A stretch of DNA of 32,000 nucleotides, taken from NCBI GenBank assembly GCA_964245695.1, contig CAXTNZ010000019.1:7181-39180 (forward strand). The letters are read 5' to 3'. The number at the start of each line of letters is the position of its first letter. Positions within the stretch are counted from its first letter, which is position 1. The notes beneath the pieces are model-generated. The model saw nothing but the letters and a program-made list of their open reading frames with translations. It was not told the DNA's origin and did not search any database. This document shows, one piece after another, positions 1 to 32,000 of this stretch. The stretch is from an uncultured bacterium. GTDB taxonomy: Bacteria > Cyanobacteriota > Cyanobacteriia > Cyanobacteriales > Nostocaceae. The translations under genes were made by a program, and so were the position numbers.

Positions 1-228
1 TATAAAATTAATATTCTCAATCGAGAAAATACTTAGGTAAATTAACTCGGTTTCAGCAACAGAAACTTAGTGCTGCATTCATCTTGCCTAGCCAGAGATT
101 ATCTATGCTGCAAGCGATTCATCCATTCGGGTGAATGCGATCGCACCTGTGGGAACATACCCTGAAAGAAGAGGCTGATAATTACCTTTTGTAATACATC
201 AGTTGCTTGTGTAGAAAAGGGTTAAAGA

Positions 229-2733
229 GTGAATCAAACTGTGAAGCTGTACACACCAGATTTTCAACAAGAAGCTTTGCCGCTGCTAGAAAAAATTGCG
301 GCAAATTTACCGGGGATGATTTTTCAATTCCTTCAGCGGTTGGATGGTTCCCAGTTTGTTCTTTATGCGAGTTCTGGCTGTCGAGATCTGTGTGAATTAG
401 AACCAGAAGTTGTGCAGGGAGACTTTCAAGTACTGTACAAACTAATTCATCCCCAAGATGCGAAAGCTTTTGAAGAATCTGTTAGATATTCTGCCTCTAC
501 TTTGACACCTTGGCAATGGGAAGGACGCATTATCACGCCTAGTGGTAAACTTAAGTGGATTCAAGGCGCTTCTCGTCCAGAAAGACAAGCCAAAGGCGAT
601 ATTCTTTGGGATGGCTTGGTGATGGATATTACCGATCGCAAGCAAGCGGAATCAAAATTGCGTGAGAGTGAGGCGCGTTATAAAGCAATTTTAGATGCTA
701 TCCCCGATTTAATGTTTCGCATCAGTCGAGATGGCGAGTATCTAGACTTTAAAGGTGAGGGGGCAGATCTGGCTATTCCCCCAGAGAACATCATCGGTAA
801 GAATCTGCGCGATTTATTGCCTGATGATGTTGTTTTAGACAGCCTTCATGCGATCGCTAAAACTTTGGATTCTCAAACTTTACAATCTTTGGAATATCAA
901 CTATCAACACATGAAGGAATGCGAGATTATGAGGCGCGGTTGGTAGTTAGTGGGCAAGACGAAGTATTAGCTATTGTGCGTGATATTACAAAGCGAAAAC
1001 AAGCAGAAATTGACCTACAACATCTAGCGTCCAAGTTTAAGAAGGCTTTTCGTTGCAGTCCAAATCCAATTACAATCAGCACGCTGGAGGACGGACGCTT
1101 TATAGAAGTTAACGACAGTTTTGTCAACCTTTCAGGTTATGAGCCAGATGAGGTGATTGGTCGTACTGCTTTTGAGTTAAATATTTGGGTACACCAGAGC
1201 GATCGCCAAAAATTATTGCACGAGTTGCATTCCAAAGGAGCAGTTCGCAATCTTGAATTTGAATTTCGCAAAAAGTCTGGCGAACTTGGTTTTGGAACGG
1301 TTTCCGCCGAAATAATTGATTTGGATGGTGTGCCGTGCTTACTGGCTATCAATCATGACATAACAGAACGCAAGCGAACAGAAGCTCAAATACAATTGAC
1401 GGCACAGCGCGATCGCTTGTTAACCAAAACTTTAGCGCGAATCCGCACTTCCCTAAATTTAGACCAAATTCTCCAAACCACTGTCAACGAAGTGCGGCAA
1501 TTTTTGCAATCAGACCGAGTTTTCATTGGTTTGAATCATAGCAATCCAAAAGCCAGGATTCTTGCAGAATCAGTAGATCCAAAGTATCCATCAGTTTTAA
1601 ACTGCAAGATAGAAGATCCAATTGTCATCCAAGAATTCAAAAAACTGCTGACAACTAATTGTGTGCGTGTAGTTGAAGATATCGAGCAAATAGCAGTATC
1701 ACCTAGATTGAGAGCACACTATCAACAATTTCAAACGCGGGCTACCTTAGCTGTACCAATTATGTTAGGCGATGAATTTTTTGGGGCGTTGATTGCTAAC
1801 CAATGCTCTAATCCTCGACATTGGCAACAAATAGAAATTGATTTGCTAAAGCAGATGTCAGAACAGTTAGCGATCGCTATTCAGCAGGCTCAACTCTACC
1901 AAGAACTAGCAGCACTCAACACTAATCTAGAACAGCAGGTAGAAGAACGTACCGCTCAGTTACAGCAGAAAATGCGGGAACTCCAAGAACTAAATCGAGT
2001 CAAAGATGTGCTGTTACACACAGTTTCTCACGATTTGCGAACTTCGGTGATGGGTAATTTGATGGTGTTACAGAACTTGCTCAAAAGTGGGGAACTGGTG
2101 TCTGGGCAAAAAAGGACGGAAGAAGATTCTTCCCATTCAATCTCCGTATCTCGCTCGATTCTCGAACGGATGATACAAGGCAATGAGCGCCAACTAGCAA
2201 TGATTAACTCATTGCTAGAACTTCATTGCAGCGAAGAGCAAAGAATTGTCATTCATCGTGAGCTTGTACAATTTAGCACGCTGCTTCCGGCAGTTATTAG
2301 AGACTTGCAGCCAATGCTGACACAAAACCAAGTGAGTTTGAAGAACTTGGTTGGTGAGAATTTACCCTTAATAATGGCAGATCCGACTCAGTTGCAACGA
2401 GTTTTGCAAAATTTGCTGACTTATAGCTGGCTACACAATCCACCTGGATTAAACTTGACCCTGAAAGCGACAGTTGAGGATGGGATGATTCGCTTTTCAA
2501 TTCAAGATAATGGTGTGGGGATGAGCAAGCTAGAATGCGATCGCCTTTTTGATTTGTATGTCCGCCATCCCCAAGCTCGTTCTTCAACTGGTACTTGCTT
2601 AAAACTATATATTTGTCGGCAAATTATTAAAGCACACGGCGGTGAAATTGGCGTTAGGAGTAACCACAAACGCGGTTTAACCTTTTGGTTCACCCTACCT
2701 TTAGCAACCCCGCCTGCAACGAGTGGCTTATAA
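229..2733 (+). CDS. Multi-sensor hybrid-type sensor histidine kinase (three PAS/PAC modules, GAF, HisKA, HATPase_c)
   Basis: 834-aa ORF. Three PAS-like blocks each end in DITDRK/DITKRK/DITERK junctions. The GAF-like region runs LDQILQTTVNEVRQFL...ATLAVPI. H-box is HTVSHDLRTSV. ATPase motifs are NLLTYSWLHNPPG (N box), QDNGVGM (G1) and AHGGEIGVRS (G2). GTG start. Confidence 0.9.
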   Translation: MNQTVKLYTPDFQQEALPLLEKIAANLPGMIFQFLQRLDGSQFVLYASSGCRDLCELEPEVVQGDFQVLYKLIHPQDAKAFEESVRYSASTLTPWQWEGRIITPSGKLKWIQGASRPERQAKGDILWDGLVMDITDRKQAESKLRESEARYKAILDAIPDLMFRISRDGEYLDFKGEGADLAIPPENIIGKNLRDLLPDDVVLDSLHAIAKTLDSQTLQSLEYQLSTHEGMRDYEARLVVSGQDEVLAIVRDITKRKQAEIDLQHLASKFKKAFRCSPNPITISTLEDGRFIEVNDSFVNLSGYEPDEVIGRTAFELNIWVHQSDRQKLLHELHSKGAVRNLEFEFRKKSGELGFGTVSAEIIDLDGVPCLLAINHDITERKRTEAQIQLTAQRDRLLTKTLARIRTSLNLDQILQTTVNEVRQFLQSDRVFIGLNHSNPKARILAESVDPKYPSVLNCKIEDPIVIQEFKKLLTTNCVRVVEDIEQIAVSPRLRAHYQQFQTRATLAVPIMLGDEFFGALIANQCSNPRHWQQIEIDLLKQMSEQLAIAIQQAQLYQELAALNTNLEQQVEERTAQLQQKMRELQELNRVKDVLLHTVSHDLRTSVMGNLMVLQNLLKSGELVSGQKRTEEDSSHSISVSRSILERMIQGNERQLAMINSLLELHCSEEQRIVIHRELVQFSTLLPAVIRDLQPMLTQNQVSLKNLVGENLPLIMADPTQLQRVLQNLLTYSWLHNPPGLNLTLKATVEDGMIRFSIQDNGVGMSKLECDRLFDLYVRHPQARSSTGTCLKLYICRQIIKAHGGEIGVRSNHKRGLTFWFTLPLATPPATSGL

Positions 2734-2793
2734 ATTTGTCACCATACAGAATGTAAGGGTGCAATGGTAGCATTCTAGCAGGCGACCGAGGTT

Positions 2794-4581
2794 ATGGGAA
2801 TTGGTCAGACGCTAATGACGACCGTAATTAGAACAGTGCAAAGGTGGTGCAGAAGAACTTTTTCTGCCGATACACCAACAGCAGATGCAATTTTAGGGGA
2901 ATATAAAGCTTGGCGCGACCGCTTTTTGTGGCAGCGATTGCGTTTGGGAATATGGATCGCCGTTCTCTGCGTATTTACATTTATCTTACGCGACATACTC
3001 CCGGAGGTATTTCACCTTCAAGAAGGGGCAAAGATAACACACGAGATTAAAAATCTTGCTTTAACTATCAATATCTGTATATTTATATGTCTTTTAGGGT
3101 GTTTGGCTCTGCACAAAACTAACATAGCGCGCCGTTATCCGGGGCTGCTTTTTTTAGGTTTATCCTTTTCTGTCACTTTAGTTGAGCAATTTGTCGCCAC
3201 CTTCAAAGGTATCGCCCTCCCTGATCAATTAGCTTGGATCATCGCCTTCCTCACTCAAGCGACGCTGATCCCAATACGCTGGTATCTTCACCTTGGCTCA
3301 CAGTTGGGAGTAATAATCTACTACTTTGTCGTGAATACAGCTTTGGGACTGAAACTACCGCCGCCATTCAGTAACCAGCCGATATTCGGCATAACGATGA
3401 TTTTGTTGATATTTTGGGTATGTTTTATCTGCGATTTGGCGGTATATTTGTACGAACGCCTGCAACGCTCTGAATTTTATATCCGTAAAGAACTTGAGTT
3501 TGCTAATCAGAAATTAAGGGTTACAGAAGCTAAATATCGCAATATCTTTGAAAACGCTGTTGAGGGCATCTTTCAAAGCACTGCCGAGGGTCGTTACATT
3601 ACCGCAAATCCCGCATTAGCACGTATTTATGGCTACTCATTGCCGGAAGAGGTAACTGTAAACTTGACTGATATTGAACATCAATTGTATGTTGATCCGA
3701 ATCGCCGTGCAGAGTTTGTCCGCTTAATTGAAAAGTATGGTAGCGTGTCAGAGTTTGAGTCCCAAATTTATCGCCGTGACGGTAGCATTGTTTGGATTTC
3801 GGAAAACGCATATGCAGTGCGCGATCAAAGGGGACAACTGCTTTATTACGAAGGGATGATTGAAGATATCACCAAGCGTAAGCAAGCTGAAGAAGCACTA
3901 CGAGTATTTTTTCATGCAGTTTCCCACGACTTACGCAACCCGGTGCTGGGGACTTTAATGGTGCTGAGGAATTTGCTATCGCGTCCAGAGGAAAAAATCG
4001 CTGTTTCTCGCTCAATTTTAGAGCGGATGGAACAAAGTAGCGATCGCCAACTTAACTTGATTAACTCGTTGCTAGAAGCTCATATTAGCGAAGTGCGCGG
4101 CGTAGTTTTACAATGTCAAGCAGTACAACTACTGACAGTGGCAGAAGCGGCAATCGCAGACTTAAAGCCGATGCTGGCAGAAAATCAAGCCACCTTAATA
4201 AATCAAATCACCGCAGATTTACCGCTAGTAAATGCCGATTCCACCCAACTATGGCGAGTTTTCTCTAACTTAATTGTCAATGCAATCAAACATAATCCCC
4301 CAGGATTAACAATTACCATCAATGCCAGTGTTGCCGGAGATAAGATTTGTTGCACCGTTGCTGATAACGGCGTGGGAATGAGTCAAAAACAAAGCGATCG
4401 CCTCTTTGACCTTTACTTCCGAGGTACCAACGCCCGCAATTCTGTTAGTTTGGGATTGGGATTATATTTGTGTAAGCAAATCATCACGGCACATGGCGGC
4501 GAAATTGGCGTGAAAAGTGCCTTGGCAGCAGGGGCGACTTTTTGGTTTACACTACCAGTATTTAGGGCTGGTAATGGTTAA
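2794..4581 (+). CDS. Membrane-anchored PAS sensor histidine kinase
   Basis: 595-aa ORF. The hydrophobic N-terminal ~220 aa carries several predicted TM helices, followed by one PAS/PAC module ending in DITKRKQAEE. H-box is HAVSHDLRNPV, with N box NLIVNAIKHNPPG, ADNGVGM and AHGGEIGVKS. The kinase core is paralogous to the upstream kinase. Confidence 0.9.
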   Translation: MGIGQTLMTTVIRTVQRWCRRTFSADTPTADAILGEYKAWRDRFLWQRLRLGIWIAVLCVFTFILRDILPEVFHLQEGAKITHEIKNLALTINICIFICLLGCLALHKTNIARRYPGLLFLGLSFSVTLVEQFVATFKGIALPDQLAWIIAFLTQATLIPIRWYLHLGSQLGVIIYYFVVNTALGLKLPPPFSNQPIFGITMILLIFWVCFICDLAVYLYERLQRSEFYIRKELEFANQKLRVTEAKYRNIFENAVEGIFQSTAEGRYITANPALARIYGYSLPEEVTVNLTDIEHQLYVDPNRRAEFVRLIEKYGSVSEFESQIYRRDGSIVWISENAYAVRDQRGQLLYYEGMIEDITKRKQAEEALRVFFHAVSHDLRNPVLGTLMVLRNLLSRPEEKIAVSRSILERMEQSSDRQLNLINSLLEAHISEVRGVVLQCQAVQLLTVAEAAIADLKPMLAENQATLINQITADLPLVNADSTQLWRVFSNLIVNAIKHNPPGLTITINASVAGDKICCTVADNGVGMSQKQSDRLFDLYFRGTNARNSVSLGLGLYLCKQIITAHGGEIGVKSALAAGATFWFTLPVFRAGNG

Positions 4582-4601
4582 TATTAAATCCGTTTGTTTG
4601 C

Positions 4602-4630
4602 GTAGGGGCACAGCACTGCTGTGCCCCTAC
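4602..4630. terminator. Perfect 13-bp-stem hairpin (GTAGGGGCACAGC-ACT-GCTGTGCCCCTAC) between convergent genes; probable bidirectional terminator and dispersed Nostoc-type repeat
   Basis: Left arm 4602-4614, loop 4615-4617, right arm 4618-4630, read directly. It lies between the stop of the + strand kinase (4581) and the stop of the - strand ORF (4686). Confidence 0.5.
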
Positions 4631-4685
4631 TGTTGTGTGTTCATTGTTTGATAGGCTTGAGGCTTCTCAAGGCTAAGAGCGAATT

Positions 4686-6077
4686 TTAGAAATTCTGCCC
4701 TGTGTAAATCGAGCGAACTTCGCCGTTGCGGCGGACGACAGCTTCGCCATTACTAACCTCGACTAGTGTCCAACCGCTGACTCCAATGCTTTCACCCACC
4801 TGGATGCGGCGAGTCGTACCGTCGATTTTAAACAAAGCCGCAGATTTGTTACCTAACTCTTGCAATCCTTCCAGGGTAAGGCTAGAAGCAGCAGCGGTTC
4901 CCACCAAATAAGGCTGTTGCTCTTGTGGGGGTGGCGTTGGCGATTCGGGTGGTCTGGCGAATGATAGTTTTGATGGCGCAGCACCAATCCGTAGCGCAGA
5001 TAATATAGACCAAGGATCAGGTGCTTGTCGCAAGGTAATAGGTGCAGTTCGCACAGCCACAGGCTTGAGTTCTGTTCGCACAGCAGCAAGCATGTTGACA
5101 GCATCATGCTTGGTCTCCTCTTTCACTGGCCCTGATTTAGATTCCTTAGAAGGCACTGGGGGCAAAAGTTTAGGAACGCCAGCAATGGGCGGCGGCGCGT
5201 AGCGCATTGGCGGCGGCGCTTGATAAACGGGGATGTAGATGCGATCGCCAACGGATGTACGGGCAGCGGGTGGTGTATTGTTAGCAGCGAGAACTGGTGG
5301 TAGATTAGTAGATGGGGGGTTTATTGTGGGTTGGCTACTAACATAGGCAAAAGCTGTTTGGTTAGGCATTGCCACTGCGCTGAGTGCAGTTTTGGCATAT
5401 TTTTGAGTATTTTTTGCCTCTTGCCTGTCGATGACTGCAAGCGCTCCCAACATATATTGAACTAAATCTGCCTCAACTTCAACTTCGGTCGGCAACTGAG
5501 ACTGCAATTGCGGCTGTCGAATAGACTGCTGGATCAATGTGGAATTTAAACGATAGATCAGTTGAAAGTTGAGCAAAAAGACAATACCAGCGATCGCCAT
5601 GCCGACTGTTGCTCCCACAGACACCAATTTGCCCAAAGCGCTTCGCGTTTTGTCGCGCTTTTTCTTAACTGGTTTTGTCACAGCAGGAGTGTCAACTACA
5701 ACCTTACTCAATTGCTTGTTCCTACCTTGAGGAACTGTTTGTCTCGGTTGCTGTGTTTCTGGCAAAACACTTTGCGGTTCCCTAACTGAATGCAATTCAA
5801 CGTATTCTGAATGCAGTGCGGTGGTAAGCGAGTGCGTTGCTCCCGTTTCATTCGTTGTCGCAACTGGCGAAGAGTCCCCCTCGCTGCGAAGTGGGGTGTG
5901 ACTGCTGTACTGTACTGTTTGGGAAGGCAGTTTGCTACTACCATCCAGAATTTGGTCAATATCGGCAAAGAGTTCATCCATCAAGCCATCAGCATGTGAC
6001 TCTATCGACCAAGGTTCGCTGGTGATCAAGTCCTCTGAGGGTTCCGGAATCAGGAGATAGGTGCTGGCTTGTGACAT
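4686..6077 (-). CDS. Hypothetical Pro-rich single-pass membrane protein
   Basis: 463-aa ORF. It has an acidic N-terminus, a basic patch KKKRDKTRS followed by a TM helix (LVSVGATVGMAIAGIVFLLNF), and a long Pro/Ala-rich linker. The C-terminal beta-rich module (LFKIDGTTRRIQVGESIGVSGWTLVEVSNGEAVVRRNGEVRSIY) is reminiscent of GspC/PilP-type domains. No family could be confirmed. Confidence 0.6.
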   Translation of the reverse strand: MSQASTYLLIPEPSEDLITSEPWSIESHADGLMDELFADIDQILDGSSKLPSQTVQYSSHTPLRSEGDSSPVATTNETGATHSLTTALHSEYVELHSVREPQSVLPETQQPRQTVPQGRNKQLSKVVVDTPAVTKPVKKKRDKTRSALGKLVSVGATVGMAIAGIVFLLNFQLIYRLNSTLIQQSIRQPQLQSQLPTEVEVEADLVQYMLGALAVIDRQEAKNTQKYAKTALSAVAMPNQTAFAYVSSQPTINPPSTNLPPVLAANNTPPAARTSVGDRIYIPVYQAPPPMRYAPPPIAGVPKLLPPVPSKESKSGPVKEETKHDAVNMLAAVRTELKPVAVRTAPITLRQAPDPWSILSALRIGAAPSKLSFARPPESPTPPPQEQQPYLVGTAAASSLTLEGLQELGNKSAALFKIDGTTRRIQVGESIGVSGWTLVEVSNGEAVVRRNGEVRSIYTGQNF

Positions 6078-6317
6078 AGCGATTTTAAGTTGTAGCTTAT
6101 GGGACGGTAGACTCCGCCTCTACTGCCTGAAAGTATGGACTTTGCATTCAATAGCCAATTTCTCGTCCAAACTAGACGAGTTGATTGCGTAAGTAGTATG
6201 AAATTCAACTTCAAACCGGAGACTGCTAATCATGCCAGTTTTTAATTCATGTCATCTATCATACCAGTCTCTTACTGTTTCACCCTACTACTTTACTGAT
6301 GCTTCATGAAGTTTCAT

Positions 6318-8240
6318 TTAAGCTAACGCCGAAAACTCTGTCTTTCTGTTGTTTCTACCTAATTCTAAATATACTAATAATGCATTGATATCAGCAGGAT
6401 TAACGCCACCAATCCGTGCAGCTTGACCGAGTGTCAGCGGTTTTACTGTGTTTAACTTCTCCCGTGCTTCTTTAGATAAGGTATCAATCGTTGCGTAATC
6501 CAAATTTCCTGGCAACTGGCGATGTGCTTGACGAGCAATTTGGTCGATCTGATTTTGTTGCCGTTGCAGATACCCTGAATACTTAATGTCAATTTCTGCA
6601 CCTTCTTTCTCAGCCGAGTTGAGGTTGGGGTTGCCCAGTTTATATTTGTCGAGGTCAACGTAATGAAATCCCGGACGCCGTAGCAAGTCAGCTAGGGTGA
6701 TTGAGCCTTTGATTGCTTGTTTAGCTTCAGAGGCGATCGTCATTCCGATTTCTGACTGTTCTTTCACCCGCGTTGCATAAAGCCGTTCTTTTTCGGCTGT
6801 AATATTCTCTTGCTTGCGGGTAAATAACTCCCATCGGCGATCGTCAATCAAGCCGATTTCTCGTCCCAAGGGTGTCAGGCGTTGGTCGGCATTATCAGAA
6901 CGCAATACTAAACGATACTCTGACCTACTCGTAAGCATACGGTAAGGCTCACGTAAATCCTTGGTACACAGGTCATCTAACAGCGTTCCGATGTAACTTT
7001 CCTCACGGGCAAAAACAATCATCTCCTGACCGCACACAAACCGCGCCGCGTTAATTCCAGCAACAATTCCTTGGGTTGCTGCTTCTTCATAGCCAGTTGT
7101 CCCATTAATCTGTCCCGCACAAAATAACCCAGCAACTTTCTTGGTCATTAATGTCGGATAACACTGAGTTGCAGGTAAGTAATCGTACTCAACCGCATAA
7201 GCTGGGCGAAGCATCGCACAGTTTTCCAAACCGGGGAGACTCCGCAACATTAAAAGTTGCAAATTTTCTGGCAACCCTGTGGAAAAGCCTTGAATATAAA
7301 GTTCCGGAATATCTCGCCCTTCCGGTTCAATAAAGATTTGGTGACTTTCCTTATCGGCAAAGCGGACAATTTTATCTTCAATACTCGGACAATATCGCGG
7401 TCCTTTGGCTTCCACCCAACCACCATAAACCGGCGACAAATGCAAATTTTCCCGTATTAGGCGATGAGTTTCCGCCGTCGTGCGGGTAATATAACAAGGC
7501 ATTTGTTCCCTTTCCACCCACACATCCGGGTCAAAGCTAAACCAGCGGACTTCTTCATCTCCTGGTTGGAGTGCCATTTTGCTGTAGTCTACAGACCGCT
7601 TGTCAACTCGTGCTGGCGTTCCTGTCTTCAGTCGCCCGGTTTCAAATCCCAAACGATTCAGAGTTTGCGTCAACCCCTCAGCCGCAAATTCCCCAGCGCG
7701 TCCTGCCGCCATCGACTTATTACCAACCCAAATCCGTCCCCCTAAAAACGTCCCCGTCGTCAAAATGACCGCTTTGCAACCAAACGCCACGCCGAAGTAA
7801 GTCTGAACGCCGATAACTTCATCGTTAGCACCGATAACTAAATCCGTCGCCATTGCTTCCCGGATTGTTAAGTTTTCTTGATTTTCGACAATATTTTTCA
7901 TCACCGCAGCATATTCCCGCTTATCAGTCTGGGCGCGTAATGCCCAAACCGCAGGTCCCCGTGAAGAGTTGAGAATGCGCTTTTGTAGGTAGGTGCGGTC
8001 TGCGATTTTGCCGATTTCCCCGCCGAGTGCATCCACTTCATGGGTCAACTGGGATTTCGCAGGACCACCCACCGCCGGGTTACAAGGTTGCCAAGCGATT
8101 TTATCCAAGGTGAGTGTCAGCAGCAGGGTACGACAGCCGAGGCGTGCGCTAGCGAGGGCTGCTTCGCAACCAGAGTGACCTGCACCGACGACAATGACAT
8201 CGAAAGCGTCTTGGAATTCAATGGAATTGTGCATGGTCAT
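6318..8240 (-). CDS. mnmG: tRNA uridine 5-carboxymethylaminomethyl modification enzyme MnmG (GidA)
   Basis: 640-aa ORF with the N-terminal FAD motif [22 protein letters not shown]. The GidA blocks [29 protein letters not shown] and RPGYAVEYDY-like PAYAVEYDY are conserved. Confidence 0.95.
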
Positions 8241-8391
8241 ACTTAAGTATCAGCAAGCTTAGAGTTATTCTTAATAATAACCGATTCAGTGGTTTAATGG
8301 ACTGAGATTGCTGAGAAAAAGTAACTATAAGAACTATAAATAAAAAATCAAAATATTTATATTTAGGAAATGTTACATTTGTAAAAAAATA

Positions 8392-9270
8392 ATGAAACGA
8401 TTTTTGCGAAAGACCTCTTTTATCACTATTGTTGTATTTATAGTTTTTGCCTTAGTTGCTAGTAATGGAATTACCCACCGTACACTAAGTACAGATGTCC
8501 GACAGTTGCAAGATTGCTTAATTGCTCGTTCTTCAGGTCGTCAAAGCGACTTAAACAAAACTTGCCCAAATACATCGCAGCCAATCACGTCACCAACTCC
8601 TGTCACGCCACAAATTCCTGATATTAAATTGCCAGAGCAACAGCGTTTTTTGACGGCAATTGCTTCCAAGTTACCAACAATTCCCAATCCAGGTACTTTT
8701 GAATATACTTTGTTGAAGGCATACGGTGCCGCATTTGTAAATCAAGAAGCGGGGATAAAACTGCCGCCAAAAGTCATCTTGGCTAACGAGCAAGAAACCA
8801 AAGATTTTCAAACTACCTTGACAATGGGTAAAGTAGCTGGCACTAATGACTGTTATTTACAAAATTCGGCAGCAGAGGCTTTAAATAAAGCAAAATCAGC
8901 CGTAATAATTCCCCTAAAATCTGGTTATGGCGGTGGTGACTGTACTCGCACTTTTGCCACGAATTTAAGATTTTGGCAAAAATACGCTAACAATAAAACT
9001 TTGGAACGAGTTAGACAAGGTAAGGAAACAGCAATTTTGGGTGTAGTTGCACCACCAGGAGCATCACAACATCTCTGGGGATTAGCGATTGATTTACGCG
9101 TTTCCAGTCAAGCGCAAAGACAAGCACTAAATAAAAATGGTTGGTTTCAAACTGTAGAAAATGATGTACCACATTGGACTTATGTCGGTTTAAATGAAGA
9201 AAATTTATCCAAGTTTGGGTTAAAAAATAAAATTGTTAGGGGAATTACTTATTGGCTGATACCACTGTAA
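8392..9270 (+). CDS. VanY / peptidase M15B-like D-alanyl-D-alanine carboxypeptidase family protein with N-terminal membrane anchor
   Basis: 292-aa ORF with an N-terminal TM/signal anchor (FITIVVFIVFALVA). The zinc-ligand pattern SQHLWGLAIDL (H-x6-D) and the downstream VPHWTY match the VanY-type LAS metallopeptidase signature. Confidence 0.7.
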   Translation: MKRFLRKTSFITIVVFIVFALVASNGITHRTLSTDVRQLQDCLIARSSGRQSDLNKTCPNTSQPITSPTPVTPQIPDIKLPEQQRFLTAIASKLPTIPNPGTFEYTLLKAYGAAFVNQEAGIKLPPKVILANEQETKDFQTTLTMGKVAGTNDCYLQNSAAEALNKAKSAVIIPLKSGYGGGDCTRTFATNLRFWQKYANNKTLERVRQGKETAILGVVAPPGASQHLWGLAIDLRVSSQAQRQALNKNGWFQTVENDVPHWTYVGLNEENLSKFGLKNKIVRGITYWLIPL

Positions 9271-9279
9271 TAAATTATC

Positions 9280-9942
9280 TCAAAACTTTGAACTATTTTT
9301 CGATTTCCTAACTCCCAATAATAAATTATTAACAAGAGTTTCAGCAAATTGGTTGTCTAATGGTGCATGTCCTACCAATAACCGATAGAAAATCGGTCCA
9401 TAGACTTGATCGATCACCACATCCAAGTCTAATGCTGACAACTCATCCCGTTCTATTGCTTGTTCAAATATTTGGCGAACGGCTGCTCGACGACGAGCAA
9501 TGAACTGTTCGCGAAACGCTTCTGCCAAAGTTGAATCAGTATGTATTGCAGCAACTAGACTTGCCATTGTTGAACCAAATTTCATCGTTTTATGTGCAAC
9601 AAATGACGCTTGTATAAATGCCAAAAGGTCGTCACGCAACGAGCCTGTGTTGGGAATCGCCACAACGTTAGCAGTTCTTTCGGCAAACGCCTCCATCACC
9701 ACCGCAGCTTTATTTGACCACCAGCGATAAATGGTTTTATTGCTCACTCCTGCCTTGGCTGCAATTGCTTGAATCGTCATATCAGCATAGCCGACTTCTT
9801 CCAATAGCTCCGCCGCTGCATTGAGAATCGCTTGATGTGCTCGTTCACTGCGACGACGAGGATTCGGGACTTTTGACGCAGAACTCCCGTTCACGCTGTC
9901 ATCAAAAAATCTTGCAGACGTAGACTCAGGCAATGGAACCAT
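9280..9942 (-). CDS. TetR/AcrR family transcriptional regulator
   Basis: 220-aa ORF with the TetR HTH AILNAAAELLEEVGYADMTIQAIAAKAGVSNKTIYRWWSNKAAVVMEAF. It is divergent from the NTF2-like gene, and the intergenic region carries palindromes. Confidence 0.9.
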   Translation of the reverse strand: MVPLPESTSARFFDDSVNGSSASKVPNPRRRSERAHQAILNAAAELLEEVGYADMTIQAIAAKAGVSNKTIYRWWSNKAAVVMEAFAERTANVVAIPNTGSLRDDLLAFIQASFVAHKTMKFGSTMASLVAAIHTDSTLAEAFREQFIARRRAAVRQIFEQAIERDELSALDLDVVIDQVYGPIFYRLLVGHAPLDNQFAETLVNNLLLGVRKSKNSSKF

Positions 9943-9970
9943 AACTTAGCTGTGCTATTTCGCAAATTAT

Positions 9971-10022
9971 ACACGACATATGTCGTTTATCAATTATTGA
10001 CAACACGACACATGTCGTTTAG
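9971..10022. promoter_or_regulatory. Two copies of a 20-bp operator-like element (ACACGACAtATGTCGTTTA / ACACGACAcATGTCGTTTA) in the TetR / NTF2-like divergent promoter region
   Basis: ACGACATATGTCGT (9973-9986) is a perfect 14-bp palindrome. ACGACACATGTCGT (10005-10018) is a near-palindrome. The two are spaced 32 bp centre to centre. Confidence 0.5.
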
Positions 10023-10057
10023 TGTAGAGATTATACAAATCGAGGTAAATTAGGCAA

Positions 10058-10495
10058 ATGCAATCGACATTAACATCAGAAGAATGCCAAGCATTCAAGA
10101 ACTTAGTTCAGGACTACTACGCTGTCTGGAGTCCGGGGCGTAACTCATTCGACATCAGCAAAGCAGAAAGTTTTTATAGCCAAGGATCTGAACTAACTGC
10201 CTACGATGTTTTCCACACAGACGGAGCGATCAGAGGATGGGATAATTACAAGGCTGAATTAACTAGAATTATGGATAATTTTGCAGATTTTAATATCATC
10301 ATGAACAAGGATGATGTAGAGGTGTTTTGTCATGGTGATATTGCTTGGACAGCCTCTGACTTCAAAATAAAAGGTGCGTTGAAAAATGGTCAACCAATTG
10401 AGTCAGTTGGTCGAAATTCACTTGTTTGGCAACGTCAAGATGACGGACGCTGGTTAATTGTTCACGAACATTCCTCAGCACCAATTATGAGTTGA
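10058..10495 (+). CDS. SnoaL-like / NTF2-fold (DUF4440-type) protein
   Basis: 145-aa ORF. Its size and the C-terminal pattern RNSLVWQRQDDGRWLIVHEHSSAP are typical of NTF2-like/ketosteroid-isomerase-like proteins. It is probably regulated by the divergent TetR. Confidence 0.65.
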   Translation: MQSTLTSEECQAFKNLVQDYYAVWSPGRNSFDISKAESFYSQGSELTAYDVFHTDGAIRGWDNYKAELTRIMDNFADFNIIMNKDDVEVFCHGDIAWTASDFKIKGALKNGQPIESVGRNSLVWQRQDDGRWLIVHEHSSAPIMS

Positions 10496-10692
10496 AAAGA
10501 TATCTGAGCAATATACACTTCTCCATACATCACATAATTCAATTTCTATATTTTGTGTAATTGTGTAAATAGCGATCGCCTAATTTTTTCACGCTAGCGA
10601 TCGCTTTTAAATAATTACTTCTGATATAGTGATTCTACAAAAGTCTGAAATTTGACAGTGCAGCTATATAATAAATATTTAAAGAGCTAGTA

Positions 10693-12267
10693 TCAATTCT
10701 TGGAAAAACCACAAAGTTCAATTTCTTCTTGGCTAAAAGTTTCCTTTAATATCTTGCGGAGAACACGCTGAATATGAAGGTGCTTTCCAGGCTTGACCTT
10801 TGTCAGCGTCAGCAGCAATAAGTTATTCTCACCAAAGTGTTCTAGTCCAGCTACTCGCGTGGGTTCTAGAACATCCTGTTCATCCGCCTTTAACTGCTGT
10901 CCTACCTTCTCAACGACCCTGTAGACATGATCTAAATTGGAGTCATAGGAAACGCTAACTTCCACCCTTGCATATATATACTGCTTGGAGTAGTTGATAA
11001 TTGATCCAATATCCCCATTACGAACAATCTGCAATTGACCATCAGGATGGCGGACGTGAGTGGTTCGCAGTTCAATTGCCTCTACAATCCCCTCAATATT
11101 TCTCTCTTCCACTTTCCCAACTTCAACATAATCACCCACCAAGTAATAATTTTCAAATAAAATCAAAAATCCACAAACGACATCATTAATCAGGTTTTGC
11201 GCCCCAAGACCAACTGCTATACCCACAATTCCTGCACCTGCTAAGATAGGCGCAGGATCAATGCCAATCAGCTTGAGTATAGTCACTCCGGCAGTGAAGT
11301 AGACGAAATATTTAGCAAAACTCCGTATTAAGGGAATTAACGTCAGCCGTTTCTGCCGCTGCGAGTCATTTACATCTGTAGTTTTTAAATAGAACTCATC
11401 AAGGATGAAGTAAATGACTTCAATCAAAACATTGCTAATAAAATAAACCCCAATAATCTGCACAATTCTAGGGGTATAAGCACTTATCCAAGCGATAGGT
11501 TCTATTTCTGGAACAACAAGATTTATTATGCCAACATAGAGGACGTATTCCAAACATTTTTTGAATAGTGGAATTAGGTGGCGTAAACGCTCGTATAAAC
11601 GCAGCAGATTATTAGAACTGGAGTATTTAAGACTCAGGGCGTCGAGAGTGTCAACGATAGTAGCAACAGCTTTGACAATCAGTAAACCAACTGTGACAAT
11701 AATGTATATTTTTAAGGCAATGTAAATATATTTGGGAACGACTTCTGGGAGGTAGAGAAATTTAGCACATAGGATAGCAGATGATATCCAAAGAGTATGA
11801 GTGATAATTCTTTTTAAGACTTTAAAAAAAGCCTCGGTACTCTCATCGTTAGCCTTGATTTGATCGGCTTTCTTGGCGTAATCGCATACCCAGTCTATAC
11901 CCCGCTGCAAAGGTGGTATGCTAAACTTAACCAGCATTAGCCAGATCACACTTTTCAAGCTCGCCGTCAAGAGATTGACCCAAAATTGAGTCGGAAGACT
12001 GCGAATAAGATTAAGTTGGAATTCCTTGATGTTTCCGCCTCGATAAATCACCATCCCATTCACACCAATCAGCACAAGACATAGCACCACAGAAGTCAGA
12101 ATTAAAATTCTGCTGATACTCCGTCGCAGGAAGGTGATATTTGCAGTTCTTCCTTGAAGCCAAGAAACCTTAGTAAACTGCTTGAAGATGATTCCAAGCA
12201 GCCAGTTAAACAGGGAGAAAATGATTATTAAAAATATGATTTCACCCAGGATAATTAGTATATTCAT
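10693..12267 (-). CDS. Mechanosensitive ion channel (MscS family), large multi-TM variant
   Basis: 524-aa ORF with multiple N-terminal TM helices. The MscS pore/beta-domain signature is GIAVGLGAQNLINDVVCGFLILFENYYLVGDYVEVG...GIVEAIELRTTHVRHPDGQLQIVRNGDI. Confidence 0.85.
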   Translation of the reverse strand: MNILIILGEIIFLIIIFSLFNWLLGIIFKQFTKVSWLQGRTANITFLRRSISRILILTSVVLCLVLIGVNGMVIYRGGNIKEFQLNLIRSLPTQFWVNLLTASLKSVIWLMLVKFSIPPLQRGIDWVCDYAKKADQIKANDESTEAFFKVLKRIITHTLWISSAILCAKFLYLPEVVPKYIYIALKIYIIVTVGLLIVKAVATIVDTLDALSLKYSSSNNLLRLYERLRHLIPLFKKCLEYVLYVGIINLVVPEIEPIAWISAYTPRIVQIIGVYFISNVLIEVIYFILDEFYLKTTDVNDSQRQKRLTLIPLIRSFAKYFVYFTAGVTILKLIGIDPAPILAGAGIVGIAVGLGAQNLINDVVCGFLILFENYYLVGDYVEVGKVEERNIEGIVEAIELRTTHVRHPDGQLQIVRNGDIGSIINYSKQYIYARVEVSVSYDSNLDHVYRVVEKVGQQLKADEQDVLEPTRVAGLEHFGENNLLLLTLTKVKPGKHLHIQRVLRKILKETFSQEEIELCGFSKN

Positions 12268-12339
12268 CTTCTGAGTATCAGTTGGTTCATTTATTGAATT
12301 TGAGCAGGGAACTACTGTAAAAGTGCCTGAAAGTTGCCT

Positions 12340-13305
12340 CTATCTATGTGCATGGATGTAGTCCACAAAGTAAAATCTCGGACGAAGCCAAAATCTCAGC
12401 CAAGCGTAAGCTCCTAGACCTAGTAGTGCGATCGCAATTAAGGGTAAACCCATCAGTTGCAATTGATCCCGAAGGAGAGCAACAGCGCAAACAGTAATAA
12501 CAAAGTAGATTAAAAGCACTGCTTGCAAGCGTTCCACAACCAAAAGTGCTTCTCGACAGCTACGACAATGTTGGGTGTGTTGTTTGTAGCGATCAAGCAT
12601 TTGTTGGCGATCGCTATTGATATTCCCTGTTAGTGGAACATTGATTCCAACTTCGCTCCAGGGTAGTTGTCCGTGACAATAGCGATCAAACCAATTCCTA
12701 AACTCAATTACTAAACGGTCTGCACTTGTAAGTAGCTGATAGGCAGTTTTCCAGCTAGTGGTAGATTTTCTTTGTTGGAGAAAATACTCTTGCTGCATAA
12801 GAAGAACCATATCTCCATCAATAACCAGATTGCGATCGCTGATGTGATCCCACCAACGGGGTTTGAGACGATAGAGTGTTTTGCCAAAGTTACGGGCAAA
12901 TTGAATGACAATTCTAGACTTACTTGGAGACACAGGTATACAGTAGGAGACAAATCCAAACTGTTTGCTGTCATCGCCAAAACTGAACGCATACTCCAAG
13001 CGACAAGGTGGTTCAAAAGTGATGGTTCTTTGTAAACGTCCTTCTGTAGTCACTTCAATCAAATTGGGTGTTGATTCCACAATTTTAAAGGCAATTGGTC
13101 GTGCTTTTGAGCGATCGCCCATAAATTCTCGCCCTAGCGATCGCGTGTGGTGATACCGTAAATGCCAAACTGCACCGCCATCTTTCTGAACCTGGGTCGG
13201 ATAATAAATAGTTCGCCTTATGGGGGAAGAGGTAATATCATGTCCGGTAAATCGCCCATAATATGTCCGCCGCGAGTGAAACGAAGTGAAACGACGCAAT
13301 CGCAA
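12340..13305 (-). CDS. PaO (pheophorbide a oxygenase-type) C-terminal domain protein lacking the Rieske domain; probable 5'-truncated remnant of a Rieske non-heme iron oxygenase
   Basis: 321-aa ORF with the C-terminal CxxC (HCRSCREAL) followed by two TM helices, as in PaO/Tic55-type oxygenases. No CxH...CxxH Rieske motif is present, and the mononuclear-iron region is collapsed (only HLRYHH remains). A transposase fragment and dispersed repeats lie immediately upstream. Confidence 0.55.
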   Translation of the reverse strand: MRLRRFTSFHSRRTYYGRFTGHDITSSPIRRTIYYPTQVQKDGGAVWHLRYHHTRSLGREFMGDRSKARPIAFKIVESTPNLIEVTTEGRLQRTITFEPPCRLEYAFSFGDDSKQFGFVSYCIPVSPSKSRIVIQFARNFGKTLYRLKPRWWDHISDRNLVIDGDMVLLMQQEYFLQQRKSTTSWKTAYQLLTSADRLVIEFRNWFDRYCHGQLPWSEVGINVPLTGNINSDRQQMLDRYKQHTQHCRSCREALLVVERLQAVLLIYFVITVCAVALLRDQLQLMGLPLIAIALLGLGAYAWLRFWLRPRFYFVDYIHAHR

Positions 13306-13369
13306 AGTCTTTGGGATTGCTTCCCTTCCCTGCGGGACGCTACCGCGAACGGTCGCTTCGGACGGTTAT

Positions 13370-13555
13370 TTAAACGGACATGATATAATACCTCCTCTCG
13401 GTTTCTTTTTCGGCAGACGACTGTTGGTATGTAACGAGTGAAATTCCTTGGTAACCACTATCTTCCAAACTCTCGGTTTCGGGATGAAAACGCATTCTGC
13501 TATTCACAAACAACTTGTAGTCATGTTTTCTACCGTGTTGTAACATTTTCGGCAA
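13370..13555 (-). mobile_element. Degenerate fragment of an IS5/DDE_Tnp_4-like transposase
   Basis: 61-aa ORF containing HGRKHDYKLF...LEDSGYQGI. This matches the G-K-x-HD-x-x-x-F...D-x-GYQG block of these DDE transposases. The rest of the transposase and any inverted repeats are absent. Confidence 0.45.
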
Positions 13556-13660
13556 AATTTATTAGTAATTTAGTGATATGGATAAACTACAAGCTTGAGG
13601 GTATAAATTCCTAGCAACAATAATAATTACTACAATAAAAGCACACATCTGACTTCTGGA

Positions 13661-14245
13661 GTGCTGACAGTGGGCTTATTTGATGATTTGAGTCGGTTTT
13701 TAGAAAACCGTTTAGAAGAATTTTTGCGAAATAATCCGCATTTAGAGTTAGAAGCGCTGTTAGAACAACTGCGTGAGCAAGAGGAAGACACTTTAAAACT
13801 GATTGCAGATTTACAAGTACAAGAGAAGCGATCGCAGGACGATATTCTCTCCACCGCTCAAGAAATCCAAAAATGGCATATCCGCGTTCAAAAAGCACAA
13901 GCCTCTGGTAGACAGGATTTGGTAGCAGCAGCACAAGAACGAGAAGCAGCTTTGTTGCGCGAAGGAAATCAACGCTGGGGACAAATGCAAGGGCTAAAAG
14001 AACGCATTACCCAATCTAAAGAACTAGTGCGGAAAATACAAGCACGTCGCCAAGAGGTGCAAACCAAAGCAGCTGAAGCACAGACAGTCCGTGCAAAAAC
14101 TCAAGCTCAACAGCGCTTAGAAACTAATGGTTGGTCAAATCAAGCTAGCAGTTATTCTCATGGATTTGACGACTTAGAAGAGAAATTTCTTCGCTGGGAA
14201 ACTCAGGATGAGTTGGAACAGATGAAGCGTAATATGGGAAAATAG
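13661..14245 (+). CDS. Conserved cyanobacterial coiled-coil protein (PspA/IM30-like architecture; resembles the TIGR04376 family from memory)
   Basis: 194-aa ORF. The true start is more likely GTG at 13670, giving MGLFDDLSRFLENRLEEFL. The body is a long heptad-rich, Glu/Gln/Arg-rich helix. Confidence 0.65.
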   Translation: MLTVGLFDDLSRFLENRLEEFLRNNPHLELEALLEQLREQEEDTLKLIADLQVQEKRSQDDILSTAQEIQKWHIRVQKAQASGRQDLVAAAQEREAALLREGNQRWGQMQGLKERITQSKELVRKIQARRQEVQTKAAEAQTVRAKTQAQQRLETNGWSNQASSYSHGFDDLEEKFLRWETQDELEQMKRNMGK

Positions 14246-14281
14246 TCATTTGTCATTTGTCCTCGGTCAATGAATGTCGCT

Positions 14282-14377
14282 TTGCTCCAATTCACTAAGA
14301 ACGCTCATTCACTCATTCAAAAAAATAATGATTTTTTCCGAATGGTAGAAATGAGCTTTTAATTTGAATTGGAGCAA
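14282..14377. repeat. Long imperfect hairpin / MITE-like inverted repeat
   Basis: TTGCTCCAATTCA (14282-14294) is the exact reverse complement of TGAATTGGAGCAA (14365-14377). The inner arms GCTCATTCACTCATTC and GAATGGTAGAAATGAGC pair imperfectly around an A/T loop. Confidence 0.4.
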
Positions 14378-14875
14378 TTACTATTACTTTTACTACTAGT
14401 AAAAACCTTAGTAGGGGTGCTGTTGGGTGGACTGATTGGTGTGTAAGTTTACCAAAAAATTATTGGTTGGGTTTCATCTGCACGGCAGGTGCTTCAAGTC
14501 GGCAGAGCCGCCCAACGCACTGCCTCGTTTATCTGCGTACCATGAGCGCTTAATTATTCATTTATTTGGAATGAATGCAAGAAGTCTATTGATCGGATTA
14601 ATTGCTTGATTACGCAGTTGAGCGAGCTTCATTGTATAAAATTGTATTTCTTTTATTTTTAATGTTAATTTTTCGACTTTCGTAGTCGTTACAAGCGGGA
14701 AGAAAATGAATTATTTAGATTTTATTTAATTTACTATTTAGGCTTTCGTTTCTTGATAGAGTTTATTAAACCAGATATCCCTTTCAGGGAATGAGTGTTA
14801 TTCTTGCTTGTTTACTAGCTATTCTGTGTTATCGCCGCAGTATTTCCCAAATGTTCCAAATGAGAAGCCCAAGGC

Positions 14876-15451
14876 ATGGAACAAACTATATTTTTAGAAG
14901 TGTTAAATAGCCTGCAACGATTATTTGTAGGCTACATTCCCGCCGCTGTTTTAGGTATTGTAATTGGCAGTTTCATTGGCATTAATAACTTGATTTATCG
15001 GGTCTTCAAGTGGATAATTCAGATACCGCATAGTGTCGCGCCCATAGCTTTGCTCCCACTTGCTCTTATAGGGTTTAAAGAACCGGAAGCCGCAGCAATT
15101 GTCATAGTTTTCTTTAGTGCCATTTGGTCAATTATTGTGAATACAGCTACAGGTATGCGCCTATGTCGTCAACAAGGCAATAACTTTCGAGTAGCAATAA
15201 ATCATATATTTGATGCTCTGAGAATTGGCGGTTGGGTAGCTTGGTTTACGGTAATTGCTACAGAAATGCTAACTAGCAATAAAGGACTTGGCTTTGTCAT
15301 TTGGAATGGTTATAAATCTGGCAATTACAATTACACTATTGAGGGGATAATCTATATTAGTATTATCGGCTTTCTCATAGACCAACTGCTTGATATCACT
15401 GGGCATATTCTTTCGCAGCTTGTCTCGGAGGGGCAGAAATCCGACCTTTAA
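14876..15451 (+). CDS. ABC transporter permease of the nitrate/sulfonate/bicarbonate (NrtB/CmpB/SsuC-like) type; short, orphan, possibly a pseudogene
   Basis: 191-aa ORF with the family pattern SLQRLFVGY...AAVLGIVIGSFIG...APIALLPLALIGF...IWSIIVNTATGMR...LRIGGWVAWFTVIATEML. It is N-terminally short, and the EAA coupling loop between NTATGMR and LRIG is visibly shortened. There is no ATPase or binding-protein gene nearby. Confidence 0.65.
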   Translation: MEQTIFLEVLNSLQRLFVGYIPAAVLGIVIGSFIGINNLIYRVFKWIIQIPHSVAPIALLPLALIGFKEPEAAAIVIVFFSAIWSIIVNTATGMRLCRQQGNNFRVAINHIFDALRIGGWVAWFTVIATEMLTSNKGLGFVIWNGYKSGNYNYTIEGIIYISIIGFLIDQLLDITGHILSQLVSEGQKSDL

Positions 15452-15489
15452 AATTTATTAATTATCATGCTTACTCGCAATTACGTTTT

Positions 15490-16611
15490 TTAGGCTGAAC
15501 TCGACTGACCCTCTAGCAAATCACTACCTGAAGAGCGATATTTTTGCCACAGTTCTAAGGTGATAATACAGGCAATCAACCACACTAAACCTACAGCATA
15601 GCCAGCTATCACATCAGTGGGCCAGTGTACGCCTAAATAAAGCCGACTAAAGCCGATCGCACCAATTAAGATAACGGTCAAGGCAAAAATTTGTTCTTGC
15701 GATTGAGGAAATTGCTTTGCCAGAATATAGCCTATAAAGCCGTAAATCGCCATTGACACCATTGCGTGACCGCTAGGAAAGCTGTGTAGACCGACATTAA
15801 TAATACGGTCCCACAGTGCTGGACGTGCCCTACCAAACCGCACTTTCAACAAATAATTTAAGCCGATAGCACCGACTGCGGCTATGCCCAAGGTAGTTGC
15901 TTCAAGGCGACGTTTATAATACAGCGACCCAATTCCCAATCCCAAACAAATCAACAGCAAAGATACTGGATCGCCAAGAAAAGTGATGCCAAGCATGATG
16001 CGATCGCTTATTGGCGTGTGCAGCTTTTGAATTGCTAGCAAAATGCGCGTGTCAAGATTATATGCGTGCAACACAAGCGTGCCGCATACAAGGGTGCAAA
16101 CAGCCCCCGATAACAGAAGAAGCGAATCTGTCGAGGATACATGCCAAGGTGAAATTTTTGGCTTATTCAATTTTCTTTTGTTTATAAGTAAATTTTTTCC
16201 TTCTTCTGGCGCTGTGCTGATATAAGTCCTTACAGGTAGTTTTCTGACCTCTTTTATGTAATCTAAGACAATAAATTCAACGAGCAAGGCGATCGCGTTT
16301 GGGTTCTTATCTGGATGGAAAATAACCAGAACATTTCCTGTCAAATGGTTAGCACGAACTTGCGCGATTCCTTCCTTTTGTGACAATCTCAATTCAAGGT
16401 ATCTTTTGAGAGCTTCGTCTTGATGAAGTCCACTTACCTTATATCTGGCTCTTCCTTTGACAGCGGTATGTATTGCCCAAACCAAAGAATTCTCATTGGG
16501 GAGTTTATGGAGAGGAGGAGTGCCCATTTTTCTACGAGTGCTGATTGAAGTCAAACTGTATCTAAATTTAACAGGTGGGACGGGAAACGATGTGAATGGT
16601 AATGTCGGCAC
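15490..16611 (-). CDS. Fusion protein: N-terminal HMA2-like (Cys-free ferredoxin-fold) domain plus C-terminal PAP2 (type 2 phosphatidic acid phosphatase/undecaprenyl-diphosphatase-like) membrane phosphatase
   Basis: 373-aa ORF. The PAP2 motifs are KVRFGRARP (KxxxxxxRP), FPSGH (PSGH) and SRLYLGVHWPTDV (SRxxxxxHxxxD). The N-terminal block VKGRARYKVSGLHQDEALKRYLELRLSQKEGIAQVRANHLTGNVLVIF resembles the HMA2-type domain found at the N-terminus of some cyanobacterial P-type ATPases. Confidence 0.8.
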   Translation of the reverse strand: MPTLPFTSFPVPPVKFRYSLTSISTRRKMGTPPLHKLPNENSLVWAIHTAVKGRARYKVSGLHQDEALKRYLELRLSQKEGIAQVRANHLTGNVLVIFHPDKNPNAIALLVEFIVLDYIKEVRKLPVRTYISTAPEEGKNLLINKRKLNKPKISPWHVSSTDSLLLLSGAVCTLVCGTLVLHAYNLDTRILLAIQKLHTPISDRIMLGITFLGDPVSLLLICLGLGIGSLYYKRRLEATTLGIAAVGAIGLNYLLKVRFGRARPALWDRIINVGLHSFPSGHAMVSMAIYGFIGYILAKQFPQSQEQIFALTVILIGAIGFSRLYLGVHWPTDVIAGYAVGLVWLIACIITLELWQKYRSSGSDLLEGQSSSA

Positions 16612-16614
16612 AGG

Positions 16615-17331
16615 CTACACAGCGTCGGCTTCTCGTAGAGTAGCCGTGCTAGACGCGTCTTGACCGACAGCTTGCAGCCTTTGGAGTTGCTTGCCCACCT
16701 CTTTGGACGCAGTCCGCGATCGCCATCGCTTGTTGGGCAAGATGAACATGGTAGCAGATTTTAGCTTCTTGATTATCGTTTCTGTGGTTGAGAGTAAGCG
16801 CTCCCAAATGTCTTTCCTGGGCTGTCCATACATAATGGCGTTACGCGCTTTGTTGATGTTACGTGTACTGTCAATGAGGTTGATTACAGCATCAAAGATG
16901 GCTCCCAGAATTGTTTTTGCCTTTGCTTGTGGCAAAACTATATTTGGAGAGGTTTGAATAAGATTGACCAAATGCGATCGCATTTGTGCATCTGAAATTA
17001 CGCCTAGTTGATAATTGATGACAATCGATGCAGCTGTAGAGTTAACACGGACATTCGTAGCTTTAGGGTCGGATTCTATCACCCGCTTGAGTTTATTGGC
17101 ATACTCAGAATCTGTAGCTAGCCGAGGAATACGAAAACGAATCCGTCCAGGAATTGCATGGACAACGCTATAGGATATGCTTTCGGGTGGCGCTGTTTTA
17201 TTAGCTACGCTATACGTTGTCTTTTTAGGTTGTCTATCCTGATTGGGAATAGCACTTTTGTCATAATTAGACCGTTTTCTAGAAGTCATAATGTCATGTT
17301 TCCGTTTCAAAAAAGGAAAAAAGAGAGCCAA
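16615..17331 (-). CDS. HMA2-like domain-containing protein (no CxxC), function unknown
   Basis: 238-aa ORF; an alternative start is Met15 at 17289. The domain is VVHAIPGRIRFRIPRLATDSEYANKLKRVIESDPKATNVRVNSTAASIVINY. The stop lies 3 nt upstream of the start of the PAP2 fusion gene, so the two probably form an operon. Confidence 0.7.
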   Translation of the reverse strand: MALFFPFLKRKHDIMTSRKRSNYDKSAIPNQDRQPKKTTYSVANKTAPPESISYSVVHAIPGRIRFRIPRLATDSEYANKLKRVIESDPKATNVRVNSTAASIVINYQLGVISDAQMRSHLVNLIQTSPNIVLPQAKAKTILGAIFDAVINLIDSTRNINKARNAIMYGQPRKDIWERLLSTTETIIKKLKSATMFILPNKRWRSRTASKEVGKQLQRLQAVGQDASSTATLREADAV

Positions 17332-17436
17332 GATTTATAAATTTTTTATTGATATGGCTTTAACTCGTATATTGCACCGTGCCAAACCTTTTTTAACTTA
17401 TATAAAGTTTTTAAGGTTGGCGGTGAGATTGCGTTT

Positions 17437-17715
17437 ATGTACCAAAACCTGATTGATACTGCTTTACAGCTACTTTACAGACAGGCTCTTAGTGAAAAAA
17501 TCTATCCCAGTAGTGAGAAAAAACTTTGGAAAGGAAAAAGAATTCCAGGGCGGGCTGATCCACTTTCGGTATACTATATCAAGCAAAGTACCAGACATTA
17601 CATTAAGACAGTACTCAGCCTGATTACTCAGAAATTCCCCAAATCAATTCATGCGGTTATTATGAAGGATTTTCTACTGAAGGTATCAGCCTTTGTCGAG
17701 TGCCAAATAATTTAG
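17437..17715 (+). CDS. Hypothetical small Lys-rich protein (weak call)
   Basis: 92-aa ATG ORF in an otherwise empty AT-rich gap upstream of the helicase gene. No recognisable motif. Confidence 0.2.
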   Translation: MYQNLIDTALQLLYRQALSEKIYPSSEKKLWKGKRIPGRADPLSVYYIKQSTRHYIKTVLSLITQKFPKSIHAVIMKDFLLKVSAFVECQII

Positions 17716-17773
17716 CAGTCTACATTTGCGTTATTAATAATTAAAGTGTGAGGAATCAGGGAGAAAGCTTTAA

Positions 17774-19375
17774 ATGGCTCGCACCGCGACGTTAACTTTT
17801 GATCGTGGTACATTAATTTTGCATCCACCAGCACGCGGCAAAGCCTGGATGGATTACGCTACGTGGGATGATAGAATTGAAAAATTCCGCATTCCGGCGA
17901 TTCAATATCGACCTTTGGTGGAAGCGCTACAAGCGGAAGAGACTAACTTTATCGATGAAGCGAAGGGATTTTATCCGGTAGAGTTAGTTTCCAGTATGGA
18001 GATGGAACCCTATCCCCACCAGAGTGAGGCGTTAGCAGCTTGGAAGCTGGCGGGAAGGCAAGGGGTAGTGGTGCTTCCCACAGCGGCGGGAAAGACTTAT
18101 CTGGCGCAAATGGCGATGCAAGCGACGCCGCGCACGACGCTGATTGTGGTGCCGACTTTGGATTTAATGCACCAGTGGTATGCACACCTAAAAGCGGCGT
18201 TTCCTGATGCTGAGGTGGGTTTGCTGGGGGGTGGTTCGCGGGATAAAACACCGATTTTGGTTGCGACTTACGACAGTGCAGCAATTCATGCAGAAAGCTT
18301 GGGGAATAAGTATGCTTTGATAGTTTTTGATGAATGTCATCATTTGCCAACCGATTTTAATCGCGTTATTGCCGAATATGCGATCGCACCCTATCGACTC
18401 GGACTATCTGCAACACCCGAACGCACTGATGGTAAACACGCTGATTTAAATATCCTTATTGGTAGAGAAGTATATCGCAAACGCGCTGAAGATTTGGCGG
18501 GGAAGGCGCTAGCAGAACATGAAGTTGTGCAAATTAAGGTTAAGCTGTCGCAACTTGAGCGGGAAAGATACAATCAGTTAATTCAAACTCGCAATGATTT
18601 TTTGCGAGAATCTCGGATTTCTTTGGGGAGTCTTCAAGGTTGGCAACATTTTGTGCAAATGAGTGCGCGATCGCCTGCTGGACGTCGAGCTATGTTAGCA
18701 CACCGTCAAGCGAAAGAAATCGCTTTGGGTACAGATGGAAAGTTGCGAATTCTTACCAATTTACTTGCAGAACATTATCCGGAAAGAATTTTGATTTTTA
18801 CTGCTGATAATGCCACTGTTTACCGGATTTCTCAAGACTTGCTAATTCCGGCAATTACTCATCAAACTCCTGTGAAAGAACGCCATGAAATATTAACCAA
18901 ATTTCGCGAGGGGGAGTATAAAAGTTTGGTTGCTTCTCATGTGTTGAATGAAGGTGTTGATGTGCCGGCTGCAAGTATTGCGATTATTTTATCGGGTACT
19001 GGTTCGGCGAGGGAATATATTCAACGTTTGGGAAGGGTTTTAAGGAAGGGTAATATCGCAAATAAGCAGGCGATTTTATATGAGGTGGTGGCGGAGGATA
19101 CGAGTGAGGAGAATACTTCGGCAAGGAGGAGGGGGGAGAGGAGTAACGAACCGCCAAGTCGCCTTCGCGCAGCGTCTCCGACAGGAGAAGAACGCCAAGA
19201 GAGGAAGGATAAGAGAGGGAATTTGCATGTTGTTTATGGAAGTGGTCAGAAAAGTGATTATAAGGCTGCTGAACAGTTAGAAATTAAGTATTCGGTTGAG
19301 AAGAAAGCTAAAACACCCAATAAAAATAATGTAGATTCAAAAGACTCATCAGAAACCGACAACAGACGCGATTAA
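17774..19375 (+). CDS. XPB/Ssl2-like superfamily 2 DNA helicase (DEAD/DEAH box helicase, ERCC3-type) with a low-complexity basic C-terminal tail
   Basis: 533-aa ORF. The N-terminal TLTFDRGTLIL module resembles the XPB damage-recognition domain. Motifs are Walker A LPTAAGKT, motif II DECHH, motif III with a RED-like element GLSATPERTDG, and motif VI QRLGRVLR. The last ~85 aa are Arg/Glu/Lys-rich low complexity. Confidence 0.9.
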   Translation: MARTATLTFDRGTLILHPPARGKAWMDYATWDDRIEKFRIPAIQYRPLVEALQAEETNFIDEAKGFYPVELVSSMEMEPYPHQSEALAAWKLAGRQGVVVLPTAAGKTYLAQMAMQATPRTTLIVVPTLDLMHQWYAHLKAAFPDAEVGLLGGGSRDKTPILVATYDSAAIHAESLGNKYALIVFDECHHLPTDFNRVIAEYAIAPYRLGLSATPERTDGKHADLNILIGREVYRKRAEDLAGKALAEHEVVQIKVKLSQLERERYNQLIQTRNDFLRESRISLGSLQGWQHFVQMSARSPAGRRAMLAHRQAKEIALGTDGKLRILTNLLAEHYPERILIFTADNATVYRISQDLLIPAITHQTPVKERHEILTKFREGEYKSLVASHVLNEGVDVPAASIAIILSGTGSAREYIQRLGRVLRKGNIANKQAILYEVVAEDTSEENTSARRRGERSNEPPSRLRAASPTGEERQERKDKRGNLHVVYGSGQKSDYKAAEQLEIKYSVEKKAKTPNKNNVDSKDSSETDNRRD

Positions 19376-19426
19376 TTCCGTCTCTACTTCTAACTTTGTA
19401 CAGACGCGATTAATTCCGTCTCTACT
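19362..19426. repeat. Two direct copies (38-bp period) of a 27-bp hairpin-type dispersed repeat ACAGACGCGATTAATTCCGTCTCTACT
   Basis: Copy 1 is 19362-19388 and copy 2 is 19400-19426, identical as read. The helicase stop codon TAA (19373-19375) lies inside copy 1. Confidence 0.85.
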
Positions 19427-19451
19427 ATCAACTAACAACCAATCAATCGTA

Positions 19452-20666
19452 ATGTTACCAACTGATTTACTAATTCATCGTCAGAATGGGGAGGAGATAA
19501 TCCCGAAGAGACTAAAGCTTGATAAGAAGACTTTGGAGTTAGCTGTTGAGTTAATTGATTGTTTTCATGAAGCGGTAGGTAAGACGCAGGGTGTTCTTGA
19601 GCGTCAGTTGTTGGAGTTGGAGGGTGATACTACTGATTATAAGGTGAAGCGGGGATTAGCTTATATTTTAAAAAGCAGTTTTTGCACGTTTGAAGTGGTG
19701 AGTCCTTTGGAACCTCAAATGTTACGAGAAAGGGTGTTTGCTTTATCTGCAAAATCTGTCCCAAGTCCACAATCAACGCAAGCGACACTTAGCAAAATTG
19801 CTGATGAATTAAGTCAGGAATTTGAGCGGGAAGTTTTACCGCAACAAGTTCATGATGGGTTATATGCTGATTTGTCGGAAAATAAGATTTTGATTGCTTT
19901 TGATGCACCTACACCTGAAGATTTGTTGCATCGATACAATTTATCTCAAGTGCAGGGTGTGTTTTATCGAGCGAGTCAACTTATTTTAAATGCTCATCGT
20001 AATGTTCCGGGGGAATATAAGCTTTTGTTTCGCTATTTAAAGCTGTTTCAATTGATGGCTTATATTGAAGGTGATGCTGACCACGGATTTACAATTACGA
20101 TTGATGGTCCGACGAGTTTGTTTAATCCGAGTACGCGATATGGTTTGGCGATCGCTAAACTTATTCCCGCTTTACTTCACGTCACAAGATGGAGTCTTTC
20201 CTCTACCCTACAAACTCGCGACTTTTACACGAATACTTGGAAAACTGGACGTTTCACTCTCAATTCTGAATGCGGTCTAGTGTCTCATTATCCACCTGGC
20301 AAACCTTACGATAGTATGTTGGAAGCGTCGTTTGCTGATAAGTGGGATTCGTTAAAAAGTGATTGGGTGTTAGAGCGAGAAGTTGATTTAGTTCCGATTC
20401 CTGGTAGTGTGATGATTCCCGATTTTCGTTTGGTACATCCTGATGGACGCACGTTTTTATTAGAAATTGTGGGTTATTGGCGTCCAGAATATTTACAAAA
20501 GAAGTTTTCCCAGGTGCGTCGTGCGGAACGTGATGACTTGATTTTGGCAATTTCTGAAAGATTAAATTTGGAAAAAGCGGGTGTGAAATTAAATGATGTT
20601 CCCGCTAGAATTATTTGGTTTAAAGATAAGTTATTGCCGAAGGCAGTATTAGCAGCATTGGAGTAA
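19452..20666 (+). CDS. DUF790 family protein (Bax1-like endonuclease, partner of XPB helicases)
   Basis: 404-aa ORF directly downstream of the XPB-like helicase. The C-terminal nuclease-like block is IPDFRLVHPDGRTFLLEIVGYWRPEYLQKKF, characteristic of DUF790/Bax1. Confidence 0.8.
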   Translation: MLPTDLLIHRQNGEEIIPKRLKLDKKTLELAVELIDCFHEAVGKTQGVLERQLLELEGDTTDYKVKRGLAYILKSSFCTFEVVSPLEPQMLRERVFALSAKSVPSPQSTQATLSKIADELSQEFEREVLPQQVHDGLYADLSENKILIAFDAPTPEDLLHRYNLSQVQGVFYRASQLILNAHRNVPGEYKLLFRYLKLFQLMAYIEGDADHGFTITIDGPTSLFNPSTRYGLAIAKLIPALLHVTRWSLSSTLQTRDFYTNTWKTGRFTLNSECGLVSHYPPGKPYDSMLEASFADKWDSLKSDWVLEREVDLVPIPGSVMIPDFRLVHPDGRTFLLEIVGYWRPEYLQKKFSQVRRAERDDLILAISERLNLEKAGVKLNDVPARIIWFKDKLLPKAVLAALE

Positions 20667-20670
20667 TTAT

Positions 20671-20907
20671 ATGAAAACTATCGAAACAATTGCCACGGTT
20701 ACAGCAGATGGGAAAATTACGTTGCAGTTACCGGCTGATATTCCCGAAGGTGAACATCAAGTGGTGGTGATAATTGATGAAAAGCCTTTGGTAGAGAAAG
20801 CACAGACGAAGGAAAAGCGATCGCCCCTGAAATTTTCCGCTTATCCTGTAGGATTAGTTTCGGAAGGCGTTACTTTCCGTAGAGAAGACTTGTATGCAGA
20901 CGAGTGA
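20671..20907 (+). CDS. Type II antitoxin (VapB-like, small N-terminal beta-domain type)
   Basis: 78-aa ORF with ATVTADGKITLQLPADIPEGEHQVVVI, typical of cyanobacterial antitoxins. It starts 4 nt after the DUF790 stop and overlaps the PIN gene by 14 nt. Confidence 0.7.
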   Translation: MKTIETIATVTADGKITLQLPADIPEGEHQVVVIIDEKPLVEKAQTKEKRSPLKFSAYPVGLVSEGVTFRREDLYADE

Positions 20908-21340
20908 TACAGCTGTTTTCATCGACACAAATATTTTGGTTTATGCTAATTTAACTTTGTCGCCGTTTCATACACAAGCTACAGAGCGACTGCAAGCTAT
21001 GGAAGAGCAAGGTACTGAGTTGTGGATTCGCCAAATACTTAAGGAATATTTGGCAGCCATGACAAGACGCAACGACTTAACCGGAGAAATTCCTATTGCT
21101 TCCCTAGCGGCAGACGTGCGATATTTTGCTAACCGCTTTCGATTAGCTGAAGATACCCCAGAAGTTACGGAAAGACTTTTAAATTTGATGCAGGAAATTG
21201 CTATTGGTGGCAAGCAAGTGCATGATGCGAATATTATCGCCACAATGTTAGTTTACCATATTCCGCAGTTATTAACTCACAATACAGGAGATTTTTTGAG
21301 ATTTTCTCAGATGATTGCTGTGTTGCCTTTACAAGATTAG
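20894..21340 (+). CDS. vapC: PIN-domain toxin, VapC family
   Basis: 148-aa ORF. PIN acidic residues occur in VFIDTNILVYA, in ELWIRQILKEYL and in GKQVHDANIIATM. Overlapping start/stop with the upstream antitoxin. Confidence 0.85.
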   Translation: MQTSDTAVFIDTNILVYANLTLSPFHTQATERLQAMEEQGTELWIRQILKEYLAAMTRRNDLTGEIPIASLAADVRYFANRFRLAEDTPEVTERLLNLMQEIAIGGKQVHDANIIATMLVYHIPQLLTHNTGDFLRFSQMIAVLPLQD

Positions 21341-21370
21341 AACTTTTATATAAATGCGCCCTCAGAATTT

Positions 21371-21615
21371 GCATTACCCGCCATAGGTTAAAACCTATGG
21401 CTAATAGCCAAAGTCCTCTTAAGAGGACTAAGTACAATATTGCACAAAGAAAGTAACAAATTAAATTCCCAAAAACTCTGCGTCCCTCCGCGATTACTCT
21501 GTGTTCCTCTGCGTTTAAAAAAGCGCTCGTTTTTACGCCTAGTTAAGGTATTAATTTTAGCCCACTTCAGTGGGGTTAAGCTATTAGCCTGAGATTTAAA
21601 TCTCAGGCGTTAAGA
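21371..21615. repeat. Cluster of dispersed hairpin repeats (MITE/SDR-like): two hairpin-CTAATAGCC-hairpin modules flanking a CTCTGCGT-type repeat
   Basis: Module 1 hairpins are CCATAGGTTAAAACCTATGG (21381-21400) and AGTCCTCTTAAGAGGACT (21412-21429). Module 2 hairpins are CCCACTTCAGTGGG (21561-21574) and GCCTGAGATTTAAATCTCAGGC (21587-21608). Each pair is bridged by CTAATAGCC/CTATTAGCC. Confidence 0.55.
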
Positions 21616-22035
21616 AATGCATCGTCAAACATGAGTGTTAATCCAAGCCCAAATAAATACTGAGAATATCAATTTAGTAAGTAATATATTACTCAAATAT
21701 CGCTCAGTACCCATTCCCGGACGTAGTAGCTGCAAGTTGTATGCGATGGCTCCGCCCAACCTAGGCATCGCCTAATTCATACCTCAATTGGTGCAACGTT
21801 CATCGCCCACATAATTTATTAAAAAAATACTTGCTTCATGCATTTATCTGTGCAATTATGTCTTCAGTTATAAAATACGGCTTGTCTACCAAGTTACAGT
21901 AGTTGCTTGGCAGATATCTAGTATTAATCCATTTTTAGCCAGTAGGTCAGAAGTATTGTCCAACAAGTCTGAAGTGTCATCACTCAGGCTGCGATCGGCA
22001 TGACCAAAGTAATTGCACAATTGGGAGAGAAATCA

Positions 22036-23409
22036 ATGAGTAAATACAAACTACCAGCAATTGGTCGTCGCCAGTTTGTACAGGCTACACTTGCCAGTAC
22101 AATCTTGACATTAGGAGGTTCGAGCGTTTTTTCGGCTATAGCTGCCAGACGAAAGCGTCCGAATATACTGTTCATTTTGACGGATGACTTGGGCTGGGGC
22201 GACATTGGTATTTATGGAAAAACCTATGAAACGCCAAATTTAGACCAGTTGGCAAGGGAAGGTACGCGCTTCACCAATGCCTATGCAGCGCAAACTGTTT
22301 GCACGCCAACACGGATCGGCTTTTTTACAGGTCGTTATCCAGCGCGATTGCCAGTTGGTCTTCAAGAACCTCTAGTTGAAAGTGACAATGTAGGATTACC
22401 GCCGGAACAGCCAACAATCGCTTCCCTTTTAAAAGCTAAAGGTTATGAGACAGCATTAGTTGGTAAATGGCACGCTGGCTTTCTTCCAGATTACGGTCCA
22501 CTCAAGAGTGGCTTTGATGAGTTCTTTGGAAACTATAGTGGAGGGATCGACTACTTTACTCACAAAGGTCTAGATGGAAAACTTGACTTCTATGAAGGTG
22601 AAGTGCCTCTAGATAAACCGGGCTACGCTACAGACTTGTATACTGAACGTGCTGTTGAATTCCTCAAAAGACACCGCAATCAACCATTTTACCTAAGCCT
22701 TCATTACAATGCACCTCATTGGCCCTGGGAAGGACCAGAAGATGAAGAGTTAAGTCGAACTTTCTACAATTCCAACGCCTATACTGCTGGAGGGTCAAAA
22801 GAAACTTACGCTGCAATGTTAAAAAGTTTGGACGACGGAGTTGGTAAAGTCTTACAAGCTTTAAAAGATTCTGGGCAGGCTGATAACACTATAGTCATTT
22901 TTGCCAGTGATAACGGCGGTGAGAGATTCTCTGATATTGGACCTTTTCAAGGGATAAAAGGCAGTTTGTATGAAGGTGGTATACGAGTCCCCACTTTTAT
23001 CCGCTGGCCAGGAGTGATTCAACCCAACCAGGTAAATAACCAAGTTACTATCACTCAGGACTTGACAGCAACAATTCTGGCAGCAACAGGTACTTCACCC
23101 GATCCCAACTATCCACTGGATGGTCGAAATTTGCTTCCAGTCCTTCTGGGCAAAAAACCTGTTTCCCCGCGAACGCTGTTCTGGCGCTATAAATCTAATG
23201 TTGGTGGACGTGCTCCAGGTCAACTCCAAGCAGCAGTCCGAAGCGGAGATTGGAAGTACTTGCGGCAAGGAGAGAAAGAATATCTATTTAATCTTGCCAC
23301 TGACGAAGGCGAACAAACTGACCTCAAAGATAATAATCCCAAAGTATTCCAGCGGCTGCGCGATCGCTTTGAGGAATGGAATGAACAAGTACTGCCTTAC
23401 CCAGTTTAA
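22036..23409 (+). CDS. Arylsulfatase (formylglycine-dependent sulfatase family) with Tat signal peptide
   Basis: The ORF is open from 22000, but ATG 22036 has a GGAGAG RBS and gives MSKYKLPAIGRRQFVQATLAS (twin-arginine signal). It has the N-terminal metal motif ILFILTDDLGWGD and the formylglycine motif CTPTR in VCTPTRIGFFTGR. Confidence 0.9.
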   Translation: MSKYKLPAIGRRQFVQATLASTILTLGGSSVFSAIAARRKRPNILFILTDDLGWGDIGIYGKTYETPNLDQLAREGTRFTNAYAAQTVCTPTRIGFFTGRYPARLPVGLQEPLVESDNVGLPPEQPTIASLLKAKGYETALVGKWHAGFLPDYGPLKSGFDEFFGNYSGGIDYFTHKGLDGKLDFYEGEVPLDKPGYATDLYTERAVEFLKRHRNQPFYLSLHYNAPHWPWEGPEDEELSRTFYNSNAYTAGGSKETYAAMLKSLDDGVGKVLQALKDSGQADNTIVIFASDNGGERFSDIGPFQGIKGSLYEGGIRVPTFIRWPGVIQPNQVNNQVTITQDLTATILAATGTSPDPNYPLDGRNLLPVLLGKKPVSPRTLFWRYKSNVGGRAPGQLQAAVRSGDWKYLRQGEKEYLFNLATDEGEQTDLKDNNPKVFQRLRDRFEEWNEQVLPYPV

Positions 23410-23422
23410 GGAAAAGTCATTT

Positions 23423-24415
23423 ATGCAGGAACGTACAGTACGCCAAGTTTCATCTGGTAAATCTGACAAGCAAATCGCTGCCAAGCGTCCTGGTAAAGTC
23501 CCTGATAAAGACATGAACTGGATACCGGGCGGCGCTTTTATGATGGGGTCTGACCACCACTACCCAGAGGAAAGTCCAGCCCATCTTGTCCGTGTAGATG
23601 GCTTCTGGATGGATCGCTACGCCGTCACCAACAAGCAATTCCAACGTTTTGTGAAAGCAACTGGCTACGTAACAGTAGCGGAGCGTCCACCGAACGCAGA
23701 AGATTATCCAGGAGCCATACCGGAACTGCTAGTACCAGGCTCGGCTGTATTTCAGCAGCCCAACCATCCAGTAAATCCACAAACTTGTAGCTGGTGGATC
23801 TATGTGCCTGGTGCTAACTGGCGACATCCAGCAGGACCTGGAAGTTCTATCAAGGGGCGAGAAAATTATCCTGTAGTGCATATTGCTTATGAAGATGCTC
23901 TTGCTTATGCAGCTTGGGCAGGCAAAGTGCTGCCAACAGAGGCACAGTGGGAATTTGCTGCTCGCGGTGGGCTGGAAGGTGCTGTCTACACTTGGGGCAA
24001 TGAATTTGCCCCCAAAGGCAAGCGGATGGCTAACACTTGGGAAGGTGAGTTCCCTTGGCAAAACCTCAAGCCGCACTCTGCTGGAGCAGAATCTGTCGGC
24101 TTGTATCCTCCAAATGCCTATGGTTTGTACGATATCATAGGCAACGTTTGGGAGTGGACAACTGACTGGTATCGAGATCAGCACCGAGAAAATAAGACGA
24201 AATCTTGCTGTATTCCAGTCAACCCCAGAGGCGGATCACAAGAAGAGAGCTTTGACCCAAATATACCGTCCCGAATACCTAGAAAGGTACTCAAGGGTGG
24301 TTCCTTTCTCTGTGCGCCTAACTATTGCCAGCGTTATCGACCAGCCGCACGTCATCCAGAAACAGTAGATACCTCAACGTGTCATATCGGATTTCGTTGT
24401 GTAGTCAATGTGTAG
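23423..24415 (+). CDS. Formylglycine-generating enzyme (FGE/SUMF1 family)
   Basis: The track ORF starts at 23120 but overlaps the sulfatase. The in-frame ATG at 23423 (MQERTVRQ) is 13 nt after the sulfatase stop. FGE blocks are MNWIPGGAFMMGSD, PAHLVRVDGFWMDRYAVTN, NYPVVHIAYEDALAYAAWAGKVLPTEAQWEFAARGG, GNVWEWTTDWY and LKGGSFLCAPNYCQRYRPAAR. Confidence 0.9.
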   Translation: MQERTVRQVSSGKSDKQIAAKRPGKVPDKDMNWIPGGAFMMGSDHHYPEESPAHLVRVDGFWMDRYAVTNKQFQRFVKATGYVTVAERPPNAEDYPGAIPELLVPGSAVFQQPNHPVNPQTCSWWIYVPGANWRHPAGPGSSIKGRENYPVVHIAYEDALAYAAWAGKVLPTEAQWEFAARGGLEGAVYTWGNEFAPKGKRMANTWEGEFPWQNLKPHSAGAESVGLYPPNAYGLYDIIGNVWEWTTDWYRDQHRENKTKSCCIPVNPRGGSQEESFDPNIPSRIPRKVLKGGSFLCAPNYCQRYRPAARHPETVDTSTCHIGFRCVVNV

Positions 24416-24507
24416 ACATACAAGCCAAATAACAGACTTGAAGTATTTTCCGGGATTTTCCGAGATAAAGTGGTATCTATATCGGATGCAATATTAGAAG
24501 TTAGTTT

Positions 24508-24885
24508 ATGGAACCTGCTACACTAACAGCAGCTGCGATCGCTACTTTACTCATTACCAAAGCTTTTGAGAAAACTGGCGAAATCATCGGCGAAAAAGCT
24601 TGGAATGAAGGCGAGAAGTTGGTATTGCTGCTCAGGCGTAAAGAACCATCAATTGCAAATGCTGTAGAATTAGCTCAAACACGACCTCTAGATTATGGTC
24701 AAGCTCATTTAATTGGACAGCAAGTTGAGCAAGCAGCAACCAAAGATCCGGAAATTCGGGAAGCTGTTGCAGATGTGGCGAAGTCAGCCGAACCTAAATT
24801 AACAACATCTATGATTGAAAATTGGCAAGGTATCAACAATAAAGGCAGAATTGATAATATTTCTGGCAATACCTTCCATTTTTGA
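24508..24885 (+). CDS. Small alpha-helical protein; most likely the detached N-terminal (effector/adaptor-like) domain of the downstream NB-ARC/TPR protein
   Basis: 125-aa ATG ORF. It ends at TGA 24883-24885 in exactly the same reading frame as the NB-ARC ORF. The 60 nt between them contain no further stop. Confidence 0.55.
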   Translation: MEPATLTAAAIATLLITKAFEKTGEIIGEKAWNEGEKLVLLLRRKEPSIANAVELAQTRPLDYGQAHLIGQQVEQAATKDPEIREAVADVAKSAEPKLTTSMIENWQGINNKGRIDNISGNTFHF

Positions 24886-24945
24886 CTACAGTCGTCCGAA
24901 CGGGAACGGACAAAGTTAACTCCCACCACCGAAATACCAGATAAT

Positions 24946-26904
24946 TTGCCTTGGAGTGGGGCGACAAAGTTCGTCGGGCGGGAAACAGAACTCGCACGCC
25001 TCCACCAATTATTGCAGGAAAATGATTCTGTTGCCATTGCTGCTATTACTGGTATGGGTGGTGTCGGAAAAACTGAACTGGCGTTGCGATATGCAATGAC
25101 TCAGCGGGAATTTTACTCTGGCGGCGTTTGTTGGTGTGGAGTGAAAAGCGGTGATGTCGGTTTCCAGGTAGTACAATTTGCTCGCACTCACCTTGATTTA
25201 AACCCGCCCACTGATTTTAATTTAATCGACCAGGTAAAATACTGTTGGCGGCACTGGCGTGGTGGTAATGTTTTGTTAGTGCTGGATAATGTAACTATAT
25301 ATAAAGAAATTCAGCTCTATTTACCGCCGCCATCCTCCCGGTTTAAGGTGTTGCTGACTTCCAGAAAGCACTTTGGGCAGATTGAGAAGTTATCATTAGA
25401 TGTGTTGCAACCGCCAGCGGCGTTGGAATTGTTGCGAAATCTCGTTGGGGAAGAACGGGTTAATGTAGAGACGCGAAATTTCGCGTCTCTACCCGAAAGA
25501 TTGGGATATTTACCTTTAGGAATAGAGTTGGTAGGGCGCTATCTCGCCAGAAAACAAGATTTATCCCTGGCAGAAATGTTACAAAGGTTAGAGAAAAAGA
25601 AACTCAAAGAGCGTTCTTTGTCTCAACCAGAAGAAAATATGACAGCACAGCAGGGTGTGGAAGCAGCTTTTGAGTTAAGTTGGGAAGAATTAACCGACAA
25701 CGATAAGCAACTCGCCTGTTTGCTGAGTTTATTTGCTGCTGCACCGATACCTTGGCAGTTGGTAGAATCTTGCTTACCTGATGTGGATACAGAAGAGTTA
25801 GAAGAAAGTCGAGATGAGAAGCTGCTGAATTTGCATTTGCTACAGCGTAAGGCAAAGGGAATTTATCAACTGCATCCACTGCTGCGAGAATTCTTTCAGG
25901 CGAAGCTAGAAGCACCACCTTTTCAGGAAAATTCGGGGGATCTTAAACAAGCTTTTGCTACAGTAATGGTAGCAGTTGCCAAGGAAATTCCTCAAACCGC
26001 CAACCGTGAGAAAATCACGGATGTCGCCCCTAAACCTCATTTAGCAGAAGTAGCCAAGAATCTAAGTCAATACGTTAGCGATGAAGATTTAATTTGGGCT
26101 TTCCTCGGTAACGCTGCATTCTACTATAGTGAGGGATTGTATCACCTGGCAGAACCTTGGTTTAAGCAATGTCTAGAAGTTATTAAAAAGCGCTTAGGAG
26201 AGGAACATCCCTCTGTTGCAGTTAGCCTTAACAATCTGGCGTTACTCTACCGTTCCCAAGAAAGGTACAGCGAAGCCGAACCCCTGTTTCAACAAGCTTT
26301 GGAACTTACGCTACGCCTCCACAAAGAGGAACATCTCGATATTGCCACTAGCTTGCACAACCTGGCTAGTCTCTACCACTCCCAAGGACGGTACAGCGAA
26401 GCCGAAACACTCTTCAAACAAGCTTTGGAACTTACGCGACGCCTGCTGGGAGAGGAACATTCCCATGTCGCCATTTGCCTTGATAACCTGGCGCTAGTTT
26501 ACCGTTCCCAAGGACGTTATACCGAAGCCGAACCGCTGAACCTGCAAGCTTTGGAATTATGGCAACGCCTTTTAGGAGAGGAACATCTCCATGTCGCTGT
26601 TAGCCTCAACAACCTGGCGCTAGTCTACCATTCCCAAGGACGGTACAGCGAAGCTGAAACACTGTTCAAACAAGCTTTAGAACTATGGCAACGCCTTGTA
26701 GGAGAGGAACATCCGCATGTCGCCACTAGCCTCAATAATCTGGCGGTACTCTACCGTTTCCAAAAACGTTACACCGAAGCGGAACTCTTGTATGTGAAAG
26801 CTTTGGAGATTCGTGAGCAACGTTTAGGTATGAATCATCCCCACACTATCACTACTCGTGAAAATTTGGCATTTCTTCGCGCTGAGATAACTTCAGAGCA
26901 GTAA
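24946..26904 (+). CDS. NLR-like STAND NTPase: NB-ARC domain plus C-terminal TPR_10/TPR_12 (kinesin-light-chain-type) repeats
   Basis: 652-aa ORF as given, with a TTG start inside the motif NLPWSG. It has FVGRETELARLHQLL, P-loop GMGGVGKTELA, Walker B VLLVLDNV and LGYLPLGIELVG (GLPL motif). About six 42-aa repeats follow, of the form LNNLALLYRSQGRYSEAEPLFQQALEL..RLLGEEHP.VA.S. No ATG or GTG start is available before the P-loop. Confidence 0.85.
   Translation: MPWSGATKFVGRETELARLHQLLQENDSVAIAAITGMGGVGKTELALRYAMTQREFYSGGVCWCGVKSGDVGFQVVQFARTHLDLNPPTDFNLIDQVKYCWRHWRGGNVLLVLDNVTIYKEIQLYLPPPSSRFKVLLTSRKHFGQIEKLSLDVLQPPAALELLRNLVGEERVNVETRNFASLPERLGYLPLGIELVGRYLARKQDLSLAEMLQRLEKKKLKERSLSQPEENMTAQQGVEAAFELSWEELTDNDKQLACLLSLFAAAPIPWQLVESCLPDVDTEELEESRDEKLLNLHLLQRKAKGIYQLHPLLREFFQAKLEAPPFQENSGDLKQAFATVMVAVAKEIPQTANREKITDVAPKPHLAEVAKNLSQYVSDEDLIWAFLGNAAFYYSEGLYHLAEPWFKQCLEVIKKRLGEEHPSVAVSLNNLALLYRSQERYSEAEPLFQQALELTLRLHKEEHLDIATSLHNLASLYHSQGRYSEAETLFKQALELTRRLLGEEHSHVAICLDNLALVYRSQGRYTEAEPLNLQALELWQRLLGEEHLHVAVSLNNLALVYHSQGRYSEAETLFKQALELWQRLVGEEHPHVATSLNNLAVLYRFQKRYTEAELLYVKALEIREQRLGMNHPHTITTRENLAFLRAEITSEQ
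25465..25492. repeat. Perfect 28-bp palindrome GTAGAGACGCGAAATTTCGCGTCTCTAC embedded in-frame in the NB-ARC coding sequence
   Basis: Read directly: GTAGAGACGCGAAA is the reverse complement of TTTCGCGTCTCTAC. It encodes VETRNFASLP just upstream of the GLPL motif. It belongs to the same repeat family as 19362-19426 and 31619-31650. Confidence 0.9.
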
Positions 26905-26950
26905 AATTCAAGTTCTCAGCCTCAACGATGAAGTTTTAAACTCGGCTGTT

Positions 26951-27167
26951 CTCGTTCTTAGTGAGAATGTTCCTGTTCTTAGTGAGAACGTTCTCGTTTC
27001 AACCCAGAACTTTCAGCCTTTGAGGCTCATCGTTCATGCTCAGAGGCTCATCGTTCACCTTCTGAGGCTCATCGTTCATGCTCAGAGGCTCATCGTTCAC
27101 CTTCTGAGGCTCATCGTTCACCTTCTGAGGCTCATCGTTCAGCCTCTGAGGCTCAACTTCCGAGTTC
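26951..27167. repeat. Two adjacent tandem-repeat arrays with 21-bp period (three units of a GTTCTTAGTGAGAA type, then about seven units of TGAGGCTCATCGTTCACCTTC)
   Basis: The first array has units at 26951, 26972 and 26993. After a 7-nt spacer, the second array has units at 27021, 27042, 27063, 27084, 27105 and 27126, plus a degenerate unit at 27147. Variation is confined to positions 16-21 of the unit (ATGCTC / ACCTTC / AGCCTC). Confidence 0.9.
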
Positions 27168-27263
27168 CAAGGTTGAATGACGGTGTTAAAAGGCGTAAAC
27201 GTAGCCCACCCAGGACAAAATTAGCTACTATCAATCATATAATTATCTTTTACAAACACAGAA

Positions 27264-27473
27264 ATGTTAATTACATACACGGCAAAATATACAAAAACTA
27301 ATAGCGGATATATGGGACAACTGATTGAATGGCAAGAAGTCATCACAGAGGGAGAAACCATAGAAGAATGTAGGGTGATGTTGCAAGACGCAACCAAAGA
27401 AATGATTCTCGCTTATCGTCAACAAAATAAAGAAATTCCCACAGGTGATTCTTTGCTCAACAAATTCCTATAG
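27264..27473 (+). CDS. HicB-family (UPF0150-like) antitoxin, orphan
   Basis: 69-aa ORF with YTAKYTKTNSGYMGQLIEWQEVITEGETIEECRVMLQDATKEMILAY, typical of short HicB antitoxins. No HicA ORF is adjacent. Confidence 0.65.
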   Translation: MLITYTAKYTKTNSGYMGQLIEWQEVITEGETIEECRVMLQDATKEMILAYRQQNKEIPTGDSLLNKFL

Positions 27474-27503
27474 AAGTTTGAGCGTGTCAGTCAAACATTT
27501 TAC

Positions 27504-27866
27504 TCATATCGGTAATCGCCTCACTCGGAAAGTTTCATTACTCACAGAAATAATTGCCCCTACCTCTAAATCTTCTTGACATTCACGCAAAACTTGCGTC
27601 AACCGTTGATTAATTGCATCGTAATTTTCATTCCCCAACCTAAATAAAATCACACTGGGTAAACTATCGCCACTCACTGCTAAAAGCTGGGCAAAATCTA
27701 AATCTATAGTTAATAAAATTCTCCCTTCTGCACGGGCTTTAATTAAAATCTCATCATCTGGTAGTCTTTGCAAACCTTCATCGCGCAAATGCACCACATC
27801 ATAACCACCACTACGCAACCAAAACACAGTGCGTAATGAAATTCCCATATCTGCCAAAAACTTCAT
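27504..27866 (-). CDS. DUF5615 family PIN-like (Mut7-C-like) nuclease domain protein, putative toxin
   Basis: 120-aa ORF with MKFLADMGISLRTVFWLRSGGYDVVHLRDEGLQRLPDDEILIKARAEGRILLTIDLDF, characteristic of DUF5615. It lies downstream of a DUF433 gene with a 9-nt gap. Confidence 0.8.
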   Translation of the reverse strand: MKFLADMGISLRTVFWLRSGGYDVVHLRDEGLQRLPDDEILIKARAEGRILLTIDLDFAQLLAVSGDSLPSVILFRLGNENYDAINQRLTQVLRECQEDLEVGAIISVSNETFRVRRLPI

Positions 27867-27875
27867 GATTATTTT

Positions 27876-28106
27876 TTAAGCACTTTTGAAGGGATAAACC
27901 CGCTCTTGAGTCAACCACGCCGCGTAAAGTAGAGATTGACGAATATCCTCTGGTTCTAAATCAGGATATTCTTCTAAAATCTCCGCTACAGGTTTGCCAT
28001 TAGCTACCAAATTTACGACTAAAGAAACCGGAATTCGCATCCCGCGAATGCAAGCTTGTCCACCCATTACGCTAGGGTCAAATGTAACTCTCTCTAGACC
28101 TAACAT
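27876..28106 (-). CDS. DUF433 domain protein, putative antitoxin partner of DUF5615
   Basis: 76-aa ORF with DPSVMGGQACIRGMRIPVSLVVNLVANG...ILEEYPDLEPEDIRQSLLYAA, the DUF433 signature. Confidence 0.85.
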   Translation of the reverse strand: MLGLERVTFDPSVMGGQACIRGMRIPVSLVVNLVANGKPVAEILEEYPDLEPEDIRQSLLYAAWLTQERVYPFKSA

Positions 28107-28275
28107 AAAATTGTCTCTCTAAAATCTTGTTTATCTTTGCTATTAAGCTTCATCTTTTTGAGATGGAATGATAGTGTTACTGTTCTACAATTTCGATTCT
28201 ACTTTTAAATTGAATTGAAACACAAAAACCGAATACTCTAATTTCACCTCCACAAAACCAACTCAACACCATTCC

Positions 28276-28971
28276 TCACCATCCCATAATTCTCCTCTTC
28301 TCCCAATATTGAGCAACCCTGACTTCCCACTGTCGCCAATACTCATTCATCGCTTCTCGTTCAAACCAAAATACCTCAGCTTCTCTTTCCGGTATCGCTA
28401 CAACCAACAAAGCATGAGCAATTTCAATTCCATAATCTTGATAATACTCATTAACAGCTCCCATATACGCTGTTAATTGCAGTGGATGTTCATACAAACG
28501 CTCAATTGAACCTTTCGGTTTATCTGCGGTTTTCCACTCGCAAACGCAGGGAACACCTTGATAACTAGCCACACAATCAACTTTGCCAGAATAGCTCAAA
28601 TTGTAGTGAAAAACTGAGCCTTCCACGAGTCTAACTGTGTCAACTTCTTCTAAAACAGGTTGAATACTTTGCCAGTAAGGAAGACTCGCTTCTGAACAAA
28701 CCGGATTTTCACCGAGTAAATAACGTTCTATTTGTTTGTGGGTTTGAGTACCGCGACGACTAGCGGTTGATGTAATTCGCGTTGCTTCTTCTGTACCGAC
28801 ACGCGCTTTCCAATTTGACAGTCTGTCACGCTGTTCTTGGGGTTTGGTAGCATTCAGTATTGTGGTGACACTAGGCAAGCGATCGCCTTTAGCATCTACA
28901 TAATATTGTTTACCATTTTCCCGCACCGATTTGGCATTAATACGGGGTAGCAATAAGGTATCAAATGGCAT
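28276..28971 (-). CDS. PD-(D/E)XK superfamily nuclease (RecB/Cas4-like exonuclease fold, without Cys cluster)
   Basis: 231-aa ORF with the catalytic pattern GKVD (D) ... CEWKT (E-x-K) followed by QLTAYMGA (QxxxY-like). Monocistronic. Confidence 0.65.
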   Translation of the reverse strand: MPFDTLLLPRINAKSVRENGKQYYVDAKGDRLPSVTTILNATKPQEQRDRLSNWKARVGTEEATRITSTASRRGTQTHKQIERYLLGENPVCSEASLPYWQSIQPVLEEVDTVRLVEGSVFHYNLSYSGKVDCVASYQGVPCVCEWKTADKPKGSIERLYEHPLQLTAYMGAVNEYYQDYGIEIAHALLVVAIPEREAEVFWFEREAMNEYWRQWEVRVAQYWEKRRIMGW

Positions 28972-29610
28972 CAGCTATATTTTATTTTTACAAAAAATTA
29001 ATTTTTCTCCGCCTTAAGACTTACCTCTGATACCAGATGTAAGACTCACAAATCTTAACTATTGTTGAAATGTAGATCACTTTTTGCCTTAAGAAACAAC
29101 CGCAATCATGTATTTTAATTATTTTACTCAGTTGACTAAAAAACTTGCTGTCATTACTGAGATTCTTAACGAATAATGCTTTTCTCGGTGTTCTAGCAAT
29201 GGCTCAGGTTAATTCTAACCCAACCTCAGCCAATACTACCGCGCACCTACTTAAGCGATTACGTGAGGCGATCGCGTAAGCGAGTATCGGCACAACCAAA
29301 CCAACCTTCTTAATAGAGGTGCAGGCGATCGCTACTATCAATTACTTTACAAATAGGAGTGCTTTAACCTTAATATTTATCAATATATGTAATGTAGCTT
29401 TTTTACATCGTTTGCAACCTTACCTAAATTCTCCCCAAAAATTATAATATTTAATCTATTTGTTTTACTTAACAGACAAGAGAAATTATTGACATAAGAA
29501 GTATAATAAAATACAATTTATCAGGATGGGACAGCCTATGATTAAAGTAAACGAAAATAACTGGTTTGTAAAATAAAAACAAGCAATAAAAGAGAATTTG
29601 GATAAAACTA

Positions 29611-29997
29611 ATGAATCGTAAAATTGTTGCAGCCTTGGCAATCATGGCAGGTATTACAAGTTTAGTAAGTCCGGTTCACGCACAATCACGAGCCGGACAA
29701 AATTCAAACACAGGACAATATAGATTAACTGGTGGTTCTCTAAGCGGAATTAATAACAGAACGGCTCAGGAAGACTACGCAAAATTTTTTGCGCCAAGCA
29801 ATTCCGCGAACACCGTTCCCAATAATGCTAGGGAAAACATTGTGCCGAACACAGGTTTTTTGCAAATCGGCGATCAAGTCCAATTAAGGAGAATTGACCA
29901 ACCCCTAACACTGACAGACACTCCTATTATTCTGCAACCGGATCAGTCGGATAACAACATTAATGACGGAGTGCAAGTGCAGCTTGTAGGTGAATAG
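29611..29997 (+). CDS. Small secreted hypothetical protein (Asn/Gln-rich)
   Basis: 128-aa ORF with a Sec-type signal peptide (MNRKIVAALAIMAGITSLVSPVHA-QS). It is followed by a hairpin plus T-run terminator. Confidence 0.5.
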   Translation: MNRKIVAALAIMAGITSLVSPVHAQSRAGQNSNTGQYRLTGGSLSGINNRTAQEDYAKFFAPSNSANTVPNNARENIVPNTGFLQIGDQVQLRRIDQPLTLTDTPIILQPDQSDNNINDGVQVQLVGE

Positions 29998-30094
29998 CAT
30001 CTAAATAGATAATCAAGAACCGCCAATAATACCCTTTTCTCAATCCTACCGACGTTGGAGATAGAAAGGCGATTAGAGGCTGGTAAAATCAAAT

Positions 30095-30152
30095 AGCCCC
30101 TTTGCCTTGCGTTGGTGAAAAGCAACTACAAGGCAGAGGGGACTTTATTTTT
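30095..30152 (+). terminator. Rho-independent terminator-like hairpin with T-tract
   Basis: CCCCTTTGCCTTG (30097-30109) pairs with CAAGGCAGAGGGG (30129-30141) with one mismatch. An inner GTTG/CAAC stem is present, followed by TTTATTTTT. Confidence 0.55.
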
Positions 30153-30254
30153 GGGCGATCGCCTTAAAGCTAGCAAAGATAAGTTGGTAATAATGTCAAT
30201 AAAGTAAACACTTTGCAGTAAAATTATTCCTTTAGATAGAGGAGGGCAACAGGC

Positions 30255-31607
30255 ATGACTCGTGTGATCATTGTGCGCCACGGTCAAAGCACATATAACA
30301 CAGAAAAGCGTATTCAAGGTCGCACAGATGCGTCCACAATCACAGAAAAAGGTCGTGACGATGCCACTAAAGTAGGCAAAGCCCTCAGCAATATTCAATT
30401 TAATGCGATTTACAGCAGTCCCCTACGGAGAGCGAAAGAGACGGCAGATATTATCCACAGTGAGTTGACGATTCATTCAGGAGAATCTGTTGTTCCGCAA
30501 ACTTCTGATAAATTGCTGGAAATTGACCTTCCTTTATGGGAGAAAATGCTCACTACTGATGTCAAGCAGAAATTTGCCGACGACTACCGCACCTGGAAAG
30601 AACGTCCTCACGAACTGCGGATGCTAGTTCCAGAAACTCAGGGAACAAGAGAACATTTTCCGGTTTTGGCTTTGTACGAACAAGCGCGGGAGTTTTGGCA
30701 AGAAATTTTGTCTCGCCATCAAGGACAAACCATTTTGATTGTCGGACACAACGGCATTAATCGAGCGCTTCTCGGCACGGCACTGTCAATTTCCCCATCA
30801 CGCTATCATTCCATACAACAATCTAACTGTGGCATCAGCGTCCTAAATTTTTCTGGAGGATTAGGAGAACCAGTCCAACTAGAGTCGATGAATCAGACGC
30901 AACATTTGGGAGAAACTCTGCCTTCCTTGCGACCGAATCATCAAGGAGTCAGATTGTTGCTGGTGCGTCACGGTGAAACTGAATGGAATCGTCAAGGTAG
31001 GTTTCAAGGGCAAATTGATATCCCCCTAAACGATAATGGTAGGCTTCAGGCACAAAAAGCCGACGAATTTCTTAAACTTGTAGCAATTGATTTCGCCGTT
31101 AGTAGTTCAATGCTGCGTCCTAAAGAAACAGCGGAGATTATTTTACAGCATCACAAAAGTGTAAAGTTGGATTTACTTGATGGTTTAAGAGAAATTAGTC
31201 ACGGACTTTGGGAAGGAAAATTTGAAAAAGAAATAGAGCAAGAATATCCCGGAGAGTTGGAACGTTGGCGGACAATTCCAGCAGAAGTACAAATGCCCGA
31301 AGGGGAAAATCTGCAACAAGTGTGCGATCGCAGTATTGTTGCTTGGCAATCTATAGTTGAAACAGCAATCTCAAATCAACTTCAAACCGGCTTAGTAGTC
31401 GCTCACGACGCTACAAATAAAACCTTGCTTTGTCATATTCTCGGTTTACCATCAGAAAATTTCTGGAACTTCCGTCAAGGAAATGGCGCAATCAGCGTTA
31501 TCGATTACCCTTCTGGACTCGATGGTTTACCAGTACTGCAAGCAATGAATATCACCGCTCACTTAGGTGGAGGCGTACTCGATAAAACCGCAGCCGGCGC
31601 ACTTTAG
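30255..31607 (+). CDS. Tandem-domain histidine phosphatase (two phosphoglycerate-mutase-like domains)
   Basis: 450-aa ORF with two RHG catalytic motifs (IIVRHGQSTYN near the N-terminus and LLVRHGETEWN at about residue 235). Each is followed by a downstream (V)GHN/(V)AHD histidine block. Confidence 0.9.
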   Translation: MTRVIIVRHGQSTYNTEKRIQGRTDASTITEKGRDDATKVGKALSNIQFNAIYSSPLRRAKETADIIHSELTIHSGESVVPQTSDKLLEIDLPLWEKMLTTDVKQKFADDYRTWKERPHELRMLVPETQGTREHFPVLALYEQAREFWQEILSRHQGQTILIVGHNGINRALLGTALSISPSRYHSIQQSNCGISVLNFSGGLGEPVQLESMNQTQHLGETLPSLRPNHQGVRLLLVRHGETEWNRQGRFQGQIDIPLNDNGRLQAQKADEFLKLVAIDFAVSSSMLRPKETAEIILQHHKSVKLDLLDGLREISHGLWEGKFEKEIEQEYPGELERWRTIPAEVQMPEGENLQQVCDRSIVAWQSIVETAISNQLQTGLVVAHDATNKTLLCHILGLPSENFWNFRQGNGAISVIDYPSGLDGLPVLQAMNITAHLGGGVLDKTAAGAL

Positions 31608-31618
31608 AAAAGTGAGGA

Positions 31619-31650
31619 GTAGAGACGCTCCAAAACCAAAGCGTCTGTAC
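31619..31650. repeat. Hairpin of the GTAGAGACGC family (GTAGAGACGCT-N10-AGCGTCTGTAC), possible terminator of the phosphatase gene
   Basis: 11-bp arms with one mismatch, 12 nt after the TAG stop at 31605-31607. Confidence 0.5.
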
Positions 31651-31710
31651 AGAGTTATGAGTGAGGAATAAAGTTAGGACGAAGAAGCAAAAAGTAAATA
31701 ACTTTACGCC

Positions 31711-31750
31711 TCCTAACTCCTACTCCTAACTCCTAACTCCTAACTTCTAA
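31711..31750. repeat. STRR-like heptanucleotide tandem repeat (TCCTAAC)n, about six copies with small defects
   Basis: TCCTAACTCCTACTCCTAACTCCTAACTCCTAACTTCTAA read directly. Heptamer tandem repeats are a hallmark of heterocystous cyanobacteria. Confidence 0.8.
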
Positions 31751-31769
31751 TTAATAACTCAAAATTTTT

Positions 31770-32000
31770 ATGACTGAACTGCTGCAACAAGTACGAATTA
31801 TCGACCCAGTTTCTGAAATTGACCAAATAGCTGATGTGTTGATTGCTGATGGTTATATCAGTTTTGTCGCAGAAAGTATTTCTGATATTAGTGCCGATAC
31901 TCAAATCAGAGATTGTCGGGGATTAATTTTAGGATCTGGGTTGGTAGATTTATATAGTCACTCCGGCGAACCTGGGTTTGAAGAACGGGAAACTATTTCC
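31770..32000 (+). CDS. pyrC: Dihydroorotase-like amidohydrolase, 5' partial (runs off the window)
   Basis: ATG at 31770 opens a frame to the window end: MTELLQQVRIIDPVSEIDQIADVLIADGYISFV...CRGLILGSGLVDLYSHSGEPGFEERETIS. This is the N-terminal pattern of cyanobacterial dihydroorotase-type amidohydrolases. Confidence 0.65.
   Translation, partial: MTELLQQVRIIDPVSEIDQIADVLIADGYISFVAESISDISADTQIRDCRGLILGSGLVDLYSHSGEPGFEERETIS

Follow-up and report, generated by a model that had tools for sequence, protein, structure and literature searches.

The window, a 32,000-nt stretch of DNA from an uncultured heterocystous cyanobacterium of the Nostocaceae, carries a four-gene cassette in which an XPB-type helicase gene and a Bax1 (DUF790) nuclease gene are followed by a vapBC-like toxin-antitoxin (TA) module. 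The reading we favor is that the helicase and nuclease probably form a chromosomal, vertically inherited operon of the archaeal XPB-Bax1 type that serves in auxiliary processing of DNA damage or DNA structures rather than in immunity, with vapBC as an accessory at its 3′ end. The finding is real but fairly ordinary, because in its evolution the pair resembles a conserved chromosomal gene for DNA maintenance and not a phage-defense system.

Organization of the four-gene cassette

The four open reading frames had been described in an initial annotation made from the sequence; their coordinates, strand, gaps, and overlap were reproduced here and the gene identities were correct (Table 1). The helicase and DUF790 genes are separated by 76 nt and the DUF790 gene and vapB by 4 nt, while vapB and vapC overlap by 14 nt. 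Most of the 76-nt spacer consists of a local 27-nt duplication whose first copy (19362-19388) contains the XPB stop codon. The spacer is absent in 59 of 77 related loci, where the XPB reading frame runs 71 or 98 nt past the Bax1 start.

When 260 nt upstream of XPB were aligned from 15 diverse Nostocales loci, the motif CATTTGCGTTATTAATAATTAAA was the sole conserved block; the -10 region of the XPB-Bax1 operon, or a site for its regulator, probably lies within it. A promoter-like match (17712-17741) overlaps it, of a kind that is not above chance in this region. The first terminator-like site downstream of the four genes and outside coding sequence is a hairpin; it is weak evidence, because the region's count of such sites is not above that of shuffled sequence.

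Table 1. Features of the cassette and its downstream flank (window positions).
Feature	Position	Strand	Details
XPB-type SF2 helicase	17774-19375	+	533 aa
Bax1 (DUF790) nuclease	19452-20666	+	404 aa
VapB-like antitoxin candidate (lineage A)	20671-20907	+	78 aa
VapC PIN-domain toxin	20894-21340	+	148 aa
Conserved upstream motif CATTTGCGTTATTAATAATTAAA (consensus CATTTTGCGTTATTAGTAAT)	17723-17745	+	alignment of XPB upstream regions
Two 27-nt direct copies (19362-19388 and 19400-19426)	19362-19426	+	read directly from sequence
Terminator-like hairpin with T-rich tail	21511-21536	+	consensus scan; ~170 nt after vapC
NB-ARC-TPR (NLR-like) gene	24946-26904		3.6 kb downstream
21-nt repeat arrays	26947-27155		
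Other TA-like pairs	27264-28106		

The helicase and nuclease are homologous to archaeal XPB-Bax1

The proposed homology of the pair to the archaeal XPB-Bax1 machine was borne out for both proteins. The helicase aligned over its full length with Archaeoglobus fulgidus XPB (PDB 6p66_A, E 2.5e-101), contained the Pfam domains XPB_DRD (residues 7-63, E 6e-26), ResIII, Helicase_C, and ERCC3_RAD25_C, and had in its translation every XPB hallmark motif quoted in the initial annotation. Its architecture, like that of archaeal XPB, combines a DRD with two RecA-like domains and a thumb region. The DUF790 protein matched all 387 positions of the Pfam DUF790 model (E 4e-160) and aligned with A. fulgidus Bax1 (AfBax1; PDB 6p66_B) over its full length (E 1e-32). 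It has the Bax1 layout, in which the N-terminal region binds XPB and the C-terminal region is a PD-(D/E)XK nuclease domain (E291, D324, E338). All family-invariant residues are kept, among them the XPB-contact residues D140, Y162, and N163 (equivalent to AfBax1 D133, Y155, and N156) and the nuclease residues D324 and E338 (AfBax1 D305 and E318); AfBax1 D133, Y155/N156, D305, and E318 are the residues mutated in archaeal studies (PMC7293015). The top five Foldseek matches of the Bax1 model, which was confident only for residues 288-404, were all StBax1 chains.

The same helicase-then-nuclease two-gene operon is found in A. fulgidus and S. tokodaii (PDB 6P66, 6P4F, 6P4O, 6P4W), but the pair in the window differs from its archaeal counterpart in several respects. 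Its host is a bacterium that also has UvrABC. The archaeal RED motif is present as an R-T-D variant, in which the central Glu is replaced by Thr, in the window and in 77 of 78 Nostocales homologues. The helicase also has an extra basic, low-complexity C-terminal tail of about 80 aa (about residues 455-533) that evolves fast (dN/dS 0.34; the core has 0.048), and vapBC is appended to the pair in about half of Nostocales. Both proteins scored far below the NCBIfam equivalog cutoffs for XPB and archaeal Bax1, so their function may have diverged. By analogy with the archaeal complex, XPB would use its DRD, thumb, and R-T-D motif to bind a bubble or a junction of duplex and single-stranded DNA, and its ATP-driven translocation would open the DNA.

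The pair is conserved across Nostocales

The initial annotation had named a place in the syntenic core of Nostocales as a result that would count against its defense hypothesis, and this is largely what was observed. Of 80 Nostocales species genomes, 79 had XPB immediately upstream of Bax1, and pair identity was 82-98% across Tolypothrix, Nostoc, Calothrix, Komarekiella, Aulosira, and Stigonema. The dN/dS ratio was about 0.05 for both XPB and Bax1 (0.052 for the latter); vapBC, at 0.16-0.27, and the NLR-like gene, at 0.27, gave higher values. Upstream neighbors were common to most Nostoc, Calothrix, and Komarekiella loci, and the pair was often at a syntenic chromosomal site. Close relatives were found in 239 species, a tally of carriers rather than a share of all Nostocales, and cyanobacterial metagenome contigs gave a continuous range of identity from 98% down to 66%.

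Whether the helicase always adjoins DUF790, a check proposed at the outset, has a split answer: adjacency holds within Nostocales but not in other cyanobacteria, where Bax1 is usually solo and sits amid core genes such as aroC, psbA, rplS, pheS, and polA. At 66-76% identity, XPB was adjacent in only 4 of 30 cyanobacterial loci, yet solo Bax1 retained every catalytic and "interface" residue.

The vapBC module is facultative

The last gene is an intact PIN-domain gene, confirming the VapC assignment: its PF01850 score of 29 bits exceeds the 23.6 cutoff, it has the acidic residues D11, E51, D121, and D141, and its database homologues carry the name VapC family toxin. TIGR00028 also matched (E 6e-13), at 49.3 bits and below its 73.6-bit cutoff. 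The antitoxin assignment holds mainly from context. Unlike VapBC modules, the window's antitoxin matches no curated family above threshold; its one similarity is to a RelN-type N-terminus (22 bits, where the cutoff is 70), and because this match is weak, it is size, position, and the overlap with the PIN-domain gene that justify the label "VapB-like". A small upstream frame overlapping a PIN gene is typical of type II VapBC modules. This one differs from them in abutting the stop codon of a conserved gene with no intergenic promoter region, and a Shine-Dalgarno-like GGAG for vapB sits within the last Bax1 codons. Read-through and translational coupling of vapBC from the Bax1 transcript are probable.

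The four-gene linkage that had been noted in this one sequence recurs in many genomes. A vapB homologue followed Bax1 in 40 of 80 Nostocales species genomes, at a distance of 4-18 nt in 33 of the 40 loci and overlapping the Bax1 stop in Nodularia, and a VapC-anchored search placed VapC homologues directly behind DUF790 in Brasilonema, Anabaena, Nodularia, and Stigonema, with differing outer flanks. Among window vapBC homologues of at least 61% identity, four of the eight sampled were behind Bax1; none was on a plasmid, where the best match was at most 33% identical. The module exists as two paralogous lineages, single or in tandem, which share an antitoxin N-terminus and diverge in their interaction regions, and dN/dS for vapC was 0.16-0.26. 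As in VapBC decay generally, vapC was never found without vapB among the Nostocales loci surveyed (80 species), while six loci had an orphan vapB.

The association is facultative in both directions. Half of the species carrying XPB-Bax1 (40 of 80) were without vapBC, none of 56 pairs at 66-85% identity had it alongside, and it was not found at more distant cyanobacterial, Deinococcus, and archaeal pairs; conversely, vapBC occurred without Bax1 in Gloeotrichia, Hapalosiphon, and Scytonema. XPB-Bax1 does not need vapBC, and frequent loss of the module, together with its occurrence apart from Bax1, makes it a probable accessory that is inherited along with the pair. It probably arrived immediately behind Bax1 in an early cyanobacterium of the heterocystous group, was then passed on with the pair, gave rise by duplication to two specificity lineages, and was lost repeatedly.

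These patterns bear on the idea that the pair, alone or together with vapBC, persists as a selfish or addictive cassette that brings the host no benefit and is held in place by TA addiction and tight linkage. A TA module that abuts the pair, orphan vapB in the absence of lone vapC, and the recurrence of the block with different flanks in Anabaena/Nodularia, Nostoc, Brasilonema, and Stigonema all fit such dynamics, and a "selfish character" was left open by Feder and Bujnicki (2005; PMC1189080), who had already noted the association of helicase and DUF790 in cyanobacteria. However, addiction cannot explain retention of the pair, because it persists at dN/dS ~0.05 in the 40 of 80 species that lost vapBC. 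In addition, the window shows neither transposase or integrase genes nor terminal repeats beside the pair, and we regard a selfish cassette as very improbable.

Searches for mobility and defense associations

The initial annotation had proposed that the helicase-nuclease pair fits the logic of anti-phage or anti-plasmid systems. In a four-gene form of this hypothesis, XPB-Bax1 would recognize structures in invading DNA and cleave them, with VapBC serving for abortive infection or as a back-up. The persistent linkage in many genera despite different outer flanks and the tight Bax1-vapB junction are consistent with this idea, as is the downstream flank: the region beyond Bax1 is variable and includes an NB-ARC-TPR gene and TA modules, joined in four species by DndC, so an association with defense-type genes may exist. 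Within the window, the repeats, the NLR-like gene, and the other TA pairs that had been reported as neighbors are indeed present, but the neighborhood is looser than was implied (Table 1), and the upstream genes are housekeeping (MnmG, histidine kinases, MscS, PAP2).

Database searches pointed mostly away from defense. PADLOC had no model matching Bax1/DUF790, and for the helicase the match was confined to the helicase core of PbeA (residues 73-447, E 7e-54). It shares an XPB/ResIII-like SF2 core with PADLOC helicase-nuclease systems (PbeA of Pbe, Dnd-linked restriction helicases, type IV restriction enzymes) and matched the Dnd-associated model TIGR04095 with an E of 1e-32; the PbeA models, however, are about 250 aa longer N-terminally and leave the DRD outside the match. 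No close relative was found on a cyanobacterial-type plasmid: all 42 plasmid matches were below 60% identity and came from Deinococcus and haloarchaea, whose homologues reside on megaplasmids. No phage record matched the pair, and the single match among 2.9 million viral contigs (IMG/VR) was a distant relative adjoining three tyrosine recombinase genes. The megaplasmid relatives could be taken in favor of defense and the recombinase-associated contig in favor of a selfish element; the lack of close plasmid and phage relatives counts against both. Further against defense, the window pair is slow-evolving and syntenic, unlike typical defense genes, vapBC is dispensable, and solo Bax1 resides amid housekeeping genes. 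The defense hypothesis was not supported by these results, and we judge it improbable; the Nostocales pair is probably not an immune system.

A probable auxiliary role in DNA maintenance

By our analysis, the Nostocales pair probably provides an auxiliary route for DNA damage or DNA structures beside UvrABC, for example after UV or desiccation. The closest relatives outside cyanobacteria are the helicase-DUF790 pairs of Deinococcus (Bax1 identity 46-52%), such as D. gobiensis DGo_PA0135/0136, with DR_A0131 as the D. radiodurans helicase orthologue. They have the gene order of the window, overlapping reading frames, and a similarly modified RED motif (R-S-D), but they lie on megaplasmids or secondary replicons rather than the chromosome, have no vapBC attached, and encode a shorter XPB (464-474 aa) without the basic tail. 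In some species their neighbors are repair genes: the D. gobiensis pair directly follows a spore-photoproduct-lyase gene, and the D. peraridilitoris pair adjoins topA and is near NucS. The D. gobiensis DUF790 gene is among the listed UV-induced genes, although the helicase itself is not (-0.85; PMC3314630 Table S4).

An alternative that we consider unlikely, but not negligible, is that the pair serves a DNA transaction other than the repair of lesions, for example at stalled forks, R-loops, transcription bubbles, or recombination intermediates in polyploid filaments, with Bax1 as the conserved core enzyme and XPB as only one possible partner. The intact residues of solo Bax1 would fit such a role, although an unlinked XPB gene may exist in those genomes. 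In vitro, the archaeal complex has a preference for bubble and fork substrates (PMC7293015, PMC7672443), and XPB/XPD deletions in Thermococcus and Sulfolobus cause only slight sensitivity to UV, MMC, or MMS (PMC7690668, PMC7776575); that the archaeal pair acts in repair is likewise a proposal. On the other hand, the photoproduct lyase neighbor and UV induction in Deinococcus point to damage repair.

We found no experiment on any cyanobacterial XPB or Bax1 in the literature. Mycobacterial XPB (M. tuberculosis Rv0861c; NF045503) is a bacterial XPB-family SF2 helicase with the core motifs in common and no known Bax1 partner (PMC3353954), but it is distant: the window protein scored 191 bits against the 610-bit NF045503 cutoff and is much closer to archaeal XPB. 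XPB was reported in "few, if any" cyanobacteria (PMC3353954), a statement that the present survey contradicts for Nostocales.

The helicase and nuclease genes of the locus

Reading the open reading frames (ORFs) of the window reproduced the coordinates that the initial annotation had given for the four genes, together with their spacings: a 76-nt gap between XPB and Bax1, a 4-nt gap between Bax1 and vapB, and a 14-nt overlap of vapB with vapC. The 76-nt spacer is largely the product of a local duplication, a 27-nt direct repeat (ACAGACGCGATTAATTCCGTCTCTACT) with the XPB stop codon inside its first copy. Across related loci the XPB ORF ran over the Bax1 start in 59 of 77 cases, and the overlap was 71 nt in most Nostoc genomes. 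Two Brasilonema loci (L167, L168; 1484-3085) carried a GMC-family oxidoreductase gene between XPB and Bax1, and XisH/XisI genes after vapBC; the pair can therefore be split with neither gene lost. Horizontal transfer was considered on the basis of composition and set aside, since in GC content and skew the four genes do not stand out from the flanks. An Rfam search of positions 17000-22100 matched no family.

Features of the window at and around the XPB-Bax1-vapB-vapC locus
Feature	Position	Strand	Basis or remark
Coiled-coil gene	13661-14245		
ABC permease fragment, PAP2-HMA_2 protein, HMA_2 protein	14876-17331		Between coiled-coil gene and XPB
Conserved non-coding motif	17723-17745		Before XPB start
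XPB-type helicase ORF	17774-19375	+	Translation, Pfam
27-nt direct repeat, two copies	19362-19388 and 19400-19426		
Bax1 (DUF790) ORF	19452-20666	+	Translation, Pfam
VapB-like ORF, 78 aa	20671-20907	+	Size, position, overlap with vapC
VapC/PIN ORF, 148 aa	20894-21340	+	Pfam, NCBIfam
Sulfatase gene and formylglycine-generating-enzyme (FGE) gene	22000-24415		Between vapC and small/NB-ARC-TPR pair
125-aa small gene and NB-ARC-TPR (NLR-like) gene	24508-26904		Conserved pair downstream of locus in many species
Tandem repeats of 21 nt in two arrays (2.5 and 6.9 copies)	26947-27155		Just past NB-ARC-TPR gene
Spurious repetitive ORF	27020-27301		
HicB-like ORF	27264-27473	+	
DUF433 / DUF5615 pair	27876-28106 and 27504-27866	-	TA-like
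PD-(D/E)XK (PDDEXK_1) protein, 231 aa	28276-28971	-	Conserved convergent neighbor in 42 of 80 species

The XPB-like identity proposed for the helicase is borne out by its XPB_DRD domain (PF18458; residues 7-63, the full 57-position model, score 90.5 bits, cutoff 26, E 6e-26), its SF2 motifs, and alignment with the Archaeoglobus fulgidus protein AfXPB. Residues 4-454 aligned with residues 23-465 of AfXPB (6p66_A), thumb region included, with an E of 2.5e-101 and a mean accuracy of 0.96. SF2 motifs I, II, III and VI read PTAAGKT, DECHH, SAT and QRLGRVLR in the translation, the two RecA-like domains are collinear with AfXPB, and Pfam further recognized ResIII, Helicase_C and ERCC3_RAD25_C. Where the canonical motif is RED (Arg-Glu-Asp), the window protein has R-T-D (GLSATPERTDG), retaining Arg and Asp with the central Glu substituted. 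R-T-D was found in 77 of 78 Nostocales XPB homologues, whereas Deinococcus XPB has R-S-D. DNA-dependent ATPase and 3'-5' helicase or translocase activity would be expected of this XPB as a member of its family.

The nuclease gene likewise lived up to its DUF790/Bax1 label, with a full-length PF05626 match (residues 1-403, model positions 1-387; 533 bits against a cutoff of 28.8, E 4e-160) and a match to AfBax1 (6p66_B; E 1e-32). Its acidic nuclease residues D324 and E338 align exactly with AfBax1 D305 and E318, and E291 aligns one position off AfBax1 E275, inside an EEE run of AfBax1; over 130 diverse DUF790 homologues these were retained in 126 (D324), 120 (E338) and 90 (E291). The XPB-interface residues Y138, D140, Y162 and N163, equivalent to AfBax1 Y131, D133, Y155 and N156, are also present, and D140, Y162 and N163 were kept in 128, 123 and 121 of the same 130 homologues. 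In the archaeal structures, D133 and Y155/N156 of AfBax1 are located where Bax1 meets XPB and at the N-terminal nuclease site (PMC7293015). Overall, 15 residues were kept in at least 93% of the 130 proteins, and the window Bax1 has all 15 (R92, D140, Y162, N163, G219, P220, Y230, G231, P239, W305, P323, D324, E338, G341 and W343). An AF2 model of Bax1 built with 17 near-identical homologues had a mean pLDDT of 45 and was confident only in the nuclease domain (residues 288-404); with this low-confidence model, the top five Foldseek matches were chains of the S. tokodaii protein StBax1 (E 3e-10, TM 0.27).

Scores against the NCBIfam equivalogs were much lower. The helicase reached 191 bits against a cutoff of 610 for NF045503 (DNA repair helicase XPB), a model that appears to stand for another bacterial XPB lineage, and for Bax1 the scores were 167 bits with NF053694 and 143 bits with NF053695, archaeal-lineage models that each have a cutoff of 500. 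Because both proteins fall far under these cutoffs, they represent a distinct bacterial branch of both families.

Conservation and distribution of the pair

A species scan with one genome per species yielded 239 species with a close Bax1 relative, of which the best 80, all Nostocales, were analysed. XPB lay directly upstream of Bax1 in 79 of these 80 loci, and the 80th was truncated by a contig end. The closest relatives were Tolypothrix, Hassallia and Spirirestis, with Bax1 98% identical; over Tolypothrix, Nostoc, Calothrix, Komarekiella, Aulosira and Stigonema, identity ranged from 87 to 98% for Bax1 and from 82 to 93% for XPB. The XPB core and Bax1 had median dN/dS values of 0.048 and 0.052, compared with 0.13 for the neighboring PD-(D/E)XK gene, 0.16-0.27 for vapB and vapC, and 0.27 for the NB-ARC-TPR gene. 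Within XPB itself, the basic C-terminal tail, about 80 aa long, evolves fast (dN/dS 0.34 vs 0.048 in the core).

Conservation extends upstream of the coding sequence. A non-coding motif of 20 nt (consensus CATTTTGCGTTATTAGTAAT) precedes the XPB start by about 30-40 nt across Nostocales and is kept even where the preceding gene differs. Inspection of this motif by eye recognized no LexA-box-like sequence. Some Nostoc genomes carry runs of a CCCAATG heptamer between the motif and the XPB start codon.

The initial annotation had asked whether the helicase is always adjacent to DUF790 in cyanobacteria. This holds in Nostocales but not in more distant cyanobacteria, where Bax1 is usually unlinked from XPB. 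A metagenome scan returned at least 578 Bax1 relatives, and among the 80 loci retained, identity fell from 98% to 66% with no break. Of the 30 loci with an identity of 77% or above, 28 had XPB next to Bax1; of the 30 at 66-76%, only 4 did. The contigs with solo Bax1 (66-76% identity, XPB mostly absent nearby), on which the neighbors included aroC, psbA, rplS and pheS, were taken as cyanobacterial because they are HIP1-rich. Across the loci from non-heterocystous cyanobacteria (metagenome loci L129-L161, and L179), Bax1 is usually solo amid core genes and has no XPB within 8 kb. One Leptolyngbya Bax1 is likewise solo, with polA 3 kb off. Solo Bax1 proteins retain all catalytic and XPB-contact residues. 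Representatives of clusters at 50% identity were mostly metagenome proteins and included Deinococcus reticulitermitis and one Leptolyngbya MAG.

Close copies were absent from the mobile-element databases searched. The 42 matches among PLSDB plasmids were all below 60% identity and came from Deinococcus (46-51%) and haloarchaea (33-35%), and phage records gave no match. A single contig matched among 2.9 million in IMG/VR. This contig (L086; 9-2421, 5541-8783) encodes a Bax1 with 31% identity and an XPB with 40% identity and R-S-D; given its three adjoining tyrosine-recombinase genes and high GC, it looks like a bacterial mobile element, not a phage. Overall, the evolutionary pattern of the pair fits a chromosomal DNA-maintenance function.

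The vapBC module behind Bax1

The identity of VapC as a PIN toxin stands, since PF01850 scored above its cutoff (29 bits, cutoff 23.6) and the acidic residues D11, E51, D121 and D141 are present in the translation; TIGR00028 gave 49 bits, under its cutoff of 73.6, and toxicity is predicted from sequence. For the VapB-like antitoxin, position and the overlap with vapC agree with the annotation, but the family match is sub-threshold: a RelN-antitoxin N-terminus scored 22 bits (cutoff 70), with nothing significant from Pfam. A single-sequence AF2 model of VapB (pLDDT 54) was too low in confidence for a fold search. The antitoxin status of this candidate 78-aa ORF rests on its context, with comparative support from 32 loci in which vapC is always accompanied by vapB.

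Among the best 80 of the 239 species, a vapB homologue followed Bax1 in 40 loci, at a gap of 4-18 nt in 33 of the 40. vapC was also present in 32 of those loci, vapB stood alone in six, and vapC never occurred without vapB. Two paralogous lineages were distinguished: lineage A, that of the window (VapB 78 aa, VapC 149 aa, 148 aa in the window, 14-nt overlap), and lineage B (VapB 80 aa, VapC 154 aa, 32-nt overlap). They are alike in the N-terminal half of VapB and the C-terminal third of VapC and differ elsewhere; a locus may carry one of them or a tandem, with either lineage first. On the XPB-Bax1 tree, both were found in five of eight clades, a spread indicative of an old association and later differential loss.

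VapC homologues of at least 61% identity lay directly behind DUF790 in Brasilonema, Anabaena, Nodularia and Stigonema, with outer flanks that were all different, and one MAG had a VapC homologue 4.7 kb from an XPB gene. Others had no DUF790 nearby, in Gloeotrichia (by a UvrD-like helicase) and in Hapalosiphon and Scytonema (before an NB-ARC-TPR gene). In the other direction, vapBC was found behind Bax1 in none of the 56 metagenome loci with downstream room at less than 86% Bax1 identity, and was absent from five inspected Deinococcus pair loci. A search of plasmids found no close VapC. Thus, the survey reveals a Bax1 linkage with one VapBC lineage that is real, old and recurrent, yet dispensable both ways.

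In Scytonema PCC 10023 and Hapalosiphon, the VapBC lineage of the window sits immediately 5' of an NB-ARC-TPR gene, and Bax1 is absent. In Gloeotrichia echinulata (L171, L172; 4769-9126), VapBC of the same lineage (73% VapC identity) is followed by a gene for a 770-aa UvrD/PcrA-like helicase, and then by a second small ORF and a PIN gene; the layout is of the same type, with another helicase in it.

These data bear on whether the four genes form one cassette, as initially proposed. The tight linkage of vapB in 33 of the 80 species loci argues for it, and a GGAG that sits in the final codons of Bax1, 8 nt ahead of the vapB ATG, lends plausibility to read-through and translational coupling. Counts from a promoter and terminator scan of 17200-22100 equalled those of shuffled sequence and so give no evidence either way on an internal vapB promoter, and no inverted repeats that might form an operator were found around the Bax1 3' end and vapB start. 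Against the cassette stands the dispensability of vapBC in both directions; moreover, genes 4-18 nt apart can hardly be parted by rearrangement, so their co-inheritance requires no functional coupling. We regard as unlikely that XPB-Bax1-VapB-VapC works as one genuine unit of function in heterocystous cyanobacteria, in which vapBC would be coupled to the pair in both transcription and translation and would serve as its regulator or as the abortive-infection arm of a novel immune system made of helicase and nuclease, or, in a milder variant, that Bax1 is a cyanobacteria-wide core nuclease acting independently of XPB.

Flanking genes and the defence hypothesis

The NLR-like gene, repeats and TA modules described as the neighborhood of the pair all lie downstream, whereas the upstream flank is housekeeping in character, with MnmG, sensor kinases, a TetR regulator, MscS and PAP2/HMA_2 genes. 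Most loci of Nostoc, Calothrix and Komarekiella had the same upstream genes in common. About 250-360 nt separate the end of the coiled-coil gene from XPB in the closest relatives (L001, L004-L007), which makes the permease and HMA_2 segment of the window look like a strain-specific insertion.

Downstream of vapC, the order is sulfatase and maturase, the small gene and NB-ARC-TPR, the 21-nt repeats, the HicB-like and DUF433/DUF5615 pairs, and the PD-(D/E)XK gene. The sulfatase and FGE genes were absent at this position in the related loci surveyed; their ORFs overlap by 290 nt, so the true FGE start is probably later. The tandem repeats account for the spurious ORF, and the DUF5615 protein was 90-93% identical in several Nostoc loci. 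In 42 of the 80 species, the PD-(D/E)XK gene (78-81% identity) is the convergent neighbor straight after Bax1 or vapBC; insertions have moved it 7 kb off in the window, and it may be functionally linked to XPB-Bax1. The gap before it variably holds vapBC, a RelE-type TA module, an endonuclease/phosphatase gene with cardiolipin synthase, or nothing, and DndC lies downstream in four species. With variable fillers downstream and a conserved pair, XPB-Bax1 borders a variable TA-rich zone and is not itself variable.

This setting had led to the hypothesis that the pair, with vapBC, is an immune system against phage or plasmid. With PADLOC-DB v2, the helicase matched PbeA in the helicase core only, and DUF790, VapB and VapC had no matches; among neighbors, a generic TPR match was the only one in the window, and DndC was matched in four related loci. 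No known defence system had all its components matched. Judged across species, the pair does not look patchy, fast-evolving and mobile: it combines a dN/dS of about 0.05 with a syntenic upstream flank and no close plasmid or phage copy. As to a setting within a defence island, the flanks point different ways, the upstream one being housekeeping and the downstream one variable, with TA modules, the NB-ARC-TPR gene and, in four species, DndC. On these grounds, we judge the immune hypothesis unlikely.

Likely role of the pair

By homology with the archaeal proteins, XPB would open DNA at a junction or bubble and Bax1 docked on it would nick the displaced strand (PMC7293015; PMC7672443). The structure of the archaeal complex has been solved. 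We found no experiment in the literature on cyanobacterial XPB or Bax1. The system as such is not of a new kind; what is new is the quantitative cyanobacterial picture, the R-T/S-D variant, the finding of solo Bax1 in cyanobacteria other than Nostocales, and the recurrence of the vapBC appendage. The survey also overturns the statement in a 2012 paper that XPB occurs in 'few, if any' cyanobacteria (PMC3353954).

In prokaryotes, XPB-Bax1 corresponds to the TFIIH-XPB/XPG step of eukaryotic excision repair, with an in vivo role that is putative even in archaea, where XPB mutants were barely UV-sensitive (PMC7690668; PMC7776575). Since Nostocales carry the pair widely and under strong constraint, cyanobacteria could help to settle this role. 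Genetic tools exist for members of Nostocales, and because these bacteria also have UvrABC, the separate contribution of the pair is testable by genetics.

The nearest relatives outside cyanobacteria lend modest support to a putative role in damage repair. In D. gobiensis, the pair comes after a spore-photoproduct-lyase gene, and the DUF790 gene, but not the helicase gene, is listed as UV-induced (PMC3314630 Table S4); in D. peraridilitoris, topA and NucS lie near the pair.

What the first reader, a model, noticed from the sequence alone, without database searches (positions are those of the whole stretch)
24508..26904. NLR-like NB-ARC/TPR STAND NTPase split from its N-terminal domain by one in-frame TGA
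- **Same frame.** The 125-aa ORF (24508-24885) and the NB-ARC/TPR ORF (24946-26904) are in the same frame; the start offset is 438 nt, or 146 codons.
- **One stop only.** They are separated only by TGA at 24883-24885. The 20 intervening codons are open and read LQSSERERTKLTPTTEIPDN, running into LPWSGATKFVGRETEL. That is the linker normally seen between an N-terminal effector/adaptor domain and the NB-ARC of cyanobacterial STAND proteins.
- **No good start downstream.** The downstream ORF has no ATG or GTG before the P-loop. Its only candidate start is a TTG in the middle of the conserved NLP motif.
- **Interpretation.** The ancestral gene was almost certainly one ~800-aa NLR-like protein (helical N-domain, NB-ARC, TPR sensor), the architecture of Avs-type antiviral STAND and conflict-system NTPases.
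- **Alternatives.** (a) A recent nonsense pseudogene. (b) A sequencing error. (c) Low-level read-through: the stop context is TGA-C, which in E. coli is the leakiest termination context, and it follows a T5 run. Read-through would keep expression of a potentially toxic effector fusion low.
- **Unknown N-domain.** I could not assign the N-terminal domain (MEPATLTAAAIATLLITKAFEKTGE...) to a family.
Basis: partly seen in the sequence, partly recalled or inferred. Interest (0 to 1): 0.72.

Follow-up and report, generated by a model that had tools for sequence, protein, structure and literature searches.

The report
Programmed leaky stop in cyanobacterial NLR
The in-frame TGA is not damage: the same stop, followed by a conserved RNA pseudoknot, joins small cell-killing "effector" genes to NLR-type sensor genes in over a hundred loci from filamentous cyanobacteria, so it is most likely a deliberate leaky stop that makes both a free effector and a rare effector-sensor fusion from one message.

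Summary
**Observation.** It is confirmed. A 125-aa ORF (24508-24885) and an NB-ARC/TPR ORF are in one frame, separated only by TGA at 24883-24885.

**Pseudogene and sequencing error are refuted.**
- 62 of 80 related loci from other cyanobacterial species have the same arrangement: small ORF, TGA-C, and an NLR open in frame 0.
- An independent metagenome assembly has an identical junction.

**The small protein.** It is Bell-like: an N-terminal MEP hydrophobic helix, an all-helical body and a disordered G/N-rich tail. In ten related two-gene loci the same kind of tail is repeated at the NLR N-terminus. That repeat is the known Bell/BASS amyloid-signalling architecture.

**New cis-element.**
- UGA-CUA, an 8-nt spacer, then an H-type pseudoknot (24894-24924).
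- In 102 distinct sequences, 97% of the base-pair positions across both stems are paired, with compensatory changes at synonymous sites.
- Synonymous variation collapses across the element.
- A DNA-pattern scan found 61 further junctions. These sit behind diverse Bell-like and alpha/beta-hydrolase ORFs and lead into NB-ARC or NACHT NTPases.
- Many of these NLR frames have no start codon before the P-loop.

**Best explanation (about 0.7).** Programmed UGA read-through yields a free effector plus an effector-NLR fusion. I found no report of this. It needs experimental proof.

The parts
24508..24885 (+). Short product ORF (125 aa plus TGA): Bell-like helical domain with a C-terminal BASS-like tail
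   Evidence: ATG ORF. There are 107 homologues, all 70-215 aa and nearly all from Nostocales, with a conserved N-terminus MEPxTLTAAAIATLVITKAFEKTGE. AF2 gives 7 helices over residues 8-110 and a disordered tail at 106-125, mean pLDDT 66.
24817..24882 (+). C-terminal G/N-rich motif ENWQGINNKGRIDNISGNTFHF (residues 104-125), a candidate amyloid signalling (BASS-like) motif
   Evidence: Family consensus is ENWQGINIKGGTNTISGNTFNF. In two-gene locus L059 the same motif ends the small protein and also starts the NLR (MTTENWNGINIKGGNPVINI...). pLDDT is below 50.
24883..24888 (+). Conserved leaky stop context UGA-CUA
   Evidence: The stop is TGA in all 63 in-frame sequences (the window plus 62 loci), followed by C in 62 and by CTA in 53. 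Background TGA-C is 8 of 321 stops. UGACUA is the type II eukaryotic/viral read-through hexanucleotide (PMC13517186).
24886..24893 (+). 8-nt spacer CUACAGUC between the stop and the pseudoknot
   Evidence: Spacer length is invariant in alignments A2 and A3. The structure therefore starts at +12, as in the MoMLV read-through signal.
24894..24924 (+). H-type RNA pseudoknot. S1 GUCCG (24894-98) pairs with CGGAC (24907-11). L1 is AAC. S2 GGGA (24902-05) pairs with UCCC (24921-24). L3 is AAAGUUAAC (24912-20).
   Evidence: In 102 distinct sequences S1 is 99.6% paired (pair 19-34: CG 67, UA 33; pair 21-32: CG 62, UG 19, UA 13, GC 7). S2 is 93% paired (pair 26-48: GC 73, GU 11, CG 6, AU 4). Slid controls give 17-51% and 0 of 500 shuffles reach the observed values. 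Fisher p=3e-14 for one S1 pair in the pattern-independent metagenome set. RNAalifold finds S1 on its own. Third-codon-position entropy is 0.25 here against 0.9-1.0 in the flanks.
24886..24945 (+). 20 open linker codons (LQSSERERTKLTPTTEIPDN) with no start codon
   Evidence: The homologous linker (SQSERAKLNPP...) is translated as part of the NLR in two-gene locus L059. Relatives show a coding-type substitution pattern in codons 14-24, upstream of any start codon.
24886..26904 (+). NLR-like read-through extension (672 codons): NB-ARC about 24982-25635 (Walker A 25051-25074) and TPR array about 26080-26886
   Evidence: Pfam NB-ARC E=2.3e-15; TPR_12 E=2.6e-84; TPR_10 E=1.9e-74. Annotation pipelines call it from TTG 24946 as a 652-aa protein.

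Best explanation
The locus is a single translational unit of a Bell/BASS-type NLR cell-death (probably anti-phage, abortive-infection) system. It is configured for programmed UGA read-through.

Most ribosomes stop at UGA 24883-85. They release a 125-aa effector: a Bell-like helical domain whose N-terminal hydrophobic helix would target the membrane, plus a C-terminal amyloid-type signalling motif.

A minority of ribosomes decode the UGA. The decoder is probably a near-cognate tRNA such as tRNA-Trp. The weak UGA-C(UA) context and an H-type pseudoknot starting 8 nt downstream, at the mRNA entrance of a ribosome holding UGA in its A site, would favour this. These ribosomes continue in frame and make a ~798-aa Bell-BASS-linker-NB-ARC-TPR protein.

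One cistron therefore fixes a high effector-to-sensor ratio. It also gives the sensor an N-terminal motif identical to the effector's. In the known two-gene version of the system the motif has to be encoded twice.

When the TPR array binds its ligand and the NB-ARC oligomerises, the clustered N-terminal motifs would template conversion of the free effector pool, and the cell dies.

**Shown here:** the anatomy, conservation of the stop and frame, absence of start codons, the pseudoknot covariation, and the two-gene relatives.
**Inferred:** that read-through happens at all, its efficiency, the inserted residue, amyloid templating, membrane killing, and the defence role.
For: 1. **Stop and frame are conserved.** The window and 62 of 80 loci from different species have small ORF, TGA-C, and an NLR in frame 0 with no other stop. 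The frame stays open for 100-1100 codons in nearly all of them; one runs off its contig after 28. All linker indels are multiples of 3: the distance from the stop to the FVGR motif is 25, 26, 27, 28 or 29 codons.
2. **The stop is always TGA.** It is never TAA or TAG, although TAA and TAG end 83% of other long frames in these loci and TGA-C ends only 2.5%.
3. **No conserved start.** The TTG at the window's NLP motif is TTA or another non-start codon in 13 or more relatives. The first in-frame ATG/GTG/TTG lies after the FVGR motif in L029, L042, L051, L069, L060, L063 and L070, and about at the P-loop in L065. In the metagenome set it lies at or beyond the P-loop in L090, L097, L118, L125 and L141.
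4. **Coding signature upstream of any start.** In codons 14-24 after the stop the entropy by codon position is 0.95, 0.74 and 1.24, which matches the NB-ARC region.
5. **Dedicated cis-element.** UGA-CUA, an 8-nt spacer and a pseudoknot with compensatory changes. These include synonymous third positions of Pro/Ser codons covarying with second positions of other codons. Synonymous variation is suppressed across the element.
6. **Pattern-only scan.** A metagenome DNA scan found 61 junctions. The TGA ends an upstream ORF of at least 90 aa in 53 of them, and 6 more are cut by a contig end. Frame 0 is open for at least 100 codons in 51. The other two frames carry 0.06 stops per codon, which by my arithmetic gives roughly 0.2% chance of 100 open codons.
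7. **Controls.** Ten related two-gene loci end the small ORF in TAA, TAG or TGA-T. Their NLR is in another frame with its own ATG, the motif is repeated at the NLR N-terminus, and none has the pseudoknot.
8. **No sense-codon fusion to an NTPase.** Among 107 homologues plus the 150 best representatives, none is a Bell-NB-ARC fusion. This argues that the stop itself is selected.
9. **Geometry.** It matches experimentally established read-through signals: the type II hexanucleotide UGACUA, and the MoMLV pseudoknot starting at +12 (PMC13517186).
10. **Not an artefact.** An independent assembly has the same junction.
Against: - There is no direct evidence of a read-through product: no proteomics, ribosome profiling or reporter data.
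- Pseudoknot-stimulated read-through has not, to my knowledge, been shown in bacteria. The pseudoknot is small (5 + 4 bp), and single-sequence folding of the window region is not more stable than shuffles (z=0.36).
- Nine closely related Nostoc loci keep UGA-CUA and an intact in-frame NLR but have lost the 3' half of the pseudoknot. The pseudoknot is therefore not indispensable, or it is replaced by another structure.
- In the window itself, TTG 24946 could in principle start a 652-aa NLR, and annotation pipelines call it that way.
- Bell and BASS assignments rest on motif and context. The AF2 model is of moderate confidence and Foldseek found nothing significant.
- The window's tail deviates from the family consensus at about five conserved positions.
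- The sequences are phylogenetically related, so covariation counts overstate the number of independent events.
Confidence: 0.72

Rival explanations
1. Two ordinary genes in an operon. The 125-aa protein terminates normally and the NLR is initiated independently at TTG 24946 (GTG/TTG elsewhere). The conserved junction RNA serves another purpose, such as mRNA stability, processing or protein binding.
For: Gene callers annotate a 652-aa NLR from the TTG. A TTG or GTG exists at codons 18-26 in many loci. Cyanobacteria tolerate weak or absent SD sequences (general knowledge). A weak sigma70-like match lies at 24916-24945.
Against: - The TTG is synonymously replaced by TTA, CTC, CTT or ATT in many loci.
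- In at least 15 loci with long intact NLR frames, the first canonical start lies after the FVGR motif or at or after the Walker A motif.
- All indels upstream of the candidate starts are multiples of 3. Frame 0 never acquires a stop, while the other frames carry about 0.06 stops per codon.
- A coding-type substitution pattern is present upstream of any start.
- The exclusive use of UGA-C is unexplained.
- The NLR would lack the signalling motif that two-gene relatives carry.
- The promoter-like count is not above shuffles.
Confidence: 0.12
2. Pseudoknot-dependent termination-reinitiation or internal entry. Ribosomes that stop at UGA, or vacant ribosomes, are captured by the pseudoknot, which resembles an anticodon stem-loop paired to a UCC codon. 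They resume at codon 14 without a start codon and make an unfused NLR.
For: The pseudoknot has a 5-bp stem and an 8-nt loop. Its GGGA pairs with UCCC, ending exactly at a codon boundary (and coordinates). The coding signature is only demonstrable from codon 14 onwards, because codons 1-13 are frozen by the RNA element.
Against: No bacterial precedent known to me. A 31-nt pseudoknot lacks the ribosome-binding domains of IGR IRESs. Any stop codon would do, yet only UGA with +4 C is found. The unfused NLR would lack a BASS motif or effector. The 8-nt spacer places the pseudoknot at the mRNA entrance when UGA is in the A site, as in known read-through signals.
Confidence: 0.06
3. The conserved junction is mainly a DNA-level recombination module. 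Nucleotide identity at the boundary lets effector and NLR cassettes be shuffled among paralogues. The stop and frame conservation are side effects.
For: The same ~40-nt junction joins very different upstream partners (several Bell tail types, alpha/beta-hydrolases) and downstream partners (NB-ARC-TPR, NACHT-HEAT, NACHT-TM). Several paralogues occur per genome.
Against: Compensatory changes and frequent G-U pairs indicate selection on a sense-strand RNA fold, not on sequence identity. This does not explain UGA-only usage, frame maintenance or the missing starts. It is compatible with read-through as an additional benefit rather than a replacement.
Confidence: 0.04
4. UGA is decoded as selenocysteine, or by a dedicated suppressor tRNA, with the downstream structure acting as a SECIS-like element.
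For: An in-frame UGA followed closely by a conserved stem-loop is the bacterial SECIS layout.
Against: [quoted passage not shown] There is no Rfam hit at E<=10. The loop has no conserved GU and the structure is a pseudoknot. No tRNA gene was found in the window, and the only one in 60 related loci is a tRNA-Thr. A Sec residue in a disordered linker has no obvious role.
Confidence: 0.03
5. Recent nonsense pseudogene or sequencing or assembly error.
For: A single in-frame stop between two homologous-looking halves is the usual signature. NLR loci do decay: a few relatives have truncated frames (L001 103 codons, L083, L087, L100, L117).
Against: The same TGA is at the same position in over 120 loci across genera. 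An independent assembly has an identical junction. The NLR frame in the window is intact at 672 codons. No sense-codon version exists in the databases.
Confidence: 0.01

Closest known systems
Bell-domain/BASS-NLR two-gene amyloid signalling pairs of filamentous bacteria (Dyrka et al. 2020, bioRxiv 10.1101/2020.01.06.895854)
   Same: A small (~100-150 aa) all-helical protein with a conserved hydrophobic N-terminal helix and a ~20-25-aa G/N/Q-rich C-terminal motif. It is encoded immediately upstream of, and colinear with, an NB-ARC/TPR or NACHT NLR, in Nostocales. Close relatives of the window's small protein occur in exactly that two-gene form, with the motif repeated on the NLR (L053, L056, L057, L059, L068, L071).
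   Different: Here the NLR ORF has no motif and no start codon of its own. It is in frame behind a conserved UGA and pseudoknot. The published screen required the motif on the annotated NLR N-terminus, so it would not have picked up this class. The paper does not mention stop codons or read-through.
Bab/Agp (BASS11) antiphage abortive-infection system of E. coli ECOR25 (bioRxiv 10.1101/2024.11.07.622273)
   Same: A Bell-related helical effector with a conserved N-terminal 'MEPIS'-type region and a C-terminal amyloid motif, activated by an adjacent sensor carrying the same motif. This gives experimental support that such pairs are antiphage cell-death systems.
   Different: [quoted passage not shown] It is a two-gene layout with no recoding. 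The organism is an enterobacterium.
MoMLV gag-pol read-through signal (type III: UAG, 8-nt spacer, H-type pseudoknot)
   Same: A stop codon, an 8-nt spacer, and an H-type pseudoknot starting at +12. One mRNA gives an abundant short product and a rare C-terminally extended fusion (PMC13517186).
   Different: That signal is from a eukaryotic virus and works on 80S ribosomes with eRF1. It uses UAG rather than UGA, and its pseudoknot is much larger. Here the system is bacterial and chromosomal, with 5+4 bp stems and an A-rich 9-nt L3.
Type II read-through motif UGA-CUA (alphaviruses such as Sindbis; mammalian genes)
   Same: The identical hexanucleotide UGACUA, often with a downstream stimulatory structure.
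   Different: It is characterised only in eukaryotic translation. In bacteria only the general leakiness of UGA-C is known (my knowledge; the +4 effect is discussed in PMC5289835, listed).
Phage Q-beta coat/A1 read-through (UGA)
   Same: A bacterial ribosome reads through UGA at low frequency to make a functional extended protein from the same cistron.
   Different: That is a phage gene. The context is UGA-A, and I know of no dedicated stimulatory pseudoknot. The sequence is listed as 'n.c.' in the table of PMC13517186.
Fungal HET-S/NWD2 and 'all-in-one' HeLo-NLR architectures
   Same: The same logic: a membrane-targeting helical killer domain coupled to an NLR, either by a shared amyloid motif (two genes) or by direct fusion (Dyrka 2020).
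   Different: This locus would realise both architectures at once from one ORF through a leaky stop.

Membership tests
NLR-like STAND NTPase (NB-ARC + TPR) | NB-ARC nucleotide-binding domain with a Walker A motif | tested here: met
   PF00931 E=2.3e-15, 56.9 bits against a cut-off of 23.5; GMGGVGKT at 25051-25074.
NLR-like STAND NTPase (NB-ARC + TPR) | C-terminal repeat (sensor) array | tested here: met
   TPR_12 E=2.6e-84 and TPR_10 E=1.9e-74, 5-6 units.
NLR-like STAND NTPase (NB-ARC + TPR) | N-terminal effector or adaptor module on the same polypeptide | tested here: inconclusive
   Present only if the UGA is read through. The ORF from TTG 24946 has none.
Bell domain (Dyrka 2020) | All-alpha domain of about 100 aa in a protein shorter than 200 aa | tested here: met
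   125 aa. AF2 gives 7 helices over residues 8-110, mean pLDDT 66. Homologues are 70-215 aa.
Bell domain (Dyrka 2020) | Conserved N-terminal hydrophobic ('MEPIS'-type, predicted pore-lining) helix | tested here: met
   MEPATLTAAAIATLLITKAFEKTGE. This is the most conserved part of the family (invariant A12, K18, E21-E25). The motif is described. No pore-lining predictor was run.
Bell domain (Dyrka 2020) | Detectable sequence or structure homology to published Bell or Babybell members | tested here: inconclusive
   No Bell model was hit in Pfam, NCBIfam or PADLOC. The PDB profile search found only coiled-coil noise. The best Foldseek PDB hit has E=1.5.
Bell domain (Dyrka 2020) | Encoded adjacent to and colinear with an NLR | tested here: met
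   Window and most of the 80 related loci.
BASS amyloid signalling motif | The same short motif at the effector C-terminus and at the N-terminus of the adjacent NLR | tested here: not met
   In the window the NLR ORF has no copy. The feature is met in related two-gene loci, for example L059 ...ENWKGINIKGGNSTINNPNFNF* against MTTENWNGINIKGGNPVINI..., and in L053, L056, L057, L068 and L071. Under read-through the single copy would serve both proteins.
BASS amyloid signalling motif | Forms amyloid or prion-like fibrils | not testable with these tools
   Only composition (G/N/I/T-rich, no Pro) and AF2 disorder (pLDDT below 50) are available.
Avs / bNACHT antiphage STAND families | Match to family models | tested here: not met
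   PADLOC gives only a generic TPR model (1.2e-16) and weak PDC hits, with no Avs or bNACHT model.
Programmed stop-codon read-through signal | Leaky stop in a conserved context (UGA-CUA) | tested here: met
   Among the 63 in-frame sequences (the window plus 62 loci), all stop at TGA, 62 have +4 C, and 53 have CTA. Background TGA-C is 2.5%.
Programmed stop-codon read-through signal | Downstream ORF in frame, open, with a coding signature and without its own start | tested here: met
Programmed stop-codon read-through signal | Stimulatory RNA structure at a fixed spacing, supported by covariation | tested here: met
   An 8-nt spacer and an H-type pseudoknot. Across both stems 96.7% of cells are paired, with 64 double-sided changes; 0 of 500 shuffles reach this. 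Fisher p=3e-14. The pseudoknot is absent in two-gene relatives. Exception: nine '52-type' loci.
Programmed stop-codon read-through signal | An extended protein is actually produced | not testable with these tools
   Needs a reporter assay, Western blot, mass spectrometry or ribosome profiling.
Bacterial selenoprotein gene (UGA + SECIS) | SECIS element and Sec machinery in the lineage | tested here: not met
   No Rfam match at E<=10. [quoted passage not shown] The whole genome was not available to check selA, selB and selC directly.

The most novel reading that the evidence does not exclude
Filamentous cyanobacteria have evolved a dedicated bacterial stop-codon read-through signal: UGA-CUA, an 8-nt spacer and an H-type pseudoknot. 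It is convergent with retroviral and alphaviral signals. They use it as a portable junction that places cell-death effectors (Bell/BASS, alpha/beta-hydrolase) in front of NLR sensors (NB-ARC or NACHT). One cistron then yields abundant free effector and rare effector-NLR fusion. This is a 'one-motif' solution to amyloid signalling. It guarantees that effector and sensor motifs match, and it sets their stoichiometry translationally.
Probability: 0.62. Interest if true: 0.92.

Novelty: new variant of a known kind. Interest (0 to 1): 0.86.

Why it matters
- **Recoding.** Programmed read-through with canonical amino acids is regarded as very rare in prokaryotes (PMC1914089). I know of no RNA-pseudoknot stimulator of read-through in bacteria. 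This would be a natural, widespread, sequence-defined example that can be tested at once with reporters and compensatory mutants.
- **Prokaryotic immunity and cell death.** It would add a third architecture between 'two-gene amyloid signalling' and 'all-in-one NLR'. It would explain how many cyanobacterial NLRs that look N-terminally naked, and Bell proteins that look partnerless, actually work. It suggests translational control of sensor dosage for dangerous proteins.
- **Annotation.** Hundreds of NLR genes in Nostocales are probably mis-annotated, with arbitrary TTG or GTG starts or as fragments.
- **Earlier screens.** Screens that require a motif on annotated NLR N-termini (Dyrka 2020) would have missed the whole class.
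- **Engineering.** A compact 42-nt bacterial read-through module would also be a useful tool.

Tried and rejected
- **Family searches.** Pfam, NCBIfam and PADLOC on the 125-aa ORF gave no hits.
- **Solved structures.** A PDB profile search found only designed coiled coils.
- **Structure prediction.** The AF2 model followed by Foldseek against the PDB found nothing below E=1.5. Rx-CC and Bcl-2-like folds appear only as noise, so no fold assignment was made.
- **Linker protein search.** A second protein search with the consensus linker plus P-loop peptide returned only 13 short fragments and was uninformative.
- **Representatives search.** Of the best 150 hits, the three longer than 215 aa (P0195, P0222, P0223) are not Bell-NB-ARC fusions.
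- **Rfam.** Nothing was found around the stop.
- **Single-sequence folding.** The MFE is not better than shuffles, so the pseudoknot claim rests on covariation, not thermodynamics.
- **Outer helix.** A possible helix UGACU/AGUYA suggested by the MFE fold has no covariation and cannot exist when UGA is in the A site. It was dropped.
- **Second match in the window.** The 1-mismatch junction match at 7623 lies inside a minus-strand ORF and is chance.
- **Suppressor tRNA.** None was found near these loci: no tRNA gene in the window, and only a tRNA-Thr in L063 among the 60 loci scanned.
- **-1 frameshifting on the T5 run.** Rejected, because the frames are identical and the run is not conserved.
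- **Internal promoter at 24916-24945.** A 9-of-12 match, with the count not above shuffles. The predicted transcription start would fall after the TTG.
- **The '52-type' loci.** An alternative long-range structure was predicted, but it has no covariation and is inconclusive.

Full report
**1.

The window carries an ATG-initiated 125-codon ORF (24508-24885). In the same frame there is a long ORF that the ORF listing starts at TTG 24946 and that ends at 26904. The only stop between them is TGA 24883-24885, followed by C. The 20 codons after it are open and read LQSSERERTKLTPTTEIPDN. The downstream part is an NB-ARC domain (PF00931, E=2.3e-15; Walker A GMGGVGKT at 25051-25074) followed by 5-6 TPR_12/TPR_10 units. 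The first in-frame ATG/GTG/TTG after the stop is the TTG at codon 21, and the next is the Met inside the P-loop. The 125-aa ORF has no Pfam, NCBIfam or PADLOC match.

**2. The stop is conserved, so it is not a lesion**

A search of 5.8 billion proteins with the 125-aa ORF gave 107 hits. All are short (70-215 aa, most 124-130) and nearly all come from Nostocales. Most end in the same C-terminal motif ...NWQGINIKGGTNTISGNTFNF. A profile search of 1.84 billion representatives gave 477 hits. Of the best 150, only three exceed 215 aa, and none is a fusion to an NB-ARC.

I fetched 80 loci from different species and read the DNA.
- In 62 of them, as in the window, the small ORF ends in TGA. The next base is C in all but one locus, and the next codon is CTA in 53 of the 63 sequences (the window plus 62 loci).
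- The NLR lies in frame 0 with no other stop, and the frame remains open for 100-1100 codons in nearly all of them. One locus (L048) runs off its contig after 28 codons.
- The downstream NTPase is NB-ARC in most loci. It is NACHT-HEAT in L067, L072-74 and L077-79.
- In the same loci, other long open frames end in TAA 172 times, TAG 94 times and TGA 55 times. TGA-C occurs only 8 times in 321.
- An independent ENA metagenome assembly of the window's own locus (L142) has a base-identical junction.

Sequencing error and recent pseudogenisation are therefore excluded.

**3. What the small protein is**

Its N-terminus, MEPATLTAAAIATLLITKAFEKTGE, is the most conserved part of the family. It fits the conserved N-terminal hydrophobic 'MEPIS'-type helix described for Bell, Hell and Bab membrane-targeting domains. 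AF2 predicts seven helices over residues 8-110 and a disordered tail at 106-125, with mean pLDDT 66. Foldseek and PDB sequence searches gave nothing significant, so the fold assignment stays inferential.

Context gives the stronger evidence. Ten of the 80 loci have the classical two-gene layout.
- The small ORF ends in TAA, TAG or TGA-T.
- The NLR is in another frame and has its own ATG.
- In most of them the NLR's N-terminus visibly repeats the small protein's C-terminal motif.
- For example, in L059 the small protein ends ...TTIENWKGINIKGGNSTINNPNFNF* and the NLR starts MTTENWNGINIKGGNPVINISQSERAKLNPP.... The repeat is also clear in L053, L056, L057, L068 and L071.

That repeat is the operational definition of Bell/BASS amyloid signalling pairs (Dyrka et al. 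2020). Such a pair has been shown to act as an antiphage abortive-infection system in E. coli (Bab/Agp). In L059 the linker after the NLR's own motif (SQSERAKLNPP) is homologous to the window's post-stop linker (LQSSERERTKLTP). In the TGA class, therefore, the whole Bell-BASS ORF occupies the position of the NLR's Met plus motif.

**4. The NLR frame has no conserved start and is translated upstream of any start**

- The window's TTG (the L of NLP) is TTA in at least 13 loci and CTC, CTT or ATT in others.
- The first in-frame ATG/GTG/TTG lies after the FVGR motif in L029, L042, L051, L069, L060, L063 and L070, and at codon 55 against a P-loop at codon 54 in L065.
- In the metagenome set it lies at or beyond the Walker A motif in L090, L097, L118, L125 and L141.
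- Linker length varies: 25, 26, 27, 28 or 29 codons to FVGR, and 111-114 codons to the P-loop in the NACHT class. The differences are always multiples of three.
- In a subgroup of 19 distinct sequences, codons 14-24 after the stop show entropies by codon position of 0.95, 0.74 and 1.24. This is the same coding pattern as the NB-ARC region. In 13 of the 19 there is no start codon before codon 32.

**5. A conserved RNA element follows the stop**

In 36 aligned loci, third-position entropy is 0.25 in codons 1-13 after the stop. It is 1.0 in the last 20 codons of the small ORF and 0.9 in the NB-ARC region. This indicates an overlapping nucleotide-level constraint.

The element has this layout, with window coordinates.
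- UGA, then CUN.
- An 8-nt spacer.
- Stem 1: G-Y-C-N-G paired with C-N-G-R-Y (24894-98 with 24907-11).
- A 3-nt variable L1.
- GGGA in the loop (24902-05) paired with UCCC (24921-24), which forms stem 2.
- An A-rich 9-nt L3 (24912-20).

This is an H-type pseudoknot. RNAalifold finds stem 1 independently.

A pattern scan of metagenome contigs did not impose pairing at the variable positions. It returned 61 more junctions. In their distinct sequences, the Y-R pair in stem 1 is C-G 27 times, U-A 26 times, U-G once and C-A never (Fisher p=3e-14). In stem 2, the CGGAA loop variants go with UCCG.

On 102 distinct sequences from the genome and metagenome sets:
- Stem 1 is 99.6% paired. Pair 19-34 is CG 67, UA 33. 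Pair 21-32 is CG 62, UG 19, UA 13, GC 7.
- Stem 2 is 93% paired. Pair 26-48 is GC 73, GU 11, CG 6, AU 4.
- Slid controls give 17-51% paired, and none of 500 shuffles reaches the observed values.

Several covarying positions are synonymous third positions of Pro or Ser codons paired with second positions of other codons. Protein constraints cannot explain that. Frequent G-U pairs point to a sense-strand RNA. The closest named relative (L001) differs from the window by a compensatory double change in stem 1. The pseudoknot is absent from all ten two-gene loci.

**6. The junction is a general module**

In the 61 metagenome hits:
- The TGA ends an upstream ORF of at least 90 aa in 53, and 6 more are cut by contig ends.
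- Frame 0 stays open for at least 100 codons in 51. The other frames carry about 0.06 stops per codon, which by my arithmetic gives roughly 0.2% chance of 100 open codons.
- Upstream ORFs are mostly Bell-like (MEP...), with very different C-terminal motifs.
- Some upstream ORFs are alpha/beta-hydrolases (Abhydrolase_6, DUF676, PGAP1-like; L089, L104, L114, L121, L129) that feed into NACHT NTPases.

**7. Mechanism proposed**

The combination is a UGA-only stop, +4 C, CUA, an 8-nt spacer, a pseudoknot starting at +12, and an in-frame, start-less, coding extension. It reproduces the anatomy of experimentally established read-through signals. These are the type II hexanucleotide UGACUA and the MoMLV pseudoknot at +12 (review PMC13517186).

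I therefore propose programmed UGA read-through. It would give an abundant 125-aa Bell-BASS effector and a rare ~798-aa Bell-BASS-NB-ARC-TPR sensor. The single encoded motif would serve both partners. This guarantees that the motifs match and sets the stoichiometry. Read-through itself, its efficiency, the inserted residue, amyloid templating and the defence role are all inferred.

**8. Rivals**

- **Independent initiation.** This is contradicted by the start-codon, indel, frame and UGA-only data. It cannot be excluded for the window's own TTG.
- **Pseudoknot-driven restart at codon 14.** This is conceivable: the pseudoknot ends on a codon boundary and resembles an anticodon-arm/codon mimic. 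It does not explain UGA-C exclusivity, and it leaves the NLR without a motif.
- **Selenocysteine.** This is unlikely. Rfam gives no hit, the Sec trait was not detected in cyanobacteria, and there are no suppressor tRNAs nearby.
- **A purely DNA-level recombination junction.** This does not explain the RNA covariation.

**9. Caveats**

- There is no experimental evidence for the fusion.
- The pseudoknot is small, and single-sequence folding is not exceptional.
- Nine closely related Nostoc loci keep UGA-CUA and the in-frame NLR but lack the 3' half of the pseudoknot.
- The window's tail deviates from the consensus at about five positions.
- Some relatives are decayed.
- Covariation counts are inflated by relatedness.

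**10. Novelty**

None of the papers I could search mentions stop codons or read-through in these systems. These are Dyrka 2020, the Bab/Agp preprint, Kaur et al. 2020 and a 2026 STAND survey, plus several keyword searches. A systematic 2007 screen concluded that read-through with canonical amino acids is very rare in prokaryotes. The components (Bell/BASS-NLR, read-through pseudoknots) are known. Their combination, and a pseudoknot read-through signal in bacteria, appear to be new.

Noticed in passing
L089, L104, L114, L121, L129 (metagenome loci): The same UGA-pseudoknot junction follows alpha/beta-hydrolase ORFs (Abhydrolase_6, DUF676, PGAP1-like) and leads in frame into NACHT NTPases. One of these (L129) has a long multi-TM C-terminus. 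The junction is therefore not specific to Bell effectors.
   Followed up: partly
L004, L005, L006, L009, L010, L013, L014, L018, L024: A Nostoc sublineage keeps UGA-CUA and an intact in-frame NLR, but a 9-nt deletion removes the 3' strands of the pseudoknot. RNAalifold suggests a long-range pairing that also starts at +12, without covariation.
   Followed up: partly
window 24946-24961 and the equivalent TTGCCCCTGAGTGGGG in many loci: A second small hairpin (CCCC-UGAGU-GGGG; CCUU...GGGG in the window) overlaps the NLPLSG codons. It may contribute to the reduced synonymous variation at codons 14-28.
   Followed up: no
window 26947-26998 and 27012-27155: Arrays of 21-nt tandem repeats (2.5 and 6.9 copies; unit TTCACCCTCTGAGGCTCATCG) lie immediately 3' of the NLR stop codon.
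   Followed up: no
window 27264-27473 (+), 27504-27866 (-), 27876-28106 (-), 28276-28971 (-): A UPF0150/HicB-like ORF, a DUF5615 (PIN/Mut7-C-like) plus DUF433 toxin-antitoxin-like pair, and a PD-(D/E)XK nuclease lie next to the NLR. This looks like a small defence or addiction gene neighbourhood.
   Followed up: partly
window 22000-23409 and about 23507-24415: Sulfatase and formylglycine-generating enzyme genes lie directly upstream on the same strand. The same neighbours occur in the independent assembly L142.
   Followed up: partly
L142 versus window 24946-26904: The independent assembly's NLR is called at 610 aa against 652 aa in the window, a difference of 42 aa. That is about one TPR unit, which suggests repeat-number variation between strains; I did not align the two.
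   Followed up: no
L001 (Tolypothrix sp. VBCCA 56010), L016, L024, L083, L087, L100, L117: Several relatives are decayed: the NLR frame closes after 1-103 codons, or the Bell ORF has a premature stop, while the junction is still recognisable. These loci evidently turn over quickly.
   Followed up: no
L061: After a degenerate TGA-CTA junction, a second Bell-like ORF follows and then a P-loop protein. This is a tandem arrangement of effector modules.
   Followed up: no
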